From the NCBI GenBank assembly GCA_014730345.1, contig WJIJ01000051.1, positions 3,592-67,591 on the forward strand: a stretch of 64,000 nucleotides of DNA. Reading direction: 5' to 3'. Positions 1 through 64,000 of the stretch are shown here, one piece after another. The position numbers and the translations under genes are program-made. Position 1 is the first letter of the stretch; every line of letters begins with the position of its first letter. The DNA comes from Candidatus Zixiibacteriota bacterium. Its GTDB lineage: Bacteria; Zixibacteria; MSB-5A5; UM-FILTER-46-8. The notes below the pieces were generated by a model. That model worked only from the letters and a program-made list of their open reading frames with translations, was not told where the DNA came from and ran no database searches.

Positions 1-1116
1 TCTCCATGGACAGAGGCTTGCCTTAGACTCGGTTTGTACCAGATGATGTTCAGCGGAGGTACGCCTGATTACGCGGCGGTGAATGAATTCGTTGAGTTGA
101 CCGCGAAACATGACAATCCCGGGGCGGCATCCCTGGTAAATGCTGTCCTGCGGAGGTACCAGCGGGAGTCAGAGAAAATTGAGTATCCCGGATTTGATAT
201 TGATCCGGTCGGTCATCTTGGCCTATACCATTCGCTTCCCGATTGGCTGGTGAAATCGTGGATAAACTTTTATGGCAAAATAGACGCCCTTGCTCTGGCG
301 GAACATGCCAACTCCCGAAGCCTGCCATCCTTAAGGCTTTTCTCATTGAACCGCCGCAAACCCAACTTTAAAGAAATGGAAGATTCCGGTTTTATTCCCC
401 ATGAATATTTCGATGGATATTTTACTTATACCGGAAAGGGCGACCCGCGGGATAAGGACATCTACAAGCGGAATTTCGTTTATTTCCAGGATCCCTCGGC
501 AGGAATGGCGGTGAAGCTATCAGGCGCGAAAGTAGGGGATTACATTTTCGATATCGGGGCGGCTCCAGGAGGAAAGACCATCAACCTTTACGAAGCGATT
601 CAGGGTAAAGGAAAGATTACCGCAATCGAAGCTAATCAGGGTAAACTTACCGGATTGAAAAAAAACCTTTACAGGATGGGTATAAAGACTGTAAATATTA
701 TCGGGAAAGACGTGCAGGACTTCCATGTCAGGCGCAGGGGAGATGTAGTGCTCGTCGATGTCCCCTGCTCGGGATTGGGGACGCTGTCCCGTAACGCTGA
801 TTTGAGATGGAGAATCGAACCGCAGGAAATAAGCAGCTATGCTACACAGCAAAGAGAAATACTCCAGGCCGCTTCCAACCTGGTTAAACCGGGAGGGCGA
901 TTGATTTACAGCACATGCACTATATCAGATCCGGAGAACAGGGGCGTGGTTAATTCATTTCTTGCCGATAATCCCAACTTCGTCCGGGCTAACACCAGCG
1001 CGGCCGTCTACAACCTTAAGCGGGAATCGGTAACGGTTGAAGGCGATCTCTTGATTTTGCCGTTTCATTACAATACCGATGGGGCTTTTGTGAGCGTTAT
1101 GAGGAGGATGAAATGA
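1..1116 (+). CDS. rsmB: 16S rRNA (cytosine-C5)-methyltransferase, RsmB/Sun family. The 5' end is truncated by the window edge; the reading frame is open from nt 1.
   Basis: The N-terminal part is NusB-like (LVNAVLRRY). SAM-dependent methyltransferase motifs are present: DIGAAPGGKT, DVPCSGLGT and a C-terminal catalytic Cys (STCT). There is no stop between nt 1 and the listed ATG at 34. Confidence 0.8.
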   Translation, partial: SPWTEACLRLGLYQMMFSGGTPDYAAVNEFVELTAKHDNPGAASLVNAVLRRYQRESEKIEYPGFDIDPVGHLGLYHSLPDWLVKSWINFYGKIDALALAEHANSRSLPSLRLFSLNRRKPNFKEMEDSGFIPHEYFDGYFTYTGKGDPRDKDIYKRNFVYFQDPSAGMAVKLSGAKVGDYIFDIGAAPGGKTINLYEAIQGKGKITAIEANQGKLTGLKKNLYRMGIKTVNIIGKDVQDFHVRRRGDVVLVDVPCSGLGTLSRNADLRWRIEPQEISSYATQQREILQAASNLVKPGGRLIYSTCTISDPENRGVVNSFLADNPNFVRANTSAAVYNLKRESVTVEGDLLILPFHYNTDGAFVSVMRRMK

Positions 1117-1877
1117 GCTTTTTAAAGCGGCGGATTACATGGCGGGATTTACGCAGATGGCTGTCGATTATCTTCATTTGCTCCGTTCTATTCCTTATTC
1201 TGGTCTTATTCACCGACACGGTAATAATGCCGATGGTAGTGCGCCACGGCCAGGAGTCGGTAGCCCCGGATGTATCCGGCGTGCATATGGAGGAAGCAAA
1301 ACGTATTCTCAAAGAGCACGGATTCAGGTGGGAGATAGCCGCCGAGGAATTCTCGCCCGTGGAACCGAGGTTTACTGTTCTTACCCAGCAACCCGCTCCC
1401 GGTTTACAGGTCAAGAACGGGCGGACCTTCAGCCTGGTTATCAGCAAAGGCGGGGAAACCGGTATGGTTCCCGAACTGCGCGGATTAACCCTGCGGCAGG
1501 CGAAATTAATGCTCGAAGAAGATGATTTCAAACCGGGGATGATAACCTATGACTACCATGATAGACTTCCAGCGGACGTAATCGTGCGTACATATCCTCC
1601 GGCGGGAGCGCAGATTAACCGCGGCGGAACCGTAGACCTGGTTGTAAATCTTCGCGAAGGAACCCGGCTGATTACGGTGCCCGATTACCTCGGGATGAAT
1701 TATTCCGATGTGGAAACCGATGTAATACAGATAGGGTTGCGAATCGGCGAGGTTTCCCGCGAGCGCGATGATTCAGTTCTCCCGGAAACCGTCCTCTCCC
1801 AATCGCTGGTTCCGGGGATGGAAGTCGCCGAAGGCACCGAGATAAGTTTCACCCTGAGCGAATCGAAAGGTCCATAA
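1113..1877 (+). CDS. PASTA-domain membrane protein, with an N-terminal TM helix followed by three PASTA-like repeats
   Basis: Hydrophobic N-terminus (LSIIFICSVLFLILVLF). Repeated PASTA-like segments: VPDVSGVHMEEAKRILKEHGF, VPELRGLTLRQAKLMLEEDDF and VPDYLGMNYSDVETDVIQIGL. The 4-nt overlap with rsmB suggests translational coupling. Confidence 0.7.
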   Translation: MSFLKRRITWRDLRRWLSIIFICSVLFLILVLFTDTVIMPMVVRHGQESVAPDVSGVHMEEAKRILKEHGFRWEIAAEEFSPVEPRFTVLTQQPAPGLQVKNGRTFSLVISKGGETGMVPELRGLTLRQAKLMLEEDDFKPGMITYDYHDRLPADVIVRTYPPAGAQINRGGTVDLVVNLREGTRLITVPDYLGMNYSDVETDVIQIGLRIGEVSRERDDSVLPETVLSQSLVPGMEVAEGTEISFTLSESKGP

Positions 1878-2524
1878 TGGCCGATGTTATTATAGCCCCG
1901 TCTTTATTATCCTGTGATTTTGCCCGCATTGCCGAAGAAGTAAAGGCGGTCGAACAAGCCGGAGCCGACTGGCTTCATATCGATGTTATGGACGGTCATT
2001 TCGTTCCCAATTTAACCATAGGGCCGGCTGTAGTTAGCGCCATAAAAAAGGTCGCCTCAGTTCCCCTCGATGTTCACCTGATGATATCCAATCCCGATGA
2101 TTTCATCGAGCAGTTCGTCGATGCCGGTTCCGATTATCTCACTGTCCATTATGAAGCATGCACCCACCTGCATCGGACCCTGACCGCTATTAAACATGCC
2201 GGCGCGATACCGGGCGTTTCACTTAATCCGGCAACCCCGCCGGAAATGATACTCCCGGTTTTGAGTGAGATCGAATTGATACTCTTTATGACCGTCAATC
2301 CCGGATTCGGTGGACAGGATTTCATCCCTTCGGTTTTAGATAAGGTCGGCCCGATAAAATCCGGTTTGAACGAGCTTGGCAAAGGATGCCTCCTTGCCGT
2401 GGATGGCGGTATAAATGAAGTAACCGCCCCCGCGGTTATCAAGAAAGGCATCAATGTGCTTGTCGCCGGCAGTTACATCTTCGGTTCTCCTGATTACCGC
2501 AAAGCTATCGATTCTTTAAGATAA
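1877..2524 (+). CDS. rpe: Ribulose-phosphate 3-epimerase
   Basis: Canonical Rpe N-terminus (IAPSLLSCDFARIAEEVKAVEQAGADWLHIDVMDGHFVPNLTIGP). Metal-binding His/Asp pattern and GFGGQ motif present. Length 215 aa. Confidence 0.93.
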   Translation: MADVIIAPSLLSCDFARIAEEVKAVEQAGADWLHIDVMDGHFVPNLTIGPAVVSAIKKVASVPLDVHLMISNPDDFIEQFVDAGSDYLTVHYEACTHLHRTLTAIKHAGAIPGVSLNPATPPEMILPVLSEIELILFMTVNPGFGGQDFIPSVLDKVGPIKSGLNELGKGCLLAVDGGINEVTAPAVIKKGINVLVAGSYIFGSPDYRKAIDSLR

Positions 2525-2625
2525 GCGGTTCAATTCAAACAAACCCTTGATATTTTTATCATTTCGTGCAATAATAACTTCCTGACAGGGGAAGGTGTTT
2601 AACTCAATTTAGATAAGGTGAATAT

Positions 2626-3891
2626 ATGTTCAGGAAACTTATATATATTGTAATCAGCGCGTTATTACTTTTTTCCTGCGGCGGTAACGGCGACGGCGGC
2701 AAAACGAAGCTCGTTTTTAAAGTAGGCAAGGTTGCGGGGCAGTCCGGGTACCTCGCTCAAATTGTTGAAGAATTCGAAAACGAAAATCCCGGTGTAGATG
2801 TTGTATTGGAAATATTGCCTTCTATTACCGACCAACAGCATCAGTTCTATATCACAAGCCTTGAGGGAGGTTCCTCGGATTTCGATGTTTTCGCGCTCGA
2901 TGTAATATGGGTTCCGGAATTCGCCCTTGCCGGTTGGTTGGAGAGCCTGGAGGGGAAATTTACCGATGAGCAATTGGCCAATTTCCTGCCGGGGCCTTTG
3001 AAGGCGGATACCTACAATGGGGAGTTATATGCCGTTCCCTGGTATGTCGACGGCGGAGTTCTTTATTATCGAGAGGACCTCCTCCAAAAATACAATGTCA
3101 AACCGCCTGATACATTCGCCGGACTCAAGCAGGCCGCCCGCAAAATCATGAAGGGTGAAGATAACAGCAAACTTGCCGGCTTTATCTGGCAGGGCAAGCA
3201 GTACGAAGGCCTGGTATGTTCCGCGTTGGAATTCATCGAGGGTAATTGCGCCGGTATCCTCGATGATGGTGGCAATCCGGTTATTAACAGTGAAAGAGCA
3301 ATCGAAGCGCTGGCATTCATGAAGCAACTCATCGATGATGGTATCGCGCCTGAATATGTAACCACCACCGATGAGGAAGCCACGCGTCATTCATTTGGCA
3401 ATGGCAATGTTATATTCATGCGAAACTGGCCCTACGCCTACAACATCTTCAACACCGAAGGTTCAAAAGTGAAGGACAAAGTCGCGGTGAAAACAATGCC
3501 CCATTTCGAGGGATGTGAATCCGCGTCCACCCTCGGAGGCTGGCAGTTGGGTATTAATAAATTTTCGAAACATAAAGATTGGGCCTGGAAATTCATCGAG
3601 TTTATGTCCCGGTATGAGACCCAGAAAAAAATGGCGTTGAATGTCGGATTGAAGCCATCCCGCAAGGACGTTTACTCCGACGAGGACCTTGTAAAACAAC
3701 AACCCTTTATGGCTGAGTTGCTGAATACTTTATTGCAAGCGGTACCCCGGCCGGTTTCGCCATATTATCCGCAGATATCCCTCGTCTTACAGGCGAAGTT
3801 TTCCGAGGTTCTATCCGGGTCATCCTCCGCCGAACAAGCCCTCAACGAAGCCCAAACGAGACTCACGGAGATAATTAACCGGAGGAAATAG
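2626..3891 (+). CDS. ABC transporter substrate-binding lipoprotein for carbohydrate uptake, solute-binding family 1
   Basis: Lipoprotein signal with lipobox (LLLFSCGG). Length and composition typical of MalE/UgpB-type sugar-binding proteins. First gene of a 4-gene ABC operon. Confidence 0.85.
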   Translation: MFRKLIYIVISALLLFSCGGNGDGGKTKLVFKVGKVAGQSGYLAQIVEEFENENPGVDVVLEILPSITDQQHQFYITSLEGGSSDFDVFALDVIWVPEFALAGWLESLEGKFTDEQLANFLPGPLKADTYNGELYAVPWYVDGGVLYYREDLLQKYNVKPPDTFAGLKQAARKIMKGEDNSKLAGFIWQGKQYEGLVCSALEFIEGNCAGILDDGGNPVINSERAIEALAFMKQLIDDGIAPEYVTTTDEEATRHSFGNGNVIFMRNWPYAYNIFNTEGSKVKDKVAVKTMPHFEGCESASTLGGWQLGINKFSKHKDWAWKFIEFMSRYETQKKMALNVGLKPSRKDVYSDEDLVKQQPFMAELLNTLLQAVPRPVSPYYPQISLVLQAKFSEVLSGSSSAEQALNEAQTRLTEIINRRK

Positions 3892-4763
3892 TGGAATCCC
3901 GATTCGGGTACCTGTTAATAATCCCCGCATTGCTGACTATCGCTGTAGTCGCCATATATCCGATTATCGATGTTTTCATCCTCAGCCTCTATGAACGTTT
4001 TCTCACCCTTGGCATTGACGAGTTCACAGGTCTTAACAATTATCTAAAATTAGTCAATGATGCCCGTTTCTGGAACGCGTTAAAAAACACGGCTGTTTTT
4101 ACATTCTTCTCGGTATCACTCGAGCTGATACTGGGGATGGCTGTCGCTTTATTTATCAACAGGCCGTTTTCTCTGCAGGGACTGATTAGGGCGGCGGTGC
4201 TTCTCCCGTGGGCGGTTCCTACTGTGGTTTCCGCCAAGATATGGGCATGGATATTCAACACCGACCTGGGTATTTTGAACTATGCTTTGCTCAATTTCGG
4301 ATTGATTGACGCCGATTTGAATTGGCTGGGGAGTACCGGATATGCAATGGCGGCGGCGATAACTGTTGATGTCTGGAAAACCACTCCTTTCGCGGCGTTA
4401 TTGCTTTTGGCCGGCTTGCAGGTAATCCCCGATGATCTTTACAAGGCGGCAAGCGTGGACGGCGCTTCCCGGTGGCAGAAATTCCGGCATATCACTATTC
4501 CGCATTTAAAACCGGTAATTATGATAGTCCTGTTGTTCCGGACCCTCGATGCTTTCCGGGTTTTCGATGCTATTTACATCCTGACCGGCGGCGGCCCCGC
4601 GAATTCAACCGAAACCCTGAGTGTTTACGCGTACAAGATATTGTTCCAGACCCTCGATTTCGGCTACGGTTCCACTATCGCCGTTTCCGTTTTTGCCGCG
4701 GTGATGCTTATCAGCATCGGCTATATCTCTATTTTAAAACGCAGGGGAGGGCTGTTGTCCTGA
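3891..4763 (+). CDS. Sugar ABC transporter permease, MalF/UgpA-type
   Basis: Six predicted TM segments. EAA-loop-like region (KAASVDGASRWQKFRHITIPHLKPVI). Start overlaps the stop of the binding-protein gene. Confidence 0.85.
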   Translation: MESRFGYLLIIPALLTIAVVAIYPIIDVFILSLYERFLTLGIDEFTGLNNYLKLVNDARFWNALKNTAVFTFFSVSLELILGMAVALFINRPFSLQGLIRAAVLLPWAVPTVVSAKIWAWIFNTDLGILNYALLNFGLIDADLNWLGSTGYAMAAAITVDVWKTTPFAALLLLAGLQVIPDDLYKAASVDGASRWQKFRHITIPHLKPVIMIVLLFRTLDAFRVFDAIYILTGGGPANSTETLSVYAYKILFQTLDFGYGSTIAVSVFAAVMLISIGYISILKRRGGLLS

Positions 4764-4771
4764 AGAACGCA

Positions 4772-5584
4772 TTGAACAGGTCCCTGTTTTATCTTGCCCT
4801 CTTCCTGATGGTTTTCTATTTGATAGGACCGGTTATATGGCAGTTGATAACTTCCTTGAAGCCAAATGCCATTCTTACATCCCTGCCTCCGGTATTGCCG
4901 GAAAAAGTTGTATTCACTCATTACGTCTCCGTGTTTACCGAGCGTCCTTTTGCCCGTATAATCCTGAACAGTTTCATCGTAGCTACTTCGACAACGGTTT
5001 ATTGTTTGGCAATTGGAGTATTGTCGGCATTTGCCATTTCCATCTTCGATATTAAGGGAAAAGCGCTTTTCCTGGGGCTTGTGCTTTCCATATCGATGTT
5101 TCCGCCCATAGCTACTGTCAGCCCGTTGTACCTGCTCATCAGGGCGCTTGGCATCCGGGATACATACCTCGCGCTGATATTCCCATACGCGACATTCGCA
5201 CTGCCACTGTCGATATGGGTACTGTCCAGCTTTATATCTGAAATTCCCAAAGAGCTTTACAAGGCGGCGCGGGTCGATGGCTGTACTCCTTTGCAGGCAT
5301 TGTGGAAGGTCCTGTTTCCCCTGGCCGCTCCGGGAGTGTTTACGTGCGCCATACTTGTTTTTATATTCGCCTGGAACGAATTTCTTTACGCGCTGACCTT
5401 TACTACCACCGTTCAATCCCGCACTATCCCGGTAGCTATAGCGCTGTTCCCCGGACTTCACGAAGTCCCCTGGGGAGAGATGGCGGCGGCTTCGATAATC
5501 GTTACCGCTCCATTGGTAATTTTGGTATTTGTTTTCCAAAAAAGAATAATTTCAGGCTTAACGGCGGGATCGGTTAAGGGCTAA
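4772..5584 (+). CDS. Sugar ABC transporter permease, MalG/UgpE-type. The start is uncertain.
   Basis: The listed ORF (4472..5584) overlaps the upstream permease by ~290 nt, which is implausible. The first TM (LFYLALFLMVFYLIGPVIW) and an EAA motif (KAARVDGCTPLQALWKVLFPLA) are present. The true start is probably the TTG at 4772 or the ATG at ~4808, just after the upstream stop at 4763. Confidence 0.75.
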   Translation: MNRSLFYLALFLMVFYLIGPVIWQLITSLKPNAILTSLPPVLPEKVVFTHYVSVFTERPFARIILNSFIVATSTTVYCLAIGVLSAFAISIFDIKGKALFLGLVLSISMFPPIATVSPLYLLIRALGIRDTYLALIFPYATFALPLSIWVLSSFISEIPKELYKAARVDGCTPLQALWKVLFPLAAPGVFTCAILVFIFAWNEFLYALTFTTTVQSRTIPVAIALFPGLHEVPWGEMAAASIIVTAPLVILVFVFQKRIISGLTAGSVKG

Positions 5585-6657
5585 TGGCAGGCATCCAGTT
5601 AAAAGGACTAAGCAAGCGTTTCGGTAAAAACGTGGCTATTCACCCCCTCGATCTGAAAATCGATGACGGTAGTTTTATGGCTATCGTGGGACCTTCCGGC
5701 TGTGGTAAATCAACACTGCTCAACCTTATAGCCGGGCTGGAAACTCCATCTGGCGGGGATATAATCTTTGATGGGCAGTCGGTGCTGAACCTGAATCCTC
5801 GTAAACGCGACGTTGCCTTCGTTTTTCAGACTTACGCGCTGTACCCGCACAAAACGGTCTACGAAAATATCGGCTTTCCGCTTAGTATTGCCAGGGTGGA
5901 GAAGAATGAAATCGATAAACGGATCCTTGAGGTTGCCGAACTCCTCGGGTTGCAAAACCTGCTTTCGCGAATGCCCAGAGAACTTTCGGGTGGACAAAGA
6001 CAAAGGGTCGCCCTTGGCCGGGCGATTATCCGGCAACCGAAAGTATTCCTGCTCGATGAACCCCTCTCTAATCTTGACGCCAAACTTCGGGTGCAGACCC
6101 GGGCCGAGTTGAAAAAACTTCATGAAAGGTTAAAAACTACATTTGTCTATGTAACCCACGATCAGACCGAAGCAATGAGCCTTGCCGATAAGATCGCTAT
6201 CCTGAAGGACGGTAAACTTCACCAATCGGCGCCCCCGCGGGAAATCTACAACAATCCGGCTGATACATTCGTGGGCGGCTTCATAGGAAGCCCGGGGATG
6301 AATTTCATTAAGGCGGCAATCGATGCTGAAGGGCGTGAAGTAGCAATTGAAAACATGCTGTACCCGCTGTCCCAACCGCTCGAAAAATCCGGGGATATTA
6401 TCGTTGGGCTTCGCCCGGAGCACTTCTCTATCGGTGAACATGCGAATGAAAAAGCCCTTGCCAAAGAAGCTGTAGTTGTGGAGCCTCTCGGTTCCGAAAC
6501 ACTGATTCAAACTGAAATATCAGGCGCTCAGGTTGTTATCCGCGCCCCGGCGGATTACAATTGCGAAGCAGGAGACCCAATACAGGTTACTCCGTTGATT
6601 GAAAACGCCAACTTTTTCCATCCGGAAACCGGCGTCAATATAGAACTAATGGATTGA
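5584..6657 (+). CDS. ABC transporter ATP-binding protein, MalK/UgpC-type, with a C-terminal regulatory/TOBE-like domain
   Basis: Walker A (GPSGCGKST), ABC signature (LSGGQRQRVALGRA), Walker B (VFLLDEPLSNLD) and H-loop (YVTHDQ). The 357-aa length is typical of MalK. Confidence 0.9.
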   Translation: MAGIQLKGLSKRFGKNVAIHPLDLKIDDGSFMAIVGPSGCGKSTLLNLIAGLETPSGGDIIFDGQSVLNLNPRKRDVAFVFQTYALYPHKTVYENIGFPLSIARVEKNEIDKRILEVAELLGLQNLLSRMPRELSGGQRQRVALGRAIIRQPKVFLLDEPLSNLDAKLRVQTRAELKKLHERLKTTFVYVTHDQTEAMSLADKIAILKDGKLHQSAPPREIYNNPADTFVGGFIGSPGMNFIKAAIDAEGREVAIENMLYPLSQPLEKSGDIIVGLRPEHFSIGEHANEKALAKEAVVVEPLGSETLIQTEISGAQVVIRAPADYNCEAGDPIQVTPLIENANFFHPETGVNIELMD

Positions 6658-6661
6658 ATTA

Positions 6662-7897
6662 CTATTTTATAAGGGACATTGGTTTAACAATCGAGAAATC
6701 CCCTGAGGTTAAACGGTAGAAATATACGCCGGATGCAAAACGGGAAGCATCCCATACTACCGAACCGCCGCTGGATTTATTTTCGTGATGGAAAATATTA
6801 TCTACAACCTGCCCGGAGTTATTATATATGGTAATCTCGGCTATTCCCGGTTCTAAGTTTGAGAATAAAATCCGGGTGGACGCATTGAAAGGATTGGGGT
6901 AGTTTGAAGTCTCAAGTTCAAAATCCACCGGGGAAGAATTCTCATCGGAAAACCCTGTTGGGCTGAATCGAAAGATATGAAATGAATCCCCGCTGATGGC
7001 ATATATATACTCATTCCAAACAGCGAGCGACTTAATATAGCCAATGCTATTATCATTGATTGCCAACTCCGGGTTGTATACATCCCTGACATCGATAATG
7101 CTGATACCCATCTCGCCGTCGGCAACATAAATAAAACCATCCCAGATCGCTATATCTACTGCATTACCCGGCGTTTGCCGATGGCTCAGGATTATTATAT
7201 TTTCCGGGTCCCCCATATCCCCAATAGAAATACCATTGACGCTGTCGGCGATATAGGCGTAACCGCTAACTCCGAAAACCGAATTGATATAACCAAAATC
7301 ATCGAGACTGCTTAAATGTATCAAATCCAAACCGTCCGCAATATAGTGATGAAAACCGCCGTTGCCGTCGGCAAGGTACATACCGCCGCAGGTCCCGGTA
7401 ATTCTACTCGCGTAACCGGGTGTTTGCAGTGATTCGAGAAATTCAGGTTCCTCAGGGTTTATTATCAAAGTCGCGTGCAATCCTGAATCGCCATCGGCGA
7501 CAAATGATATACCGCAGGATACAATAAGGTCATTGGCATAACCGGGCGTGCCATAACTGCCAACGTATAATGGATTCTCAGCATTACCATAGTCAATTAT
7601 CGTTACCCCCGAATCGCCGTCGGCTACATGCACGAAAGGATAAGCGATATAAAGCCCCGCCGCGTAGCCGGGAGTGTCGAAAGCCCCGAGATATTCCGGG
7701 TTTTGAGGCGATAATACGTCATAAGCCTCAATGCCGCTTTCTCCCAAAGCTATGTATGCCCTACCGCCGTATATTGCGATCGCCTCCGCTGTCGCACCCA
7801 GATAGGTGGTGGATAGATGTGTTAATCCCTGGGCGGAAACCATACAAGGCAGAGAAATTAGGATAATCAATAAAATGACAATAGTATTCGTTTTCAT
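6662..7897 (-). CDS. Secreted LVIVD-repeat beta-propeller protein with a C-terminal type IX secretion (Por) sorting domain
   Basis: N-terminal signal peptide (IVILLIILISLPCMVSA). Multiple LVIVD-like repeats (YAYIADSVNGISI, FIYVADGEMGISIIDV, YVADGDSGVTIIDY). The C-terminus (NYPNPFNASTRILF...GVYFYRLTSGDFSIVKPMSLIK) matches the T9SS CTD pattern. Convergent with the ABC operon. Confidence 0.75.
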   Translation of the reverse strand: MKTNTIVILLIILISLPCMVSAQGLTHLSTTYLGATAEAIAIYGGRAYIALGESGIEAYDVLSPQNPEYLGAFDTPGYAAGLYIAYPFVHVADGDSGVTIIDYGNAENPLYVGSYGTPGYANDLIVSCGISFVADGDSGLHATLIINPEEPEFLESLQTPGYASRITGTCGGMYLADGNGGFHHYIADGLDLIHLSSLDDFGYINSVFGVSGYAYIADSVNGISIGDMGDPENIIILSHRQTPGNAVDIAIWDGFIYVADGEMGISIIDVRDVYNPELAINDNSIGYIKSLAVWNEYIYAISGDSFHIFRFSPTGFSDENSSPVDFELETSNYPNPFNASTRILFSNLEPGIAEITIYNNSGQVVDNIFHHENKSSGGSVVWDASRFASGVYFYRLTSGDFSIVKPMSLIK

Positions 7898-8026
7898 GAT
7901 TCTTGTAAAATTAAACTGTCGCGATTGTTCTTTGGTTCCTCCTGAAATAATTTACCGAAAAAAATGCGTGCTAATTGCTATTGATAATTTTATACTGCCT
8001 TCCTGTGTTAAGATAACCTGAGTTAT

Positions 8027-8557
8027 GTGTTCACCGGAGGTTTGATGAAACTGGGTACACTATGCTATATCAGAGATGACGGCAAAACATTGATGCTTCA
8101 CCGGGTTAAGAAAGCTAACGATATGCATGAGGGCAAATGGAACGGTCTCGGAGGCAAGGTTCAGCCCGGCGAATCACCGGAGGAGTGCGTAATCAGGGAA
8201 ATAAAGGAAGAATCCGGCCTCGAAATAGACGAACCTCAGTTGAAGGGAGTGATAACCTTTCCCAAGTTTGATGATATCGAGGATTGGTATGTGTTTGTGT
8301 TCACCACCGATAAATTTTCGGGTGAGTTGATCGATTCCAACGAAGGAGTGTTAAAATGGATTCCCGATGGACAACTCCTTGATCTGCACCTGTGGGACGG
8401 CGACCGTATATTCCTTAAATGGCTTGATAACGACGGGTTCTTTTCGGCCAAATTCGAATATAACAAAGGAAGGCTTATCAAGCACAGCGTGAATTTTTAT
8501 CCTGCGGCTATTCGAGAAACCCAAAACGAAATCAGTTCGGGGGAGATACGACGGTGA
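8027..8557 (+). CDS. Nudix hydrolase, MutT-like
   Basis: Nudix box GGKVQPGESPEECVIREIKEESGL (Gx5Ex7REUxEExGU). The start could alternatively be the ATG at 8045. Confidence 0.8.
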   Translation: MFTGGLMKLGTLCYIRDDGKTLMLHRVKKANDMHEGKWNGLGGKVQPGESPEECVIREIKEESGLEIDEPQLKGVITFPKFDDIEDWYVFVFTTDKFSGELIDSNEGVLKWIPDGQLLDLHLWDGDRIFLKWLDNDGFFSAKFEYNKGRLIKHSVNFYPAAIRETQNEISSGEIRR

Positions 8558-9246
8558 ACGACAAAAACGCGGTGGTTTTACTCAGCGGCGGATTGGATTC
8601 ATCGACAACCGCGGCCATCGCCCGAGATTCCGGTTACCTGCTTAACTGCCTGACATTCGACTACGGGCAACGCCATGCCCATGAGCTGAACTCCGCGAGA
8701 GCGGTAGCGGCGTATCTAAATGCCGGGAAACATTTAACACTTAAAATAGAACTGGACAAAATAGGGGGGTCGGCTTTAACGGATAATATCAAAGTTCCCA
8801 AAAACAGGGATGCCGCCGGGATTGAGCGGTGTATTCCCATAACTTACGTACCCGCGCGCAATACAATTTTCCTGTCCTACGCTCTCGCTTACGCCGAGGT
8901 CAGCGGCGCGGAACACATATTCATCGGTATTAACTCGGTTGATTACAGCGGTTACCCGGATTGCCGCCCGGAATACATACGGGCATTCGAGCAGATGGCC
9001 AGCCTCGCCTTGAAAAAAACTGTAGAGGGGACGATGAGTGTTAAAATCCATACTCCCTTGATTGAAATGACCAAAGCGGAGATTATCAAAAAAGGCGTTG
9101 AATTGGGGATGGATTTCAGCTTAACTTACAGCTGTTATGACCCGTCGCCGGAAGGATTGGCATGCGGCAGGTGCGATAGTTGCATGCTCCGTTTGAAAGG
9201 CTTTGAGGAAGCGGGCTTTAAGGATCCGTTGAAATACCGGGATTAA
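8554..9246 (+). CDS. queC: 7-cyano-7-deazaguanine synthase
   Basis: PP-loop (VVLLSGGLDSST). C-terminal Zn-binding cysteines (CYDPSPEGLACGRCDSCMLR). Length 230 aa. Confidence 0.92.
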   Translation: MNDKNAVVLLSGGLDSSTTAAIARDSGYLLNCLTFDYGQRHAHELNSARAVAAYLNAGKHLTLKIELDKIGGSALTDNIKVPKNRDAAGIERCIPITYVPARNTIFLSYALAYAEVSGAEHIFIGINSVDYSGYPDCRPEYIRAFEQMASLALKKTVEGTMSVKIHTPLIEMTKAEIIKKGVELGMDFSLTYSCYDPSPEGLACGRCDSCMLRLKGFEEAGFKDPLKYRD

Positions 9247-9248
9247 CT

Positions 9249-9854
9249 ATGGATAGAAAATTTATCATCTTGCTCAGTATTTTTATAGGAAGTATTACTA
9301 TTGCTTCGGTACTCGCCAGCAAAATTATCGATGTTTTCGGCTTTTTCGTGCCCGCCGGAATTATCGCGTATTCTGTAACTTTCATCATTACCGATGTTGT
9401 CGGAGAATTATGGGGAAAGGACCGGGCGCGCGATTGTGTAATGGGCGGATTTATAGCGTTGGTAGTCGTATTGGTGTTGGTTCAATTCGCTTTGATACTC
9501 CCCAAAGCCCCATTCTGGGAGGATGAAAACGCCTTTAACTCTATCCTTGGAAGTACTTCCCGGATAATTATTGCTTCCTTCATAGCCTATCTTGTAAGCC
9601 AGTTCCATGATGTCTGGGCCTTTCATTTTTGGCGAAAATTAACCAATACCCGGCATCTATGGTTGAGAAACAACCTTTCCACAGCAGTATCCCAGTTCAT
9701 CGATTCTTTTGTATTCGTGATTATCGCCTTCTATGGGGTATTCCCGGTATGGGACCTGATACTCGGTCAGTGGATAATAAAAATGTTTATCGCCCTCCTG
9801 GATACTCCCATTGTTTACCTGTTGATCTGGCGGTTGAAATCAGCTAAGACTTGA
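9249..9854 (+). CDS. Queuosine-precursor transporter, YhhQ/DUF165 family
   Basis: Polytopic membrane protein of ~200 aa with the YhhQ-like pattern. Located immediately downstream of queC, which gives conserved functional context. Confidence 0.75.
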   Translation: MDRKFIILLSIFIGSITIASVLASKIIDVFGFFVPAGIIAYSVTFIITDVVGELWGKDRARDCVMGGFIALVVVLVLVQFALILPKAPFWEDENAFNSILGSTSRIIIASFIAYLVSQFHDVWAFHFWRKLTNTRHLWLRNNLSTAVSQFIDSFVFVIIAFYGVFPVWDLILGQWIIKMFIALLDTPIVYLLIWRLKSAKT

Positions 9855-9926
9855 TTCATTATTGTTAGCGCTTAATCGAAAAGGAAGACTCCAATATTGT
9901 AAGAATATTAAAATAATAAATAATGA

Positions 9927-9955
9927 TTGACATATTGTTAGTAAATCATTAAAAT
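9927..9955 (+). promoter_or_regulatory. Sigma70-type promoter for the lipoprotein gene
   Basis: TTGACA at 9927-9932, a 17-nt spacer, TAAAAT at 9950-9955. Strong SD AAAGGAGG lies at ~9975-9982, 5 nt before the ATG at 9987. Confidence 0.45.
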
Positions 9956-9986
9956 TTTGTTAGATTAACATTAAAAAGGAGGCAAA

Positions 9987-11126
9987 ATGGTTTTGCTAAG
10001 GTGTGTTACGTTTTCTCTACTCTCGCTTCTTTTTTTATTTTCAGCATGTTCTGATGACGACAGCGGGACGAACTCAAATGGTACAAATCCGCCGGTTGAA
10101 GCAAGTATTGGCCCGGCAGGCGGCACTATGGAAATGGCAAACAATGTATCTTTAACTATCCCGGCAGGCGCGCTGAACGACACGGTCGATTTCCGGATAG
10201 AAGTCAACAGTGCTCCTGAAACTATGGCCGCACCGATGGTATCGGTAACTTCAGCGTATACAATAACCCCTTCCGGTACTCAGTTCAATGTACCGGCGAC
10301 TATCAAGGTTCACTACACAGATAACGGGTTAGGCGGAATGAGCGAGGACTCCGTGGTGATTTGCACTCATGACGGTTCGGCCTGGAGCAGATTGACATCC
10401 GCGGTAACCAAAGACAGCAATTTCGTTACCGCCAGTATCAACCATCTATCGGATTTTGCCGGTTTCGCCGATTCAACATCCGCCCCCCCACCGGCAGAAG
10501 GAGTTTTTGCCATACTCACTGTCCAGAGGACTATCATTCCCACTCCTGATACTACAGTATCGATGGATATGATTACCGCGCGTTTCGACAGTGCGTATGC
10601 ACCGTGTGAACCTTCACATCCGCTCCAACCTTCGGGCGTAACCTGCGACCAGTACCAGTTAGTTTGGTCGGCTGATATAAGCAGTTATAAATATCCTGCT
10701 CTGTATTCTGACGCATTTATAATGCTTGATCATGACTATGTTTTCGATGTTTCCGAGGGCGGCGGAGTACCCGCTTTGATTGATTCTATTAAGTTCCCCG
10801 CTGATTCACCTATGCTGTTAAGTCCATCAGCAGGGGATACGGTATCATTCTCTGGCTTCGATGTTACGTGGGATGATCCCGGTGAAGGAGTTGTAGACTT
10901 CGTTTTCGTGTATTCCGGAGACACAACCAACGCTACGGTAACTACCGATAACGATGGAAGCTACACTTTCACTGAGTCTGATTTAAGCGGTCTCAACGAT
11001 CAGGCTGGCGAATATGCCCTTGTCATGTTCCATGACAACATGGAGACTATTGATGCTACCGGATACGATTCCCGAAGCTACAAATGGGCGGTCGTGATGA
11101 ATTCAATGCTTATTTATATCGAATAG
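9987..11126 (+). CDS. Hypothetical lipoprotein
   Basis: Signal peptide plus lipobox (LLFLFSACSDDD). Ser/Thr/Asp-rich. No recognisable catalytic motifs. Confidence 0.55.
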   Translation: MVLLRCVTFSLLSLLFLFSACSDDDSGTNSNGTNPPVEASIGPAGGTMEMANNVSLTIPAGALNDTVDFRIEVNSAPETMAAPMVSVTSAYTITPSGTQFNVPATIKVHYTDNGLGGMSEDSVVICTHDGSAWSRLTSAVTKDSNFVTASINHLSDFAGFADSTSAPPPAEGVFAILTVQRTIIPTPDTTVSMDMITARFDSAYAPCEPSHPLQPSGVTCDQYQLVWSADISSYKYPALYSDAFIMLDHDYVFDVSEGGGVPALIDSIKFPADSPMLLSPSAGDTVSFSGFDVTWDDPGEGVVDFVFVYSGDTTNATVTTDNDGSYTFTESDLSGLNDQAGEYALVMFHDNMETIDATGYDSRSYKWAVVMNSMLIYIE

Positions 11127-11141
11127 CAGTCGTTTAATTTA

Positions 11142-11166
11142 GATGCCCCCTTTATCCGGGGGCATC
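11142..11166 (+). terminator. GC-rich hairpin 15 nt downstream of the lipoprotein stop. A second hairpin lies at 11196-11219.
   Basis: A perfect 9-bp stem (GATGCCCCC / GGGGGCATC) with a 7-nt loop. The second hairpin is CCGCCGAG-n8-CTCGGCGG. Neither is followed by a clear U-tract. Confidence 0.4.
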
Positions 11167-11499
11167 AGTATAATAACTATCCCCAGCTAGATGTGCCGCC
11201 GAGCCTCCGCACTCGGCGGGTACTGTCATATAAGTTGGAAATTTCATTGGTTGGCGGCTTTATAATTACTGTAATTAGGTTGAGGGATGGAATATGCTCA
11301 ATCCACTACTTTAGCTTGCCGATAAACTAACTGTGAGTAGCGGTAATTTTTCGTTCTATTTAATGGTGGAGTTACTAAATCATTATGTCCTTTAAACAAC
11401 ATAGTGCCCACTCGTTAAAAAGCGGTTTTCAACCTGAACCCACATTTTATCAAACAGGAGTTGTTCTCATAACCATTATAAAAAACAGGGGGAGTAAAA

Positions 11500-12252
11500 T
11501 TGTTCAAACGCATAATGAACTTAATGGTTCTTTGTGTCGTTTGCATTTTCGTGGGAAACGGATTATGTCAAAGTCGTTGGCAGGTGGAGATAGAGACAGG
11601 AAGGGTATATTCCGGCTACAACACAGTTCAATCGCCGGTGGAGACGGGTACTAAATTTTCACTCCAGGAAGGTTTCAGCAGTCGTAAGAATTATTACTAC
11701 AGGCTTGGGCTTATTTACAAGTTGAGTGATGTAAGTTATTTATCAATGGGATATTCACCTCTAAGTGTACGATATACCGGGGGCTTTTCAGATGATATTA
11801 GCTTTGATGGCGAAGATTTCGCTGGTGATATCCCAACATCGATTTCTTACGATTGCCATTCATATCGGCTTTCATATATCCATGAAATATACGGCAATGA
11901 AAACAAGATGGTTTCTCTCGGGGCAACAGCGAGGTTGGTCGATTGGCAAATGACGGTTTCTAATAATGCCGGGATTTACGCCAATAAAAAGCAGTTGGAA
12001 TTTATTCCGCAGTTGAACATGACATTCCAAATGATTTTGATTGGCAACTTAAGCCTGTATAACAAGGTAGATGCCATGTTCGCTTCTAAGAGCAGGTTCA
12101 GTGATTTACTCGTTGCGCTTCAATACGATTTATCAGAACGCTTTTCATTCAGGATGGGATATCGATTGCTGGAAGATGGTGAAAATACCGATGAAGAATT
12201 CAAATCCCAACTATTCAACCACCTTGCTTTAGGCTTGAAAATCAGGATTTAA
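11500..12252 (+). CDS. Hypothetical outer-membrane beta-barrel protein
   Basis: Signal peptide (MNLMVLCVVCIFVGNGLC). Alternating hydrophobic/Tyr-rich beta-strand pattern. C-terminal aromatic/hydrophobic end. Confidence 0.5.
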   Translation: MFKRIMNLMVLCVVCIFVGNGLCQSRWQVEIETGRVYSGYNTVQSPVETGTKFSLQEGFSSRKNYYYRLGLIYKLSDVSYLSMGYSPLSVRYTGGFSDDISFDGEDFAGDIPTSISYDCHSYRLSYIHEIYGNENKMVSLGATARLVDWQMTVSNNAGIYANKKQLEFIPQLNMTFQMILIGNLSLYNKVDAMFASKSRFSDLLVALQYDLSERFSFRMGYRLLEDGENTDEEFKSQLFNHLALGLKIRI

Positions 12253-12303
12253 TTCGTCCTTTCGCGAATATTTTAATGATAAGGTTTTACCCCGCGAAGT
12301 AAG

Positions 12304-12325
12304 AAGGCGCCGGATCCGGCGCCTT
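12304..12325. terminator. Bidirectional hairpin terminator between the OMP gene and glgP
   Basis: Perfect 22-nt palindrome AAGGCGCCGGATCCGGCGCCTT, lying 7 nt from the glgP stop on the - strand. Followed by a TCCAATTTT run on the + strand. Confidence 0.6.
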
Positions 12326-12332
12326 TCCAATT

Positions 12333-14942
12333 TTAAACCTCAACAAGCTTACCTTCTTTTAATTCCTTGAACTGGTCGATTGGGTCATCTATCCAGCGCA
12401 TCATTTCCAGCCCAAATTGATCAACCATATCGCGGTGATAGGGCATTATCCGGATGGAATAACCGAACATCCCGCTTTCCATGCAGGGTAAAGCGCCTTC
12501 GTAGAGCGAGGTCCCGTCATTGAGGGTTTTTACGTAATTAAGTACCTGGGTGGTGCTGTCGGAGATATTGAAGTCCACATCCTGCGGACCATAATATACC
12601 TGCACCATCAGGTCGTCAGGATTGAGGTTTCCGAGATTAATCCTGGCTATAACTTTCAGGTCATCTCCCACATTCGCTTCAGACTGTTCGATTTCGGCGC
12701 CTATTATCCTGACATCCCTCCAGTTTTCACGGATATAACTTTTCCATTTAACAACACCTTTTGCACAACCGAAGTTATCCGCTGATAGCTTTTTCCAGGT
12801 TGTGTATGCCCTGGTATAGAACTTTTCGGTATACTCCTGCACCATACGATTGGTGCTGAAGATCGGGCACAGGTTCTTCATGGAGTTTTTGACCATTCTT
12901 ATCCAGCCCCGCGGCGCTTTGTCGCTTCCACGGTCATAAAAAAGCGGAGCAACCTCGTTTTCGAGGGCATCGTAAATACTCGTGCTTTCGATCTCATCCC
13001 GGTAAGAAGGATCGTCATAGTTTTCACCGCTTCCGATAGACCATCCACGATCAAAACGGTAGCCCTCATCCCACCAACCATCGAGAACACTAAGGTTTAG
13101 CCCTCCATTGGGTAGAACCTTCATCCCACTGGTTCCGCTGGCTTCCTGGGGCCTTTGGGGATTATTTAACCAGAGATCTACACCCTGCACAAGGTAACGG
13201 GCGACATTTATATCGTAATTCTCGAGGAACACGAAACTGTGGCGTACATCTTCCTGCCGTGCGAAATGTATTAATCTCTTGATTAGTTCTTTGCCTTCGT
13301 TATCACGGGGATGTGCTTTTCCGGCGAAAATAAATTGAATCGGCCTTTCCGGGTTATTCATCATCCGTTTAAGCCGTATGGTGTCCCTTAAAATAAGAGT
13401 TGCTCTTTTGTATGTAGCGAACCTCCGGGCGAAACCGACTGTCAGGGCGTCGGGATTTAGTGTTTCCCGGGCATGAGAGATTTCCCTCGGGCTCGCTCCG
13501 CGTCTCCTTAATTGATCCGCCAGTTTTTTTCTGGCAAATGCCACCAGGCGCGCCCTGCGTCTCTCGTGGATTCTCCACAATTCAATATCGGGTATCTTTT
13601 CAACCCGTTCCCAGATAGAATGGTCGGTTGGTTTTTTGATCCAGTTGGGCCCGAGATAGCGGGTCAATAGTTCCGACATCTCCGAGGATACCCATGAACG
13701 GGTATGTATCCCGTTGGTAATGTGGTCAATAGGGATTTCTTCCTCGGGAACCCTCGGATATATCGCCTGCCACATCTTGCGGGAAACCTCACCGTGCAGT
13801 TTTGATACACCGTTGGCAAATGCCGTGGTTCTCAAAGCGAAGACAGCCATGTTGAAAGGTTCATACTGGTCATTCGGATTTCTGCGGCCCAACGCTAAGA
13901 ACTTATCGAGGGAAATCCCGCAGGACTCGAGATGATGCCCCAGGTATTTCTGGATTAAAGACGGATGAAATATATCAATACCGGCAGGCACGGGCGTATG
14001 TGTAGTAAATATCGTACCGCCCCTAACTACGTCTATAGCTTCCTCGGTTGTCAATTTATCGGTTACCATCCGGTGGCGGATGCGCTCAAAAGCCATGAAT
14101 GCCGCGTGACCCTCGTTCATATGGCAAACATGGGTATGGATATCCAGCTTCCGCAGGGCCTCCATTCCGCCTATCCCCAGGATTATTTCCTGTTGAATTC
14201 GGGTTTCCTCGTCGCCGCCGTAAAGCTGATATGTTATCCTCCGGTCCCGGGTATCATTTTCGGGAGTATTTGTATCCAGCAAATAGAGAGGAATTCGTCC
14301 CACTTCCGCTTTCCATATCCGGCAGTATACATTGCGTCCCGGGAATTGAACCGAGATTAAAACCGGTTTGCCCAGTTCATCCAATTCCGGACGAATTGGC
14401 AGATTATAAAAATCATTATCCGGATACGTTTCCTGTTGCCAGCCGTCGGAATTCAGGTATTGCTGGAAATAACCTCTTTGGTATAATAATCCCACACCCA
14501 CCAACGGGATACCGAGTTCGCTGGCTGATTTTAAGTGGTCGCCGGCCAAAATGCCCAAACCGCCTGAATAATTCGGAAGGCACTCGTTCAACCCGAATTC
14601 CATTGAGAAGTAAGCGATTTTTGGCGTATCAAACTGGGCGTATTTATTTTCAAACCAGGTTTTACTCATCAGGTGCTCATTCAACTCGATATATATCCGG
14701 TCGAGTTGGGCCATAAACCCTTCGTCTTGAGCTAACTGCATTAACTTCTCCTGGCTGACCAATCCCAGCATTTTCACCGGATTATGGTAAGTGGAATTCC
14801 ATAGATCCCGGTCAATCCGCCGGAAAAGTTCTACAGCTTCGGGATTCCATGTCCAGAAGAAATTATAAGCGATTTCATCAAGCTTCTGAAGCTCATCGGG
14901 AAGAGTTGCTTTAATTCTGAAATTTCCAAAAGATCGCGGCAT
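12333..14942 (-). CDS. glgP: Alpha-1,4-glucan (glycogen/maltodextrin) phosphorylase, GlgP/DUF3417-type
   Basis: PLP-site motif EASGTSGMKVLPNGGLNLSVLDGWWDE. Length 869 aa. GT35-family architecture. Confidence 0.92.
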   Translation of the reverse strand: MPRSFGNFRIKATLPDELQKLDEIAYNFFWTWNPEAVELFRRIDRDLWNSTYHNPVKMLGLVSQEKLMQLAQDEGFMAQLDRIYIELNEHLMSKTWFENKYAQFDTPKIAYFSMEFGLNECLPNYSGGLGILAGDHLKSASELGIPLVGVGLLYQRGYFQQYLNSDGWQQETYPDNDFYNLPIRPELDELGKPVLISVQFPGRNVYCRIWKAEVGRIPLYLLDTNTPENDTRDRRITYQLYGGDEETRIQQEIILGIGGMEALRKLDIHTHVCHMNEGHAAFMAFERIRHRMVTDKLTTEEAIDVVRGGTIFTTHTPVPAGIDIFHPSLIQKYLGHHLESCGISLDKFLALGRRNPNDQYEPFNMAVFALRTTAFANGVSKLHGEVSRKMWQAIYPRVPEEEIPIDHITNGIHTRSWVSSEMSELLTRYLGPNWIKKPTDHSIWERVEKIPDIELWRIHERRRARLVAFARKKLADQLRRRGASPREISHARETLNPDALTVGFARRFATYKRATLILRDTIRLKRMMNNPERPIQFIFAGKAHPRDNEGKELIKRLIHFARQEDVRHSFVFLENYDINVARYLVQGVDLWLNNPQRPQEASGTSGMKVLPNGGLNLSVLDGWWDEGYRFDRGWSIGSGENYDDPSYRDEIESTSIYDALENEVAPLFYDRGSDKAPRGWIRMVKNSMKNLCPIFSTNRMVQEYTEKFYTRAYTTWKKLSADNFGCAKGVVKWKSYIRENWRDVRIIGAEIEQSEANVGDDLKVIARINLGNLNPDDLMVQVYYGPQDVDFNISDSTTQVLNYVKTLNDGTSLYEGALPCMESGMFGYSIRIMPYHRDMVDQFGLEMMRWIDDPIDQFKELKEGKLVEV

Positions 14943-15269
14943 CGTCTACTCCCATGTTGTTTTGTAAATTTTGTATAATATAAAAACCGGCAAAATGTTC
15001 CTTTATAAAGACCCACAATAATAATATTGCTATCAAGAGAGATTAGAAATTATTGCAAAAATGATACCTAAATCCTGCATATATATTTATCGTCATTGTT
15101 TTGGTTTGATTAATGTAATTGGACCCGCGATAACCTTAATTTTTTATCATTATTCATCTGGATATTATAATGTTTACCGAAATAGTAGTTATTATAATTA
15201 TGTTAATTTCATATTAGTATTGTCCGCCCCGAAAAAAACCACAATATTAATAAAACATTAGAGTCTTTC

Positions 15270-15297
15270 TTGACATTTTGGGATAAAAGATTATAAT
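15270..15297 (+). promoter_or_regulatory. Near-consensus sigma70 promoter for gdhA
   Basis: TTGACA at 15270-15275, a 16-nt spacer, TATAAT at 15292-15297. About 95 nt upstream of the gdhA ATG, inside a 450-nt AT-rich divergent intergenic region. Confidence 0.6.
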
Positions 15298-15390
15298 GGC
15301 TCATCGACATTAATATTGTGAAAATGTTCACTTTTGGGCATTTTCTTACCATGATTTGAATTGATACAGGATAGCTGAAAGGATATAGAA

Positions 15391-16677
15391 ATGGAAAAGC
15401 AAGGATTTAACCCATTTGCCATGGCGCAGGCGCAATTCGATAATATTGCCGATGAATTGGGTTTGGACGCCGCCACTAAGGATCTGCTTCGTAATCCTAT
15501 GAGGGAATATCATTTCAATATTCCCATTAGAATGGATGACGGTACGGTTAAAGTATTCAGGGGATTCAGGGTTCAACATAACGATGCGCGTGGTCCCGGA
15601 AAAGGCGGAATCCGTTTCCATCCGCAGGAAACTATCGACACCGTGAGAGCTTTATCCATGTGGATGACATGGAAATGCGCGGTTGTTGATATCCCTCTCG
15701 GTGGCAGTAAAGGCGGAGTTGTTTGCGACCCTCACCACCTGAGTATGCGCGAGCAGGAACAGATATGCCGGGTGTGGGTACGGCAATTAGCCAAAAATGT
15801 CGGTCCGATCTCAGATGTTCCCGCCCCGGATGTTATGACCAGCGCCCAGCATATGCTCTGGATGCTTGATGAATTCGAGGCTATCCACGGTAGCAAACTC
15901 CCCGGTTTTATCACTGGAAAGCCGGTTGGCATGGGAGGTTCCCTGGGCAGGACCGAGGCAACCGGTTACGGGGTCATTTTTACCGTTCGGGAAGCCCTCA
16001 AATCATTGGGCATTAGACCCGAGGACACAACCGCCAGCGTACAGGGCTTCGGCAATGTCGCCCAATACGCAATACGCTTGTATGAACAATTGGGCGGAAA
16101 GGTTAAATGCGTATCCTGCTGGGATCAGGAAGACCAGGCTTCATACAGCTTTAAAAAGGACGATGGCATTGAGTTCGACAAACTCCTGGAGATAACCGAC
16201 CGGTTCGGAGGAATAGACAAAGGCAAAGCTAAAGAACTCGGTTACGAAATACTGGGCGCAGACGCCTGGTTGGAACAGGATGTGGATATTTTAATTCCGG
16301 CCGCTCTTGAAAACCAGATAAATGCCGGTAACGTGGACAAGATCCACCGGAATGTAAAAATCGTTGCCGAAGGCGCTAACGGGCCTACCACCCCTGACGC
16401 GGATAAGGTGTTGGAAGAGCGTAAAATATTCGTTATCCCGGATTTCCTGGCAAATGCCGGGGGCGTTACCTGCAGTTATTTTGAGCAGGTTCAGTGCAAT
16501 ATGAACTATTTCTGGGAAAAAGATGAAGTACTGGGTAAATTGGACCTTAAAATGACTTCGGCCTTTAATTCGGTAATGGAGTTATCCCTTAAGCGCAAAC
16601 TGTTTATGCGCGACGCGGCTTATCATATCGCTATCGGCAGGGTAGCCCAGGCATGCCATGACCGCGGCTGGGTATAA
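15391..16677 (+). CDS. gdhA: Glutamate dehydrogenase
   Basis: Glu/Leu/Phe/Val dehydrogenase motifs: catalytic-Lys region GGSKGG, PDVMTSAQHMLWMLDEF, and the NAD(P)-binding segment GFGNVAQYA. Length 428 aa. Confidence 0.93.
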   Translation: MEKQGFNPFAMAQAQFDNIADELGLDAATKDLLRNPMREYHFNIPIRMDDGTVKVFRGFRVQHNDARGPGKGGIRFHPQETIDTVRALSMWMTWKCAVVDIPLGGSKGGVVCDPHHLSMREQEQICRVWVRQLAKNVGPISDVPAPDVMTSAQHMLWMLDEFEAIHGSKLPGFITGKPVGMGGSLGRTEATGYGVIFTVREALKSLGIRPEDTTASVQGFGNVAQYAIRLYEQLGGKVKCVSCWDQEDQASYSFKKDDGIEFDKLLEITDRFGGIDKGKAKELGYEILGADAWLEQDVDILIPAALENQINAGNVDKIHRNVKIVAEGANGPTTPDADKVLEERKIFVIPDFLANAGGVTCSYFEQVQCNMNYFWEKDEVLGKLDLKMTSAFNSVMELSLKRKLFMRDAAYHIAIGRVAQACHDRGWV

Positions 16678-16692
16678 AGAATTAAACAGCGT

Positions 16693-16722
16693 AAGGCGAT
16701 ACCCGGGTATCGCCTTCTTTTT
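16693..16722 (+). terminator. Rho-independent terminator after gdhA
   Basis: Perfect palindrome AAGGCGATACCCGGGTATCGCCTT immediately followed by CTTTTT. Confidence 0.75.
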
Positions 16723-16773
16723 GCACGCGCCTTAGCGTCGGGGAGCCCGAATGAAAGTGATGGGGATTATAAA

Positions 16774-18522
16774 ATGACATCTAATCCGTACGAGCACAAA
16801 CTTACCCGTTTTGACCGCCAATTTTTCACCGGCAAGGAGAAATTTACATTTATCGGAGGGGGTTCGATTGGCGGTAAAGCACAGGGATTGGCGCGGATGA
16901 AGGAGATAATCGAGGATAACGCCAATTTCCTCGAATTCAAGAATATCGAAGTCCGTATTCCCACCCTTACCGTTATTGCCACCGATTTCTTCGATATGTT
17001 CATGAAGCAGAACGACCTTTATGAAATCGCCCTTTCTGATGCGCGCAATGACCTGAAATCACACGCTTTCCAGAAAGCGGACCTGCCTGTTCAACTTGTT
17101 GGGGATCTGCGGGCGCTGATCGAACAGGTCCATACTCCATTGGCAATCCGTTCCTCGAGCATGCTCGAGGATGCCATGTTCGAGCCATTCGCCAGCGTTT
17201 ATGCTACCAAGATGATTCCTAATAACCAGTTCAGCCCCGACCAGCGTTTCAGGAAACTGGTGGAAGCGGTCAAGTTTATCTGGGCATCAACATTCTTTAC
17301 CGATGCCGCCAATTATATTAAAAGCACGAAACATAAAACCACCGATGAGAAAATGGCGGTTGTTATTCAGGAGGTTGTCGGCTCGCGTTTTAATGACCGC
17401 TTTTATCCCCATATCTGCGGCGTCGCCCGTTCTCATAATTTCTACCCTGCCGGAGGGGCCAAAGCGGAGGATGGTATCGTTGATTTAGCTTTGGGGCTGG
17501 GCAAGATAATCGTTGATGACGGTGTCGCCTGGCCCTTTTCCCCGTCCCGCCCTAAGGCAGATCCGCCATTTAAATCGATGAACGATATGCTTAAAAATAC
17601 CCAAACCGAATTCTGGGGAATCAACATGGGTAAACCTCCCGAGTTCAATCCGATCAAGGAAACCGAATACATGAACAGGTACAACCTTTCTGATGCCGAG
17701 TATGACGGTTCATTGAAACACATCGCCTCAACCCTGCGTTCAGATGATGGCAGGCTGGTTATCGGCACAGGGTTTAAAGGCCCGCGGGTACTTAATTTCG
17801 CGCCAATTCTGCAGTTAAATGATATACCGCTTGCGCCCCTGGTGAAAAAACTTTTAAAAATATGCGAGGAAGAACTTGGCAGTTTGGTGGAGATTGAATT
17901 TGCCGTTACTCTCGATAAAAAACACGGCGCGCCCGCTAATTTCGGATTTCTGCAGGTTAGGCCTATGGTTGTTTCTCACGGCGGAGTGGAGGTTACCGAG
18001 AATGAACTCAATGGGAATAATCTGGTTTTATCTTCCGATAAAGTTTTGGGAAATGAAGTAATTGATGATATCAGGGATATAGTATATGTGAAGCGGGATA
18101 GTTTTAAAGCATCGGAGACCTATTCCATGGTTCCTCAATTAGAGGAGATAAACAACAATATTGTAACCAAAAACAGGAGATTCGTGTTGATCGGTTTCGG
18201 CAGGTGGGGTACTACTGACCCGGTAGCGGGGATACCGGTTAATTTCGGTCAGGTTAGCGGGGCTAAGGTAATGGTCGAAGCGACATTGCCGGATATGAAT
18301 TTCCAGTTGTCGCAGGGTTCGCATTTCTTCCATAATGTAACCAGTTTTAAAGTATGTTATTTTTCTGTTTACCATTGGGGCCAGTATAATATAAATTGGA
18401 GTTGGTTGGATAATCAGAAGGCGGTTAAGGAAAGCAAACATATACGCCATATTTCGCTTGAGAAACCGCTGTTAATCAAAGTTGACGGCAAAACCGGCCG
18501 TGGGGTGATTAAATATGAGTGA
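16774..18522 (+). CDS. PEP/pyruvate-binding-domain (PPDK_N-type ATP-grasp) protein with an uncharacterised C-terminal module. No phosphohistidine swivel domain is present.
   Basis: PPDK_N hallmarks: GGKAQGLARM, IRSSSMLEDAMFEPFASVY and the domain end FGFLQVRP. The C-terminal ~200 aa carry the motifs GFGRWGTTDP and QGSHFFHN, which are shared with the downstream paralogue. Confidence 0.7.
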   Translation: MTSNPYEHKLTRFDRQFFTGKEKFTFIGGGSIGGKAQGLARMKEIIEDNANFLEFKNIEVRIPTLTVIATDFFDMFMKQNDLYEIALSDARNDLKSHAFQKADLPVQLVGDLRALIEQVHTPLAIRSSSMLEDAMFEPFASVYATKMIPNNQFSPDQRFRKLVEAVKFIWASTFFTDAANYIKSTKHKTTDEKMAVVIQEVVGSRFNDRFYPHICGVARSHNFYPAGGAKAEDGIVDLALGLGKIIVDDGVAWPFSPSRPKADPPFKSMNDMLKNTQTEFWGINMGKPPEFNPIKETEYMNRYNLSDAEYDGSLKHIASTLRSDDGRLVIGTGFKGPRVLNFAPILQLNDIPLAPLVKKLLKICEEELGSLVEIEFAVTLDKKHGAPANFGFLQVRPMVVSHGGVEVTENELNGNNLVLSSDKVLGNEVIDDIRDIVYVKRDSFKASETYSMVPQLEEINNNIVTKNRRFVLIGFGRWGTTDPVAGIPVNFGQVSGAKVMVEATLPDMNFQLSQGSHFFHNVTSFKVCYFSVYHWGQYNINWSWLDNQKAVKESKHIRHISLEKPLLIKVDGKTGRGVIKYE

Positions 18523-21500
18523 TGGAGCGCAAAGCCCTGATAACCTTTTATGGTATCTACAGGAAAGAGCTAAAGAGCTCGGATGTCTTTATAGAATCGA
18601 GGAAGTCCTCAACCAGCCGGATTCGGATTTAGAGGATGTATGCAAAATCGTAATTGAAGCCATTCCCCCCGGATGGCAGTATCCCGATGTGTGCGTGGCG
18701 AAAATAGAAGTAGGTGACGATGTCTATCAATCTGAAAATTTTCGGGAAACCGAGTGGGTTTTGAGCTCTCATATCGAAGTACAGGATAAGGTGGTTGGGA
18801 TTATAAGTGTTTATTACACAAAAGAGATGCCCAAAGCCGATATAGGACCATACCTGAATGAAGAGAAAAAGCTCCTGGGAACAATCGCTGACAGGGTTGG
18901 CCATTTCATTATGTACAATAATATGAAACAGGTTTTCCAGGATTACGAAGACGCGCGGGATGTTCTGACTACCCATCAGGAAAAGGAGTGGAGGGTCGCA
19001 CTGAACCTTCTTAAACAGACCGATAAAACACTGTATGTCAATATCTGCCGCCGGATGCTAAACCATCTGTGCTGGAGCGGAATAGAAGGATCCGATGACC
19101 TTCTAAAAAGCGCTTCTTCGATCAGTACCGACCAGGCCGAAAGACTTCCTACTGAGGATAACCGTCCCCACCAGAAAAGCCCGCTGGCGTTTTCGGATAA
19201 ACTCTGCGAGGATATATTTGCTATCGCTGATAAACATATCTGGGACGAGCAGATCCTCGGTTTTGTTCGCAAATGGATACAGGAAGACCGGCTTAGTTTT
19301 CTAACCAAGGTTTTAAGCCAGAACCTCCCCATGACCGAAGCCGCGGATGCCGTCCGTCGCTATATCCACCTTACCTCGGATGAAGTAGATCTGCCCCGGA
19401 ACACTAAAAGGGGTATTCAGATCGCGTTGATACGGCGTATGCTGTCCGACCAGATGTCCTATATTAATGTAGCGAATGATTTTATCGAAATAAGGGATTT
19501 CCAGGAGATTCTCGATAAATTAATATATCCTCCGGACAGCCATGGCCGTTTAGGCGGTAAAGCCGCGGGATTGTTTTTGGCGAAACAGGTCATAAAAAGG
19601 GGAGACGACAGTTTTCCGGAGTTGCAGGATATAAAAGTACCTAAAACCTGGTATATTGCTTCAGATGGGTTACTTGATTTTCTGCAGTATAACAACCTCA
19701 GCGAAGTGGTTGAGCAGAAATACAAAGATATCAACCAGGTCCGTGTTGAATATCCGCATATCGTGCAGATGTTCAAGAATTGCCGTTTCCCGCCGGAGAT
19801 TGTCCAGGGGCTTTCGGTTGCCCTCGATGATTTCAAAGATCAGCCTTTGATTGTGCGTAGTTCGAGCCTCCTCGAGGATAGAGCGGGTTCGGCGTTTTCA
19901 GGTAAGTATAAAAGCCTGTTTATCGCTAACCGGGGTACGAAACAGGAACGGCTTGAAACATTGTTGGATGCCATAGCCGAAGTGTACGCTTCTATTTTCG
20001 GTCCGGATCCCATCGAATACCGCGCTGAAAGAGGATTGCTGGATTTCATCGAGGAAATGGGTATCATAATCCAGGAAGTCGTCGGCACCCAGATCGGGAA
20101 TTATTTCATACCCTCCTATGCAGGCGTGGCATTCAGCAGAAATGAATTTCGCTGGTCGCCGCGCATCAAGCGTGAAGATGGCCTGCTCAGGCTCGTGCCG
20201 GGTTTGGGAACCCGGGCCGTGGACAGGCTCGGCGACGATTATCCGATTCTGATTGCGCCGGGGCAGACTAATCTACGGGTAAATGTTACACTTGAGGAAA
20301 TGGTCCGTTATTCTCCAAAGCAGGTTGATGTAATTAATCTTAAGAACAACACTTTCGAAACGGTTACGATTGATATACTTTTAAGGAGCGCCGGCGATGA
20401 ACTGCCGGGAATAGAAAAAATGGTTTCCATTTACGATGGCCACCTGATGCGCAAACCGATGGGATTTAACATAGATTTTGAAAAAGACGACCTGGTAGTG
20501 ACTTTCGATGGGCTTATATCAGATAATAAATTCGTAAAGCAGATACAGGGGATGCTGAAGCTTCTGGAGAAGGAGTTGAAAACGCCGGTGGATATCGAAT
20601 TCGCTTCCGATGGCAGGGACTTGTACATTTTACAATGCCGTCCGCAGAGTTCCACCGATACCGGCGCGCCTGCCAATATTCCCAAGAATATACCGGAAAA
20701 CCGGATTTTATTTACCGCCAACCGTTATATTTCTAATGGCAAGACTCCCGATATTACCCATGTTGTTTATGTCGATCCCCAAAAGTATGATGAGATCGAG
20801 GACCGCCAGCAGCTCCTCGCGGTGGGAAGGGCTGTGGGCAAACTGAACAAAGTACTGCCCAAACGGAAATTTATCCTCATGGGACCTGGCAGGTGGGGGA
20901 GCAGGGGGGACATTAAGCTGGGTGTCAATGTTACCTATTCGGAAATAAACAATACAGCCGTGTTAATAGAGGTTGCCCGCCAGAAGGGGAACTATGTCCC
21001 CGACCTTTCTTTCGGAACCCATTTTTTCCAGGATCTTGTAGAGGCCGAAATACGCTATTTGCCGTTGTACCCCGATGACGAGGGTATACTGTTCAACGAA
21101 GATTTCCTGTTGAACTCCGAGAATATCCTCTCGGAAGTCGCGCCCGAATGCGCGGACCTGGCTGACGTGATCCGCCTCATCGACGTTTCAAAATCAACCG
21201 GCGGGAATATCTTGAGGGTGCTCATGAATGCGGAATTGGAGCAGGCGATAGGAATACTGGACAAACCGTTGGTTGACCAGAAATCTCCATTGCCTGCCAA
21301 GGATTCCGAGGAGATCAAATCCAATGGAAACTACTGGGCATGGAGGTTAAGAATGGCTGAATACATTGCCCGGCACCTCGATCCCAATCGTTTTGGCGTG
21401 AAAGGCTTCTATGTAATCGGAAGCACAAAGAATGCCACCGCCGGACCGGCCAGCGATATCGACCTTCTGATACATTTCTCGGGTACTGATGAGCAGAGGG

Positions 21501-21709
21501 AAGATATGATGACCTGGCTGGAGGGCTGGAGCTTGAGCCTCGATGAGATGAATTACCTGGAAACAGGCTATCGAACCGGGGGACTGCTGGATATTCACAT
21601 CGTTACCGATGAAGATATAGAAAAAAAGAGCAGTTACGCGGTGAAGATCGGCGCGGTAACCGATGCCGCCAGGCCGCTTCCCATGAAAACAGCTATTGAA
21701 GGAAATTAA
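18515..21709 (+). CDS. Multidomain protein: GAF-like N-terminus, PPDK_N-type ATP-grasp, the shared C-terminal module, and a Pol-beta-type minimal nucleotidyltransferase domain
   Basis: GAF-like region (VCKIVIEAIPPGWQYPDVCVAKIEV...VVGIISVYY). PPDK_N motifs (GGKAAGLFLAKQ, VRSSSLLEDRAGSAFSGKY, LYILQCRPQ). Shared motifs (GPGRWGSRGD, FGTHFFQDL). C-terminal NTase signature (GSTKNATAGPASDIDLLIHF). Overlaps the upstream gene by 8 nt. Confidence 0.7.
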   Translation: MSDGAQSPDNLLWYLQERAKELGCLYRIEEVLNQPDSDLEDVCKIVIEAIPPGWQYPDVCVAKIEVGDDVYQSENFRETEWVLSSHIEVQDKVVGIISVYYTKEMPKADIGPYLNEEKKLLGTIADRVGHFIMYNNMKQVFQDYEDARDVLTTHQEKEWRVALNLLKQTDKTLYVNICRRMLNHLCWSGIEGSDDLLKSASSISTDQAERLPTEDNRPHQKSPLAFSDKLCEDIFAIADKHIWDEQILGFVRKWIQEDRLSFLTKVLSQNLPMTEAADAVRRYIHLTSDEVDLPRNTKRGIQIALIRRMLSDQMSYINVANDFIEIRDFQEILDKLIYPPDSHGRLGGKAAGLFLAKQVIKRGDDSFPELQDIKVPKTWYIASDGLLDFLQYNNLSEVVEQKYKDINQVRVEYPHIVQMFKNCRFPPEIVQGLSVALDDFKDQPLIVRSSSLLEDRAGSAFSGKYKSLFIANRGTKQERLETLLDAIAEVYASIFGPDPIEYRAERGLLDFIEEMGIIIQEVVGTQIGNYFIPSYAGVAFSRNEFRWSPRIKREDGLLRLVPGLGTRAVDRLGDDYPILIAPGQTNLRVNVTLEEMVRYSPKQVDVINLKNNTFETVTIDILLRSAGDELPGIEKMVSIYDGHLMRKPMGFNIDFEKDDLVVTFDGLISDNKFVKQIQGMLKLLEKELKTPVDIEFASDGRDLYILQCRPQSSTDTGAPANIPKNIPENRILFTANRYISNGKTPDITHVVYVDPQKYDEIEDRQQLLAVGRAVGKLNKVLPKRKFILMGPGRWGSRGDIKLGVNVTYSEINNTAVLIEVARQKGNYVPDLSFGTHFFQDLVEAEIRYLPLYPDDEGILFNEDFLLNSENILSEVAPECADLADVIRLIDVSKSTGGNILRVLMNAELEQAIGILDKPLVDQKSPLPAKDSEEIKSNGNYWAWRLRMAEYIARHLDPNRFGVKGFYVIGSTKNATAGPASDIDLLIHFSGTDEQREDMMTWLEGWSLSLDEMNYLETGYRTGGLLDIHIVTDEDIEKKSSYAVKIGAVTDAARPLPMKTAIEGN

Positions 21710-21716
21710 TTTCTTC

Positions 21717-22583
21717 TCAGATTAGCTCCCTTCGGGCTTCATTCAAATTTTCAGTATCAAATACAACCAGAGCGAGTTCAGGGCCGTCATGGGCCGCTGT
21801 AAAACAATATGTTTCGCCTATCCGGTCTTTCCATGAACCGGTCAGGCTGGCTGATTCGTGTATATGGCCATGAAGCGTAACCAGAGGTTGACGTTTTTCG
21901 ATAAAACGCCTGATGGCAATACTCCCCACATTGGGGTCGAGGGGAATATGGTCTATCATCTTGCCCTCGAGTGCCGCGTAATCGAGCTTGGTTTTATGGG
22001 GCGGGGAATGAAATAGAAATATGGCATTGCTTAAATCAGATTTGCCGGTGAGTTCGTCCAGGTCCTCTTTTATGGTGGCGAATTTAATCCTGTTGTCGCG
22101 GACTTCCATCGAATGAGAACCATCTTCCGGGGAAACGCAACCGGGATCTACATAACGGGAAACATCGTAACGCTCCCAATCCTTGAGCATGAAAGGGGTT
22201 GGGGGAACGAACGAATAACCATAGACGCTGTGCCTTCCAAACTCGAACCTCCGGTTATGGGCATAATGCCAAAGCCCCACATTGCTTTCGATTTGCTTTA
22301 TCAGGGGTTCCTCATACCTGCCATCATCATTGCCCAGTATGATAAAAAAATTCGGGTAATCGTTGCCTATTGCTTCACGTATGTTCAACAGTTCAGGCAC
22401 GAGATAATCCTCGAGGAAATCATCGTGTTGTTCATTTCCCGGCGTGGAAAAGGCGATTGCCGAGGGCAGGATATCTCCTCCCATAAAGACGGCGGCCGGT
22501 TTTTCATCTACTATTGCTGAAAATAGTTTTTCGTATCTATCGGTTAGTCCGTGCAGGTCTGAGACAAAGAAACATTTTGGCAT
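21717..22583 (-). CDS. Calcineurin-like metallophosphoesterase
   Basis: Motif I (FFVSDLHG), GGDIL, GNDD and GHIHE metal-binding motifs. The likely start is the ATG at ~22583 (MPKCFFVSDLHG) rather than the listed 22628. Confidence 0.8.
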   Translation of the reverse strand: MPKCFFVSDLHGLTDRYEKLFSAIVDEKPAAVFMGGDILPSAIAFSTPGNEQHDDFLEDYLVPELLNIREAIGNDYPNFFIILGNDDGRYEEPLIKQIESNVGLWHYAHNRRFEFGRHSVYGYSFVPPTPFMLKDWERYDVSRYVDPGCVSPEDGSHSMEVRDNRIKFATIKEDLDELTGKSDLSNAIFLFHSPPHKTKLDYAALEGKMIDHIPLDPNVGSIAIRRFIEKRQPLVTLHGHIHESASLTGSWKDRIGETYCFTAAHDGPELALVVFDTENLNEARRELI

Positions 22584-22693
22584 AATAAAACCTTCAGCTG
22601 AGTTCAATCCGCAAGGATAGCAAATCATTCACACCAAATCAACAGGATTAGGAATATTATTGCGCTATTTTAACATGTATTATAACTTAAAGT

Positions 22694-23476
22694 ATGGCTT
22701 ATTTCTATAAAAGCAAGCTGGAAAAGGATTTGGCAAGTAAGGTGGTTAAGGCTTCCGATGAGTTTAACCTCATCGAAGACGGGGATAAAATCGCGGTAGC
22801 TTTCTCCGGGGGGAAGGACAGCTATACGCTTTTGAGGATGCTGTCGCTCATCAAAATCAGGGGCAACAGGCGTTTTGATTTAACCGCGGTTAATATTGAC
22901 GCCGGATTCGGCGGCTATGATACTGATTCAATAAAAGAGTATTTTTATGAGAACAAAATTCCCCATGAAATGATCTTCTATCCCATAAAGAAGATCTCCG
23001 GTAAACTCCTGAAGAAAAATGAAAAGCTGTGCAGTTTCTGTTCAAGGATAAAGCGGGGGGTGATATATGATTATTGTCTGAAGGAGGGATTCAACAAGGT
23101 GGCATTGGGACATAATGCCGATGATGTTTTAGAAACCCTGCTTATAAACCAGATGTTTGCCGGGGCATTGCGGTCAATGCCTCCAAAACTCGCCGCCGAT
23201 GGAAAGCCTATTACGGTAATACGCCCCCTGTATTATATTTTCGAAGATGAAACAAAACGATATGCCGACGAGATGAATTTTCCGCTCGTAGAAAGCGAGT
23301 GCCCCGAAAGCGAAAAGGATGAGTTGAAACGAAATATAATTAAAAAGCTTTTAAATGAACTGGAAAAAGACAACGACCGGGTGAAAAATTGCTTGCTGGC
23401 ATCGGCGGGAAATATACACGCGAGATTCCTGGCTGATCCCCGTTTCAATAAATATTTGGATAACGGTAAGAGATGA
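22694..23476 (+). CDS. ttcA: PP-loop ATP pyrophosphatase of the TtcA family (tRNA 2-thiocytidine synthesis)
   Basis: PP-loop (AFSGGKDS), CxxC motif (CSFCSRIKRG) and a conserved GHNADD segment. Confidence 0.75.
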   Translation: MAYFYKSKLEKDLASKVVKASDEFNLIEDGDKIAVAFSGGKDSYTLLRMLSLIKIRGNRRFDLTAVNIDAGFGGYDTDSIKEYFYENKIPHEMIFYPIKKISGKLLKKNEKLCSFCSRIKRGVIYDYCLKEGFNKVALGHNADDVLETLLINQMFAGALRSMPPKLAADGKPITVIRPLYYIFEDETKRYADEMNFPLVESECPESEKDELKRNIIKKLLNELEKDNDRVKNCLLASAGNIHARFLADPRFNKYLDNGKR

Positions 23477-23934
23477 AATTTTTCTGTGATGATAATCTTG
23501 GCAAGCTGGCGAAACTTCTACGTGCGGCTGGTTATGATACATTGTTTTACAGGACCATCCGCGATGGTGAGCTGATATCCCGTGCGCTTAAGGATAAGAG
23601 GTTTATCATTACCCGCGACCGGGGGCTGATTGGCAGGGGTGCGCCGGAGGATGCTGTATTGTTAATCGAAGGTGATAACCCAGATGAGCAATTCGAGTAT
23701 GTTATTCTGCAAATGAACCTGCATCCCGAATATGAACGCTGGTTAACCAGGTGTATTGAGTGTAACAATGTCCTGTGCGTGGTTAACAGGAAAGACTATG
23801 TAGAGCAGATTCCCCCTTATGTTTACAAAACGCATGATGAATTCTACAGGTGTCCCGGTTGCGAAAGGCTTTACTGGAAAGGGACTCACCACAAGCGGCT
23901 GACCGAACGCCTCGGTGAGAGATTTAGAAAATAG
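23473..23934 (+). CDS. Mut7-C RNase-domain protein (PF01927-like) with a C-terminal zinc ribbon
   Basis: N-terminus (MKFFCDDNLGKLAKLLRAAGYDT) is characteristic of the Mut7-C domain. C-terminal CxxC...CPGC zinc ribbon. 4-nt overlap with ttcA. Confidence 0.75.
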   Translation: MKFFCDDNLGKLAKLLRAAGYDTLFYRTIRDGELISRALKDKRFIITRDRGLIGRGAPEDAVLLIEGDNPDEQFEYVILQMNLHPEYERWLTRCIECNNVLCVVNRKDYVEQIPPYVYKTHDEFYRCPGCERLYWKGTHHKRLTERLGERFRK

Positions 23935-25636
23935 GATACCCTTTTTCCTGGTCTATATCCCGGATTCGCTCGATGTTGTCATCGATTTTGCGGGGTATTA
24001 CACAATGCCTTTTTAAGAGTGTGGCAACTGTCTGAACCGCGCCTTCTTTCTCGGCGGAGATAACCTCGTTAGCGCCCAATTTTTTCAATCCTTCGATATC
24101 CATGATATAATTCGCCCGGGTGATTATGTGGACCTCTTTCGATAATTCGCGGGCTGACAAAATCGCTTGTTCCACGGCCGCCGTATCATTGATTACGATT
24201 ACGAACTCATTTGCCTCATGCAATCCTACCGATTCGAGAACCTCCACGCTGGTTATATCACCGAACATCGCCGGCTCGCCTTTGGAGAGGGCGCGATTAA
24301 CATTATCTATATTCAAATCTACAATTATATATTTAATCCCGCATTTCCGAAGAGATTTAGACAGCTCTTCCCCCGCGAACCCATAACCGCCTATGATGAC
24401 ATGTTCTTTGAGGGTTTTTACCTCCTCGTCAAATTTTTCATCCCCGTCGAACGCCAGCCTTTTGCCAATAAGGTTGATCCTCCCGGCTCCGGCGGCGAGG
24501 GAGGGACCGGAGGCGAGCAGTATGGGAGTTACTATCATGGTTAAAATCGTAACAGTGAGGAAATTGCCTAATAAAGTTTCAGAAATCAATCCCTGCTGGA
24601 ATGCCGACCTCGAAAGAACGAATGAAAATTCTCCGACCTGGGCCAGGGCAACACCCGCCAAGAGCGAAGCCCTCAACGGCATACGCATTATGATACCCGC
24701 GAGTATCACAATCACCGGTTTGAGTATGAGTATCGCCGCGAATAATGCGATTATAAGCAGAACATTTTCAGAGATGGCGCTTATATTCATCAGCATACCT
24801 ATTGACACGAAGAATATACTGGTGAAGACCTCCCGGAATGGAATAACATCGGATAAAGCTTGATGCCGGAATTTGCTACCCGCTACCACGATTCCCGCCA
24901 AAAACGCCCCAAGGGCCAGTGAAACGCCGGCGATTGAAATAAGCAGGGCCGTTCCGAGACTCATTATAATAACCGTAAGCACGAATAACTGCCGCTGGCG
25001 TGTTTTGGCTATCAGGTTCAGCAATGACGGAGCAACGATGCGTGCGGCTATGATGATTCCCGTTACAATCGCCGCCGATTTCAACAGGCTTATGATTAAG
25101 TCGGATGTAGACGCGCCTTTGCCGGCGAGGACCGGTATAAGGAGCATCATGGGAACCACGCATAAATCCTGAAAAACGAGGATGCCCAGGGTTATCTTGC
25201 CATGAGGAGCGTCAACTTCACCTCGCTCCTGAAGGCCTCGAAGCACTATGGCGGTACTTGATATCGCGAACATGCAGCCGAGGATAAAAGCTTCGTTGGG
25301 AGGGAATTTAAAATAGGCGGCAATTAAATAAGCCAATCCGGCTGTCAGGCCAACCTGGAGAGAGCCACCGATTAGAATAGCACGCCATAGTTTTTTTAAC
25401 CTGTCCAGCGAAAGCTCCAGCCCTATCCCGAAGAGCAGAAGGGCTACCCCAATTTCCGCAAGTACCTCGACCTGGTGTACATCGCCAATTATGCCCAGAC
25501 CCTTAGGACCGACTATCATACCGGCAACGATAAAGCCGGCGATAGGGGGGACCTTCAGCCGGTAAAGTAGGGCCACAACCACGACCCCGACGGTTAGTAT
25601 GATCAGGGTATCATATAAATATACTATTATATCCAT
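23924..25636 (-). CDS. Monovalent cation:proton antiporter (CPA2/Kef-type) with C-terminal TrkA-N/TrkA-C regulatory domains
   Basis: About 12 TM helices in the N-terminal 380 aa. Rossmann motif (IIGGYGFAGE) followed by a TrkA-C-like tail. Confidence 0.85.
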   Translation of the reverse strand: MDIIVYLYDTLIILTVGVVVVALLYRLKVPPIAGFIVAGMIVGPKGLGIIGDVHQVEVLAEIGVALLLFGIGLELSLDRLKKLWRAILIGGSLQVGLTAGLAYLIAAYFKFPPNEAFILGCMFAISSTAIVLRGLQERGEVDAPHGKITLGILVFQDLCVVPMMLLIPVLAGKGASTSDLIISLLKSAAIVTGIIIAARIVAPSLLNLIAKTRQRQLFVLTVIIMSLGTALLISIAGVSLALGAFLAGIVVAGSKFRHQALSDVIPFREVFTSIFFVSIGMLMNISAISENVLLIIALFAAILILKPVIVILAGIIMRMPLRASLLAGVALAQVGEFSFVLSRSAFQQGLISETLLGNFLTVTILTMIVTPILLASGPSLAAGAGRINLIGKRLAFDGDEKFDEEVKTLKEHVIIGGYGFAGEELSKSLRKCGIKYIIVDLNIDNVNRALSKGEPAMFGDITSVEVLESVGLHEANEFVIVINDTAAVEQAILSARELSKEVHIITRANYIMDIEGLKKLGANEVISAEKEGAVQTVATLLKRHCVIPRKIDDNIERIRDIDQEKGYPIF

Positions 25637-25722
25637 ATAAATAACGTCTTTAGAGTAAATCCTTTATATACTTACAGGAATCATACTATACATTTCTTGA
25701 TTAATCAACACAGAATTGTGGA

Positions 25723-28605
25723 TTATCGTCCGCCTACAGCCTGCGGTTCGGCTATCTTGCGATTCCTGCCCGCTTTTGGCTTAAGGCCGGGTTCTTTTTT
25801 CAAAAACGCCCCGGTGTAACTTTTATCATTGGCGGCAATATGTTCGGGAGTACCCGAAGCAACGACATACCCGCCTTCATCGCCGCCTTCAGGGCCAAGG
25901 TCGATTATCCAATCTGCGGTTTTGATAACATCGAGATTATGTTCGATAACAACTACCGTATTGCCCCGTGCGACGAGTTTATTGAGAACATTCAGTAACA
26001 TCTTGATATCTTCAAAATGCAATCCTGTTGTAGGCTCATCGAGGATGTATAAAGTGTTCCCGGTGGAAACTTTGGATAACTCTGTGGAGAGTTTTACCCG
26101 CTGTGCCTCGCCTCCGGACAGGGTGGTAGCCTGTTGTCCGAGATGTATATAACCCAATCCAACTTCTTTTAACGTCACCAGCTTACGTTTAACGACCTCA
26201 ATATTCTCAAAAAATTCCAACGCCTCATCAACGGTCATCTCGAGGATATCCGCTATAGATTTACCGCGATATGCGATTTCCAGCGTCTCCCGGTTGTAGC
26301 GTTTGCCCTTGCACGTTTCGCACTGGATGTAGATGTCCGGCAGGAAATGCATCTCGATTTTCTTTATTCCATCGCCCTCACAATCCTCACACCTGCCGCC
26401 CTTTACATTGAAAGAGAAACGTCCCGGACCATACCCCCGCAGTCTCGATTCGGGAAGCTTCGAAAAAATATCCCTGATGGGAGCGAATAATCCCGTGTAA
26501 GTTGCAGGATTGGAGCGCGGCGTTCTGCCGATAGGCGACTGGTCGATGTCTATTACCTTGTCCACATAATCGAGGCCCAGTATTTCATCATGGGGCAGTG
26601 GCTGGATTTTCGAATGATAGATCTTCTGGGCCGCCGCCCGGTAAAGGGTCTCATTGATTAACGTCGATTTGCCCGAGCCTGAAACCCCGGTTACGCAGGT
26701 GAAAAGCCCGATGGGGATATCAACTTCCGCGTTTTTCAGGTTGTTGCCCTTTGCTCCTTTTATTGTAATATGTTTATAATCGGGGACCTTACGATTGTCA
26801 GGTATGGGAATTTTCTTCTTGCCGGTAAGGTATTGACCGGTAATTGATCTTTTAGACTTTTTTATTTTAGCAAGCGTACCGGAAGCCACAAGTTTACCTC
26901 CCAATCTTCCGGCGCCCGGTCCCAGATCGATTATGTAATCGGCCGCTTCTATTGTTTCCTTGTCATGTTCGACGACAATCACTGTATTCCCCAAGTCCCT
27001 CAAAGACTCCAGGGTGTTAAGCAATCTCCGGTTATCCCGTTGATGGAGGCCGATAGAGGGTTCATCGAGAATGTATAAAACCCCGACAAGGCGCGAACCA
27101 ATCTGGGTAGCAAGTCTAATACGCTGTGCTTCGCCGCCCGAAAGGGTTCCGGCTGTTCTGTCGAGGGTTAAATATTCCAATCCTACATCCTGCAGAAATC
27201 CAAGACGCTGGGTAATTTCCTTTGAAACCTGGCTGGCGATTTTGGCATCAGCGGGGTTTAATTTAAGGCTTTTGAAGAATCCATATGCCTTTTTAACGGT
27301 CATGGCGGTAATCTCGGCAATATTAACGCCATGGATTTTAACCGCCAGGGATTCCTTTTTAAGCCTGCCCCCTTTACATTCCAGGCAGGGGCTTATAGAC
27401 ATGAACTGCTTTATCCATTCGCGAATCCCCGATGATTGGGTTTGCCGGTTGCGGCGGGCGAGATGGGGAATTATTCCCTCGAAACGGGACGTATGCTCAT
27501 GGACACCCTTGCCATTGCGGTGTTCCCAGCGGAAATTGAATTCCTCGTCCCCTGAACCGAATAACAGAATATTCCGGACCCGTTCCGGCAGGTCTTCAAA
27601 CGGGGTGGAAAAAGTGAAACCATACTTATTCGCAATAGCGCGCAAAAGATATTCATACCAATTGCCCCGCGGTTCGCCCCAGGGAGCGATTGCTCCCTGG
27701 TTGATACTTTTCGATGGGTCAGGGAGAACCAGTTTGGGGTCGATATCCATCTTGGTCCCCAGCCCGCTGCACTCCGGACAGGCTCCCAAAGGAGAGTTGA
27801 AAGAAAACATCCGCGGTTCCAGTTTTTCGAAAGATATACCGCAATCCGGGCAGGCAAAATGCTCCGAAAACACTATGTCGTTTTTACCGGGGATTTCAAA
27901 GATAACCGAACCTTCGCCTATGTTAAGAGCGGTTTCAACCGAATCAGCCAACCTTGCCTTAACCGAAGGTTTCATTATCAGCCTGTCAACGACTATCTCG
28001 ATATTATGTTTCTTGTTCTTGTCGAGATTAATGGGATTATCAAGCTCCATTATTGTGCCATCGACCCGTACGCGCACGAAACCATCTTTGCGCGCTTTTT
28101 CGAAAATATCCTTGTGTTCACCCTTCCTTCCACGAACTACCGGGGCCAGGATAATCGCCCGGGTCGATTCAGGCAACTCCAGCGCCGATTCTATTATCTG
28201 CTGTGAAGACTGCGGGTGAATCTCTTTACCGCATTTCCAGCAGTGTGGTATACCGATTCGGGCGTATAAAAGCCTTAAATAGTCATAGATTTCGGTTACC
28301 GTCCCAACCGTCGAACGAGGATTTTTAGATGCCGTTCTCTGCTCTATTGAAATTGCCGGAGAAAGGCCGTCTATAAAATCAACATCCGGTTTTTCCATCA
28401 AGCCGAGGAATTGCCGGGCGTATGCCGAAAGCGATTCTACGTATCGACGCTGGCCTTCGGCATAAATGGTGTCAAAAGCCAGAGATGATTTTCCCGAACC
28501 GGATAAACCCGTAACCACTATGAGCTTATTGCGCGGTATATTTATATCTATATTCTTTAAATTATGCTCTCGAGCGCCTTTTATGGTAATTTTATTGGAT
28601 GTCAT
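25723..28605 (-). CDS. uvrA: Excinuclease ABC subunit A
   Basis: Two ABC ATPase modules ([14 protein letters not shown]; [14 protein letters not shown]). Zn-finger cysteines. Two LSGGEAQR signatures. Length 960 aa. Confidence 0.97.
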
Positions 28606-28705
28606 CTTATCTCCTGAAAATACAAACCATGAATATAATCTATACAGCGCTTAACATCAATAGGTTCTGTAAATAAAAAGAAATTAATATAAATCGTAGA
28701 AAATG

Positions 28706-28734
28706 TTGACAAACCTTGTGGTAATACATATATT
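28706..28734 (+). promoter_or_regulatory. Sigma70-like promoter upstream of the pilin gene
   Basis: TTGACA at 28706-28711, a 17-nt spacer, TATATT at 28729-28734. GGAG SD lies before the ATG at 28880. Confidence 0.4.
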
Positions 28735-28879
28735 TACACATGAGGGCCGGGACCACGGTAGGTGGAACATAGTTCTGGCTCTTGTTGTTTAATGTGCAGT
28801 GGTTGTAGAAGGTTATACAAAATATTGTCCCTGAGGTTCATGCAAACAAGTTATTATCTTTAAGAATAAGGAGCTGGTT

Positions 28880-29305
28880 ATGCTGAAGTATTTCAGAAAC
28901 GACCGGAAAGGTTTTACATTAGTCGAAGTTCTCGTGGTGGTTATCATTATCGCCGTGCTGGCCGCTATTGCGGTACCCATTTACCTTTCTTATGTAGAAA
29001 GCGCGCGCGCGGCCGAAGCCCAGGAGATGATAGGTTCAATACTGGCCGCCTCTAAGGTTTTCCAGTCGAGGTTTGGGCAAATTCCTTCGAATTATGAAGA
29101 GATGGAACGCCGCAATATTCTCAGGCTGGATCCCCTTTCGCTGAACAGGTGGACACCCGCGTGGCAGGTTGGATCGGTCGACGGTCAGCAACAGATAGCG
29201 GTAATTACATTAACCAGTACCGGTGAAATGCCTGGCGGCGCTGGTAAGCAGGTTACATACAACGCCATTACCGGCGAATACACGCCCGATAGCTACGGCC
29301 AATAA
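28880..29305 (+). CDS. pilA: Type IVa major pilin (prepilin)
   Basis: Class III signal motif (RKGFTLVEVLVVVIIIAVLAAIAVP) with a Glu at +5. Length 141 aa. Confidence 0.85.
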   Translation: MLKYFRNDRKGFTLVEVLVVVIIIAVLAAIAVPIYLSYVESARAAEAQEMIGSILAASKVFQSRFGQIPSNYEEMERRNILRLDPLSLNRWTPAWQVGSVDGQQQIAVITLTSTGEMPGGAGKQVTYNAITGEYTPDSYGQ

Positions 29306-29336
29306 TTTTTGACTGACTTCCGAGAAGGGAATAATT

Positions 29337-30410
29337 TTGCTCACAGAACAGAAAACTACAGCGGATTTATCGCTTGACGACCTGCTCCAGTTTACCGTCG
29401 ATAACGACGCCTCCGACCTTCATCTCGCCGAAGGCACCATTCCCATGATAAGGCTTCACGGCCGGTTAAAGAAACTCGATTTGCCCAATTTCAGCAGGGA
29501 AGAAGTACGAAGGGTGCTGATCGATGTTCTGGATAAACAGCAGAGAGAGCATTTTGAGAAATACGGCGAAATAGATTTCTCCTATGAGCTGAATGATAAA
29601 ACCCGTTTCAGGGTCAATATATATAAACAGATGCGCGGTTACTCGGGGGCGTTTCGTGTGATTCCCCATGAGATCCGTTCATTCGAAGAACTGCGCCTGC
29701 CGGAGATTCTAAAACCGTTATCGCTCAAAGAGAAGGGACTTGTTATCCTTACCGGCCCTACCGGTTCAGGTAAAACCACAACCCTGGCCACGATGACCGA
29801 CTGGATAAATGAACATAAGGAATGCCATGTCATTACTATCGAGGACCCGGTGGAATATTTCCATGAAAGCAGGAATTGCCTGATTAACCAGCGGGAACTC
29901 GGTAATTGCACGACATCCTTTGCCAACGCCCTGAGAGCCGCCCTGCGTGAAGACCCTGATGTGATTCTCGTGGGCGAAATGCGGGACCTGGAAACCATAT
30001 CGCTGGCGCTGACCGCCGCGGAAACCGGTCATCTCGTACTGTCAACATTGCATACATCTTCTGCGGCGAAAACTATCGACCGTATCATCGATATTTTCCC
30101 TTCGGAACAGAAGACCCAGGTGCGTTCGATGTTATCCGAGTCATTGGAAGCCGTTATAACACAAGCCCTGCTTCCCACCAAGGACGGCCGCTCGCGGGTA
30201 GTGGCTACTGAAACTATGATTGCCAATACCGCCGTGCGAAACCTTATACGTGAAGATAAAATTTACCAGATACCTTCGATAATCCAATCCTCGGCTAAAC
30301 TCGGTATGCAGACCATGGACCAATCGTTGATGAACCTGGTCTCCGAAGGTTTGATAGATAGAACCGTAGCGGCTCAGAGGGCCGATAATCCCAAGCTGTT
30401 TATGGAATAA
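29337..30410 (+). CDS. pilT: Type IV pilus retraction ATPase
   Basis: TTG start. Walker A (GPTGSGKTTTLA). Asp box. PilT signature AIRNLIREDK. Near-collinear with P. aeruginosa PilT over 357 aa. Confidence 0.93.
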   Translation: MLTEQKTTADLSLDDLLQFTVDNDASDLHLAEGTIPMIRLHGRLKKLDLPNFSREEVRRVLIDVLDKQQREHFEKYGEIDFSYELNDKTRFRVNIYKQMRGYSGAFRVIPHEIRSFEELRLPEILKPLSLKEKGLVILTGPTGSGKTTTLATMTDWINEHKECHVITIEDPVEYFHESRNCLINQRELGNCTTSFANALRAALREDPDVILVGEMRDLETISLALTAAETGHLVLSTLHTSSAAKTIDRIIDIFPSEQKTQVRSMLSESLEAVITQALLPTKDGRSRVVATETMIANTAVRNLIREDKIYQIPSIIQSSAKLGMQTMDQSLMNLVSEGLIDRTVAAQRADNPKLFME

Positions 30411-30411
30411 T

Positions 30412-30855
30412 ATGCATATTAAATCCCTATTATTATCCCGCAAAATGCGGTCGCAGGAAGGCGCTCTATTAATAGAACTGGTGATTGGCGCGGCGTTGAT
30501 GATAATAGGTTCATTGGTATTGTATACCATGTTCGTGCACGGACAGGAAATGATTGAAACCGAGGAACACCGGTTACTGGCTAAAACTTACCTTGTTTCG
30601 GTGATTGATTCTATTATAGTGGAATGTAAGGCGAACCCTTCCTTTGCCGAGGTCGGCAATCGTTCCCGGCGCATGGTTTTAGACCAGGAATCACAGGTTA
30701 TCGGCACCATGGTTTTCGATGTAAAGAAAAAGGCAAAACTCCAAGGGTCATTTGCTGGAGATTATGTTCTCGTCAATGCCCAAATGACCTGGGAAGAGCC
30801 TAATGGAAACCAGTTGCATGAAGGTTTTTCCGCGGAGTTTTTTACGGAAAAGTAA
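30412..30855 (+). CDS. Prepilin-type minor pilin/pseudopilin
   Basis: Class III signal (MRSQEG|ALLIELVIGAALMIIG, Glu at +5). The start is more likely the ATG at ~30445, giving a 6-aa leader. Confidence 0.6.
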   Translation: MHIKSLLLSRKMRSQEGALLIELVIGAALMIIGSLVLYTMFVHGQEMIETEEHRLLAKTYLVSVIDSIIVECKANPSFAEVGNRSRRMVLDQESQVIGTMVFDVKKKAKLQGSFAGDYVLVNAQMTWEEPNGNQLHEGFSAEFFTEK

Positions 30856-30859
30856 AAAA

Positions 30860-31444
30860 ATGATATTTTGGAAACACACTCAGGATATGCTGAACAGCTT
30901 CAACAAATTATCGAATGACCGGGGTTTAACCCTGATTGAAGTTATCGTTGGCACGGTAATTTCCTCAATATTATTATCCGGCTTATTTATGACCTATGTA
31001 AACGCCACTAATATATGGAAACAGGTGGAAAGTAAACGCACCATGTTGCAGGAAGCGCATTTTTTCCAGCAGGAATTGTCGGAAGCAATGATGGGTTCCC
31101 AGTCATTCATTATCCGGAATAACGGCGCCATAAGCAATTTATTGGACCTGGAACGCGCTAACGGAGATGAAACACGTTTTTATTCAGACGGACAGGAACT
31201 TTTCAAAGACGGTTACTTTATTATTTCCAACCCGCGGAAACAGGAGGAATATGACTGGGTGGATCTCAGACCCATTGCCCTTATGGGCTCATATTCGGTT
31301 GATATCTTTGGCATTCATGTAGTCTACCTGCGATTCGATAGGGAACTCAGCAACAGGTTATTGAAATACCAGCTTTTATTGGAAGATAAATACGAACAAC
31401 GGTATTTTTTAGAGGGGTATTTAACTTGCGGCGATGATGTTTAA
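30860..31444 (+). CDS. Prepilin-type minor pilin/pseudopilin
   Basis: Class III signal (NDRG|LTLIEVIVGTVISSILLSGLF). The listed ORF start at 30803 overlaps the upstream gene; the ATG at 30860 lies just after the upstream stop. Confidence 0.6.
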   Translation: MIFWKHTQDMLNSFNKLSNDRGLTLIEVIVGTVISSILLSGLFMTYVNATNIWKQVESKRTMLQEAHFFQQELSEAMMGSQSFIIRNNGAISNLLDLERANGDETRFYSDGQELFKDGYFIISNPRKQEEYDWVDLRPIALMGSYSVDIFGIHVVYLRFDRELSNRLLKYQLLLEDKYEQRYFLEGYLTCGDDV

Positions 31445-31472
31445 TTTAAATTTTATAATACAGGGATTAATT

Positions 31473-33059
31473 ATGAAAACAAGATTTGCGAAGACTGGAA
31501 AAATACGTAACCAGAATGGCGTTATCCTGGTAACCGCCGCGGTTTTGACCTTCGCGCTGGTTACTACCGGATTTGCCTTTATGATGTATGTGGCCGATAC
31601 CCACGAAGATACTAACCTGAGCATAAAAAGACAGCAGGCTATATACCAGGCCAGAAGTATAACCAACAGGATGCTTATCGGTCATTCCGGAGCGAGCACT
31701 AAAGATGAATTCGATGTGTTCACTAATGTGGATCAAGAGGTTGATATCGATGCCGGTGACCTTTATGATTTTCTTGAGGAAAACACGGGGCTGACAATTG
31801 CCCACGCTGTAGTAAAAAGCGCGGGAGTAGATGATGAGGATTGGGTACGGGCGGCACAGTTTTATTATGTTGTGGATACTTACAGCCCCTTTCACTATTA
31901 CGGCACTAAGGGACCGTTTGTACGCATGAAAATAGCGAACAGGCGCGTTACTATGGCCAACTACCTTTATATAAGCGATGTCGAGTTGGATCCAATTAAC
32001 AACTGGCCCATCAGTTTCTGGGGGAGGGATACGCTCGATGGATTGGTGCATTCAAATGGTTTAGTTTACACCCAGTATGACCCGGTTTTCTGGAAAACGG
32101 TTTCATCATGTTCTTCCTATGTTTCATCCCAGTATGGCCAACCCCGGTTTTATGGCGACCCTCCAACAAGGCTCGAAGCCGACCCCATCTACTTCCCTTA
32201 TACCGCGGTGAAATTGCGTGAAGCGGCGTGGCAAAAAGGAGTTGGCAACTGGAACCCGGAAAGGCTCGACCCGGGATATTTCATTAGAGGCGTACCACCC
32301 GATATCGTTACCTGTGTAAAAATATGCGGTAATAAAGTTGGAGTAAGATTTAAAAGAGTTACTAACCACCGGGAGCCGGTTTTTACAACAATAGCCGACA
32401 TAGATTCGTTCGGGTTCTGGTTAAACGCGGTCAACCAGGATGAAAGATACGGCGGTACCCCTGTATATGTAGAAGGAATGGTTGGTGCCGAAAGCCTCGC
32501 GGTGGTTTACTTGAGTTCTAACACGGACCCGGCTTATCCGATAGAGCATGAACACTATGGAGTAAACCAGAGGATAACCGTTGGTTGTAGCGGCAGTATA
32601 ATGGTAAACGGGGATATAGTGTATAACCGATTGGGACGGGTTACGGCGGTACCGGAGAGTTACGAACATGCCACAGGGATTATTGCCGACAGGTGGGTTT
32701 ATATCAAGGATAGTATACGCCTGGCTGAACATGGTCCGATTCAACATGACGTTTACATACACGCGGGCGTGGTTGCGCTGAATCCTTCATTTACGGTGCA
32801 TGGAATACATGACGCGAATCCTTATAACAGGCCTTCTGAAAAAGGTCAGATTCAGCTCTATGGATGCCTCGCCCACAAGAACAGGGCGGCCGTTCATAGA
32901 GGCGGTCCTCCGCCAACGGGCTACGCGGAGAAGGATTACCGTTACGACCACCGTTTCCAGTTCAGGCCTCCTCCGTATTTTATTGAGATAAGCAGCGAGT
33001 TGGTTGTTTTTGATATCCGCGAAATTTGGGATTGGAGTCTATTCGGCGATTTCGATTAA
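31473..33059 (+). CDS. Large hypothetical protein with an N-terminal hydrophobic anchor, encoded between the minor pilins and pilM. Candidate pilus-associated (PilX/PilY1-like) protein.
   Basis: N-terminus (MKTRFAKTGKIRNQNGVILVTAAVLTFALVTTGFAFMMYVAD) followed by ~490 aa with no recognisable motifs. An AGGGA SD lies before the ATG at 31473. Positionally analogous to PilY1/tip adhesins. Confidence 0.5.
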   Translation: MKTRFAKTGKIRNQNGVILVTAAVLTFALVTTGFAFMMYVADTHEDTNLSIKRQQAIYQARSITNRMLIGHSGASTKDEFDVFTNVDQEVDIDAGDLYDFLEENTGLTIAHAVVKSAGVDDEDWVRAAQFYYVVDTYSPFHYYGTKGPFVRMKIANRRVTMANYLYISDVELDPINNWPISFWGRDTLDGLVHSNGLVYTQYDPVFWKTVSSCSSYVSSQYGQPRFYGDPPTRLEADPIYFPYTAVKLREAAWQKGVGNWNPERLDPGYFIRGVPPDIVTCVKICGNKVGVRFKRVTNHREPVFTTIADIDSFGFWLNAVNQDERYGGTPVYVEGMVGAESLAVVYLSSNTDPAYPIEHEHYGVNQRITVGCSGSIMVNGDIVYNRLGRVTAVPESYEHATGIIADRWVYIKDSIRLAEHGPIQHDVYIHAGVVALNPSFTVHGIHDANPYNRPSEKGQIQLYGCLAHKNRAAVHRGGPPPTGYAEKDYRYDHRFQFRPPPYFIEISSELVVFDIREIWDWSLFGDFD

Positions 33060-33077
33060 GAAAGGTTAATACTATAA

Positions 33078-34127
33078 ATGGCTAAAACGACATTCGGATT
33101 GGATATAGGTACCCACAGCGTGAAGCTGGTACAGATGCAGTTGGGTGGTGAATACCCGAGGCTGGTTAATTATACTATCCAGGGAGTCTACGCCCCGGAT
33201 ATGGATTACGATGTGGAAGGACCGCCCAAGCGGTTGCTTCTCAATGCCGTCCGGGACGCCTTTAAGGAAATTAAAGTTAATCCGAAGCGAGCGAAATACG
33301 TTAATTCCTCCATGGGCGGCAGGCTGACTTCGGCAAAGCAAATTAAATCTATACCGCTGTCGCCGGAGGAGATGGAATCCTCGTTGATTTTTGAAGCCCG
33401 CAAGCATCTTCCGCTTGATGATTCCGAACCTATAATAGATTACCAGATACTGGATGGCGATATGGACTCCCAGCAGATGGATATAATGCTTGTAGCCACC
33501 ACCCGGAAAGCATTCCAGGGAAGAATTGATCTTCTCCGGGATGTCGGGATAAAACCTAATGTTATCGATTCGGATATACTCGCGCTGGTTAATTGTTACC
33601 TGCTTACTCACGGTTCAATAGGAGAATCGCCTTTGATTTTCCTGGATGTCGGGGCGAGGATGACAAACCTGATAGTGTACGGGGAAGGCGCTATGTTCTT
33701 CGCGAGGGAAATTCCCTGGGCCGGGTTTAACTTCACCGATGACATCCGCGATGCCCATGATCTTGATTATCCCGCGGCGGAATCGTATAAAATAGAAAAT
33801 GGCATCTTCGGCAACTCGGATTCCGGCGAGGATATGGCCGGGGGCATCAGGATGCAGAAAAAACGGGCTCAAGATAACCTTGCCGATGAAATCCATCGTT
33901 CTCTACGGTATTATATAAAGGAAACATCGATACGCGAATTCGAAAAAATCCTTCTATCCGGGGGCTCCTCGCGTATCAATGGCCTGGCGGGATTTATTGG
34001 CGAGAAGATAAACATTCCGGTAGAATTGTTCAATCCTACCGAATACTTCGAACTGCCCCAGGTATTTAATCCCCAGCATGCTCCGCAGATCGCCACGGCA
34101 TGCGGACTGGCATTAAGGGAGGAATAG
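33078..34127 (+). CDS. pilM: Type IV pilus assembly protein PilM (actin-like ATPase fold)
   Basis: N-terminus (FGLDIGTHSVKLVQM). Length 349 aa. Followed by the pilNOPQ genes. Confidence 0.9.
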   Translation: MAKTTFGLDIGTHSVKLVQMQLGGEYPRLVNYTIQGVYAPDMDYDVEGPPKRLLLNAVRDAFKEIKVNPKRAKYVNSSMGGRLTSAKQIKSIPLSPEEMESSLIFEARKHLPLDDSEPIIDYQILDGDMDSQQMDIMLVATTRKAFQGRIDLLRDVGIKPNVIDSDILALVNCYLLTHGSIGESPLIFLDVGARMTNLIVYGEGAMFFAREIPWAGFNFTDDIRDAHDLDYPAAESYKIENGIFGNSDSGEDMAGGIRMQKKRAQDNLADEIHRSLRYYIKETSIREFEKILLSGGSSRINGLAGFIGEKINIPVELFNPTEYFELPQVFNPQHAPQIATACGLALREE

Positions 34128-34696
34128 AAGTGGTAAAGCATTTCAGGATAAACCTTAACAAAGCGGCTAACAGGCTTGATATTTATGAACAGAATAAAAG
34201 GCGTAAATCCGCCATGATGGTTGCCTTTTATGTGATTGTTGTATTCCTCTTAATTGGTATTTCCGGTTATTTTACCTATACCACCCAAAAAGAAATAGAC
34301 CAGAAAAAAGAGATTTTGGCTGGTATTGAAAAGCAGATAGAGGAACTTGAAGCATCGGATACTTACATATCGCGGGATGATGTTTACGGCCTTATTGATC
34401 TCGTTGATATGCGTGTGGATTGGGCGAAGCGTTTGTTGTTACTCGCCAGGAGCCTTCCGAAGGATATCGCCATTACTGAATTGAATTACAGGTCTAATTA
34501 TTTGACTATAAAGGGTATATCCAAGGTTAAAACCCGTCAGAAGGACCTGGACAGGGTAATGGAAATTATAAGGGATATACAATCACGGGAGGAAACCCAG
34601 AACATGTTCGCCGGTTTAAAGTTCCGCTCCTCAAACAGGATTTCTTATAACGATCAGGAAGTATTGGATTTTGAAATTGGTTGTCCGGTTAATTGA
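34100..34696 (+). CDS. pilN: PilN-like bitopic inner-membrane protein
   Basis: Short cytoplasmic N-terminus with an INL motif (HFRINLNK), a single TM (MMVAFYVIVVFLLIGISGYF) and a periplasmic coiled coil. Confidence 0.65.
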   Translation: MRTGIKGGIEVVKHFRINLNKAANRLDIYEQNKRRKSAMMVAFYVIVVFLLIGISGYFTYTTQKEIDQKKEILAGIEKQIEELEASDTYISRDDVYGLIDLVDMRVDWAKRLLLLARSLPKDIAITELNYRSNYLTIKGISKVKTRQKDLDRVMEIIRDIQSREETQNMFAGLKFRSSNRISYNDQEVLDFEIGCPVN

Positions 34697-34712
34697 ATTT
34701 ATCGAGGCTTAA

Positions 34713-35288
34713 ATGAGACGTGATTTACTGATAGTATTGTTGTTCGTGGTATTGCTGGGAGGTTTATGGCTTTATTATTCGCAGGTAATAGCCAAACAGC
34801 CAGAGCTTATCAGCTATTACGACCGGAAAATTGAGGAAAGCAACCAGCGCCTCCTCAGCGCGCAGATACTTTCCAAGAACCTCAGGGGTGTATCCAGCCT
34901 GATAAAAGAAAATATAGCTGAAAGCACCGCTGACTCCCTTGCCCAGGGCGCTTCCCTGGAATTCCTCGAATTCATTAATGATACCGTGGATAAGCTGGGA
35001 ATTAAGTTGGTGAGTTTGAAGCCCATGGAACCGATTAATGAAAATCTTGGGTATATAAGGATTCCTTATAACATAGAGATATTAGCATCATACAATGAGC
35101 TCGGTAAATTCCTTACCCGGCTGGAAAAATCGCCTCGTATAGTGAATATTATTTCGATGAACCTTAATAACAGTCTTGGCGGTGGAATAAGTTCGAGATT
35201 AGAGGCTAAGCCCGATCAACATCATGTACAATTATCAATGGAGTTACTGACACTCCTGCGGAAGGGGACTATAGTTGAGTCAAAGTAA
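34713..35288 (+). CDS. pilO: PilO-like bitopic inner-membrane protein
   Basis: N-terminal TM (LLIVLLFVVLLGGLWLYY), a coiled coil and a C-terminal alpha/beta region. Sits at the position typical of pilO. Confidence 0.6.
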   Translation: MRRDLLIVLLFVVLLGGLWLYYSQVIAKQPELISYYDRKIEESNQRLLSAQILSKNLRGVSSLIKENIAESTADSLAQGASLEFLEFINDTVDKLGIKLVSLKPMEPINENLGYIRIPYNIEILASYNELGKFLTRLEKSPRIVNIISMNLNNSLGGGISSRLEAKPDQHHVQLSMELLTLLRKGTIVESK

Positions 35289-35865
35289 TTCATATAAAAA
35301 CCTCATATTACTGCTGGGAACGGTTACCTTGATTTTTGCCGGATTTCTGGCGGTGAGAGCGTTCCTGATTAATTATGATGATACGAACAATTCGGGCGCT
35401 GCCCGTCTTAATGCTGGTATCGATTCGACGATTATCAACACCATAGATGAACTGGAAAAACGCTTTGAGGAAAAACAGGATCTGGTCTTCTATGTGAAGG
35501 CCGACCCGCTCAGGTTGTCGAGAGTTATCCGTGATACAACTCTACCCGAATTCGCGGATAAGTTCAGGGAACGGGAAGAGGAACATCTCATCAGGTTATC
35601 GGCGACTATTATTACATACGATGATGAACCAAAGGCAGTTATAAAATTTAGAGATAAAAGCCATATCGTAAAAGTAGGCGACACGTTGGGAGACAGGTAT
35701 AAGATACTGGAGATAGAACGCAAGAGGGTGAGGCTGTCTGACGGGAATCGCGAGTTTGAGCTGGTTACGGCTCCCGCGAATACATCCGGGGAACCCCCCC
35801 CGTCAACCGATGGTGAGAGATATTCCGCCAGCGAACCTGAAATAACCCCCCCGGCGGAATATTAG
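35275..35865 (+). CDS. pilP: PilP-like protein
   Basis: N-terminal TM/signal anchor, a beta-rich core, and a Pro-rich C-terminus. Located between the pilO-like gene and the secretin gene. Confidence 0.5.
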   Translation: MSQSNSYKNLILLLGTVTLIFAGFLAVRAFLINYDDTNNSGAARLNAGIDSTIINTIDELEKRFEEKQDLVFYVKADPLRLSRVIRDTTLPEFADKFREREEEHLIRLSATIITYDDEPKAVIKFRDKSHIVKVGDTLGDRYKILEIERKRVRLSDGNREFELVTAPANTSGEPPPSTDGERYSASEPEITPPAEY

Positions 35866-35906
35866 GATTTGCGAAAACGTTTAATAATTGAAATAAGGAG
35901 TTAAGC

Positions 35907-37448
35907 TTGCTGCGACTGTGCGGAAACTTTAGAAAAGCCATTATTGCGCTTTGCTTAATAGCAATTCCGGGCGTACTGTTGTCGACCCCGAATATTCTCA
36001 GTGCCCAGGAACTTCCATTTAATAATGAACCACAGGATAGTGTTAATATCCAAAGATTACAAGCCTTGGTATCGGTAGACGCTGATGATGCTTTTCTGCC
36101 AAGTATTCTCTCGATACTGGCCGATAAAAGCGGATTTAATATCGTAACCGGCCCCGGAGTGAATAAAAAGCAGAGGATATCAGTACATCTCAAGGAAACC
36201 CCAATCGAGGAAGCTATTAATCTCGTTGTAAGAGCCGCGGGGCTTTCCTATGAAATTATCGGCCGGTCATTTCTCGTTGCCGAATCGGAAGCCCTCGAAA
36301 AGGAAATTGGTTTATCGGCTTATGTGTATAACTTGCAGTATGCCAACGCGGCCGAAACTAAAGAACTACTGACCGATATAAGCGAAAACGTCCAAATCGA
36401 CGCCGCGGGCAATCGATTGCTGGTTCTCGCTTCCCCAAAGGTCAACAGCGAGATAAAAGATATTATTGCCCAGATAGACCGGCCCGCCCAACAGATACTT
36501 ATTGAAGCGCGCCTTGTTGAAGTTGCCACTTCCGACCTTATGGAATTAGGTATTGACTGGGAGAGCCTTTCCCGTACTGAAACGGTAATAGCTGAAAACG
36601 CCACCAACTATGATGGAACCGGCAGACCGCCCGGTCATATCTGGCCTTATGTCGATAGGCTCGGGCAAAATGAAGAACTTGGCCCCGATGATCCCGCGGA
36701 GGTTTTTGAAGCGTTCGATGACGATGACAAATTCTTCCATTTCAGCAGAAGGCTATTGGCGTTTGACCTTGCCCTTGACCTTCTTATCAAAAATGACAAC
36801 GCGCGGGTGCTGGCAAACTCCAAGATTACGACTTTGAATAATAGGGAAGCGCAAATCCTTATCGGAGAGGTCATACCCTTCTCCCCGCCGAATACAGTGG
36901 TCTCCGGGGGACTGTCTCTTGGACAGCAGATTGTTGAGAGAGATTCTATCGGCGTTAAGTTGGGAATAACTCCAACTGTCAATTCCGATGGATATATAAC
37001 GGTCCGGGTTAATCCCGAAGTCAGTTCGATTATAGAGCTTGTACAGGGCTACCTTCCCAGGAAGAAAATCCGTACCGCGAGTACCACTGTTATGGTCAAA
37101 GATAATCAGAAGATATTTATCGGCGGCTTACTCTCGGTTGACAATTCGGATATTATTCATAAATTCCCGATTCTCGGTGACATTCCCATACTTGGAAATC
37201 TTTTTAAACATAAAAGTTCCACAGCGAGGAAAACGGATTTATTGATAGAAATAACCCCGAGGATAATTTCTCCCACAAAACTGGCAGAAGATGAAGGTTA
37301 CCTTGGGAAAATAAAGGTCTTTGATGAAGGCCAGATGATGGACCTGGAATCGATTAATCCGGGGATACGCGCTGAAAACGACCCGGAGTATTCATACGCG
37401 AAGTTATTGGAATTGCAGGAAAAATTTACGACCCCTAAAGAAAAATAA
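35907..37448 (+). CDS. pilQ: Type IV pilus secretin
   Basis: Signal peptide. Secretin C-domain motifs (VMVKDNQKIFIGGLLS; IPILGDIPILGNLFKHK). Length 513 aa. Confidence 0.88.
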   Translation: MLRLCGNFRKAIIALCLIAIPGVLLSTPNILSAQELPFNNEPQDSVNIQRLQALVSVDADDAFLPSILSILADKSGFNIVTGPGVNKKQRISVHLKETPIEEAINLVVRAAGLSYEIIGRSFLVAESEALEKEIGLSAYVYNLQYANAAETKELLTDISENVQIDAAGNRLLVLASPKVNSEIKDIIAQIDRPAQQILIEARLVEVATSDLMELGIDWESLSRTETVIAENATNYDGTGRPPGHIWPYVDRLGQNEELGPDDPAEVFEAFDDDDKFFHFSRRLLAFDLALDLLIKNDNARVLANSKITTLNNREAQILIGEVIPFSPPNTVVSGGLSLGQQIVERDSIGVKLGITPTVNSDGYITVRVNPEVSSIIELVQGYLPRKKIRTASTTVMVKDNQKIFIGGLLSVDNSDIIHKFPILGDIPILGNLFKHKSSTARKTDLLIEITPRIISPTKLAEDEGYLGKIKVFDEGQMMDLESINPGIRAENDPEYSYAKLLELQEKFTTPKEK

Positions 37449-37470
37449 TACCTATTCAGGAGGTTTTCAA

Positions 37471-39873
37471 ATGTTAACTAAAAGAACAAAAAGTTTCTAT
37501 GTAACGGGGGTTTTGTTGTTATTATGCCTGAGTTTTATATTTTACACCGCCTGTGATAATAGAAACCCATCAGACGCTGAAATTTCGGAATTGGTTGCGT
37601 TTCTTTCTCTTGATGCCAAACCGGAAGTAATCGCCGCCGATGATGGAGCGACCAAATGTACTTTGACTGTAACAGTTATTGATGAATTTTCCAATGCGGT
37701 GGAAGGCGCCACGGTCCGTCTCAGGGTCGCCAATAATATCGGGAGCATTAGCCCGATTGGCGATTCCTTGACCAATAATGAAGGAAGATACCTGGCGATC
37801 TTTTCGGATATAGGAACAGCCGGAACGGCAAATATTATCGCGACCTCAAGCGGTACTGCCGACTCCCAAACCGTCCAGATCAAAGAAGTTAATAATTCTC
37901 TTGCCCTCGGCTTTACAGATGATTCGACCCTGTTCGCCACCCGCAACGACTCATTGAAAATCGGGGCTACATTAATAGGTACTCTCGGATCAGCATTAAA
38001 AGATAAGGAAATCAATTTCACTACAACAAAGGGTACCATTACCGCTATTGATTCTACCGATGCTTCCGGGCAGGCTGTTGCTTACCTTTACGGTTCTTTC
38101 GGTAATACCGGAACCGCTGTTGTAACCGCGGAATACTCGCGTCCCGGTTTTAAAGAATATGCCGTTGATACAATTAACGTTAGCATGCTTCCTATTCAAG
38201 ATGTTGATAATATCGCTATGAGTATCTTCGGAGATGATTTGCAGACTGGCGATGGAGATGACAGCTTGAGGGTAAGGGCTTCAGTTACTGACAGCACCGG
38301 GCTTCCGGTTGTAGATGGTACCCGGATCCTGTTCAGCGTAAGAGACGGTTCTAACCCTTACCAGGGCGAAATAAGTCCGGTTGATTCGGGAATGACCGCG
38401 AATGGCATCGCCGAAGCCTATTTAAAGAACACTACTTCTACATCTGACAGTATTATTGTCAGGGCATATCATGTTACCGCTGAAGGAGAGGTCTTCGATG
38501 AGGATACAGTCAGTATTCTTCCCGGTGAACCGGCATTAATTACCCTTACCGCTGATCCTGATTCGCTTACCGTTGGTTCCGGGCATACCGCTATACTGCA
38601 GGCGACTGTTAAAGATGCTTACGACAACCTTGTACGCAGTGGTTACCAGATCGAGTTTGACAATTCCTTGACATCCAGCAGTGTCGTTGGATTAAGCAAT
38701 ACGGTAAATGGAATTGCCACTTCATTGTATACCGTTGGCGAAACCGCCGGAGTCGATACCATAACCGCTTCATATGTAATTGACCCCGAAAACACCATAA
38801 CCGGTACTGCCAATACCTGGTGTTTGTCCTCCAGCGGCAACCAGATTTCCCTTCTGGCTCAACCGCCGACAGTAACCGTACGCGGAGCGGGCGGCGTTGA
38901 GTCATCGGTGATTTCGGCATCGGTGAAGGACAACAACCAGAATCCCGCCGCTGATTCAACAAGGGTAGTATTTAAGATTATCGCGGCTCCCCAATCCGAT
39001 TCTATCAACGGCAGGGCATACCTGGATACTCTCGCCAAGTTCGAGGACACCAGTTACACTGCCAATGGCGAGGCGAGAACCACGCTGGTTTCCGGTGACC
39101 GCCCGGGTACTATTTCGATCAGGGCCGCCCTCGAGTCCGGCGTTTCCACGGCACAGCCGCTGGTAACCGTACAATCGGGACCACCTGCTCATATTAACGT
39201 TGGTTTAGGAGCCACCGAACTTACCAACGCCATCTATGAATGGGAATTATCAGCTACGGTTACCGATTTATACTCAAACCCGGTCATACAGAGGACAACT
39301 GTTTACTTTTCGGCCAGGCCTGAAACCGTGCTAAATGTTGGCGGCGACAGCATCTATACCGGCAACCAGTCTAAAAGTGGAAATTCCTATCCCGGAGTTG
39401 CTTTCACCACGGCAACTTACACATGCCAGGCATTAAACGACACTGTTTCCATATTCGCCAGGATCGAAACCGAGAACGGCGATTCGATATACGGTGTTCT
39501 TGACAGCGTGGTTATACCTCTGGATCCGGAAAAAACCAGGATTTATCTAAGCGCTTCCGAGCAAAATCTTGTTTTACAGAATACCAGCGATGTGGATTCT
39601 TCAGATATCACCGCGCAGTTGCTTGATGATAACAATTGCCCCATCGCCAATGGCATAATCGACTTTGCCGCAGAGAACGCCGGACATATCGGCCCCCCTC
39701 AATCGGATACTACCGATGATCAGGGCTTCGCCTACGCGGTATTCTGGATTCGCGGTGAAGAGATAATATCACCGGTGCTTCCCAACGAAGTAACGGCGAC
39801 CGTTGTAGCCCGATTAAGAAGCTATCCCGAGGTTGAGGCAACGCTCGATATACATTGTTTGCGCGTCAATTAG
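37471..39873 (+). CDS. Large lipoprotein with tandem bacterial Ig-like (Big/invasin-like) domains
   Basis: Lipobox (FIFYTACDNRN). About 7 repeats of ~90 aa with the pattern TxTVTVxDxxGNPVxGxxVxF. Embedded between pilQ and pilB. Confidence 0.6.
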   Translation: MLTKRTKSFYVTGVLLLLCLSFIFYTACDNRNPSDAEISELVAFLSLDAKPEVIAADDGATKCTLTVTVIDEFSNAVEGATVRLRVANNIGSISPIGDSLTNNEGRYLAIFSDIGTAGTANIIATSSGTADSQTVQIKEVNNSLALGFTDDSTLFATRNDSLKIGATLIGTLGSALKDKEINFTTTKGTITAIDSTDASGQAVAYLYGSFGNTGTAVVTAEYSRPGFKEYAVDTINVSMLPIQDVDNIAMSIFGDDLQTGDGDDSLRVRASVTDSTGLPVVDGTRILFSVRDGSNPYQGEISPVDSGMTANGIAEAYLKNTTSTSDSIIVRAYHVTAEGEVFDEDTVSILPGEPALITLTADPDSLTVGSGHTAILQATVKDAYDNLVRSGYQIEFDNSLTSSSVVGLSNTVNGIATSLYTVGETAGVDTITASYVIDPENTITGTANTWCLSSSGNQISLLAQPPTVTVRGAGGVESSVISASVKDNNQNPAADSTRVVFKIIAAPQSDSINGRAYLDTLAKFEDTSYTANGEARTTLVSGDRPGTISIRAALESGVSTAQPLVTVQSGPPAHINVGLGATELTNAIYEWELSATVTDLYSNPVIQRTTVYFSARPETVLNVGGDSIYTGNQSKSGNSYPGVAFTTATYTCQALNDTVSIFARIETENGDSIYGVLDSVVIPLDPEKTRIYLSASEQNLVLQNTSDVDSSDITAQLLDDNNCPIANGIIDFAAENAGHIGPPQSDTTDDQGFAYAVFWIRGEEIISPVLPNEVTATVVARLRSYPEVEATLDIHCLRVN

Positions 39874-39909
39874 TTTTAGACCGACTAAGAATAGGAGAAA
39901 ATTGACAAT

Positions 39910-41613
39910 ATGGAATTCCTGGGTACGATACTGCTTAAAGAAGGACTGGTTAAACAGGAACAATTGGATGATGCTTTAGCGAGACAGAAAGGATTAGGTA
40001 AAAGACTCGGAGAAATTCTTATCTCCGATGGTTTAATAACCCAGGAAAATCTCGTCGATGCTCTTTCTATTCAACTCGGAATAGAGAAGGTTGGAGAAGA
40101 GGATCTTGCCCGGATAGCCCGGGAAGTTGTCGAAGTTATCCCCGAATTTTTCGCCAGGGAATATCATGTAATTGCCATCGAACGCGACGAGGACACTTTA
40201 AAAGTGGCCATGACCGATCCCGAAGATATCGTCGTGCTCGATAATCTCCATAAAATGACCAGCTACCGGATAGTGCCGGTCCTTGGTCCTCAGTTCCATA
40301 TCGATGATTCTATCGAAAGGCATTACCGGGAAATACGGGCAACCGGCGAGGTTACCGAGGCTTTATCCGGCCTTGATTTCGTGGTTACCAGCGATGACCA
40401 GGAACTCGATGATGTCGATATCAACCAGCTTAAAAAAGAAATCGACGATGCTCCTATCGTAAAGCTGGTTAACCTGACTATCACCGAGGCGATCAAGAGC
40501 AGGGCGACTGATATACATATCGAACCCACTTTTGATTCACTCGTCATCCGCTACCGTATCGACGGCCATTTACAGGAGGTTATGACCGCTCCCCGTAAAT
40601 CCCAGATGGGAATCATCTCCCGCATTAAGATTATGGCTAATCTTAATATCGCCGAAAGAAGGCTTCCCCAGGACGGCCGTATTACCATAAAAATGCCGGA
40701 GAAAGAGGTCGATGTCCGCGTTTCCATTCTCCCCACGGTGAGGGGAGAAAAAGTGGTTATGAGGTTGCTGGAAAAAACCGGCTTTTCCTATTACCTTGAC
40801 AATCTCGGTTTCGATTCGGACATGCACGATATCTTTTTGAAATGGATTAAACAGCCTTACGGCATGGTAATCGTATCCGGCCCTACCGGTTCTGGTAAAT
40901 CAACCACGCTTCACGCGGCGCTGAATGAAATTAAATCCGAGGAGGATAATATAGTAACTGTAGAGGATCCGGTGGAGTATCAGATTGATGGCGTTGCCCA
41001 GGTTGCCACCGCCGATAAAATCGGTTTGACTTTCGGTTCGGCCCTGCGCCATATTCTACGCCAGGACCCGGATAAGATTCTCATCGGTGAGATACGCGAT
41101 AAAGAAACGGCGGATATCGCCGTGAAATTCGCTTTAACCGGTCACCTTGTTTTCACGACATTGCACGCTAACGATGCCCCATCGACCATTACCCGCCTTC
41201 TGGATATCGGCGTAGCGCCCTTTTTAGTCGGGTCATGCCTTAACCTGGTTATGGCCCAGCGGCTGGTCAGGACTATTTGCCCGCATTGCAAGGAAAGCTA
41301 TACTCCCACCCAAGAGGAATTGGATTCCCTCAAGGTGGATATTTCTAAGTATAATGGGCATAACTTCGTCAGGGCTAAAGGCTGCGTTCACTGCCGTAAC
41401 ACGGGTTACTATGGCCGGACAGGCATTTTCGAGATGCTCGAGTTGCGCCATCCGATCCGAAAACTTATATTCGAGGGAGCTGATCAGGATGCAATCAAAG
41501 ATAGGGCGATGGAATTGAATATGGTCAACCTTCGTGAAGCCGGCGCGCGCAAAGCTTTTCAGGGCAAGACAAGCATTGAAGAAGTATTAAGATCAACTAT
41601 AGAAGAGGATTAA
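39910..41613 (+). CDS. pilB: Type IV pilus assembly (extension) ATPase, GspE/PilB family
   Basis: N-terminal T2SSE_N-like domain. Walker A (GPTGSGKSTTL). Tetracysteine motif (CPHCK...CVHC). Length 567 aa. Confidence 0.93.
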   Translation: MEFLGTILLKEGLVKQEQLDDALARQKGLGKRLGEILISDGLITQENLVDALSIQLGIEKVGEEDLARIAREVVEVIPEFFAREYHVIAIERDEDTLKVAMTDPEDIVVLDNLHKMTSYRIVPVLGPQFHIDDSIERHYREIRATGEVTEALSGLDFVVTSDDQELDDVDINQLKKEIDDAPIVKLVNLTITEAIKSRATDIHIEPTFDSLVIRYRIDGHLQEVMTAPRKSQMGIISRIKIMANLNIAERRLPQDGRITIKMPEKEVDVRVSILPTVRGEKVVMRLLEKTGFSYYLDNLGFDSDMHDIFLKWIKQPYGMVIVSGPTGSGKSTTLHAALNEIKSEEDNIVTVEDPVEYQIDGVAQVATADKIGLTFGSALRHILRQDPDKILIGEIRDKETADIAVKFALTGHLVFTTLHANDAPSTITRLLDIGVAPFLVGSCLNLVMAQRLVRTICPHCKESYTPTQEELDSLKVDISKYNGHNFVRAKGCVHCRNTGYYGRTGIFEMLELRHPIRKLIFEGADQDAIKDRAMELNMVNLREAGARKAFQGKTSIEEVLRSTIEED

Positions 41614-41629
41614 TAGATAAGGAACGATT

Positions 41630-42883
41630 ATGCCGAGTTTTTCTTACATAGTCAAAGATAAGAACGGCACTCAACAGGACGGTATAATCCAGGCGGCCAG
41701 CCTGGACGCGGCTTTGAACAAACTTCGTGAAAAGGGCAATACAATAATATCCGTAAAGGATTACAAGGATGCTTCCGCCGTTGAGCAGGAAAGCCTGTTA
41801 GATAAGATAGGTTTGCTGATTTTTAAAATCCGCACCCATGTTCCTTTGAAAGTAATCGTGTTCTTTACCAGGCAATTAGCTACGATGTTCTCCGCAGGTT
41901 TAAATATCGAAAAAACTATTTCCCAACTGTTGATTGAAGAATCCAACAAGAAATTCAAGAAGGTTCTCGGACAATTAAACGCGGATATTAAAAAGGGATT
42001 ATCTCTTTCGGATGCCATGGAACGGCACCCCGGGGTTTTTTCTCCGCTGTACATCGCCCTGGTGAAATCCGGCGAGGTCTCCGGTACCTTGCACAGGGTG
42101 CTCGAGGAACTGGCAAACTACCTCGAATTCATCCAGGATACCCGCCGTAAAGTGATATCCGCGATGTACTATCCGGCCTTTGTTTTATTAATAACTTTCC
42201 TGATTGTCGCTGGTTTGATAATCTATGTTGTGCCTATATTCCAGGAAGTATACGCGCGGTTCAAAGCTGACTTGCCGCTTCCTACACAAATACTCATTCA
42301 TATAAGCGACACGGTGAGGAGCAATTTCATAGTAAGCGCGCTGATTGTGGCGGCATTCGTTGGTCTTATTGTGGTGATAAACCTTACATATACCGGCAGG
42401 CTGATATTTGACCGGGTCCGGCTTAAAGTACCGATTATAGGACAGCTCCAAATGAACTCCCTGATGAGCAAATTCTCCCGTACTTTCGGTATGCTTATGG
42501 GCGCGGGCGTGCCGGTGATTGACGCTATGAAACTTGTTTCGAGGGTAGTTGATAACTATGTAATTAAAATCGGGGTAAAAAATACGATCCGTTATATTAA
42601 GGACGGATACAGTATTTCGGCATCGATGAAGAAAAGCGCTGTATATCCGCCTACTCTGGTGTCCCTGGCTTCGACCGGCGAGGAAACCGGTGAAATAGAA
42701 AATATGTTCGCCAAAGCGGCCATTTTTTACGATAAACAGGTTGACGCGGTGGTCAGCAGGTTAACCTCGTTAATCGAACCGATGTTGATTGTTATTATCG
42801 CGACCGTAATCGGAACCATAATTATTGTGCTCTATTTGCCCGTATTCTACCTCGGAATGGTTATGAAGCGGGGTCTTAAGTAA
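41630..42883 (+). CDS. pilC: Type IV pilus platform protein, GspF/PilC family
   Basis: Two T2SF repeats and 3 TM segments. Length 417 aa. Confidence 0.9.
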   Translation: MPSFSYIVKDKNGTQQDGIIQAASLDAALNKLREKGNTIISVKDYKDASAVEQESLLDKIGLLIFKIRTHVPLKVIVFFTRQLATMFSAGLNIEKTISQLLIEESNKKFKKVLGQLNADIKKGLSLSDAMERHPGVFSPLYIALVKSGEVSGTLHRVLEELANYLEFIQDTRRKVISAMYYPAFVLLITFLIVAGLIIYVVPIFQEVYARFKADLPLPTQILIHISDTVRSNFIVSALIVAAFVGLIVVINLTYTGRLIFDRVRLKVPIIGQLQMNSLMSKFSRTFGMLMGAGVPVIDAMKLVSRVVDNYVIKIGVKNTIRYIKDGYSISASMKKSAVYPPTLVSLASTGEETGEIENMFAKAAIFYDKQVDAVVSRLTSLIEPMLIVIIATVIGTIIIVLYLPVFYLGMVMKRGLK

Positions 42884-42899
42884 ACTAAGAATTATTGCC

Positions 42900-42937
42900 A
42901 AACCACCGCCGTTTCACATGGTGGTGGTTTTTTTATT
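42900..42937 (+). terminator. Rho-independent terminator ending the pilus operon
   Basis: AAACCACC-n15-GGTGGTTT stem followed by TTTTTATTTT. Confidence 0.7.
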
Positions 42938-42944
42938 TTAATTT

Positions 42945-43631
42945 ATGATTGATTTTGAATTATATGACGGCTGGACGGAATTACCGTCGAAATGGAAGGA
43001 GAGTATAAGGGACTACTCGGTAAGTTTCCCTCAACCGTTTCCAGCGGTTGTCCTTCCCGGCGCGGCCTCCGCTCTGTCACTTATGGATAGGGGATTATTC
43101 AAGATTCTCCTGCGCGCTTCTATCGATACCGGGCACTCACCCCGCGAGATTTACGAGGGCGTCCTCCAATGCTACCTGTCGCTTGGTTATCCCAGGGCAA
43201 TTGAGGGTATGAAAATTCTGCGGTCGGTGTTCAAATCCGCCGGAATCGAAGTAGGCTATGCGGCCGGCATTGCCCATGATAATTATGAACAATATGGAGA
43301 CGAATTATTCCGGAAAGTACATGGCGATAAACATATTCTGATTTTGGATACCATTGAATCAGCATCGCCTGAAATCCGGGAATGGATAGTTAAGGAAGCT
43401 TATGGCAAGGTATTGTCCAGGGAAGGTCTGGATTGGCGCAAAAGGGAACTGATTAACTTATCTTCCATGCTTTCTGAAAGGGTTCCCGACCAGGTAATAT
43501 CGCACATCAAGGGATCGATAAATGTCGGCGTGAGTATAAGTAATATAGAAATGTTATTCCGGTTTTTAGAAATCTGGAATGAAAAAACACATACGGATTT
43601 CGCCCGGAAGGCATTGGAGAGATTCAAGTAA
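42945..43631 (+). CDS. Hypothetical helical protein, possibly AhpD/CMD-like fold
   Basis: A 228-aa ORF with good coding statistics and no strong motifs. Confidence 0.45.
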   Translation: MIDFELYDGWTELPSKWKESIRDYSVSFPQPFPAVVLPGAASALSLMDRGLFKILLRASIDTGHSPREIYEGVLQCYLSLGYPRAIEGMKILRSVFKSAGIEVGYAAGIAHDNYEQYGDELFRKVHGDKHILILDTIESASPEIREWIVKEAYGKVLSREGLDWRKRELINLSSMLSERVPDQVISHIKGSINVGVSISNIEMLFRFLEIWNEKTHTDFARKALERFK

Positions 43632-43689
43632 TTGTACTGTAGGATTTTACCTTGACGCTAATCGTGCCTTATACTATATATGAATCTTA

Positions 43690-46600
43690 ATGAAGAGACG
43701 CAGAGGGAGAAGAATATCTTTACTTATACTCGGATCTTTGGCTTTAATCGTATCCGTAATCCTCGCCGTCTTTTTCTTTACGGATCTTCCCGAGAAACAG
43801 GTTAACAACCTTCTTGATGTTCTCATAAGCGCGGAATCGGGGGTGGAAGTTCATATAGGTAACCTTAACCGCACATGGTGGGGAGAGCTGGAGCTTTTTG
43901 ATATTACCATCGATTACCAGAAGGGAGATACAACCTATCGTTTGGCGGAAGTAAAATCGTTATATACGGATTATTCCCTGATTGAATTTATACAGGGCAG
44001 GTTCGTAGTAACCAGCCTGATTATTAATGAACCAAGGATTTACCTGAAAAAAGACAAACAGGGAAACTTGATTTTCCCGGGCGGTAGTGAAAAAGGAGAT
44101 CCATCTGCCGGTATAGCTATTTTGCCGGGATTAATTTATGGAGCACAATATTTTGAACTTAATGAGGGTATGATTGAACTTTACGAACAGGATAACCGCA
44201 TTGATAGTTTGAATATCGCGGGAACCGCGCGGCGTCTTCCCCCGGACACTCTTTCGGCGAAAATTTACATGATGGATTTTGTCTATCCCCGCAAAGATTT
44301 TGAAGTTTCCAAGTTTACAACCGAGATCCGTTTTTCACCGGGCAAAATCGATTTCGACGATGTAAAACTGATAACCGGAAATTCCGATGCCCGCGGAAGC
44401 TTGAGTTTACTTCTTAGGGATACCCTGGAGTATTCATTTAATTTTAATGGTGATAATTTTTCATTCGAGGAGATGTCGCGTATAGCCGGAACCAAGTTGA
44501 GAGGGGATATCCAATACAAGATAACCGGCAACGGCAAAGGCGGGTTAATCCAGGGCGACGCCGTTTTGAATGGATACTTCTTCGAAAGGAAATTCGAGAA
44601 TGTACAGACCGGTTTCCGCTTTCAGGATAAAAAATTGTCGTTCCACAATGTCTCAGGGAAAATCTTCGGCGCTTCGGTTACCGGAGACGGGCGATTAAAC
44701 CTCGGCGTGAAACCGGAGGAGTACAGCGCGGATATACGTATAAAAGGATTTAATTTAAGCAATCTCGTATTCAATTCCCTCGATACCGAATTTAATGGAC
44801 AATTGCTCATCGACGGCCGGGGCTTTAATGATGATAATATGTATATGAACTTCAATGCCGACCTTGGTTTTACCCGTATAGAGACCTACCAGTTCGACAG
44901 CACCAGGGGAGAATTCGGTTTAAATGTCAAAAGGATTGATTTCGAGGATGGATGCCAGGCCTTTTACAAAAATACGGCTACTGAATACTCAGGGTTTATC
45001 GAGTATGGCGGGAATTTGGAGATAAAGGGTACCGCGGATTTCCGTAACCTCGATAATTTCGACGGGCAGATATTTCTTACGGATATCGGCGGAAGGGGAA
45101 ACGCGAGTTTCATCGCCGATGGGCTGACCGGGGATTTCAACCTGAACGCACGGTTTACCTCGGACTCGTGTCATATTTATGGGATATATACCCCTGACTT
45201 TGAGATGGATTTATCCCTGAACACTTTTGTTAATCATCCCATAGGTAAGGTCGATTTCGGCTGGAGCGGGGGAGATATATATACCCTCGGCGTCGAAAGG
45301 GTTGATGGATATACTGTTGTGGCGGGCGATTACACTTTTATAGATTCGGTCAATGTTGATTACCCCGCGGGGGACATGTTTTTCCAGGGCAAATATGACG
45401 GTACTCTCTTCCCCCCTCGATTGGCGATTGATTCCTCGGCGATTAGTTTTTTCGATAATAAACTTATCAATAACCAACAGATAAAGTTGCTGATAGGTGA
45501 GGAGGATGTTGAAATAACATCGATGATTTATTCCGTGAATTCGGGGCTTGCCAGCCTTGCCGGCATTATCGATTATGATGAAAACATGGATCTCGCTTTA
45601 ACATTGGATAGACTTGATATTTCTCCGTTTGCTTCCATAATAGATCCAGGCGACCGGTGGGATGGAATATTGTCCTGCAATATCATGGCTGGTGGGAATT
45701 TCGAGAATCCCAGCTACGTAGGAGCTATTGAGATAGATGGTTTTGGATACAGATTTTACGCGCTGGGCGATATCGACAGTAAATTCAGCTACAGGGATGA
45801 ATCCCTTATAATTGATTCCTTCAATCTTACTGATTCCCTCGAGAACATTACTGCCTCCGGCTACATCCCTATTGATTTATCACTGGCCGAAACCGAAACG
45901 CGAATACCGGACACGACCTTCTTTGTTAATTTCAAGGCCAGCGGCGAACAGCTGAACGTGGCTACCATTTTTATTCCGCAGATAGAATACCTGTTCGGTT
46001 CATTCAATGCCAGCATGATCATAGACAATACAGTTTACAAACCGACATTCAATGGAAGACTGCGGATGGAGGATGGCGTTCTTAAAGTCCAGGATTGGGT
46101 TGAACCTATCTACGGATTAGAATGTGATATAATACTTCAGGATAAAGAAATCAAAATCGAGAAAGCTGAGGGGCATTTCGAGTACGAGGATAATCGCCGA
46201 CAGTCGATTTTCCAAAAGTTGTACTCGGCATTATTCAGTACTGAAGACCGGAGAGGACGGGTTGGAGTTAATGGAAGTATTGACGTTAGATCCCTCGACA
46301 ATTTCGATTACTCGCTGGATGTAACCGGCAAAGATATACCATTAGTACATGAACTCTATGATATATCCGCTATTGTAGATATCAACGCCGAGGTTACCGG
46401 TACCACACCGCCCCTTGTAACCGGCGATGTCGAAGTTGTCCAGTTTATTTACAATGAACCATTTGTCTCTTCTGGTTCGGACCTCCTTGATGTTGAGCCT
46501 GTGCATGCCATTGATGAAAATATGTGGAATCTTGACCTCGACATATACGCGGATAATAATATCTGGGTAATAAATCCGGATATGGAAGCTGAATTCGAAG

Positions 46601-47289
46601 GCGAGGTAAACCTCACGAGACGACTGGGGCTCTACCGTGTTCAAGGTGAGATTGGAGTTATCAGGGGACGGTACTATCTACCGACGTTGGTAGATTTCAA
46701 GATAGACGAAGGGCAGATATTATTTAACGATCCCGAGTTTGTTTCCTTTAATTTCGTTGATCCTGAGCTTAATATACTTGCTTCAAAACGGATTTACCAG
46801 AGTGACGCGGACGAAAAACTAATCGAACTCAGGGTAAGCGGTGAACTTTCTGAACCAACCCTGTCTCTTTCTTCAGGAGAGGATAGCCAGCAGGAAATAT
46901 TAGAGTATCTTGCTTTTAGAAGGAGTTTGGATGGTTCTTCAACCGATTCGATCGGTACCGATAATTCTCTCGGCGAACGGGGAGTGGGGTTGTTCAGCGA
47001 TTTGATTAGCAGGCAGATTAAATCACAAGCGCGGCAAACCCTGGGGGTTGAAACGCTGGAAATTCAACCTTCCGAGAGCGGCGGTTTTGACCTTTCACAG
47101 ACGCGTATAGCGGTTGGAAAGTATATATCACCGAGTGTTTATCTGAAATATTCAACCAAGCTGTCAACGGCTTCCGGGCAGGAAATCGCCGCCGAATATC
47201 GTTTGAACCGGAATTTTTCACTCGAAGCCAAGACTGATGAAGATAACCTGTACCATGTCGACTTCAATTTTAAATTAGAGTTTAAATGA
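43690..47289 (+). CDS. tamB: TamB-like translocation and assembly module protein (N-terminal signal anchor, long beta-rich body, DUF490-like C-terminus)
   Basis: Length 1199 aa. N-terminal anchor (ISLLILGSLALIVSVILAVFFF). Amphipathic beta-strand C-terminal region. Immediately followed by an Omp85 gene. Confidence 0.65.
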   Translation: MKRRRGRRISLLILGSLALIVSVILAVFFFTDLPEKQVNNLLDVLISAESGVEVHIGNLNRTWWGELELFDITIDYQKGDTTYRLAEVKSLYTDYSLIEFIQGRFVVTSLIINEPRIYLKKDKQGNLIFPGGSEKGDPSAGIAILPGLIYGAQYFELNEGMIELYEQDNRIDSLNIAGTARRLPPDTLSAKIYMMDFVYPRKDFEVSKFTTEIRFSPGKIDFDDVKLITGNSDARGSLSLLLRDTLEYSFNFNGDNFSFEEMSRIAGTKLRGDIQYKITGNGKGGLIQGDAVLNGYFFERKFENVQTGFRFQDKKLSFHNVSGKIFGASVTGDGRLNLGVKPEEYSADIRIKGFNLSNLVFNSLDTEFNGQLLIDGRGFNDDNMYMNFNADLGFTRIETYQFDSTRGEFGLNVKRIDFEDGCQAFYKNTATEYSGFIEYGGNLEIKGTADFRNLDNFDGQIFLTDIGGRGNASFIADGLTGDFNLNARFTSDSCHIYGIYTPDFEMDLSLNTFVNHPIGKVDFGWSGGDIYTLGVERVDGYTVVAGDYTFIDSVNVDYPAGDMFFQGKYDGTLFPPRLAIDSSAISFFDNKLINNQQIKLLIGEEDVEITSMIYSVNSGLASLAGIIDYDENMDLALTLDRLDISPFASIIDPGDRWDGILSCNIMAGGNFENPSYVGAIEIDGFGYRFYALGDIDSKFSYRDESLIIDSFNLTDSLENITASGYIPIDLSLAETETRIPDTTFFVNFKASGEQLNVATIFIPQIEYLFGSFNASMIIDNTVYKPTFNGRLRMEDGVLKVQDWVEPIYGLECDIILQDKEIKIEKAEGHFEYEDNRRQSIFQKLYSALFSTEDRRGRVGVNGSIDVRSLDNFDYSLDVTGKDIPLVHELYDISAIVDINAEVTGTTPPLVTGDVEVVQFIYNEPFVSSGSDLLDVEPVHAIDENMWNLDLDIYADNNIWVINPDMEAEFEGEVNLTRRLGLYRVQGEIGVIRGRYYLPTLVDFKIDEGQILFNDPEFVSFNFVDPELNILASKRIYQSDADEKLIELRVSGELSEPTLSLSSGEDSQQEILEYLAFRRSLDGSSTDSIGTDNSLGERGVGLFSDLISRQIKSQARQTLGVETLEIQPSESGGFDLSQTRIAVGKYISPSVYLKYSTKLSTASGQEIAAEYRLNRNFSLEAKTDEDNLYHVDFNFKLEFK

Positions 47290-49181
47290 CCCGCTTTTTA
47301 TATAGATTCTGTCTCTTATTGGCATTTTTACTCCTTTTGCCTTCTATTGCGCATCCGCAGGAATTGCACAGCAAAACACGCGGATTTGTGATAATCGATG
47401 ATATTAAAGTTAACGGCAATAAGGCATTGAGTAGTGGAACCATAAAATCACAACTGACCGTCAGCCAGAACCGCTGGTACAATATTATCCATAAAAAGGA
47501 ACGGCTGACCGACCGGGTTATCGAATATCAGAAATCCCTGGTGGATTCTCTTTATCACGTAAACGGATTTTTGGATGCTTCCAGCGAAATCAAAATCAAT
47601 TCCGCAGATAAAGAAAACCATGTTCAGGTGGAAGTGAATGTGGTGGAAGGCCCTCGAACATTTTTAAAATCAGTCAATTTCCGGGGAGGGGTAGAGGATT
47701 TAAATGACAAGACGGCTGATATTGTAAGGAATTTAAGAACTGGAAGCCCGTATAATCATATGCTTGTCTCCGAGATAGCTTATCGCATTCGGAGCTTATA
47801 TACTAAAAATGGTTATGCGTATTGCAGGGTTAGACCCGTTGCCGAATTCTCTGATGACGCGACTGAAGTTTCAATAACTATAAATATTGAGGCCGGGGAC
47901 CTGACAACTTTCGGAGAGATTAATATCGAAGGTTTGGATTTTACCGAGCCGGAGGTAGTACGCAGGGAAATCCAGTTTAAAAAAGGAGATATATATAATG
48001 AAGAAAGTATGTATGAGAGCCATCGTTTTCTCTATAATTCCGGTTTATTCAACTATGTTTCCATGAACCCGGTTTACTATCCCGAGAAACAGGAGCCGCC
48101 GGATATCAACATCTCTCTCAAAGAGCGCAAACCAAACTACTTGAACCTGAGGACGGGCGCCGGCCAGGACAGGCAACGCGACCTTACTTTGAACGCTTCC
48201 GCTGAATACGGCAACCGCAACATGTTCGGCACAGGCCGTAAAATAGGCCTTGGAGTGATTTCATCGTTCCAGGTTATCACCAGGCAAGCTAACTTTAAAA
48301 ACCAGTTTATCTTTTCATATACCGAACCCTGGATATTTTTCACACGCATGCCCCTGGAGATTAAGTTGACTTACGAACCGAATACTCTGAGCGCAACCCA
48401 GGATTATCAGTATGACCGTTATTCCGCCGCCTTCACCTTAACCCGCGAGTTGTCACCGGAAACGGAATTCAAATTCACCGAGGATTTTGAATCGATTAAC
48501 ATCCATGACCTCCAGGGAGACCAGGAAGAAATATTCCGCGCTGAACAGGAAATTCGATTGCGCAGGAAGTTTATCTCATCGTTCCGTACCGATAAACGCG
48601 ATAATATACTAATGCCCACCCGCGGTTACTTCACCCAGATATCATTTGAGTACATCGGAGGAATTCAGGGCGGCGATATCGACCTGGTCAAGCTTCATTT
48701 TTCATGGAACCGCTACCAGGTATTTAAAAAGTCCAATGTTTTCGCCGGCAGGCTCCAATTGGATTGGCTAAAGGAATTCGGGGAAACCGAGATAGTTCCT
48801 ATCGAGGACAGGTTTTTCCTCGGCGGGGCGTCAACCATAAGAGGATACCGGGAAAACCAGCTTGGTCCCAAATTCGAAAGCGCCGATTCCATACAATCAT
48901 TAATAGGGAATCCCAAGGGAGGAAAACTGGCGATACTCGGTAATTTTGAACTCCGACGTTCTCTGTTCTGGAGATTTGGCGGTTCAACTTTTATCGACGT
49001 GGGAAACCTGTGGGAGGATCCCGAAGAGTTCAAGCTTGAAGATTTCCGGGTTACAGCGGGATTGGGATTGCAGTTTTTTACTCCCATCGGACCTATAAGG
49101 GCGGATTATGGAATTAGAGTGATTCGCGCCGGTGATGAATCCGGCGGCGCGTATCATTTTAGTATTTTATATATATTTTAA
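47286..49181 (+). CDS. tamA: Omp85-family outer-membrane protein assembly factor (TamA/BamA-like): POTRA domains plus a 16-strand barrel
   Basis: Signal peptide. POTRA-like repeats. C-terminal barrel with a conserved RGY/F motif (GASTIRGYRENQLGP) and a terminal aromatic residue. Length 631 aa. Confidence 0.8.
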   Translation: MTRFLYRFCLLLAFLLLLPSIAHPQELHSKTRGFVIIDDIKVNGNKALSSGTIKSQLTVSQNRWYNIIHKKERLTDRVIEYQKSLVDSLYHVNGFLDASSEIKINSADKENHVQVEVNVVEGPRTFLKSVNFRGGVEDLNDKTADIVRNLRTGSPYNHMLVSEIAYRIRSLYTKNGYAYCRVRPVAEFSDDATEVSITINIEAGDLTTFGEINIEGLDFTEPEVVRREIQFKKGDIYNEESMYESHRFLYNSGLFNYVSMNPVYYPEKQEPPDINISLKERKPNYLNLRTGAGQDRQRDLTLNASAEYGNRNMFGTGRKIGLGVISSFQVITRQANFKNQFIFSYTEPWIFFTRMPLEIKLTYEPNTLSATQDYQYDRYSAAFTLTRELSPETEFKFTEDFESINIHDLQGDQEEIFRAEQEIRLRRKFISSFRTDKRDNILMPTRGYFTQISFEYIGGIQGGDIDLVKLHFSWNRYQVFKKSNVFAGRLQLDWLKEFGETEIVPIEDRFFLGGASTIRGYRENQLGPKFESADSIQSLIGNPKGGKLAILGNFELRRSLFWRFGGSTFIDVGNLWEDPEEFKLEDFRVTAGLGLQFFTPIGPIRADYGIRVIRAGDESGGAYHFSILYIF

Positions 49182-49192
49182 GGAAACTAAAG

Positions 49193-49930
49193 ATGAATAG
49201 ACCCCGGATTGGATTATCTCAACGATACGTCTTACGCGACACCAAAGCACGATTTCCAAGTGTACTTTCCTTTGAATGGAATGAAACGGGTTGGGCCGAA
49301 GGAGTATATGAGGCAGGAGGATTGCCATATTACCTGCCGGCTACCGAAAATGGGGATACTATCGACGAACTGTTGGATATCCTCGATGGCGTCATTCTTG
49401 TTGGAGGGAGTGATATCGATCCTTCCGCTTATCATCAGGAGCGTATTCCAGAATGTTATAAATCGGTTTTAATACGTGACAGGTTCGAGATCGAATTGAT
49501 AAACAGGGTAATGAAGTCGGGGAAACCATTGTTGGGAGCATGCCGGGGAATGCAGATTTTAAATGTCGCTTTAGGCGGTACATTACACCAGCATATTTAC
49601 AATTTACCGGAAAAAATTATCGACCACGAGAACACCCCTTTAAAGGACTTCACCAGGTTGCATCCCGTGGAGATAGAACCAGAGTCCAAATTGGCCTCAA
49701 TTCTTGGCGGTAACAAGTTCGAGGTTAACACTTCTCATCACCAGGCAATCGACAGGCTTGGCGATAAATTGAAAGCGTGCGCCTGGACCGAGGATTCCAT
49801 AATCGAAGGAATTGAGCTGGATGGGGATGAATTTGTAATTGGAGTCCAATGGCATCCGGAATCAATGCTTGATTCACAGGTTTCTAAAAGGATATTTCGG
49901 GCATTTGTGGAAAAATGTTCCCGTAAATAA
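49193..49930 (+). CDS. Class I glutamine amidotransferase-like (peptidase C26 / gamma-glutamyl-GABA hydrolase family)
   Basis: Catalytic Cys motif (LGACRGMQILNVALGGTLHQH). His/Glu near the C-terminus (VQWHPE). Confidence 0.85.
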   Translation: MNRPRIGLSQRYVLRDTKARFPSVLSFEWNETGWAEGVYEAGGLPYYLPATENGDTIDELLDILDGVILVGGSDIDPSAYHQERIPECYKSVLIRDRFEIELINRVMKSGKPLLGACRGMQILNVALGGTLHQHIYNLPEKIIDHENTPLKDFTRLHPVEIEPESKLASILGGNKFEVNTSHHQAIDRLGDKLKACAWTEDSIIEGIELDGDEFVIGVQWHPESMLDSQVSKRIFRAFVEKCSRK

Positions 49931-50128
49931 TTACTACAAAAAGGGACAGGATTCTGGAACCTATATGGGGGATAGGACGTTATAACTACTGTAAAAATTA
50001 TACGAAAATATGGCTTTGTAAAACCTTATGTATTTATTAATTTCAAAAACAACCGGTAAAAATTTGACAATTAGCGTATAGAATGTTATTTTCACAAGGA
50101 TTGTCTATACAGAAACGAGGTGGATGGT

Positions 50129-50578
50129 ATGTATATATCAACAAGAGGACGTTACGCAGTAAGGGCTTTATTGGACATAGCCCTATCAGAGACCGATTCT
50201 CCGGTATCGCTTAGAGGGATAAGCGAACGCCAGAACCTGCCCATTTCTTACCTGGAACAGATTTTCAACAGGTTGAAAAAGGTCGGCATTGTGCGTTCAG
50301 TAAGAGGAGTTAACGGGGGCTACCATCTTGGTCGTCCGTCCGACGAAATTACCGTTGGCAGTATTATCAAGACTATGGAAGGTCCCATCAGGTTATCAAA
50401 ATGCGATTCCCCGCCGGCGGCGAGGGAAACCTGTATCGGTCCAGACGACTGTGCCGCAAGGGTTTTATGGAAACGCCTTGAGGGCAGGATTGATGAGATG
50501 CTTGAGGGAGTAACCCTCTCCGATATGGTCAAAGAAGCGGAACATATTACTGAAGAGGAAGTTAAGACCGAAGCATGA
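50129..50578 (+). CDS. iscR: Rrf2-family transcriptional regulator (IscR-like)
   Basis: N-terminal wHTH (MYISTRGRYAVRALLDIA). Cys cluster (CDSPPAARETCIGPDDC) for a [2Fe-2S] cluster. SD AGGTGG lies 5 nt upstream of the ATG at 50129. Confidence 0.85.
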   Translation: MYISTRGRYAVRALLDIALSETDSPVSLRGISERQNLPISYLEQIFNRLKKVGIVRSVRGVNGGYHLGRPSDEITVGSIIKTMEGPIRLSKCDSPPAARETCIGPDDCAARVLWKRLEGRIDEMLEGVTLSDMVKEAEHITEEEVKTEA

Positions 50579-51732
50579 GAAAAACATATCTGGATAATAA
50601 CGCAACTACGCCGCTTCATCCTAAAGTCCTGGAAGCCATGCTTCCATTTTATAAGGAGTTATACGGAAACCCTTCCAGTATTCATCATTTCGGCCGGGAG
50701 GTTTCAGGGGCTATTGCTGATGCGCGCCATAAGGCGGCAGATCTGTTAGGATGCGATGTTTCCGAACTGTATTTTACATCCGGCGGCACCGAAGCTGACA
50801 ACCTTGCGGTTATCGGAACCGCATTTGCGAATTCGGAAAAGGGGAAGCATGTAATTACATCGCCGATTGAACATCACGCGGTTTTGGAAGCATGCCATTT
50901 CCTGGAAAAGCAAGGTTATGAGGTAACCTATCTTCCAGTTGACAGCAAGGGATTCGTTGACCCCGATGAATTGAAAAAGGCGATTCGGAAGGATACGACC
51001 GTAGTTTCCATAATGCACATCAACAATGAGACCGGTGTTGTCCAGGATATTCCCGCCCTCGCGAAAATAGCTAAAGAATCAGGCGTTTATTTCCATACTG
51101 ACGCTGTGCAATCGGCCGGCAAAGTTCCTATTAATCTTAAGGAGTTTGGCGTGGATATGCTCTCCGCCTCAGCCCATAAAATCAACGGCCCCAAGGGCAC
51201 CGGTTTGATTTATATCAAAAAGGGAACACGGATTCAACGCCTTGCTCATGGCGGCAGTCATGAAAGCGGGATGCGTGCCGGTACGGAAAACGTAGCCGGT
51301 ATGATCGGAATGGTCAAAGCCCTGGAAATAAGTTGCGAAATGATGGATTCCGAACTGGAGAAATACGGCCGGTATTCCAGCAAACTCTGGGATGGTTTGA
51401 ATGAAAAACTGTCGGATATCGTGCTTAATGGACCCGCCGATGAAAGGCGATTGAAAAACACTTTGAATATTTCATTCAAAGGTATCGAGAGCGAGGCTAT
51501 CCTTTTGAATCTCGATATGCTCGGTATCGGCGTAGCTTCGGGTTCGGCATGTTCAAGCGGTTCCACGGAACCTTCTCATGTCATGCTGGCTATGGGCGTT
51601 AAACCGGAAATCGCCCGCGGTTCAGTAAGGATATCATTCGGTAAGTTCACTACCGATGAGGATATTGAATACACGCTTGAGCAATTGCCGCCGGTTATTG
51701 AACGTCTGCGAAAGATGTCCCCGGTAGCTTAG
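50575..51732 (+). CDS. iscS: Cysteine desulfurase
   Basis: PLP-Lys region (SASAHKINGPKG) and catalytic Cys loop (SGSACSSGS). Length 385 aa. Confidence 0.93.
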   Translation: MRKTYLDNNATTPLHPKVLEAMLPFYKELYGNPSSIHHFGREVSGAIADARHKAADLLGCDVSELYFTSGGTEADNLAVIGTAFANSEKGKHVITSPIEHHAVLEACHFLEKQGYEVTYLPVDSKGFVDPDELKKAIRKDTTVVSIMHINNETGVVQDIPALAKIAKESGVYFHTDAVQSAGKVPINLKEFGVDMLSASAHKINGPKGTGLIYIKKGTRIQRLAHGGSHESGMRAGTENVAGMIGMVKALEISCEMMDSELEKYGRYSSKLWDGLNEKLSDIVLNGPADERRLKNTLNISFKGIESEAILLNLDMLGIGVASGSACSSGSTEPSHVMLAMGVKPEIARGSVRISFGKFTTDEDIEYTLEQLPPVIERLRKMSPVA

Positions 51733-51816
51733 GCTGTAGTGAATTATATTGTTATCTTGTATAAATGAGTTCAACCGGGGATGACCGCCCCGGTTGTTTT
51801 ACTATATAGTTGATCA

Positions 51817-52926
51817 ATGCCGAATTTAGATAAGCAAAGAGTTGTTTTAGCCATGTCCGGCGGAGTTGATAGTTCCACTGCCGCTATAATTTTGTCACGG
51901 GATGGATATGAAGTAATCGGCGTTACTATGAAACTCTGGCGCGATGATGAACGAAGATGGGACACCGCCGTTAAATCATGTTGTTCCCTCGATTCGGTGA
52001 GGGACGCGAAATATATCTGCCATAAACTTGGAATTCCTCATTATACCATAGACTATACGGAGCAATTCAAATCCTTGGTAATCGATAATTTCACTGATGA
52101 ATATTTCGCCGGTAAAACCCCGAACCCATGTATCCGTTGCAACACATACATGAAGTGGGGAGAACTTTACCGGTTAGCCCGGCAACTTGATGCTCAGTAC
52201 ATCGCTACCGGACATTACGCGCGAATAATGTACGATGAGACAACAGGTGAATATTCGCTCCTGAAAGGCATAGATGCAACCAAGGACCAGTCCTATGCTC
52301 TGTGGGGCATCGAGCGGAAACTCATATCGAGGACATTGCTTCCATTAGGCGGGGAGCGTAAAGAGAACATCCGGGGAATTCTGAAGGAATATGGAATTTA
52401 CTTTGCCGATAAGGCCGAAAGCCAGGAGATTTGCTTTATTCCCGATAACGACCTCGAGGGTTGGCTCCGGTCAAAGGCTAAGGAGCATAATTTAGAGATA
52501 CCAGATGGAGATATTCTAAATGAAAACGGTGAAATTGTCGGAAGACATAAGGGATTCATACACTACACCATCGGCCAGAGAAAAGGATTGGGCATAGCCC
52601 ATCCCCGGCCGCTCTATGTAAAACGGGTAAATTCGGATAAAAATATTATCACTGTTGCCGAGGACGAGGGATTAAAAGTCCGGTCTTTTACGGTGGACAG
52701 GTTAAACTGGTTGATTAATGAACCGGCGGCGGGTAATGTACTCTCTTTCGATGTCAAAATCCGCTACCGTCATAAACCCGCTCCGGCAAAATGTGTATTA
52801 AATGAGGATGGGGCAGTGGAGGTTAGTTTCGCCGAACCACAGAGAGCCGTCACCCCGGGGCAATCCGCTGTTTTCTATGATTCAGAAAAGGTATGCGGAG
52901 GGGGAATTATCGAGTGTGTTTCTTAA
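51817..52926 (+). CDS. mnmA: tRNA-specific 2-thiouridylase
   Basis: PP-loop (VLAMSGGVDSSTAA). Catalytic cysteines (NPCIRCN; EICFI). Length 369 aa. Confidence 0.93.
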   Translation: MPNLDKQRVVLAMSGGVDSSTAAIILSRDGYEVIGVTMKLWRDDERRWDTAVKSCCSLDSVRDAKYICHKLGIPHYTIDYTEQFKSLVIDNFTDEYFAGKTPNPCIRCNTYMKWGELYRLARQLDAQYIATGHYARIMYDETTGEYSLLKGIDATKDQSYALWGIERKLISRTLLPLGGERKENIRGILKEYGIYFADKAESQEICFIPDNDLEGWLRSKAKEHNLEIPDGDILNENGEIVGRHKGFIHYTIGQRKGLGIAHPRPLYVKRVNSDKNIITVAEDEGLKVRSFTVDRLNWLINEPAAGNVLSFDVKIRYRHKPAPAKCVLNEDGAVEVSFAEPQRAVTPGQSAVFYDSEKVCGGGIIECVS

Positions 52927-53196
52927 AGGGTTTGATGAAAAACGTGCTTCGTGTGGCATGCTTAGTATCCCTCGATTTATCGCGGGGGAATAAGCATGTT
53001 AAATTCAAGGAACATGTTCTTGAATCCGCCGGTGCGGGCTCATTTGCTACGTTTCACTCCGCAACTGAGCATGCCACCCTTGACGGAAAAGTACCTTAAC
53101 GGACCTTTTCAGCAAGCCCTAAACCGGGAATATGTTGACTTAAACCATAAGTGAAGCTAAATTATGGAAATTGTTTTATACGGACAGGAGGGATAG

Positions 53197-53880
53197 ATGG
53201 TAAAAGTTACATTTCATGGACATTCATGTTTTGGTTTTCAAACTGATAAGCATAGCATAATCGTAGATCCATACCTGAGCGGAAATCCTCATGCGAAAAC
53301 TAAACCGGAAGACATAAAAGTCGAAGCAGTTCTTTTAACTCATGGGCATGGCGACCATATAGGCGATGGAATAGAAATCGCCAAAGCTAATAACGCGGTA
53401 ATTATTGCCCCTTTTGAGCTGGCGACTTTCTGCCAGGAACAGGGCGCGGAGGCGCATCCTATGCATATCGGCGGCAGTTTTGATTTTGCATTTGGCAGGG
53501 TAACATTGACCATCGCCCATCACGGTTCCGGGCTTTCTACGGATAAGGGCATACTCTATCTTGGCAATCCGTGCGGTTTTGTGGTTAACTTCGAGGGAAG
53601 GAATGTTTATCATGCCGGGGATACGGGGTTATTCTATGATATGAAACTGATCGGCGAGATGTATCCGCTTGATCTGGCTCTGCTTCCCATAGGAAGCAAC
53701 TTCACCATGGGCATACCCGAAGCGGTCAAAGCGGTAGAGCTTCTTGCCCCGAATAATGTTATCCCTATGCACTATAATACATTCGATGTCATCAAACAAA
53801 ATCCCGAGGAATTTATCTCCCGGCTCCCGGAAACGGTAAAGGGTACAGTCCTGAATGTTGGCGAAAGTTTCGAGCTTTGA
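53197..53880 (+). CDS. UPF0173-family metal-dependent hydrolase (metallo-beta-lactamase fold)
   Basis: LTHGHGDHIGD motif. Length 227 aa. Confidence 0.8.
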   Translation: MVKVTFHGHSCFGFQTDKHSIIVDPYLSGNPHAKTKPEDIKVEAVLLTHGHGDHIGDGIEIAKANNAVIIAPFELATFCQEQGAEAHPMHIGGSFDFAFGRVTLTIAHHGSGLSTDKGILYLGNPCGFVVNFEGRNVYHAGDTGLFYDMKLIGEMYPLDLALLPIGSNFTMGIPEAVKAVELLAPNNVIPMHYNTFDVIKQNPEEFISRLPETVKGTVLNVGESFEL

Positions 53881-54784
53881 TTTGAAAGCATTGTTGCTGA
53901 ATATAGCTTGTTTTGTTTTTATCGTCTTTGGTATTTACGATGTAAGTCCCGGATTAGTTATTGAAGGTAATATCACCGACCCCGATGCCAAAGCTCAAAT
54001 AGTTGATTGGGCGGACCATGTCGCCCGGTTCGGCGGGGACGTTTTTAAAGGATACCTTCCCGATACAGTAACCGTGCTGGTGGCGAGTTCAAATGAGGAG
54101 TTCAATTCCTACGCCGGAGGGAGGATGCCGGATTGGGGAATTGGTGTTGCCTTGCCTTCTCGAAATATGATTGTTATCAAGGATCCTTCCCGGTTTAGCT
54201 ATGGGCAGAATTTCGGTGAAGTTGTCCGTCATGAGTTCGCGCATCTTTTTTTGGAAAGCAGTTGCCGCGGTTGCGAATGGCCCCGCTGGTTCCATGAAGG
54301 ATGCGCGGTCATGTTTTCGGGTGAATGGCGCGTCGGAAGGGATATTACCGTGGCGAGGGCGGCGGCATTTTCCGAACTGCCAAAACTGCGGGAGTTGGAA
54401 AGCGTGAACCAGTTTTCTCAGGCTAAAGCGGATTTATCCTATTCAATGTCTTTCCTGGCTCTGCGCTATTACATGGATGAATTCGGAAGGCAGGCATTGG
54501 TTGACCTATTTGACAACATGCGGGCCGGGCAGGAATTCCCGACTGCATTCTTTCACGCTACCGGCCTCTGGTATGGCAAATGGGAAGATGAGTTCCGGGA
54601 TTACCTGGAGAAAAGATACTTTTTTATCTTCTGGTTTGGCGATTGGCCGGTGCTCTGGACCGCGTTGGTACTATTTTTTGTTACTATCTATATCATGAAA
54701 AGGATACAGAACCGCCGTAAAATCAGGAGATGGGAAGAGGAAGAAAACTACGACAGATTTGATTATGGCCCGCCACCGGATTAA
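53855..54784 (+). CDS. Putative membrane-anchored zinc metallopeptidase (HExxH) with a C-terminal TM and a basic tail
   Basis: N-terminal signal/anchor. VRHEFAHLF (HExxH) with a downstream Glu (WFHEG). C-terminal TM (WPVLWTALVLFFVTIYIM). Confidence 0.55.
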   Translation: MLAKVSSFDLKALLLNIACFVFIVFGIYDVSPGLVIEGNITDPDAKAQIVDWADHVARFGGDVFKGYLPDTVTVLVASSNEEFNSYAGGRMPDWGIGVALPSRNMIVIKDPSRFSYGQNFGEVVRHEFAHLFLESSCRGCEWPRWFHEGCAVMFSGEWRVGRDITVARAAAFSELPKLRELESVNQFSQAKADLSYSMSFLALRYYMDEFGRQALVDLFDNMRAGQEFPTAFFHATGLWYGKWEDEFRDYLEKRYFFIFWFGDWPVLWTALVLFFVTIYIMKRIQNRRKIRRWEEEENYDRFDYGPPPD

Positions 54785-55667
54785 ACATTATTTAGAATAT
54801 ATACCCATGATGATTACCCTTTCGGTAGTTCGCTTACTTCCTTACCGCATGGGAGTATCTTTTGGAGCTTTCCTCGGATGGGTGGCATGGAGCATTTTGG
54901 GTATCCGTAAGAAGGTAGCATTGAAGAATCTCAAGCTTTGTTTCAAGGAAGAATATTCGGATACCGAACTGAAAAAAATCGGATTGGAATCTTACAAAAA
55001 CTTCGGGCGCTCCGTCCTCGAATACGCGTTAATTCCCAAGCTAAGAGACGGTAAAATTATGAAATTTGTCGAGATTAAAAACCGGGAAAACTTCGACGAA
55101 GTCATCGGGGAAGGTAAGGGTACAATTGGAGTTACGGGTCATTTCGGCAGTTGGGAGGTAATGGGCGCGGCGCTGAGCTACACATGGAGCGGTTATGTGG
55201 ATTTCCTTGTCGGCGAACAGCATAACCTGCTCGTCGATAATATGATGAATAAGCACCGCCGGATGATGGGAATTGGAATTATTAAATTGGGAGTCGCCGC
55301 CCGGGGAATACTACAATCGGTTAAGGCAGGGAAGATGGTGGCTATGCTTTCCGACCAGGATGCCAGAGAAGACGGCGTTGTGGTTGACTTTTTCGGCAAT
55401 CCGGCATCGACGCCAAAAGGCCCCGCCGCGTTCGCCCTCAAAACCGGCAAACCGCTTAGCTCCGGCTATATGATAAGGAAAGGTAGCAGCATATATCATG
55501 AATTTATTTGTATGCCTTCCATACCGGTTCAATCAACGGGTAACAGGGAGGAAGATATAAGGAATTATACTCAGAAATACACGAAAATATTGGAAGGATT
55601 TGTGCGCGAGTATCCCGATCACTGGTTCTGGGCTCATCGCAAATTCAAATCTACTATCGAATACTAA
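54759..55667 (+). CDS. Lysophospholipid/lipid A acyltransferase, LpxL/HtrB family
   Basis: N-terminal TM and the HX4D-type motif region GVTGHFGSWEV (HxGNWE-like). About 300 aa. Confidence 0.75.
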   Translation: MIMARHRIKHYLEYIPMMITLSVVRLLPYRMGVSFGAFLGWVAWSILGIRKKVALKNLKLCFKEEYSDTELKKIGLESYKNFGRSVLEYALIPKLRDGKIMKFVEIKNRENFDEVIGEGKGTIGVTGHFGSWEVMGAALSYTWSGYVDFLVGEQHNLLVDNMMNKHRRMMGIGIIKLGVAARGILQSVKAGKMVAMLSDQDAREDGVVVDFFGNPASTPKGPAAFALKTGKPLSSGYMIRKGSSIYHEFICMPSIPVQSTGNREEDIRNYTQKYTKILEGFVREYPDHWFWAHRKFKSTIEY

Positions 55668-55679
55668 TAATACTTCCTG

Positions 55680-57995
55680 ATGGGTTACCCGGCTCTCATA
55701 GCGTTGTTTTTTTTAGCCGCCGGAATTCTGGGGGCATACTATATCCCCCTCCCGGCGGAAATCCCATTATTCGCCGGCGGGTTATCGATTGTCTTCGGCC
55801 TGGTCTTTTTGTATTTGGGAAAAAGAGCATTGCTTATGGTCTCTACCGCATTGCTTTTGGTGAGTCTTGGGTTTTTCCGAAGTCATCTATTCACCGGGCA
55901 ATTCCCTACTAATCATATCTCCAGCTTCACTTCACTGGATTTCAAGGTTCGTATCTCCGGCGAGGTCATTCTTGACCCCGACATTCGAGATTACTATACC
56001 TACCTGACCCTGAAAGCGGACAGTTTATATTTACAGCAGGGCGCAATACCTGTAAATGGGCGTGTACTGGTTAAAATACGGCCAGCTACATCGCGTTTTC
56101 AATATGGAGATTTAATATCGGTTTATGGATATTTGAATAATCCGCCCCGTTCCGGTAATCCGCTTTTATTCGATTACCGCGGTTACCTCCATCGAAAAGG
56201 CATCGCCGGCTACATGTACACCAAAAACCAGCGCGATATTAAACTGCTGGTTCCCTCCGAAGGATTCGATTTCCTTTCCGGCGTAGTGCTTCCAGCTCGA
56301 AAATACCTGATTGATATTTTTCATCAACTCCCCACACCCGGCAACGGTCACTTGCTTGCTGGATTCCTGCTCGGCGAAAAGAGAGGAGTACCTCCCGATA
56401 TAAGGGAATCTTTTATAGCGTCAGGAACAATGCATCTCCTGGCAGTTTCCGGCAGTAACCTCGCGCTTGTAAGTACGATTTACCTTTTGCTGGTTTATTA
56501 CATACCAGTAAGCAGGCGGTGGAAATTGATCGGCAGTATCCCGTTTATAATCATATTCTGTTTTATGACCAACAATGAACCTTCGGTGGTAAGGGCGGCG
56601 GTGATGCTTCTACTGGGAGTGATAGCCTATATGAGTAGCCGCAGGATTGAGCCAATCAACCTGTTCTGCTCCGCGGCGCTGATTATACTCGCCGTTTATC
56701 CTCTTTGGCTTTTCGAGGTCGGCTTTCAGCTTTCATTCGCGGCTGTTGCCGGGATCGTTTTGTACACCAGGTCGAAGTTTTATAATCCACGTCCCGGCGC
56801 CAATATTTTCATAAAAAGCTGGCGATTGATCATCCACGCCGCCTTCGTCAGCGCGGCGGCGTTTTTATTCACTGCTCCCGTAGTAGCTTATCATTTCAAC
56901 CGGCTCGCCGTTTATTCCATATTAGCTAATATCCCCGCCGCCGGTGCGGTTTTTTTTGTTACCGCCGCCGGAACTTTACTCGCTTTCTTCAATCCCATCG
57001 GAGGGTTTGTAAGGGATATTCTGCTTTGGGTTACCGACCTTTCGGTAACGTTAATGAGGATAATCGCCGATTTCTTCTCATCGATTCCTTATGCGGATCC
57101 TGATGTCCCTTCGCCGGATATTTTGACTATTATAGCCATTTATCTCGCGTTGACATCATTGATGATTATCCGCTGGAATAAGAGAATGAGCGTCTATCTT
57201 CTTATCGGGTTACTTATTGTTTTGAATGTAAAAGCATGGGCTGAAGTGCCTTATTTTGGTGATGATGATTACCATGTCGAGTTTTTGGATACCGGTTTCT
57301 CACATTCTCTGCTGATTCGTCAGGATACCCGCTGGAATACTCTTATTTATCATGGCGATGGCCGCAGTTTTCAATCAGTAGGCAGCTGGGCTTTAAAACC
57401 CTATTTGTTGAAACTGGGTTTTATGAAATTTGATAACCTGATTCTAACACACAATTCCAAAGACGCGTTGTGGGGAATAGATATTTTACTGAAGGAAAAT
57501 CTTGTTGAGAATATCCTTTTACCGCCCGATTCGGGTTTGGTCATGGCTATCAGGAATTATGGATATCATGGCGAAATAAAGGAAATTATTTCCGGCGATT
57601 CTCTGATTTCGCCTTCAGGCGTTAAATACTTCATCTTTAAACCCGATATAAATTTAAGAGAAAAACAAAGCTCCAAATCGAGTTATGCTGTTCAAATTAA
57701 AATTTTGAACAGCAATATTATGTTTACTGCTGATAACGAGATTAAGCTAAGTAACCAGATGCTAAGTGATAACGAAATAATTCAAATTGGCTATGGTTTT
57801 GCTGATAAAAGTAGCGCCGGAAATTCGGATGGTGGTTCATACTTTGTAATATCTGGTCAGCCATTTCTCTACTGGAAGGAAAAATCAGCGGCTTTTGATG
57901 ATTCTGGAGAATGTCGGAGATTTTTTAAAACGAGATACCGCGGCGCTGTTTTATTTGAAATTGATGATAAAGGCGTTCATCCTGTCGAAGGATAA
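55680..57995 (+). CDS. comEC: DNA internalisation-related competence protein ComEC/Rec2
   Basis: DUF4131-like N-terminus. ComEC core (GEKRGVPPDIRESFIASGTMHLLAVSGSNLALV). Polytopic. Degenerate beta-lactamase-like C-terminal domain. Length 771 aa. Confidence 0.88.
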   Translation: MGYPALIALFFLAAGILGAYYIPLPAEIPLFAGGLSIVFGLVFLYLGKRALLMVSTALLLVSLGFFRSHLFTGQFPTNHISSFTSLDFKVRISGEVILDPDIRDYYTYLTLKADSLYLQQGAIPVNGRVLVKIRPATSRFQYGDLISVYGYLNNPPRSGNPLLFDYRGYLHRKGIAGYMYTKNQRDIKLLVPSEGFDFLSGVVLPARKYLIDIFHQLPTPGNGHLLAGFLLGEKRGVPPDIRESFIASGTMHLLAVSGSNLALVSTIYLLLVYYIPVSRRWKLIGSIPFIIIFCFMTNNEPSVVRAAVMLLLGVIAYMSSRRIEPINLFCSAALIILAVYPLWLFEVGFQLSFAAVAGIVLYTRSKFYNPRPGANIFIKSWRLIIHAAFVSAAAFLFTAPVVAYHFNRLAVYSILANIPAAGAVFFVTAAGTLLAFFNPIGGFVRDILLWVTDLSVTLMRIIADFFSSIPYADPDVPSPDILTIIAIYLALTSLMIIRWNKRMSVYLLIGLLIVLNVKAWAEVPYFGDDDYHVEFLDTGFSHSLLIRQDTRWNTLIYHGDGRSFQSVGSWALKPYLLKLGFMKFDNLILTHNSKDALWGIDILLKENLVENILLPPDSGLVMAIRNYGYHGEIKEIISGDSLISPSGVKYFIFKPDINLREKQSSKSSYAVQIKILNSNIMFTADNEIKLSNQMLSDNEIIQIGYGFADKSSAGNSDGGSYFVISGQPFLYWKEKSAAFDDSGECRRFFKTRYRGAVLFEIDDKGVHPVEG

Positions 57996-57997
57996 AA

Positions 57998-59194
57998 ATG
58001 CTGGATACAAAAGATAAAAGCGATAAAGGTTTTAAGGGGAATCTGGATACGGTTTCCCTCCTCGATGTTTTCCAACTCCTTTTCAGCGGTAAAAAATCCG
58101 GTATGCTCGAGCTTACTGATGGGGACTCCAGTAAAAAAGTATACCTCAAAACTGGGATGATAGTCGGCGCGGAATCCTCAGAGAACGAAGATATGCTCGG
58201 AACTCTTCTGCTAAAAAGAGGCAAGATCAAAAAGATGGACCTGAATCGCGCGCTCTCCCTGCATAAAAGTTCCGGAAAAATGCTCGGACAGGTTTTAATA
58301 GAAATGGGGCTCTTCTCGGATGCTGAGATTTGCAGTTGCCTTAAAATGCAGGTTGAGGAAATCATTTATAGCCTGTTTGGATGGAGCGCCGGTGAGTTTA
58401 TCTTCCATGAAGGCAAATCGCCGAATAAATCCAACTATGAAATCGCCCTCAATCCCATGAATGTTATCATGGAAGCTACCCGCCGGATGGATGAATGGAA
58501 CGAGATGAAAGAAAACCTCCCGCCGGAAAACTATATTCTCTATGGCGCGGTACCCGAAAGAATAGATGACGAGGAAATACGCTTGAGCAGGGAGGAGTTT
58601 GGGGTGCTCACGCTGATCGATAGTAAACGTTCATTCAAGCAGGTATTGGTAGACAGCCCCAGCGACAGATTTTCCACTTCTAAAGCTATCCATCGGTTTA
58701 TTTCCCTTGGTTTGATAGACGCCTACAAGCCTGAAGGAGCTAACGAAGGCGGGGATGTAGGCCTTGAAGCCGTTCTCCGAGATTTCCTGAAATTCCATCG
58801 CGATATTTATGATATAGTTTTTCTGGTTTTTACCGATTATATGGGTGAAGAGGGTATAAACATCCTGGAAAGGATTTTCAAGATTTGTAAAACGGATCAC
58901 CAGGTACTGGATCGTTTTTCCGGTTCCGGGGGGAAAAATGTGAATTATGATAAAATGGTTGCCGAAGCCCTTACCTTGCCGGAAAATGCTATTATTCACA
59001 AGGTAGCTAACTCCTTTTCGGCCCTCTCCCAAAGATATTTAAGCGCCGTAAGGGAATACCTGGGCGCGAATGTATTCTCGCAAATTATGGGAAAATTGAG
59101 AAAAGCGAATACAAGATATGTCGAAAGCAGAAGGCAGTCATTGATTAATTATGGTATAGAAGACGATGTTTTTCATCTACTGTATTTAAAATAG
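57998..59194 (+). CDS. DUF4388-domain protein (PATAN-associated N-terminal domain), probable motility/polarity regulator partner
   Basis: N-terminus (GNLDTVSLLDVFQLLFSGKKSGMLELTDGDSSKKVYLKTGMIVGAES) matches the DUF4388 pattern. 3-nt spacing from comEC. Confidence 0.6.
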   Translation: MLDTKDKSDKGFKGNLDTVSLLDVFQLLFSGKKSGMLELTDGDSSKKVYLKTGMIVGAESSENEDMLGTLLLKRGKIKKMDLNRALSLHKSSGKMLGQVLIEMGLFSDAEICSCLKMQVEEIIYSLFGWSAGEFIFHEGKSPNKSNYEIALNPMNVIMEATRRMDEWNEMKENLPPENYILYGAVPERIDDEEIRLSREEFGVLTLIDSKRSFKQVLVDSPSDRFSTSKAIHRFISLGLIDAYKPEGANEGGDVGLEAVLRDFLKFHRDIYDIVFLVFTDYMGEEGINILERIFKICKTDHQVLDRFSGSGGKNVNYDKMVAEALTLPENAIIHKVANSFSALSQRYLSAVREYLGANVFSQIMGKLRKANTRYVESRRQSLINYGIEDDVFHLLYLK

Positions 59195-59205
59195 CCGGGA
59201 TAGTA

Positions 59206-59598
59206 ATGAACTGTAAGAAAAAAACAATCTTCTTAATTACAGCTTTACTTTTCAGCGTCTTGCTGGAATTCAATAACGCGTATGCCCAGTTCGGTAATTC
59301 GCCGAATGCGATTAGTTATATTGACCTTGCCATTAGAACTGTTTGGTTGATCTGCTCGGTTCTTGGATTTTTAACCGCTTTTCGCATAAGCAGGGCTTTC
59401 AGAAAGGGAAGGCTTGCGTTGCCCTGGATATTGTTTTCCTCGGCCTTCGCGGTTTTCGCTGTTTCCTCTATAATCTCTTTCGCCGAACTTTTTAAATTTT
59501 TAAATGGTTGGACTACCATCTCCAACGGCGGTTTCGCCGCCGGGGTTTTAGTTTTAATAGTTGCTGGATATCTATATAAAAAGGCCGTTATTCGTTAA
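59206..59598 (+). CDS. Small hypothetical membrane protein (signal peptide plus 3 TM)
   Basis: A 130-aa hydrophobic ORF in operon context. Confidence 0.45.
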   Translation: MNCKKKTIFLITALLFSVLLEFNNAYAQFGNSPNAISYIDLAIRTVWLICSVLGFLTAFRISRAFRKGRLALPWILFSSAFAVFAVSSIISFAELFKFLNGWTTISNGGFAAGVLVLIVAGYLYKKAVIR

Positions 59599-59607
59599 AA
59601 TTTTAAT

Positions 59608-60483
59608 ATGCCTGCTCCAGACACAGATTTAAATGATAGAATCGAGAAATGTCTTGCGATACTGAAGAAGGACCCGGATTCCCAGATATTCGCATCCCTC
59701 GCCGAATGCTATCGAAAAAAAGGCGATCTCGATAAAGCCTATGAAATCGGTCTTAATGGTATTCAACGCCATTTCGAGTATGGCACCGGCCATTTGGTAA
59801 TGGCCAAAATAAATCTCGATAAAAAAGACTATCGCTTAGCGCAGGAAGAATTGAACCTTGCGGAACGTTACATGGGGCGTACCCGCTCGATTGATTATCT
59901 CCAATGCGAGATCCTCCTGAGGGGAGGCGAATTAAAAAAGGGTGAGATACTTCTTTCACAGTTGAAAATTACAGAGCCGCAGAACCCGGCCATAAGATTC
60001 CTTACAGGATTACTAAATAAAGCAAGGGAACAGAACAAAAAACGTCCCCATGCCTTTGATTCTACCGACGATTCCGAAGAAAATGAGGTTAACGGCTATG
60101 CCGGAGATGCCGATAATTTAAAGGATGAGAAGATATCGGTGGAATTTATGGTAAAAACCATCGGTTCGTATCAAGGCGTTAATTACGTACTGGCTCTGGA
60201 CTATGACAACAACGTGCTTTCCGCCTATCCGCCGGCTGAAGAGTGTATGGATGATCATCTGCACTTCTGCAGGATAATCAGCCAGGGATTAAATCATTGT
60301 CTTCCTTCGGTTGGATTCGGTAAGATGGGAAGCTGTTTGGTGGAAACCGATAAACGTAAATATTTCCTGAAAGACGCGGGGAGCTTTTATTTGTTGCTTG
60401 ATACCGATGACAATTCAAATTTCGGATTTCTGAGTATGAAACTCGCTGAAATGCTTCCGTATCTGGAAAACAAGGGGCAATGA
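59608..60483 (+). CDS. TPR-repeat protein with a C-terminal roadblock/LC7-like domain
   Basis: N-terminal TPR-like helices (FASLAECYRKKGDLDKAYEIGLNGIQRHFEYGTGHLVMAKINL). C-terminal roadblock-like region (GVNYVLALDYDNNVLSAYP). Confidence 0.55.
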   Translation: MPAPDTDLNDRIEKCLAILKKDPDSQIFASLAECYRKKGDLDKAYEIGLNGIQRHFEYGTGHLVMAKINLDKKDYRLAQEELNLAERYMGRTRSIDYLQCEILLRGGELKKGEILLSQLKITEPQNPAIRFLTGLLNKAREQNKKRPHAFDSTDDSEENEVNGYAGDADNLKDEKISVEFMVKTIGSYQGVNYVLALDYDNNVLSAYPPAEECMDDHLHFCRIISQGLNHCLPSVGFGKMGSCLVETDKRKYFLKDAGSFYLLLDTDDNSNFGFLSMKLAEMLPYLENKGQ

Positions 60484-60484
60484 C

Positions 60485-61378
60485 GTGGAACGAAAAGAGA
60501 TTATAAAGATATCGATTATCGCTTTGGTCCTTGGGGTTCTTACTTCCTTTTTCTATCCCCAGGGCGAAGACTTAAGCATGCCCTGGCCTGTCCTGTTCAA
60601 TTTCATTTTAGAGATGTTTTACTATGCCCTGATTATCTCCATGTTTGATAACAGCACGGGATTTGTGGAGCATCTTGTTTACGCCGGGGGAAGCTTTATA
60701 TTCCGCGTCATCACTTCGCTTGTCTTCGCCGCCGCGATAACTACAGCCCATGGTATTAGTTTCACCGAATCGATCAGACTCGGAATAGTCGGCTACCTGC
60801 CGCAGGTATTTTCGATGATTCTCGTCTCGCCATGGGTACTGCTGTCGTTTCTTAAGGACAGTTACAAGGAGAAAGTCCGGAGTATATCCAAACCTGACGT
60901 GCCTGTTTACGAAAAGAAAGTGCGTAAGCAGATGGAAGAAATTCAGCAGGAAAAAGAAAGAATTTTAGAGCCGGAAAAACCTGTCGAAGGCGATATGTCC
61001 GTCGAGGGCGTACTGGATTACGTATCCGGCGGCAGGGGCGTGGTTGGAAGCATGATATCCTCGCGTGAAGGGCTGTTGCTGGCATACAGGTTCAGGACCC
61101 AGAAAAAAGCGGAGGAATGGGCCGCGCGGCTCGAAAAAATCTTTGTATCCAACGATTCAATGATGCATCATTATGGAGTGGGCATGCTTAAAAATGCCGA
61201 ATTCCTCGCCGGCGATTTTAACATTGGAATTTATGATGTCTCGGGCATAAGGCTGATTGTAATTGTCCAGGCATCAGCGACAGACAATCTAATTAGCATT
61301 CGCATCGCCCGCGCTGTAGAGATGCTTGGCAAGGTAGTTAAATCCAGATATGGGAATGTAATCGCGTCTGAAGTTTGA
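60485..61378 (+). CDS. Polytopic membrane protein with a C-terminal roadblock/LC7 domain
   Basis: Four N-terminal TM helices. C-terminal roadblock-like region (VVGSMISSREGLLLAYRF...IRLIVIVQASATDN). Confidence 0.55.
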   Translation: MERKEIIKISIIALVLGVLTSFFYPQGEDLSMPWPVLFNFILEMFYYALIISMFDNSTGFVEHLVYAGGSFIFRVITSLVFAAAITTAHGISFTESIRLGIVGYLPQVFSMILVSPWVLLSFLKDSYKEKVRSISKPDVPVYEKKVRKQMEEIQQEKERILEPEKPVEGDMSVEGVLDYVSGGRGVVGSMISSREGLLLAYRFRTQKKAEEWAARLEKIFVSNDSMMHHYGVGMLKNAEFLAGDFNIGIYDVSGIRLIVIVQASATDNLISIRIARAVEMLGKVVKSRYGNVIASEV

Positions 61379-61402
61379 TAAGGATGTGCACGGAGGATAA
61401 TA

Positions 61403-61762
61403 ATGTATGATGTTCTGGCGGAACTGAATAAAACCTCGGGTATAAAGGGAAGTATGATGGTCGGCGCCGATGGCATTATAATCGCCGCGGACCTCGATAA
61501 TGAACTCGAGGATGATACCGTAGGGGCTCTGGCGGCTTCCATAATCGCCGGTATCAAAAAAGCTGTGAATAGACTTGACCGCGGTCAGCTTAATCATGTT
61601 ATGATTGAAGCGGAGCATGGAAAAGTTTTTCTTAGTGAAAATCAGTTTGGTATACTTGTAGTAATTGCCGACAACGAAGTCAATATCGGATTAATCAGGT
61701 TGGAGATGAGAACCGCTTTAAGCCGAATTCAGAACTCCACCGTAATCACCGGCAAATCTTAA
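61403..61762 (+). CDS. Roadblock/LC7-domain protein (MglB/MglC-like)
   Basis: The 119-aa sequence ([18 protein letters not shown]...[22 protein letters not shown]) fits the roadblock consensus. Confidence 0.8.
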
Positions 61763-61781
61763 GGGGAGAACAGGTGATAAG

Positions 61782-63731
61782 ATGGTAACAATAAATTACG
61801 CTTTCCGGGAAGTAGTCAGTAAAATCGTATATTACGGTCCGGGGCTTTCGGGCAAAACAACGAATTTGCATTATGTTTTCCGAAAAGTCCCACCCCAGAC
61901 CAGAGGGGAGATGATTTCCCTGGCAACTGAAGCCGACCGGACCCTGTATTTCGATTTCCTCCCCATCAATCTCGGGAGTATCCAGGGGTTCGCCACCAAG
62001 TTCCAATTGTACACTGTTCCCGGGCAGGTTTTCTATAATGCTACCCGGAAACTCGTTTTGAGGGGCGTCGATGGCCTGGTGTTCGTTGCCGATTCCCAAC
62101 TTGCAAAAATGGATGAAAACCTTGAGAGTCTGAATAACCTCAAGGAAAACCTCGTTGAATATGGTATCAATTACGATGAAATACCTCTTATCATCCAGTA
62201 TAACAAGCGCGATCTCCCCAATATCGCTACCATCGAACAGCTTGAAGCCGCCCTTAATCCGGCAGGAGCGCCCTATTTCGAAGCCGTAGCTTCTAAAGGG
62301 GAAGGAGTTTTTGATACACTTAAAGCTATCTGCAAAATCGTTCTCGACAGAGCCCGCAGTGAACACGGTGTTACCGCTACCGAGGAGGTCCCGGTCGGAC
62401 AGATGCAATCCGCCGAAAACCAGGCGCAGGGTTTAACACCATCGAGTCTCGATGACTCCGCCCCGGCATTGCAACCTCCCACTCAAACACTCGATGATGA
62501 TAAAGATGAAAACGAAGATACACTAACTCCCGGTTCACAGCAAACCTCGGCCCCGGAACCTGAACCGGTAAAACCTGTTCAGCAAGAACCTCCGGCACAG
62601 GCGCCTCCTCAGAAAACATCGTCGACACAGGAATCTGCCCCGCAGGAACCCCCGGCGCAGAAAGACCCGAATGTATATGAATTATCTGTAGATGAGCCCG
62701 GTGAACAGTCTCCTGCTCCGGCCGAAGAAGCAAAAGAAACGCCTATTGCCGGGCCATCTGAACCAGAAAAAACTCCCGAAACGCCGCTTGAATCTCAACC
62801 GGAGAAGGAAAAAACCGCGGAAACACCCTTGGCGGCGTCAAGTGAGAACGAAAAATCGTCGCCGTCAAACGACGTTGTTCCGCCAAACACACCTGACACT
62901 GCAGGTTTCCGTCCGGATGTCCATGTACTGGATGATTCTGATTCAGATACCAAACAGCCCGCCGATGATAACGCCCTTGATTCCACAACGGACAACAAGA
63001 TTCACCAGGTCAATATCGGCCTGGATGATTTCCAGACCGATACCATTAAATCCGAAGAAATGAACGCCGCCGAATCCGACCAGACACCGGCGCCGGAAGA
63101 GGAACACACCGAGAAATCGGAGATTGATAATCTTGAAACAGAAGCGGATGCTTCACCAAAGAAGTCCAAGCCATTTATCCCCGGTTTCGATTTTAGCGAG
63201 GAAGATGATAGCCCGCCGGGCGGTGGCTCAATTGGCGAACAAAACACCGCTTTCGAACAGCCGACGGCATCATCAACGCCTAAGGAATCCGAAGTTCCTG
63301 AAGGACCAGAGCAGGATATTACAAATCATCAATTACCACCCGAAAAGCCCGCGGAGGAAGCAATAAACCAGAAACTGCCTCCGGAGCCTCCGGTTTCAGC
63401 AAAACCAGAAGTTCAAAATGATAATCAGCCGCCCGCTTCCGGGTACTCATCGCTTGCCGATGATATCCTCCAGGATGTGGAGCAATCGGCCGATATTTCC
63501 CATGATATTCAATCAAGCGAGGCTGACACGGAAGCAGATGATTTAATCGGGAATACTGAAAAGAGCGTTAAGAAGGACGAAAATATAGATAAAGCGGAAG
63601 AACCAACCGATGAATCCGAACAGGAAGATGGCTACAAACCAAAGATGGATGGCATGAAAAAACGCAAAAAAGAGAAGAAATCCTTGTTTGGATGGTTTAA
63701 GAAATTAGGCCGGTCCAAAGGAGGTGAATAG
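61782..63731 (+). CDS. mglA: MglA-family Ras-like GTPase with a ~450-aa low-complexity Pro/Glu/Ser-rich C-terminal extension ending in a basic amphipathic tail
   Basis: The first ~195 aa are near-collinear with M. xanthus MglA ([16 protein letters not shown]; [10 protein letters not shown]; [10 protein letters not shown]; [11 protein letters not shown]; [10 protein letters not shown]). The remaining ~450 aa have no stop and consist of PEP/Q-rich then D/E-rich low-complexity sequence, ending [24 protein letters not shown]. Confidence 0.85.
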
Positions 63732-63734
63732 AGA

Positions 63735-64000
63735 TGAGCGAGAGTACCGTAATTTATGAGAACGATGTAAAGCAGATAGACAAGCTGATGGCCCGGCTTA
63801 TTTCGGAAGCGGAAGCAAAATGCGCGCTTTTAGTCGATAAGGACGGAAGGCTAATAACCCGCCAGGGATTTACAAATACGCTTGATACTACTGCTCTTGG
63901 GGCGCTACTCGCGGGAAGTTTCGCTTCCACTAAAGAGATAGCCCGCCTTGTTGGCGAACCTGAATTTTCAGTTTTGTTCCATCAGGGCAAAAAGGACCAT
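63735..64000 (+). CDS. mglB: MglB GTPase-activating protein (roadblock domain), 3' truncated by the window edge
   Basis: The first 88 aa match M. xanthus MglB (ALLVDKDGRLITRQGFTNTLDTTALGALLAGSFASTKEIARLVGEPEF). 3-nt spacing after mglA. Confidence 0.85.

Follow-up and report, generated by a model that had tools for sequence, protein, structure and literature searches.

In a 64,000-nucleotide stretch of DNA from a Candidatus Zixiibacteriota bacterium (the window), a glutamate dehydrogenase gene (gdh) is followed by two overlapping genes, here called A and B, whose products combine an ATP-grasp domain of the PPDK_N type with a shared C-terminal module, and by a convergent metallophosphoesterase gene. 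The association with gdh is found throughout the family, and we put at roughly 40% the probability that the four genes form one functional cassette, in which A and B would jointly act as an ATP-dependent, signal-gated modifier of the neighbouring glutamate dehydrogenase (GDH). At the same tentative level, the sequences suggest that A and B may be signal-gated histidine-relay phosphotransferases that switch GDH covalently, with a nucleotidyltransferase domain of B and the phosphoesterase providing a second layer.

Organization of the cassette

The first gene of the cassette, gdh (15391–16677, plus strand), encodes a 428-residue glutamate dehydrogenase of the hexameric type (GDH1), in which both dehydrogenase domains are present (ELFV_dehydrog_N, E = 4e-53; ELFV_dehydrog, E = 4e-69), as is the KGG motif with the substrate-carboxylate lysine (GPGKGGIRFHP). 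Its nearest relatives in the PDB are the GDHs of Thermococcus, Pyrococcus, Thermotoga and Bacillus, with E-values from ~1e-119 to 1e-109. Upstream of gdh a consensus scan recognizes a sigma-70-like promoter (TTGACA-16-TATAAT, 12/12, 15270–15297, plus strand), which is a pattern match only. A (16774–18522, plus strand; 582 residues) consists of the ATP-grasp domain and the shared module; B (18515–21709, plus strand; 1064 residues) consists of a GAF domain, a helical region, the ATP-grasp domain, the shared module and a minimal nucleotidyltransferase. The metallophosphoesterase gene (21717–22628, minus strand; 303 residues) converges on B across a gap of 7 nt. A search of Rfam over positions 14900–23000 returned no riboswitch or other RNA family, and the other neighbours in the window (alpha-glucan phosphorylase, TtcA-like and Mut7-C genes) are not conserved with the cassette.

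The intergenic region between gdh and A contains a terminator-like hairpin with a 10-bp stem, a 4-nt loop and a T-run (16693–16724, plus strand). An earlier inspection of the letters of the window, to which we refer as the sequence-only reading, had placed A and B directly after a strong gdhA terminator. The terminator-like hairpin is indeed there, but only 3 of 56 related loci have anything comparable, so the boundary is not a conserved one. In this particular genome the hairpin may dampen transcription from gdh into A and B. The separation of gdh from A by the hairpin in the window was counted as an observation against A and B being a GDH switch.

The ATP-grasp domains of A and B

Both proteins had been read as carrying a PPDK_N ATP-grasp domain, and Pfam agrees: PF01326 matches A with E = 2.4e-33 and B (residues 345–728, 19547–20698, plus strand) with E = 2.8e-59. 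The catalytic motifs are intact in both proteins (in B, GGKA, RSSSLLED, DIEFA and LQCRP) and are conserved in 120 homologues of each; A has more than 7000 homologues, the best 120 of which are 59–72% identical to it. The ATP-grasp region, at residues 31–402 of A and 345–728 of B, is ~45–60 residues longer than the Pfam model, which has ~310–325 positions.

Neither protein has a Pfam hit to the PEP-utilizers or PEP-utilizers_C (PF02896) domain, nor is a GGxTSH motif present, and only 180 residues follow the ATP-grasp domain of A, which excludes a TIM barrel there; at the level of recognisable domains, the absence of swivel domain and barrel claimed by the sequence-only reading is thus borne out. 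Partial matches to the PigC, RedH, PpsA and Rph models of NCBIfam reach 13–62 bits, against cut-offs of 456–1700 for the PEP synthase, PPDK, PigC/RedH and rifamycin phosphotransferase models. Among these, A scores highest with PigC (49.2 bits, cut-off 1300) and B with PRK06464 (62.5 bits, cut-off 598); the Rph models give 18.7 and 34.5 bits against a cut-off of 999. In the databases the homologues of A and B are called 'hypothetical', 'PEP/pyruvate-binding domain-containing' or, wrongly, 'pyruvate, phosphate dikinase', in agreement with the earlier judgement that the architecture is not a characterised one. Overall, what had been observed from the letters holds.

The shared C-terminal module is a novel domain

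The module occupies residues 403–582 of A (17980–18519, plus strand; GRWG at 18199–18210, GSHFF with His517 at 18316–18330) and, by alignment with A, residues ~729–905 of B (20699–21229, plus strand; GRWG at 20888–20899, GTHFF with His836 at 21014–21028). It had been described as ~200 residues with the motifs GRWG and G(S/T)HFF; the length comes to 180 residues, and A and B have identical invariant residues. Across 151 diverse sequences the motifs GxGRWG...E...SxG[ST]HFF are near-invariant and the histidine is kept in 149; in the structural model it sits at the N-terminus of helix 117–125, behind the loop that is modelled with the lowest confidence. On the other hand, the Arg and Glu that are also invariant could point to a different chemistry, which weighs against the histidine relay proposed below. 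The modelled fold of these 180 residues, a beta/beta/alpha arrangement plus a beta-rich half, is not a TIM barrel.

The module finds nothing in Pfam at E ≤ 10, its profile finds nothing among all PDB sequences, and hhalign finds nothing when it is compared with E. coli PpsA and PtsI alone. The sequence-only reading would have been overturned by a diverged but complete swivel plus PEP-binding domain in this place. A profile-profile comparison of the 151 module sequences with an alignment of 14 canonical PEP-utiliser swivel domains (from plasmid-borne ppsA, ppdK, ptsP and rph-like genes plus E. coli) gives a probability of 0.5% (hhalign), and 180 residues leave no room for the barrel. On this probability and the lack of GGxTSH we reject, as far as sequence goes, the idea that the module is a PEP-utilizers domain that has diverged but can still be recognised. 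The Foldseek comparison with the PDB that had been recommended yielded no significant match. The top structural match of the module is the phosphohistidine carrier domain of PPDK, and the top 30 include further PEP-utiliser His domains, from the pyruvate kinase C-domain, maize PPDK, rifampin phosphotransferase and Enzyme I. Among 150 representative module proteins there are no fusions to GDH or to a phosphoesterase.

The additional domains of B and the metallophosphoesterase

The GAF and Pol-beta nucleotidyltransferase domains that had been assigned to B are both present. The N-terminal sensor domain (residues ~8–152, 18536–18970, plus strand) has the GAF fold, a helix-capped antiparallel sheet. 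It is followed by an all-helical region (residues ~158–335, 18986–19519, plus strand; from the secondary structure of the AF2 model) with no family match, in which the loop 203–222 is disordered (pLDDT < 50). The C-terminus (residues ~940–1055, 21332–21679, plus strand) is a minimal Pol-beta-type nucleotidyltransferase (NTP_transf_2, PF01909, 25.3 bits, cut-off 21), with the motifs GS-x9-SDIDLL at residues 969–983 (GS-x9-SDID at 21419–21463) and LLDIH, the third acidic strand, at residues 1024–1028 (21584–21598). Both motifs are conserved in homologues, and the domain is limited to B-type members of the family. The calcineurin-like phosphoesterase encoded next to B (Metallophos, PF00149, 28.7 bits, cut-off 21.5) has the motifs DLHG24, GGD50, GNDD99, H207 and GHIH254; in the third of these the usual His is replaced, a GNDD-type replacement that also occurs in diesterases of the YfcE/MJ0936 type.

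Linkage to glutamate dehydrogenase

The neighbourhood of A and B was surveyed in 59 loci from ~8 phyla (hosts in Zixibacteria, Ignavibacteria, Krumholzibacteriota, Aminicenantes/Acidobacteriota, Eisenbacteria, Coatesbacteria and Planctomycetota), the denominators differing from feature to feature. A same-strand gdh lies directly upstream of A in 52 of 53 loci, with gdh identities of 67–81% and a median gap of 64.5 nt: gdh is a member of the A/B unit. It is in this respect that the sequence-only interpretation fell short, as it read the domains correctly and missed the membership of gdh. The metallophosphoesterase is convergent right after B in 41 of 44 loci and co-directional in 1 (identity 49–65%), so that the pair and the phosphoesterase, whose joint conservation had been singled out for a survey, do stay together. 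The 8-nt overlap between A and B, also correctly read, is preserved in 45 of ~54 loci, and A-B fusion proteins exist (P0241, P0242, P0243); overlap and fusions together suggest that A and B act together. No further pathway gene is conserved with the cassette in the surveyed loci.

An independent architecture of ~1000 residues combines receiver-like domains, DUF5752 and an A-type core, and its gene usually adjoins a different class of gdh, the GdhA type with 'GPYKGGLRFHPSV'; the linked gdh genes carry 'GPYKGGLR' and both ELFV domains. At least 33 genes of this kind have gdh as their immediate neighbour on the same strand, and of ~71 informative cases at least 48 have a gdh at some position in the locus. 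Among the recurrent neighbours of receiver-type genes, gdh is counted in 43 loci and the runner-up family in 10. Against the proposal of a GDH switch, gdh is missing within 8 kb of ~23 of 83 receiver-type genes (an overcount, owing to some false negatives) and within 7 kb of the B. cellulosilyticus/intestinalis type. In loci with both cassettes, each core type is paired with its own type of gdh. Overall, the two architectures have gdh as their sole recurrent neighbour, and glnA, glnB and amtB were not found near either of them in the surveyed loci.

The family comprises 2,252 representative clusters at 50% identity, among them clusters that hold several thousand sequences from human-gut Bacteroides, and its core is fused to a GAF fold, to 1–4 GAF domains or to receiver-like domains. 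In Bacteroides fragilis and relatives a 989-residue member lies next to gdh, and other gut species also carry a ~1000-residue relative with receiver domains. The title of a 1996 paper (Baggio & Morrison, J Bacteriol 178:7212, as cited in PMC4539542) refers to trans-acting gene(s), not identified further, that lie downstream of gdhA in Bacteroides and affect GDH activity. A name search found no orthologue of the family member in B. thetaiotaomicron; BT1971, considered as the member downstream of gdhA in that species, is a catalase and was rejected. The convergent Metallophos gene of Bacteroides is likewise no orthologue of the phosphoesterase in the window, to which it is 24% identical over 86 residues. 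Our literature search turned up no publication that treats this family, DUF5752, or PPDK_N in combination with GDH.

A possible covalent switch of GDH

A regulatory character of the cassette is suggested by the fusions to GAF and receiver-like domains, by the opposing phosphoesterase and by the lack of further conserved pathway genes. In the mechanism that we propose, the PPDK_N ATP-grasp domains of A and B would bind ATP and phosphorylate the histidine of their own module (His517 in A, His836 in B), in the manner of dikinases, with release of AMP and Pi and transfer of the beta-phosphate to the histidine. The module would then hand the phosphoryl group to GDH, as Enzyme I does to HPr, and thereby switch GDH activity. 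The GAF domain of B, or in relatives the receiver-like domain or tandem GAFs, would gate the reaction in response to a metabolite, for example 2-oxoglutarate or glutamine. The C-terminal nucleotidyltransferase of B might add a second mark, by AMPylation of GDH or of the A/B complex, and the metallophosphoesterase might strip the phosphoryl or nucleotidyl mark. We know of no precedent for the phosphorylation of a bacterial GDH by a histidine-relay dikinase.

Other explanations can be weighed against this mechanism. It is unlikely, on balance, that A and B are small-molecule dikinases in the manner of rifampin phosphotransferase or glucan water dikinase, acting on a metabolite tied to glutamate or 2-oxoglutarate that gdh supplies or consumes and the phosphoesterase recycles. 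The partial matches to PigC, RedH, PpsA and Rph point in this direction, the extra length of the ATP-grasp region could leave space for a substrate pocket like that of Rph, linkage to gdh is also compatible with a metabolic partnership, and, to our knowledge, all characterised enzymes of the PPDK_N family, relatives of Enzyme I aside, phosphorylate small molecules or glycans. However, the surveyed loci share no further pathway gene, a kinase and an opposing phosphoesterase working on one metabolite would make a futile cycle, and the core is repeatedly fused to GAF, tandem GAF or receiver-like domains; moreover, two deeply different GDH classes occur each with its own core type, which is better explained by recognition of a specific protein. 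That A and B are simply PEP synthases or pyruvate phosphate dikinases is hardly credible: the PPDK_N domain and source names such as 'pyruvate, phosphate dikinase', 'pyruvate, water dikinase' and 'phosphoenolpyruvate synthase' would suggest as much, but the reading is refuted by the missing pyruvate/PEP-binding domain, with no PEP-utilizers or PEP-utilizers_C hit, NCBIfam scores far below cut-off, a module that is not a TIM barrel and no match in hhalign.

The same gdh linkage would be expected if A, B and the receiver-type relatives activated or assembled GDH without a covalent mark. They would then work either as an activase powered by ATP or as a stoichiometric regulatory subunit whose conformation depends on autophosphorylation and bound ligand. 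Thermus has regulatory GDH subunits (GdhA/GdhB), and Bacteroides GdhA made in E. coli was reportedly inactive unless the downstream DNA was present, as would be expected if an activator is encoded there. The title of the 1996 paper, as it appears in PMC4539542, names no more than an effect of trans-acting gene(s) on the activity of GdhA. We nevertheless regard this explanation as improbable, because the conserved phosphoesterase and nucleotidyltransferase are more easily understood as dealing with reversible covalent marks, and GDHs of these classes are active alone in many organisms, the PDB relatives included. We judge equally improbable a role of A and B in signalling nitrogen or carbon status to a target other than GDH (a different protein, or a nucleotide messenger that the nucleotidyltransferase produces), gdh being merely co-regulated. 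The GAF sensor and nucleotidyltransferase of B agree with such a role, as do the receiver-type genes that have no gdh nearby; on the other side, no neighbour other than gdh recurs in the two architectures, glnA, glnB and amtB are absent from their surroundings, and adjacency across phyla and gdh classes (52 of 53 loci) exceeds what co-regulation usually produces. Finally, there is very little to recommend the nucleotidyltransferase and phosphoesterase as parts of a toxin-antitoxin or anti-phage defence system, a reading rejected on context: the PADLOC matches (nucleotidyltransferase, PDC-S09, E = 7e-6; phosphoesterase, PDC-S10, E = 1e-5) and the MntA match (NCBIfam NF047752, 15.6 bits, cut-off 60) are weak and at the level of domains, there is no HEPN partner, and in many phyla the cassette is tied to a housekeeping gdh, not to defence islands.

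Comparison with known systems

A and B differ from the PEP-utilising dikinases (PpsA, PPDK, rifampin phosphotransferase, glucan water dikinase, PigC/RedH) in lacking a recognisable PEP-utilizers domain and a PEP/pyruvate TIM barrel; the module of A and B has instead its own invariant GxGRWG...E and an extra beta-rich half, no substrate domain of the Rph type or carbohydrate-binding type was found in either protein, and the cut-offs of the NCBIfam PEP-dikinase equivalogs are missed ~tenfold or more. Enzyme I-Ntr (PtsP) uses PEP, has the canonical PEP-utiliser domains and TIM barrel with no ATP-grasp domain, and targets NPr, whereas A and B have an ATP-grasp domain and their proposed target is a metabolic enzyme.

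GlnE and GlnD are nucleotidyltransferase-fold enzymes that reversibly modify the other route of ammonium assimilation in response to glutamine and 2-oxoglutarate. B resembles them in its Pol-beta-type nucleotidyltransferase and in the possible removing enzyme encoded next door, a likeness of logic only: B is of the minimal MNT/KNT type, its target is presumed, removal would fall to a separate metallophosphoesterase and not to a second nucleotidyltransferase or HD domain, and no GlnE or GlnD family domain was found with Pfam or NCBIfam. A parallel of another kind is AceK, the isocitrate dehydrogenase kinase/phosphatase of the aceBAK operon, which controls a branch-point dehydrogenase by reversible phosphorylation and is expressed at a lower level than the metabolic genes of its operon; gdh, hairpin and A/B in the window would be a parallel to this case. 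The folds are unrelated and there is no sequence relation, AceK being a single bifunctional protein that phosphorylates a serine directly from ATP. MntA, of a type VII toxin-antitoxin system, AMPylates its protein partner and has the same minimal GS...DxD domain as B; in B, however, which scores below the MntA cut-off, the domain is fused to a 900-residue enzyme tied to gdh, and the cassette has no HEPN gene.

Implications

GDH stands at the junction of carbon and nitrogen metabolism, and its post-translational control in bacteria is far less understood than that of glutamine synthetase. The results presented here identify an uncharacterised enzyme family whose genes are linked to gdh in no fewer than two architectures and with two GDH classes, and they correct the misleading names ('pyruvate, phosphate dikinase', 'phosphoenolpyruvate synthase') borne by thousands of sequences. 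A broader and more doubtful generalization is that proteins with PPDK_N and the module are widespread, so far unrecognised ATP-dependent histidine-relay protein phosphotransferases with GDH as dedicated substrate: their GAF or receiver-like sensors would set GDH activity through reversible phosphorylation, the A/B cassette would also use AMPylation and removal by the phosphoesterase, and the 989-residue member of Bacteroides would be the 'trans-acting gene downstream of gdhA' of 1996. If GDH is indeed switched covalently, the trans-acting gene(s) of that report would become directly testable in a genetically tractable organism. In that case the cassette would also represent a new regulatory system for a central enzyme and a new, protein-directed use of the histidine-relay chemistry of dikinases, and a function would be assigned to a novel domain.

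Genes and domains of the cassette

The two ORFs described in the sequence-only reading are confirmed: A (16774..18522, + strand, 582 aa) and B (18515..21709, + strand, 1064 aa) agree in coordinates, length and 8-nt overlap, and all the motifs quoted for them are found. The window is 100% identical to a MAG of candidate division Zixibacteria (P0001). In Pfam, PPDK_N covers residues 31-402 of A (E = 2.4e-33) and 345-728 of B (E = 2.8e-59), with the ATP-grasp catalytic motifs intact in both paralogues, while NTP_transf_2 is recognized close to the C-terminus of B (25.3 bits, cut-off 21), where it marks a minimal, apparently active nucleotidyltransferase. There is no Pfam match for A 403-582, B 729-905 or B 1-340; a GAF fold is present in B. 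BLASTP aligns A with residues 344-852 of B (27% identity over 530 residues, E = 2e-37), and thus the paralogy spans the ATP-grasp domain and a module without a Pfam match. The gene upstream of A encodes a standard hexameric glutamate dehydrogenase (gdh), and the convergent gene downstream a calcineurin-like metallophosphoesterase with complete metal-binding motifs, the third of which is GNDD. A perfect 12/12 sigma-70-type promoter consensus (TTGACA-16-TATAAT) is found at 15270-15297 (+), ~95 nt 5' of the gdh start codon.

Scanning one genome for each species yielded A homologues (53-72% identity) at 59 loci, from MAGs of Zixibacteria, Ignavibacteria, Krumholzibacteriota, Aminicenantes/Acidobacteriota, Eisenbacteria, Coatesbacteria and Planctomycetota. 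A 428-aa gdh (67-81% identity) lies directly upstream of A on the same strand in 52 of the 53 loci with enough flank, at a median distance of 64.5 nt (range 0-263); B comes after A, again overlapping it by 8 nt, in 45 of ~54 loci; the phosphoesterase converges on B in 41 of 44, and is co-directional in 1 further (L004, which also has no gdh upstream). The sequence-only reading had pointed to the neighborhood of the pair plus the phosphoesterase; the pair and the convergence are indeed kept, and gdh belongs to the unit too. Since a terminator-like hairpin occurs in the gdh-A interval of only 3 of 56 loci, the one at 16693-16716 in the window is a local peculiarity and not a unit boundary; it may simply lower the expression of A and B relative to gdh. 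The coupling of A and B is tight: their genes overlap, and fusion proteins join them in single polypeptides.

B and the phosphoesterase are separated by 7 nt in the window (21709-21717), and in most of the related loci L004-L062 their stops are 0-20 nt apart or overlapping, so close that the transcripts must overlap antisense. The other neighbors in the window are not conserved with the cassette in related loci; these include an alpha-glucan phosphorylase with N-terminal DUF3417, divergent from gdh (12333-14942, -), and a TtcA-like PP-loop ATPase (260 aa) with a 4-nt overlap to a Mut7-C RNase-domain protein (153 aa; pair at 22694-23934, +). Beyond them are genes for a 570-aa membrane protein and uvrA (23924-28605, -), which both look like ordinary housekeeping genes.

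The shared module

A structure of the module was predicted with A- and B-type sequences aligned together, and the model is confident (pLDDT 91.6, pTM 0.90). A Foldseek search gave no significant match. Structural comparison has the PPDK phosphohistidine carrier domain as best match, followed by, among others, the pyruvate kinase chain of B. stearothermophilus (5.9), PPDK from maize (5.8), rifampin phosphotransferase (5.6) and Enzyme I N-domains (5.3, 5.0). Many of the other matches (thermosome and transferrin-receptor apical domains, LD-carboxypeptidase, aconitase-type domains, cyclases) are classified in the same 'swivelling beta/beta/alpha' fold. The family is defined by two motifs, GxGRWG(S/T)xD and SxG(S/T)HFF. 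Among 151 sequences of at most 50% mutual identity, R477, G479, G486, E502 and G515 (A numbering) are invariant, and H517 is kept in 149. In the predicted model this histidine lies at the N-terminus of a helix, directly after the least confident loop; the phosphorylated histidine of PPDK and Enzyme I occupies a position of the same kind.

The sequence-only reading had allowed that the module might be a diverged swivel plus PEP-binding domain. Profile-profile comparison of the 151 module sequences with a canonical swivel alignment (E. coli PpsA and PtsI together with 12 diverse PEP-utiliser genes carried on plasmids) gave a probability of 0.5%, ruling out a recognizable PEP-utilizers domain, and the module contains no TIM barrel. 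The module sits where the swivel domain would, its first ~110 residues probably share the general fold of that domain, and this weak structural similarity suggests that it is likely the functional counterpart of the phosphohistidine domain. The earlier interpretation is therefore supported in part: a dikinase-type ATP-grasp domain is joined to a novel module, and no PEP-utilizers match exists, but the 'missing' swivel is probably represented by that module, and the unit takes in gdh.

Many homologues carry the names 'pyruvate, phosphate dikinase' or 'phosphoenolpyruvate synthase'. The matches of A and B to the NCBIfam equivalogs (PEP synthase, PPDK, rifamycin phosphotransferase, PigC/RedH) are confined to the ATP-grasp part and score 13-62 bits against cut-offs of 456-1700 bits, and Pfam finds neither PEP-utilizers nor PEP-utilizers_C in either protein. 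These database names therefore over-reach. The ATP-grasp domain places the family in the dikinase superfamily, but the PEP-utilizers mobile domain, the TIM barrel and equivalog scores above the cut-offs are lacking, and it is scarcely credible that A and B are ordinary PEP synthases.

The wider family

The module profile matches 2,252 representative clusters (E<=1e-3) among 1.84 billion representatives, always with PPDK_N directly N-terminal of the module. What precedes this core varies: the A type has no addition, the B type a GAF domain, and other members have one to four B-type GAFs in tandem or, in the ~1000-aa receiver type, a pair of receiver-like domains and DUF5752. The one to four GAF copies stand before an A-type core in P0300 (1524 aa), P0314 (1557 aa) and P0301 (1145 aa); P0278 (1484 aa) contains two complete cores.

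In a sample of 80 metagenomic loci, the sole recurrent neighbor of the receiver type is again glutamate dehydrogenase (43 loci vs 10 for the next family), here of the GdhA/Clostridium type ('GPYKGGLRFHPSV'). As an immediate same-strand neighbor, this gdh precedes the receiver-type gene in at least 28 cases and follows it in 5, and in 15 more it is placed elsewhere within the locus; none was found within 8 kb in ~23 cases, some of which are false negatives of the ORF filter. Four loci (L066, L071, L091, L105) hold both cassettes side by side, each core type adjoining its own gdh class; in L091 the two are separated by a single phosphoesterase gene. Some Aminicenantes-type loci have a third pairing, in which a very diverged PPDK_N-like gene comes after a gdh paralogue. 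The diverged paralogue (22-24% identity to A, no Pfam match) directly follows the second gdh in L012 (5326-7965, -) and L013, and lies beyond the phosphoesterase in L001 (16577-17656, -; with an intervening OmpR-type response regulator), L011, L054 and L058. Linkage to gdh holds across the architectures of the family.

Receiver-type proteins encoded on human-gut contigs belong, as exact members, to 'PEP/pyruvate-binding domain-containing protein [Bacteroides]' clusters, each with thousands of members, naming B. fragilis, B. finegoldii, B. salyersiae, B. xylanisolvens and B. ovatus. In B. fragilis (e.g. CP037440.1) the 989-aa gene and a peptidase-gdh-peptidase operon diverge from each other. 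In the Bacteroides loci L157-L160, L161-L164 and L168-L169 the linked 445-aa gdh is in an operon with M24 and, mostly, S9 peptidases, as would fit a peptide-catabolic GDH; a DUF4493/PCMD gene cluster comes after the receiver-type gene in several of these loci. In a Jilunia-type locus a second gdh (444 aa) converges on the 3' end of the receiver-type gene, 305 nt away. Contigs of the B. cellulosilyticus/intestinalis type (L165-L167) lack gdh within 7 kb of the receiver-type gene, on which a Metallophos gene, not orthologous to the phosphoesterase of the window, converges at a distance of 33 nt. A gene for a hybrid two-component system is found on the upstream side, and genes for polyphosphate kinase and a second Metallophos_2 protein are close by.

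A full-text literature search returned nothing on the PPDK_N-plus-module family. Baggio and Morrison reportedly observed that GdhA activity is lost in E. coli, with the transcript kept, unless ~3 kb of downstream DNA is supplied. This is the size of the 989-aa gene, whose identity with that DNA we regard as a lead, not as evidence. The study appears in the reference list of PMC4539542 (Baggio & Morrison 1996, J Bacteriol 178:7212), under a title on trans-acting gene(s) downstream of Bacteroides gdhA that affect GDH activity. BT1971 was considered as a family member and rejected, being a catalase.

A possible mechanism

It is highly probable that the family has a functional link of some kind to GDH. 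A role as a small-molecule dikinase is unlikely: fusions of the core to signalling domains recur, the cassette includes an opposing hydrolase, conservation extends to no other pathway gene, and distinct core types pair with distinct GDH classes, all of which argues for a regulatory rather than a metabolic role. Within a regulatory role, the ATP-grasp domain would phosphorylate the module histidine by dikinase chemistry and the module would hand the phosphate on to GDH, with the sensor domains gating the transfer and the nucleotidyltransferase and phosphoesterase adding or removing a second mark.

We give this full model a probability of about 0.4. It is weakened by the weak swivel assignment and by those family members without gdh nearby, and we are aware of no bacterial GDH that is controlled in this way. 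A non-covalent activase or regulatory subunit, or else a signalling enzyme whose target is something other than GDH, we hold to be improbable, both to the same degree and more so than the small-molecule dikinase; a defence or toxin-antitoxin system would be very surprising. The phosphorelay to GDH remains our tentative choice. The family is widespread, touches a central enzyme, and is directly testable in Bacteroides.

Follow-up and report, generated by a model that had tools for sequence, protein, structure and literature searches.

A conserved Zixibacteria gene array encodes an MglA/MglB switch that may operate at the membrane beside type IV pilus motor genes

A Zixibacteria metagenome-assembled genome carries, at the end of the 64-kb stretch of DNA analysed here (Candidatus Zixiibacteriota; hereafter the window), a seven-gene array built around MglA and MglB. 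Alongside these two, the array encodes three further roadblock domains, one fused to TPRs, one fused to four transmembrane (TM) helices and one free, as well as a PATAN protein that carries an insertion of the MshEN type. We consider it somewhat probable that the Zixibacteria MglA/MglB switch, encoded in one co-transcribed array with type IV pilus (T4P) motor genes, operates at the cytoplasmic membrane and not in the cytosol. To our knowledge, the switch has been studied only in phyla other than Zixibacteria, and we found no description in the literature of such a membrane-bound MglA switch array.

The array consists of seven open reading frames on the + strand, running from position 57998 to the window end with successive gaps of 11, 9, 1, 24, 19 and 2 nt; in relatives the median gaps range from -20 to 106 nt. 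The sequence-only reading had described a tightly spaced, same-strand seven-gene module immediately downstream of comEC, and it was right on both counts, with only 2 nt separating the comEC stop from the first array gene. The features are as follows:

55680..57995, + strand: comEC, DNA-uptake channel, the upstream neighbour (Pfam Competence, E 7.9e-57, and DUF4131)
57998..59194, + strand: g1, PATAN protein, 398 aa (Pfam PF14332)
58181..58357, + strand: MshEN-type "alpha-clip" insertion in the PATAN domain, g1 residues ~62-120
59206..59598, + strand: g2, small membrane protein, 130 aa (hydropathy and K/R pattern)
59608..60483, + strand: g3, TPR-roadblock fusion, 291 aa (AF2, Foldseek, hhalign); TPR residues ~5-144 (59620-60039), linker 146-167, roadblock 178-285 (60139-60462)
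60485..61378, + strand: g4, membrane-integral roadblock protein, 297 aa (AF2, Foldseek, hhalign, K/R bias); four TM helices ~3-125 (60491-60859), basic disordered linker 129-169, roadblock 173-289 (61001-61351)
61403..61762, + strand: g5, free roadblock/LC7 protein, 119 aa (Pfam Robl_LC7)
61782..63731, + strand: g6, extended MglA, 649 aa (phmmer to M. xanthus MglA)
61782..62366, + strand: GTPase domain of MglA, residues 1-195 (phmmer)
62367..63653, + strand: acidic low-complexity linker of MglA, residues 196-624 (composition)
63654..63731, + strand: basic amphipathic C-terminal tail of MglA, 25 residues, a predicted membrane-targeting helix
63734..64000, + strand: g7, first 89 residues of MglB, an open frame cut by the window end

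The order of these genes is fixed across the phylum: PATAN, small membrane protein, TPR-roadblock, TM-roadblock, free roadblock, mglA, mglB and pilB, with pilT and pilC beyond. All seven occur in identical order in 74 of 74 species-level related loci long enough to hold them, which argues that the array is not a product of chance. This co-conservation answers a survey suggested by the sequence-only reading; the genomes compared are nearly all metagenome-assembled. The window ends inside mglB, and the downstream genes are taken from the relatives, where pilB directly follows mglB in 66/66 loci, pilT follows pilB in 55/59 and pilC is found in 55/55.

The pilus link is stronger than could be seen from the window, since the relatives' arrays continue into pilB-pilT-pilC. 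It had been proposed on the strength of the adjoining comEC and of a T4P-type cluster at 29.3–42.9 kb of the window, 15 kb upstream of the array. That cluster, judged by sequence, is made up of paralogues: against the proteins encoded next to mglB in a related locus (L001), its PilB shares 43% identity, its PilC 36% and its PilT 48%.

MglA and MglB form the conserved core. Residues 3–193 of the MglA align without gaps to M. xanthus MglA at 60% identity (phmmer, E 1.3e-76), and all 76 orthologues keep the motifs GPGxSGKTT, DRT (with the intrinsic Arg) and TVPGQ, with NK[RQ]D kept in 73/76. By these motifs it is a catalytically complete group-1-type MglA. The MglB fragment matches the NCBIfam MglB model (E 1.5e-9) and shares 78 of its 89 residues with the L001 orthologue, which aligns end to end with M. 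xanthus MglB (residues 7–160, including the C-terminal helix; E 3.7e-30). This alignment marks MglB as an orthologue of the known GAP.

What sets the Zixibacteria MglA apart is its C-terminus. In 76/76 orthologues the array MglA is extended by a low-complexity linker, for a total length of 313–649 aa. The window's linker is rich in E, P, D and S, carries a net charge of -75, showed no tandem repeats and accounts for a GC/AT-skew anomaly at 62–63.5 kb. All 76 orthologues finish in a tail with the consensus KKRGFFKRLFGIK, which equals the E. coli MinD MTS, KGFLKRLFGG (PMC5471200), at 8 of 10 positions. This tail has a hydrophobic moment of 0.68 in the window and a family median of 0.52, where linker windows give 0.21, and the last 20 residues hold a median of 8 K+R. 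Each MglA thus ends in a tail that is both basic and amphipathic, carried by a flexible linker of ~100–430 residues. The idea of a membrane-tethered platform, raised earlier on other grounds, gains independent support from this MinD-like tail. The tail, like the MshEN-type insertion of the PATAN protein and the TM-less orthologues described below, had escaped the sequence-only reading.

The three extra proteins do contain the roadblock regions ascribed to them from the sequence, as profile-profile comparison and predicted folds agree. For the TPR fusion, Pfam returned only weak TPR matches and no Roadblock in the window protein, and PF03259 matches 48 of 59 full-length homologues. Its C-terminal profile aligns with that of the free roadblock protein at 99.3% probability (hhalign, E 8.8e-21). 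The AF2 model (pLDDT 85) shows eight TPR-type helices joined through a linker to an alpha-beta-beta-alpha-beta-beta-beta-alpha domain that Foldseek superposes on solved Roadblock structures with TMt 0.75–0.79. The protein has 182 species-level genomic relatives. Its TPR half is the better conserved (mean identity 58%, roadblock half 30%) and contains 21 of the 24 invariant columns. The free roadblock protein is a clear Robl_LC7 member (Pfam, E 1.7e-14); among solved structures it comes nearest to Asgard Roadblock proteins (7f8m, E 4.4e-12), with MglB at only E 0.05.

The membrane-integral member falls below the Pfam Robl_LC7 threshold (18 bits where 23 are required) and is recovered by profile-profile comparison (hhalign 96.5%, E 8.5e-10). 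Its AF2 model (pLDDT 76.7) has long hydrophobic helices at 3–21, 36–54, 60–89 and 93–134, followed by a linker without ordered structure and by a roadblock domain whose best Foldseek matches are LAMTOR2, MglB and Asgard Roadblock (TMt up to 0.87). Summed K+R is ~6.3 for the N-terminus, loop 2 and post-TM4 flank and ~1.7 for loops 1 and 3. This bias fits an N-in/C-in topology and places the roadblock domain in the cytoplasm, where the sequence-only reading expected it. The family numbers 260 representatives among 1.84 billion proteins. In four species the orthologue lacks the TM domain, so membrane integration of this protein appears dispensable.

Among themselves the three extra roadblock domains match at E 1e-10 to 1e-21, and they match MglB at about 1e-4. 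None matched a known GEF, so a GEF role is suggested by analogy only; we infer any GAP role as well, and polarity as such. Mean pairwise identity falls from MglA (76%), MglB (73%) and the free roadblock protein (65%) through the TPR domain and the PATAN protein (49%) to the TM-roadblock protein (about 31–35%). This gradient fits a model in which the free roadblock protein and the TPR domain contact the conserved GTPase or the motor.

The first two genes point towards the motor and the membrane. Residues 13–168 of the PATAN protein, found in 82 related loci, match Pfam DUF4388/PatA_N (PF14332, E 3.6e-32); the C-terminal half, ~230 aa, is uncharacterised. The insertion in its PATAN domain comprises two 24-residue motifs with 5 residues between them. 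It matches the NCBIfam c-di-GMP_motif model NF053729 (E 8.5e-12, 44.7 bits, cutoff 38); in phmmer comparisons PilF of T. thermophilus scores E 6.4e-11 and the N-domain of V. cholerae MshE (5HTL) E 2.8e-4. The motif is conserved in the 82 orthologues, but in 76/82 motif 1 has Leu in place of the "RLG" Arg, which makes c-di-GMP binding uncertain. The small membrane protein matches no Pfam or NCBIfam family. Its N-terminus is basic and includes a hydrophobic stretch resembling a signal sequence; three hydrophobic (TM) segments come next, and their K/R-rich loops alternate in line with the positive-inside rule. This pattern is kept in 81 orthologues, always encoded between the PATAN and TPR-roadblock genes.

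Comparison with known systems shows both kinship and departure. With the group 1 MglA-MglB switches of M. xanthus and T. thermophilus, the array shares the GTPase with its P-loop, intrinsic Arg and TVPGQ Gln, an MglB with C-terminal helix encoded directly downstream, and a functional tie to type IV pili. Unlike them, it has an MglA with a 120–450-residue extension ending in a MinD-like tail, adds the three roadblock domains, lacks RomR, RomX, MglC, SgmX and FrzS, and is contiguous with pilB-pilT-pilC. The linkage of a TPR protein to MglA and pilus function recalls SgmX of M. xanthus and Bd2492 of Bdellovibrio, although the Zixibacteria protein is short (~4 TPR units) and roadblock-fused. The tail resembles the MinD MTS (consensus RGFFKRLFGI versus KGFLKRLFGG) but sits on a Ras-like GTPase via a long disordered linker, not directly on a ParA/MinD ATPase. 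The PATAN protein shares its domain, and its place beside pilB and pilC, with the cyanobacterial pilus-motor regulators PixE, PixG and LsiR (PatA family), and its two-repeat alpha-clip also occurs at the N-terminus of PilB-type ATPases. In contrast to those regulators, it has the uncharacterised C-terminal region in place of a CheY-like receiver and is paired with MglA/MglB rather than a chemotaxis-like system. Occasionally, PATAN genes do lie close to mglA of groups 1 and 5 and close to mglB (PMC4316618). Two eukaryotic parallels are analogies only, with neither orthology nor lipid modification: Ragulator (LAMTOR)-Rag, where several membrane-anchored roadblock-fold proteins scaffold a small GTPase, and the Ras/Rho hypervariable region, a flexible C-terminal tether with a basic membrane-binding end. 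The anchors here would be a TM domain and an amphipathic helix.

Other readings of the array deserve weight. Type IV pili and ComEC are both required for transformation in many bacteria, and the same module could serve natural competence instead of motility, positioning or gating a DNA-uptake pilus with ComEC. Of the 66 related loci that reach far enough upstream, 57 have comEC directly ahead of the PATAN gene, and pilB, pilT and pilC lie on the downstream side. We nonetheless find this quite unlikely: comEC adjacency is lost in 9 of the 66 loci and pilB adjacency never, the comEC-PATAN gap has a median of 119 nt, exceeding most array-internal gaps, and comEA, dprA or further competence genes were not seen within the array. 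Competence and motility functions are not mutually exclusive. The extra roadblock proteins might instead resemble Myxococcus MglC, a roadblock paralogue that binds MglB and RomR and acts on MglB, not MglA. As MglB-directed or scaffold paralogues they would sequester the GAP, determine its location or serve as co-GAPs, and nucleotide exchange would be spontaneous or supplied by a protein from another locus. Homo- and heterodimers are typical of roadblock domains, and the free protein is nearly as conserved as MglB; against this, none of its 29 PDB matches at E<=10 is an MglC-named chain, the best being a generic Asgard Roadblock. GAP-side and GEF-side roles look alike in silico, and we regard this version as unlikely.

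It is highly improbable, in our judgement, that the array is a transmembrane signalling device with no polarity role, in which the TM domains of the membrane roadblock protein and the small membrane protein sense a membrane or periplasmic cue and pass it through roadblock to MglA. Actinobacterial conservons (CvnA-D) are conserved operons in which a membrane sensor is coupled with a roadblock protein and a GTPase resembling MglA (PMC4316618), and E43 and R74, both inside TM helices of the membrane roadblock protein, are invariant. Together with conserved prolines there, these residues suggest a membrane domain that does more than anchor. Yet neither the histidine-kinase-like CvnA nor the DUF742 protein CvnC is present in the array by Pfam and NCBIfam, the GTPase is a group-1 MglA with intrinsic Arg and its cognate MglB alongside, and four species dispense with the TM domain altogether. 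TPR domains commonly bind C-terminal peptides, so the MglA tail could be a short linear motif docking on the TPR protein or PilB rather than a membrane anchor, and the strong conservation of the TPR half would suit such a contact. The MinD-like match, the strongly basic, amphipathic character of the tail and a TPR domain that is not acidic (median net charge 0) make docking very unlikely in our view.

We favour a membrane-based MglA/MglB switch that would work as follows. The MglA tail would bind the inner membrane like the MinD MTS, and such binding would keep MglA on the membrane through its whole cycle. The roadblock domain of the TM protein may pair with that of the TPR protein, the free roadblock protein or both to form an anchored platform that recruits or activates MglA, with the small membrane protein as a possible partner; this platform would fill the GEF/docking role that RomR/RomX plays in Myxococcus. 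MglB would switch MglA off. MglA-GTP could act on the adjacent pilus motor through the conserved TPR domain, as an effector like SgmX, via which MglA-GTP recruits PilB (PMC11580455), or like Bd2492, which binds Bdellovibrio MglA (PMC3983030). It may also act through the PATAN protein, given that in Synechocystis the PATAN domain binds PilB and PilC N-terminal domains and localises to the membrane (bioRxiv 10.1101/2021.06.11.447907), and the MshEN-type insertion may supply a c-di-GMP input. The net effect would be to govern where (probably at a pole) and when pili are extended, for twitching motility, DNA uptake or both. On this account the array represents an apparently membrane-bound and so far undescribed version of a known bacterial polarity switch.

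Seven ORFs, all on the + strand, fill positions 57998-64000 of the window, and the stop codon of the upstream comEC gene (55680..57995, +, encoding a 771-aa ComEC) lies 2 nt before the first of them:

57998..59194, + strand: g1, PATAN/DUF4388 protein, 398 aa
59206..59598, + strand: g2, small membrane protein, 130 aa
59608..60483, + strand: g3, TPR-roadblock fusion, 291 aa
60485..61378, + strand: g4, roadblock protein with four transmembrane (TM) helices, 297 aa
61403..61762, + strand: g5, free roadblock protein, 119 aa
61782..63731, + strand: g6, extended MglA, 649 aa
63734..64000, + strand: g7, start of MglB, 89 residues before the window end

Successive ORFs are separated by 11, 9, 1, 24, 19 and 2 nt, the last being the distance from the mglA stop to the mglB start codon, which bears out the dense same-strand seven-gene module described in the sequence-only reading. 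Shine-Dalgarno-like purine runs precede g1, g4, g5, g6 and g7. Because a promoter and terminator consensus scan was uninformative, with counts close to shuffled expectation and no site within any intergenic gap of the array, the 1-24 nt gaps are what lead us to infer a single transcription unit. In NCBI, the g3 and g4 products come from a 73,334-bp contig of a candidate division Zixibacteria MAG and are annotated as hypothetical. A 220-aa ORF (61746-62408, - strand) runs antisense to the MglA GTPase-coding region and is almost certainly spurious, given the highly conserved gene on the other strand. We reject an anti-phage defence system, because none of six array proteins matched any PADLOC model at E<=0.01.

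The array is conserved as a unit. Scanning one genome per species for the g3 family profile gave 182 relatives. The 80 best were fetched with 10-kb flanks, and every ORF in 87 loci was searched with HMMs derived from five loci. In 74 loci all seven core genes lie on one strand and in the same order. The remaining 13 run into contig ends, and no locus shows a different order, so the module stands up to the survey of operon conservation proposed with the sequence-only reading. Median gaps within the array across loci range from -20 to 106 nt. Upstream, comEC precedes the array in 57/66 loci. Downstream, pilB (MshEN plus T2SSE domains) directly follows mglB in all 66 loci with enough DNA, followed by pilT (55/59) and pilC (55/55), and after pilBTC by a PilS-type kinase in the loci inspected. 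In four loci (L030, L031, L038 and L040) pilB follows mglB, and the downstream flank that was fetched shows neither pilT nor pilC.

Conservation varies strongly between components. Mean pairwise identity is 76% for the MglA GTPase domain, 73% for MglB and 65% for g5, then 58% for the TPR half of g3 and 49% for the PATAN protein, and falls to 31-35% for g4 and 30% for both g2 and the roadblock half of g3. Nearly all fetched loci are labelled Zixibacteria. Several automated bins, including L013-L015, L019 and L021-L023, are labelled 'uncultured Ignavibacteria/Ignavibacteriales', labels that we doubt because the MglA tail of L021 ('Ignavibacteriaceae') is almost identical to that of L020 ('Zixibacteria').

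By sequence, g6 belongs to the known MglA family and g7, as far as it reads, to the known MglB family. Residues 3-193 of g6 align with Myxococcus xanthus MglA at 60% identity without gaps. Group 1 MglA proteins are marked by a GxxxxGK[ST] P-loop, an NKxD guanine-specificity motif, an intrinsic arginine finger (R53 in M. xanthus) and a switch II glutamine within TVPGQ, in which Thr replaces the Asp of Ras DxxG. In g6 the P-loop GPGLSGKTT and the motif NKRD are present, and the arginine-containing segment and YTVPGQ align with ETDRTLFFDF and YTVPGQ of M. xanthus MglA. Across orthologues, GPG.[SC]GKTT, DRT and TVPGQ are found in 76/76 and NK[RQ]D in 73/76. MglB is encoded directly after mglA and is present in every locus extending that far. 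The truncated g7 matches the NCBIfam MglB model at E 1.5e-9, below the full-length cutoff, and 78 of its 89 residues (88%) are identical to MglB of the related locus L001, which itself aligns with M. xanthus MglB over residues 7-160, including the C-terminal helix (E 3.7e-30).

What sets g6 apart from the ~195-aa single-domain form is its C-terminal extension. Each of the 76 complete MglA orthologues of the array is longer than this form, at 313-649 aa, and has the conserved C-terminal tail; the window copy is the longest. Its linker (residues 196-624) comprises 429 low-complexity residues rich in E/P/D/S with a net charge of -75. No tandem repeats were found, so we reject repeat expansion as the source of its length. 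The composition of the linker explains the skew anomaly at 62-63.5 kb: across 62000-63700, GC reaches 0.51, GC skew is negative and AT skew rises to +0.29. The skew lies over the MglA linker and does not mark a foreign insert. The linker is otherwise unconserved and contains short motifs that may serve in docking. The window and L001 share KPFIPGFDF and KPFIPGFDI, respectively (stretches 63150-63200 and 63010-63050 of the window), and in a second shared motif the L001 copy reads QVSMGMEDFQAT. Most other orthologues carry P-x-MAPSL-[KR][KR] just before the tail.

At the extreme C-terminus, all 76 orthologues end in a basic amphipathic segment with the family consensus KKRGFFKRLFGIK. It matches 8 of 10 positions of the E. 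coli MinD membrane-targeting sequence, KGFLKRLFGG (PMC5471200). The hydrophobic moment of the tail has a median of 0.52 and reaches 0.68 in the window, compared with 0.21 for linker windows, and the last 20 residues contain a median of 8 K+R. The tail thus has the MinD-type form of an extreme C-terminal basic amphipathic helix, and this resemblance leads us to expect that it binds the membrane. The tail is conserved whatever the length of the linker before it, which shows both that the long ORF is genuine and that selection acts on the tail.

The three extra roadblock domains, those of g5 and of the C-termini of g3 and g4 (g3C and g4C), are real. The most direct case is g5, which matches Robl_LC7 in Pfam at E 1.7e-14 (53.8 bits against a cutoff of 23); its nearest solved relatives by PDB sequence match are Asgard Roadblock proteins, not MglB. 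The window sequence of g3 alone gives weak TPR matches and no Roadblock match in Pfam. Among 59 full-length g3 homologues (~30% identity), TPR models match all 59 and Robl_LC7 (PF03259) matches 48. In profile-profile comparison with hhalign, the g3 C-terminus and the g5 family align at 99.3% probability (E 8.8e-21), and N-terminal control profiles gave no match. In the AF2 model of g3 (pLDDT 85), a disordered linker joins eight TPR-type helices to a domain of roadblock topology. Foldseek retrieves Asgard Roadblock, Streptomyces Robl, LAMTOR2 and MglB for this model (TMt 0.65-0.79). The C-terminal domain follows the order alpha-beta-beta-alpha-beta-beta-beta(-alpha), with solved Roadblock structures at TMt 0.75-0.79.

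The Robl_LC7 match of g4 stays below the Pfam threshold (18 bits), and no more than 4 of 19 members of its family match at E<=0.1, which accounts for the 'hypothetical' labels. Its C-terminal profile matches g5 at 96.5% (E 8.5e-10) and the g3 C-terminus at 98.4% in hhalign. In the AF2 model (pLDDT 76.7), helices span 3-21, 36-54, 60-89 and 93-134, residues 129-169 form a disordered basic linker, and the roadblock domain occupies 173-289. The best Foldseek hits are LAMTOR2, Asgard Roadblock3 and M. xanthus MglB (TMt 0.75-0.87, E down to 4e-7), so that profile comparison and fold agree on a roadblock domain. The roadblock regions claimed for all three proteins are therefore recovered by profile comparison, and those of g3 and g4 by predicted structure as well. 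They are mutually closer (E 1e-10 to 1e-21) than any is to MglB (~1e-4). Two roadblock fusion architectures are thereby documented that current annotation mostly calls 'hypothetical' or 'TPR protein'.

The TM region of g4 has no match in Pfam or NCBIfam. Across the family, K/R residues average ~6.3 in the N-terminus, loop 2 and the flank after TM4 versus ~1.7 in loops 1 and 3. This bias supports an N-in/C-in topology and hence a cytoplasmic roadblock domain, as the sequence-only reading had expected of the 60485..61378 product. Two charged residues within the TM helices, E43 in TM2 (60611-60613) and R74 in TM3 (60704-60706), are invariant across the TM-roadblock family, as are prolines P25, P106 and P116, a pattern that points to a buried ion pair or functional site and so to a role beyond anchoring. 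Among 1.84 billion cluster representatives the g4 family has 260 members at E<=1e-3 and 106 at E<=1e-30, and the organism names attached are Zixibacteria only. Four species instead have a TM-less g4 orthologue, a soluble roadblock protein of 135-171 aa (~135-150 aa at L042:10840-11286, L045:2887-3294 and L057:10837-11283; 171 aa at L061:10705-11220, where the ORF start is probably over-extended). All four keep the 3-TM g2 and the MglA tail.

The small membrane protein g2 has no family match in Pfam or NCBIfam. It begins with a basic N-terminus and a signal-like hydrophobic segment, followed by three TM segments whose loops alternate between K/R-rich and acidic according to the positive-inside rule, a pattern kept in 81 orthologues. 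No relationship between g2 and the TM region of g4 was detected by hhalign.

The first gene of the array encodes a PATAN protein with an alpha-clip insertion. It matches PATAN/DUF4388 (PF14332) at E 3.6e-32 (111 bits against a cutoff of 25), with 156 residues spread over the 122-position model. The insertion, residues ~62-120, scores 44.7 bits (cutoff 38) with the NCBIfam 'c-di-GMP motif, MshE-related' model and aligns with the c-di-GMP-binding N-domains of Thermus thermophilus PilF and Vibrio cholerae MshE. The MshEN signature consists of two RLGxx(L/V/I)(L/V/I)xxG(L/V/I)(L/V/I)xxxxLxxxLxxQ motifs with 5 residues between them. All 82 g1 orthologues keep both 24-residue motifs and the 5-residue spacer, with the spacing and the hydrophobic, Gly and Gln positions retained. 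The leading Arg of RLG in motif 1 is Leu in 76/82 orthologues and Met in the window, and the corresponding position in motif 2 is Q, K or R. Because of the motif 1 substitution, we consider c-di-GMP binding by the insertion only plausible. Kinship of PATAN insertions with the alpha-clip and PilB-N1 is already in the literature, and in Synechocystis the isolated PATAN domain localises to the membrane and suffices for binding to the PilB and PilC N-terminal domains (bioRxiv 10.1101/2021.06.11.447907). PATAN genes occasionally adjoin mglA and mglB (PMC4316618).

Which pilus machinery does the module serve? The sequence-only reading linked it to a T4aP cluster 15 kb away. That T4P-type set (29337-42883) comprises a PilT-like ATPase, a pilin-like protein, PilM, PilO, a secretin, an 800-aa Big_1/invasin-like protein, a PilB-like ATPase and a PilC-like protein; the Big_1/invasin-like gene sits between the secretin and PilB-like ATPase genes. 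Its PilB, PilC and PilT are paralogues of the mglB-adjacent set of L001, with 43%, 36% and 48% identity. We therefore downgrade this cluster as the direct target and take the pilBTC set that follows mglB in relatives to be the natural partner. The pilus link itself is strengthened by the invariable pilB adjacency, and from the relatives we infer that pilB lies downstream of mglB in this genome as well, beyond the window end. At 43690-49181, 9-14 kb before the module begins, lie genes for TamB (1199 aa) and an Omp85/POTRA TamA-like protein. The gene for the MglA-binding TPR protein Bd2492 of Bdellovibrio is transcribed together with tamAB, and the synteny of SgmX in Myxococcus is similar; the proximity here may be coincidence.

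A fixed parts list next to pilBTC, with intact catalytic motifs, a charge-bias orientation for g4C and a conserved MglA tail, invites a mechanistic model. In Myxococcus, MglA has MglB as its GAP and, when GTP-bound, brings in PilB by way of the TPR protein SgmX (PMC11580455); Bdellovibrio MglA likewise binds the TPR protein Bd2492 (PMC3983030). We propose that MglA would be held on the inner membrane by its C-terminal tail, and that the roadblock domains of g4, g3 and g5 would pair and so build a platform, anchored in the membrane, on which MglA docks or is activated. MglB would inactivate MglA, and MglA-GTP would engage the pilus motor via the g3 TPR domain and the PATAN protein, a step that c-di-GMP could modulate. 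We lean towards this overall picture of membrane-held MglA, roadblock platform, MglB off-switch and pilus motor output. GEF-like activation by the extra roadblock proteins is a doubtful addition. The fullest version is similarly speculative: a membrane-confined Ras-like cycle, in which MglA would be permanently tethered by its disordered linker and MinD-like helix, and a membrane-integral, heteromeric TM-Robl/TPR-Robl/Robl platform for exchange or docking would replace RomR/RomX and feed the pilus motor via PATAN and TPR. Support so far comes only from sequence data, structure prediction and synteny, and the organisms are known almost wholly through MAGs.

Other roles may apply to the whole module or to its parts. 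The array adjoins comEC, and the module may be centred on competence, a role compatible with our main reading, although comEC adjacency is less constant than that of pilB. The extra roadblock proteins may act on the GAP side as MglC does. For g5, identity with MglC, the M. xanthus roadblock paralogue, is unsupported: it has no detectable similarity to MglC, and no chain of that name appears among 29 PDB matches at E<=10. The TM domains may have a sensing role of the kind seen in actinobacterial conservons. The array is not itself a conservon, because neither the histidine-kinase-like sensor CvnA nor CvnC (DUF742) was found among its seven proteins. The MglA tail, in turn, may be a peptide ligand.

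The literature on Zixibacteria MglA, on type IV pili and motility in Zixibacteria and on an MglA membrane-targeting helix yielded no description of the array, the extended MglA or the two roadblock fusions. MglA/MglB is the model of a Ras-like switch that defines the leading and lagging poles of bacterial cells, and to our knowledge almost everything known about it comes from Myxococcus. There MglA is soluble and single-domain, and its exchange factor RomR/RomX is confined to certain lineages. The present array, by contrast, is kept in fixed order throughout a phylum: its GTPase has its own predicted membrane anchor, its GAP is accompanied by three extra roadblock proteins, one of them membrane-integral, and the unit includes pilus motor genes and two plausible motor adaptors. 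It is internally coherent, and a few recombinant proteins would be enough to test it. Its resemblance to Ragulator-Rag and to anchoring by the Ras hypervariable region is an analogy only; if the fullest, membrane-confined version is true, it would be a bacterial counterpart of that logic. As a compact, self-contained candidate system, it brings within experimental reach the questions of what activates MglA outside the myxobacteria, by what route MglA reaches PilB, and whether bacterial roadblock proteins may act as membrane scaffolds or GEFs.

Follow-up and report, generated by a model that had tools for sequence, protein, structure and literature searches.

A tailed MglA GTPase of Zixibacteria with a conserved basic-aromatic C-terminus as a putative membrane anchor

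Among bacterial small GTPases, MglA serves as the model, and current views derived from Myxococcus and Thermus regard it as a soluble switch with a single domain, brought to the cell poles by partner proteins and moving between the poles through the cytosol. In the 64,000-nucleotide stretch of Zixibacteria DNA analysed here, referred to as the window, the mglA gene (positions 61782–63731; this and all other features described below are on the + strand) is a single open reading frame (ORF) with an ATG start, which encodes 649 residues followed by a stop codon. An identical protein is recorded at NCBI as hypothetical protein GF307_05040 of a candidate division Zixibacteria MAG. The question raised by the locus is what the C-terminal tail of this GTPase is for. 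The reading we favour, with a probability of roughly 0.6, is that the protein consists of a G domain, a long acidic disordered linker, and a 31-residue C-terminal module that serves as a peripheral membrane anchor.

The G domain is formed by residues 1–195 (61782–62366) and was delimited by matches to the MglAs of M. xanthus and Thermus and by the AF2 fold. It aligns without gaps to residues 3–193 of M. xanthus MglA (E 1.3e-76), to which it is 60% identical, and matches Thermus MglA with an E-value of 5.9e-74. Residues 1–198 are predicted by AF2 to adopt a Ras-like alpha/beta fold. The P-loop (G1) GPGLSGKT, residues 19–26 (61836–61859), conforms to the pattern GxxxxGK[ST]. Switch 1 contains D52-R53-T54 (61935–61943), in which the intrinsic arginine finger is positioned beside the G2 threonine, and R53 corresponds to R53 of the M. 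xanthus protein in the alignment. The G3 motif TVPGQ, residues 78–82 (62013–62027), includes the catalytic Gln82. These three elements are invariant in an alignment of 62 homologues (A1), and so is the G4 motif NKRD, residues 141–144 (62202–62213). The catalytic residues are all present. An intrinsic arginine finger and TVPGQ in place of DxxGQ are the hallmarks of group-1 MglAs (PMC4316618); the window protein has both, and an mglB gene adjoins its own. By its sequence, it is a genuine MglA polarity GTPase of group 1; the preliminary description had recognised it as an MglA with the P-loop, switch threonine, TVPGQ, and NKRD motifs, all of which were located in the ORF. With 649 residues, it falls outside the size of the group, which is about 195 residues in a single domain, and 150–240 residues in the census. 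That census, the reference one for small GTPases of prokaryotes and the source of the groups (Wuichet and Sogaard-Andersen 2015), left out sequences longer than 240 residues, 39 of the 488 in the MglA subclade (PMC4316618), and this cut-off removed precisely the tailed class.

A frame of this length could be an artefact of a frameshift, of read-through between two genes, or of a chimeric assembly, and the length is unusual in itself, since no other tail in the Zixibacteria set (range 162–454 residues, median 202) is as long as that of the window protein. The homologues leave this explanation practically no room. The best 120, all from Zixibacteria, are 357–505 residues long; close homologues from independent assemblies are all long and nearly all carry the same module in frame at their ends, and the closest relatives of the window protein contain the conserved islands of the linker in the same order. 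Because the terminal module is conserved past a variable linker, the frame must stay open through the linker. The start of mglB is located 3 nucleotides past the mglA stop codon, and likewise in relatives. In the GTDB species genomes, 14 of 14 matches to the module are located at the extreme end of MglA ORFs of 368–416 residues, the scan pattern PQMAESRK, from the narrow alignment A3, being too strict for mapping the phylogenetic limits of the module. Frameshift and chimera were ruled out on these grounds, and the continuity of the ORF assumed at the outset is borne out by the homologues. The extended homologues that the preliminary description suggested looking for in related genomes occur throughout the best 120. 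The search gave 2,417 matches with an E-value no higher than 1e-30. The best 150 representatives of 50%-identity clusters have G domains 57–80% identical to that of the window protein and total lengths of 276–764 residues; short proteins are lacking among them, which may partly reflect the merging of canonical MglAs into few such clusters. The idea that the protein is a one-off was not upheld: this is the form that MglA ordinarily takes in Zixibacteria, and at least two further phyla contain tailed proteins of a similar kind.

The tail comprises 454 residues after the G domain, close to the approximately 450 given earlier, and the Pro/Gln-rich segment and the long acidic region described at that time were both located in it. 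Its composition is 13% Glu, 13% Pro, 10% Ser, and 10% Asp. The linker, residues 196–618 (about 423 residues; 62367–63635), was defined by composition, charge, and AF2 prediction. Its net charge is −74 (residues 196–621) and is negative in each 40-residue window. AF2 gives the linker no secondary structure, with block-mean pLDDT values of 35–54, in agreement with the disorder proposed for the tail. Searches of Pfam and NCBIfam returned no family match in the tail. Growth of the tail by expansion of tandem repeats was considered and rejected; TRF found no tandem DNA repeats in the tail at a score of at least 30, and the peptide contains just two short duplications, QEPPAQ and KT.ETPL.

Short islands within the linker are conserved. 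The island FRPDVHVL, residues 376–383 (62907–62930), is a candidate short linear motif that aligns with F.PEVTI[MV] in the closest homologues, P0002, P0004, and P0005; by eye, it seems related to a TNVVVS island of other Zixibacteria. A 20-residue island, residues 407–426 (63000–63059), corresponds to IHQVRMGMDDFQTDGIKSEG in P0002 and IDDFSTDGIKTDE in P0005. The island KPFIPGFDF, residues 463–471 (63168–63194), is found as KPF[IL]PGF[DE] in P0002, P0004, and P0005. The island NTAFEQ, residues 488–493 (63243–63260), is weakly conserved and restricted to the closest homologues (NTAFEE in P0002, NTAIE in P0004).

The preliminary description compared the tail to RomR-type scaffolds and proposed a natural fusion, in which case the tail would target the protein to the pole by the RomR mechanism of Myxococcus. 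The succession of a Pro/Gln-rich segment and acidic stretches fits that composition, and no receiver-domain protein is present among the window ORFs scanned, but the likeness is compositional only. The window protein has no match to the Response_reg domain, and the tail contains neither a receiver domain nor any match to a family. Across Zixibacteria orthologues, the linker varies from 162 to 454 residues, from 5 to 21% in Pro, and from 5 to 29% in Asp+Glu, and almost nothing in it can be aligned. The corresponding linker in Planctomycetota is barely acidic (median Asp+Glu 2%). What is conserved in the tail is instead its basic terminus, and the published descriptions of RomR that were consulted mention nothing comparable. 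We therefore regard a fused RomR-like scaffold as highly improbable.

The terminal basic-aromatic module, residues 619–649 (31 residues; 63636–63728), is a putative membrane-targeting sequence recognised by conservation, charge, and a lipid-binding discriminant; no other part of the tail is strongly conserved. Conservation was assessed in 135 proteins (P0001–P0135), comprising the best 120 homologues and the 15 best 50%-identity representatives. A [KR]PxM motif at most 45 residues from the C-terminus, followed by a basic-aromatic end, is present in 97 of the 135, and P620 and M622 are invariant or nearly so across Zixibacteria. The last 28 residues of the window protein have a net charge of +8; in the homologues, the median net charge of the last 25 residues is +8, versus −2 in the tail interiors. 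The hydrophobic moment of the whole protein has its maximum, 0.71, at residues 634–644, within an amphipathic core of residues 632–645 (63675–63716) that was delimited from the hydrophobic moment and from AF2 prediction of the isolated peptide. With the exception of two P-loop windows, all 18-mers with a lipid-binding discriminant above 1.34 begin at residues 615–632, and the best value falls within the last 40 residues in 118 of the 120 homologues. The module shares with the targeting sequences of MinD and FtsA its position at the extreme C-terminus, conservation among orthologues, and amphipathic periodicity with a basic flank. None of the 120 Zixibacteria tails contains a transmembrane (TM) helix. 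The window protein, which ends in ...SKGGE and has C184 as its only cysteine, lacks a CAAX, CC, or CXC prenylation motif at its C-terminus.

The terminus had been described earlier as looking like an amphipathic membrane-targeting helix. Its basic character and top hydrophobic moment were recovered, whereas the helix appeared only when the last 45 residues were predicted by AF2 in isolation, as a 7-residue segment from F636 to L642 with moderate confidence (pLDDT ~78); in the full-length prediction the terminus is a coil. Five of the seven residues of the terminal core are hydrophobic and a glycine in it is conserved, so the module, instead of forming a classic amphipathic helix, may bind as a basic-aromatic cluster that lacks structure.

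Some observations count against an anchor. In the KPxM half of the module, Pro and Met are invariant; a generic lipid binder would not require such sequence specificity, which is a hint of a protein partner. The +8 terminus might also be masked by the −74 linker. The coil in the full-length model and the shortness of the helix in the isolated peptide belong here as well. The module could instead be a docking peptide for MglB, one of the additional Roadblock proteins, a pilus ATPase, or the PATAN protein, or could fold back on the G domain in autoregulation, with the linker as a tether for regulation within the molecule or the complex. The fixed spacing of KPxM to the basic-aromatic part is typical of a specific binding motif, the conserved islands indicate that the tail does bear linear motifs, and the missing terminal helix of the full-length model fits too. 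Regulators of MglA act through short helices and linkers: a motif in the GltJ linker binds MglA-GTP (PMC11135422), and the C-terminal helix of MglB is an example of a short helix (PMC6785124). However, the TM helix or MinD-like end found in other phyla is hard to square with a shared protein partner, and the combination of charge and aromatic residues is that of known membrane binders. Lipid anchoring and protein docking are not mutually exclusive. A purely protein-docking or autoregulatory role appears unlikely to us.

The membrane anchor, which the preliminary description had offered as an alternative to the scaffold, gained support from the comparison of phyla. The end KGFLSKFFNKD is present in 107 of 115 Fibrobacterota homologues, and KKKRGFFKRLFGK is the end of some Zixibacteria variants. 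Of 120 Planctomycetota homologues, 113 have a hydrophobic 19-mer of TM strength at the end, versus 0 of 120 in Zixibacteria. Membrane tethering is the best reading of the MglA tail on this comparative sequence evidence, because the Fibrobacterota proteins end in a MinD-like manner and the Planctomycetota ones in a TM helix; the conservation of the terminal module and its top hydrophobic moment are consistent with it. The same comparison bears on the possibility that the acidic linker and basic end drive self-association or condensation at the poles, so that the tail would be a polarity matrix comparable to a PopZ-like hub. The blocky charge (−74 linker, +8 terminus), the strong disorder, and the variable length governed by composition would suit a condensate, but multivalency is not apparent beyond one basic block, and the Planctomycetota linkers are nearly uncharged and have a TM helix at the end. 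Such a hub is, in our estimation, very unlikely.

In three phyla, the tailed form seems to be the usual MglA. In Fibrobacterota and Planctomycetota, a Roadblock gene follows the tailed mglA in the single locus examined for each. Other MglA homologues carry a C-terminal FliN domain or TPR. An MglA tethered to the membrane may be an old design with a wide distribution, composed of a G domain, a hypervariable disordered leash, and a swappable C-terminal address label in the form of a basic-aromatic peptide (Zixibacteria and Fibrobacterota), a TM helix (Planctomycetota), or a FliN or TPR domain; we offer this generalisation tentatively and consider it rather less probable than its opposite. A search of the literature found no description of a tailed or membrane-anchored MglA, or of the MglAs of Zixibacteria, Planctomycetes, or Fibrobacteres, and the architecture seems to be undescribed so far.

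The neighbouring genes provide candidate partners. The gene downstream of mglA is mglB, encoding the GAP with a Roadblock fold, the 5′ part of which (63734–64000) is cut by the window end. The encoded part is 74% identical over 87 residues to a 162-residue protein of locus L001, which in turn aligns along its entire length with M. xanthus MglB (E 1.6e-36). Directly upstream of mglA lies the gene for a small Roadblock/LC7 protein of 119 residues (61403–61762; PF03259, E 1.7e-14), a paralogue of MglB in conserved synteny; among solved structures, the chains closest to it are Roadblock proteins without a name, and the match to MglB reaches only E ~0.05. It is preceded by the gene for a membrane protein with four predicted TM helices and a C-terminal Roadblock-like region (60485–61378; weak Robl_LC7 match, E 0.0025), and genes encoding 303–319 residues occupy this position in loci L001 and L003. 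Further upstream are a TPR protein (59608–60483), with weak TPR matches, a conserved position, and a C-terminal half that looks Roadblock-like by eye; a small protein with four hydrophobic segments and a conserved position (59206–59598), which has no family match; and a PATAN (DUF4388) protein with an MshEN-type c-di-GMP-binding motif (57998–59194; PF14332, E 3.6e-32; NF053729, 44.7 bits at a cutoff of 38), likewise in conserved synteny. The order PATAN, small membrane protein, TPR, TM-Roadblock, Roadblock, mglA, mglB, pilB, pilT, pilC, and a pilS-like gene is kept in two other Zixibacteria genomes. The operon, which can be summarised as PATAN, TPR, three Roadblock genes, mglA, and mglB, is conserved. 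In the two sister genomes, mglB is followed by pilB-pilT-pilC, whereas the window ends within mglB; on this synteny in relatives only, the MglA system may control type IV pilus polarity. A full pilus assembly cluster is also located inside the window, at 29.3–42.9 kb.

If the tail is a membrane anchor, the Lys/Arg runs of the terminal module would bind anionic phospholipids, and the LFGWF patch would go into the bilayer in the manner of the MinD membrane-targeting sequence. The MglA switch would then be kept at the inner membrane on a flexible leash, for which we estimate a span of about 20 nm for 423 residues as a random coil. The tether would hold MglA near the membrane-embedded type IV pilus machines and near the Roadblock partner in the membrane whose gene lies two positions upstream, MglB from the adjacent downstream gene would set the cycling between GTP and GDP, and the conserved islands of the linker are probably docking motifs for the operon partners.

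An MglA that its own tail fastens to the membrane, permanently or reversibly, would have its search cut to two dimensions, and anionic lipids enriched at the poles could bias its position intrinsically. Where the anchor is a TM helix, a free cytosolic pool of MglA would be absent. If the old tethered design is real, polarity outside Myxococcus would arise by two-dimensional diffusion and local activation at the membrane and not by switching from pole to pole through the cytosol, and the islands in the linker would turn MglA itself into a scaffold for the recruitment of pilus or Roadblock partners. The 31-residue module is also a compact candidate for a membrane tag.

The window protein resembles the group-1 MglAs of M. 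xanthus (MXAN_1925) and T. thermophilus in its colinear G domain, arginine finger, TVPGQ, and NKRD, in its adjoining mglB for the Roadblock GAP, in a PATAN-domain neighbour as in some members, and in the association with type IV pilus genes. It differs in that the characterised MglAs are soluble single-domain proteins of 195–197 residues, whereas here a disordered tail of 454 residues is added. The output domain of M. xanthus RomR shares the Pro-rich and acidic low-complexity composition and the functional tie to MglA polarity, whereas the window MglA has no receiver domain and its conserved part is the basic terminus; this comparison is one of composition and conservation only. In the MARCKS effector domain, runs of Lys together with Phe or Trp bind acidic membranes without a stable helix. 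By analogy, a basic-aromatic cluster of this kind would suit the coil predicted for full-length MglA, although MARCKS is eukaryotic and unrelated.

Another parallel is provided by MinD and by the amphipathic anchors of FtsA and MreB, which likewise are short basic and hydrophobic C-terminal segments, in MinD on a P-loop NTPase. The MinD targeting sequence directly follows the ATPase domain, and membrane binding depends on ATP-driven dimerisation. In E. coli MinD, it reads KGFLKRLFGG (PMC5471200), of which the Zixibacteria end KKKRGFFKRLFGK and the Fibrobacterota end KGFLSKFFNKD are near-copies with comparable hydrophobic moments. In tailed MglA, however, a linker of 160–450 residues parts the module from the G domain, and the module is preceded by a polybasic KPxM...K.K.KK stretch. 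The similarity of the MglA and MinD ends is probably convergent.

The eukaryotic Ras, Rho, and Rab proteins, such as K-Ras4B, offer an analogy in overall layout, with a G domain, a variable unstructured region, and a polybasic end that binds the membrane. The linker of MglA is 10–20 times longer and acidic, and the window protein has no CAAX box or C-terminal cysteine, hence no prenylation, so its putative anchor would be peptide-based. If the tethered design is indeed old, bacteria would have reached, independently or ancestrally, the eukaryotic logic of a hypervariable region plus a membrane anchor. The C-terminal membrane-insertion extension of Rab has been argued to date from eukaryogenesis (PMC10933270), whereas tailed MglA would represent a bacterial, peptide-based equivalent within the Ras superfamily.

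The gene at 61782–63731 on the forward strand is a single unbroken open reading frame with an ATG start, encoding a 649-residue protein. Its G domain (residues 1–195) contains the motifs GPGLSGKT (residues 19–26), D52-R53-T54, TVPGQ (residues 78–82), and NKRD (residues 141–144). The best match to the protein among all PDB sequences is MglA of M. xanthus (E 1.3e-76), which aligns from residue 3 to 193 of both proteins with 60% identity over 191 ungapped positions. T. thermophilus MglA follows with an E-value of 5.9e-74, and eukaryotic and archaeal Rabs are matched only at 1e-4 or worse. Two features define group 1 of the MglA family (PMC4316618): a G3 motif of the form TVPGQ and an intrinsic arginine adjacent to the G2 threonine. 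Both are invariant in 62 aligned homologues. Pfam gives weak matches only (Ras, Arf, Gtr1), as is known for some MglA-like GTPases (PMC4316618). An identical sequence is deposited at NCBI, where it is annotated as hypothetical and assigned to a candidate division Zixibacteria MAG. The next gene (63734–64000, forward strand, cut by the window end) starts 3 nt past the mglA stop codon. The 5′ part of its product is 74% identical over 87 residues to a 162-residue protein from another Zixibacteria locus, L001, which aligns over its whole length with M. xanthus MglB (E 1.6e-36). Because of the group-1 motifs, the M. xanthus MglA match, and the MglB match of the adjoining gene, sequence comparison identifies the gene as mglA of an mglA–mglB pair and its G domain as a true MglA.

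The G domain continues into a tail of 454 residues. The preliminary description had claimed such an in-frame tail, to be checked against homologues with C-terminal extensions, and this is borne out by the 120 best homologues, all of which are tailed. They are 357–505 residues long, have G domains 73–87% identical to that of the window protein, and come from Zixibacteria wherever the source is named. All motifs quoted in that description, including the Pro/Gln-rich stretch, the long acidic region, and the Lys/Arg-rich terminus, are present in the reading frame. The motif [KR]PxM lies at most 45 residues from the C-terminus in 97 of 135 proteins (the 120 best homologues and the 15 best 50%-identity representatives), and is followed by K.K.KK, a hydrophobic-aromatic patch with a 10-residue consensus, and further lysines. 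Since this far end of a variable linker is conserved in frame, a frameshift or chimera as the source of the tail is ruled out. A scan for the terminal module in one genome per GTDB species found 14 loci, and every match forms the last 25–42 codons of an MglA reading frame of 368–416 residues. The loci are labeled mostly as Zixibacteria, two as Ignavibacteria by their submitters, and several have no phylum label. The tail of the window protein is the longest of its clade (454 residues; median 202, range 162–454); no tandem repeat accounting for the extra length was found in it, and it contains only two short peptide duplications.

We found no literature on MglA with a C-terminal tail or membrane anchor, and none on MglA in Zixibacteria, Planctomycetes, or Fibrobacteres beyond phylum listing. 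The reference census kept proteins of 150–240 residues only, and 39 of the 488 MglA-subclade sequences were dropped as longer (PMC4316618). Annotators had already noticed the tail length, though without interpretation, as one NCBI record names a Zixibacteria homologue 'MglA (modular protein)'.

The tail is rich in Glu (13%), Pro (13%), Ser (10%), and Asp (10%). Every 40-residue window of the linker (residues 196–618) has a negative net charge, and residues 196–621 together carry a charge of –74. The AlphaFold2 model of the full-length protein, built on an alignment of 62 sequences, is folded as a Ras-like domain at residues 1–198, beyond which there is no secondary structure and block-mean pLDDT values are 35–54 up to approximately residue 620, consistent with an intrinsically disordered linker. 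Within the linker, the islands FRPDVHVL (residues 376–383), a 20-residue stretch (residues 407–426), and KPFIPGFDF (residues 463–471) occur in the same order in the nearest homologues P0002, P0004, and P0005, and NTAFEQ (residues 488–493) is common to P0002 and P0004. Related islands (TNVVVS, EETTE..[VI]LK, and GFDEEAT) are present in most other Zixibacteria. The islands look like candidate linear docking motifs.

The order of Pro/Gln-rich, acidic, and basic amphipathic segments described previously is supported by composition, charge, and hydrophobic moment, whereas the proposed resemblance to a RomR-type scaffold is compositional only. RomR consists of a receiver domain and a Pro-rich C-terminal domain, and targets MglA to the poles (PMC3420945). 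No receiver domain or family match was found in the tail of the window protein, and its Pro-rich, acidic composition is not kept among orthologues: Zixibacteria linkers contain 5–21% Pro and 5–29% Asp+Glu, and Planctomycetota linkers have a median Asp+Glu content of 2%. A receiver-domain, RomR-like protein was not found among the part of the window reading frames that was scanned.

The terminal module (residues 619–649) is basic and aromatic. The last 28 residues have a net charge of +8, and the helical hydrophobic moment of the protein peaks, at 0.71, in an 11-residue terminal segment. When 18-mers were scored with the formula of a HeliQuest-type discriminant, all those above the threshold for lipid binding started at residues 615–632, except for two P-loop windows, and the best-scoring 18-mer was within the last 40 residues in 118 of 120 homologues. 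In these properties the module resembles peripheral membrane binders, and membrane binding is predicted. AlphaFold2 predicts a 7-residue helix, F636–L642, in the isolated last 45 residues (pLDDT ~78), but a coil at the terminus of the full-length model.

A search with the G domain only against 1.84 billion 50%-identity representatives gave 2,417 matches with E ≤1e-30. The best 150 are all 276–764 residues long and 57–80% identical to the query. M. xanthus MglA matches the window protein with 262 bits, and thus, in a comparison that is approximate because this score is from a separate search, the closer relatives among the best 150 are all tailed. Because clusters are split by divergent tails, tailed forms are over-represented in the list. 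The C-termini of the representatives form recurrent classes, the taxonomy of those outside Zixibacteria being that of the submitters' labels. The C-terminus of some Zixibacteria MglAs reads KKKRGFFKRLFGK, KKKPGFFKRLFGIK, or KKRGFFSRLFGG, nearly equal to the membrane-targeting sequence KGFLKRLFGG of E. coli MinD, which serves as a portable membrane tag (PMC5471200). The Fibrobacterota homologues (P0142 and 114 relatives from Chitinispirillaceae, Chitinivibrionales, and Fibrobacter MAGs) are 436–667 residues long with tails of 241–472 residues, and 107 of the 115 end in ...MFFTSVDTDRxKKPxKRPVNPR..QQKGFLSKFFNKD, the terminus of which is also MinD-like. Planctomycetota tails (P0224 and 119 relatives) are Pro-rich, nearly uncharged, and have a median length of 248 residues. 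In 113 of these 120 proteins, a conserved R[LI][KR]PR precedes a terminal hydrophobic 19-mer of transmembrane strength, by which they are predicted to be tail-anchored; such a 19-mer is found in none of the 120 Zixibacteria homologues. A basic, Pro-containing stretch lies just upstream of the hydrophobic element in all three phyla. Other ends include the FliN C-terminal domain (PF01052, E 5.7e-23) after the G domain and linker of P0179, a single metagenomic representative of 389 residues that would join a polarity GTPase to a module of the flagellar C-ring; TPR_20 in the single representative P0186; and a beta-like module of ~30 residues, REIVVPVxLxPEDLExGVVLKLxI...RAA, without a Pfam match, in P0158, P0172, P0212, and ~30 others. 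The simplest reading of these sequences is that the tail end is an address label, and that the address in Zixibacteria, Fibrobacterota, and Planctomycetota is the cytoplasmic membrane; in place of the module, other phyla have transmembrane helices or MinD-like sequences. Tailed MglA is, judging by these comparisons, a real, conserved, multi-phylum architecture.

The window mglA is preceded by genes for ComEC (55680–57995), a PATAN (DUF4388) protein with an MshEN-type c-di-GMP motif (57998–59194, forward strand; NF053729, 44.7 bits, cutoff 38), a small protein with four hydrophobic segments (59206–59598), a TPR protein (59608–60483, forward strand; counterpart at 7825–8751 of L001), a 297-residue protein with four predicted N-terminal transmembrane helices and, at its C-terminus, a weak match to Roadblock/LC7 (60485–61378, forward strand; E 0.0025), and a 119-residue Roadblock protein (61403–61762). 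The PATAN/MshEN-related motif suggests a c-di-GMP input into the MglA module. The C-terminal half of the TPR protein appears Roadblock-like by eye; if it is, four Roadblock-type proteins would surround mglA: the TPR protein, the transmembrane Roadblock protein, the 119-residue protein, and MglB. The order from PATAN to mglB is repeated in two other Zixibacteria genomes, with a 303–319-residue counterpart of the transmembrane protein, and is extended after mglB by pilB (MshEN+T2SSE), pilT, pilC, and a PilS-like kinase. The window also contains a complete type IV pilus assembly cluster (29337–42883, forward strand), with a PilT-like ATPase, a pilin with an N-methylation motif, PilM, PilO, the PilQ secretin, a PilB-like ATPase with an MshEN domain, and PilC. 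An 800-residue Big_1/invasin-like protein is encoded within the cluster. The mglA gene appears embedded in a pilus and Roadblock operon, the mglB-to-pilB order of which is known from the two sister genomes. In the single loci studied from other phyla, the tailed mglA of Planctomycetota (L018, 6001–7362) is followed by a 169-residue Roadblock gene, and that of Fibrobacterota (L019, 6001–7572) has a PATAN gene before it and a 242-residue Roadblock gene after it. The L019 mglA adjoins three flagellin genes. Elsewhere in the window, a protein encoded at 6662–7897 on the reverse strand has LVIVD repeats and, at its C-terminus, a type IX secretion sorting domain (Por_Secre_tail), which fits an FCB-group organism.

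The orthologous MglA/MglB switch and the conserved three-part architecture are established at the level of sequence, and a membrane-tether mechanism is plausible; we assign a probability of about 0.6 to the membrane-anchor account as a whole. The Lys/Arg runs of the module would bind anionic lipids and its LFGWF patch would insert into the membrane, the module being either a short amphipathic helix, as in MinD, or an unstructured basic-aromatic cluster, as in MARCKS. The membrane-anchor option, one of those proposed previously, is favored by the comparative signature of MinD-like ends and transmembrane helices in other phyla, but the ambiguous helicity weakens its amphipathic-helix part. The main rival, in which the terminal module is a protein-docking element, is improbable, and may coexist with membrane anchoring. 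In the membrane-anchor account, the acidic leash would be repelled by the membrane, so that the G domain samples a shell of ~20 nm, by our estimate for an expanded coil of 423 residues with a contour length of ~150 nm. This would be far enough to contact the Roadblock protein anchored in the membrane as well as the cytoplasmic pilus ATPases. MglB would set the nucleotide state of MglA, the linker islands would dock partners, and a preference for anionic lipids could, speculatively, bring a polar bias.

According to a 2024 structural study of Asgard GTPases, Rabs probably acquired their C-terminal membrane-insertion extension during eukaryogenesis (PMC10933270). The combination of a tethered MglA with a neighboring Roadblock protein anchored in the membrane would recall the eukaryotic Ragulator–Rag system.
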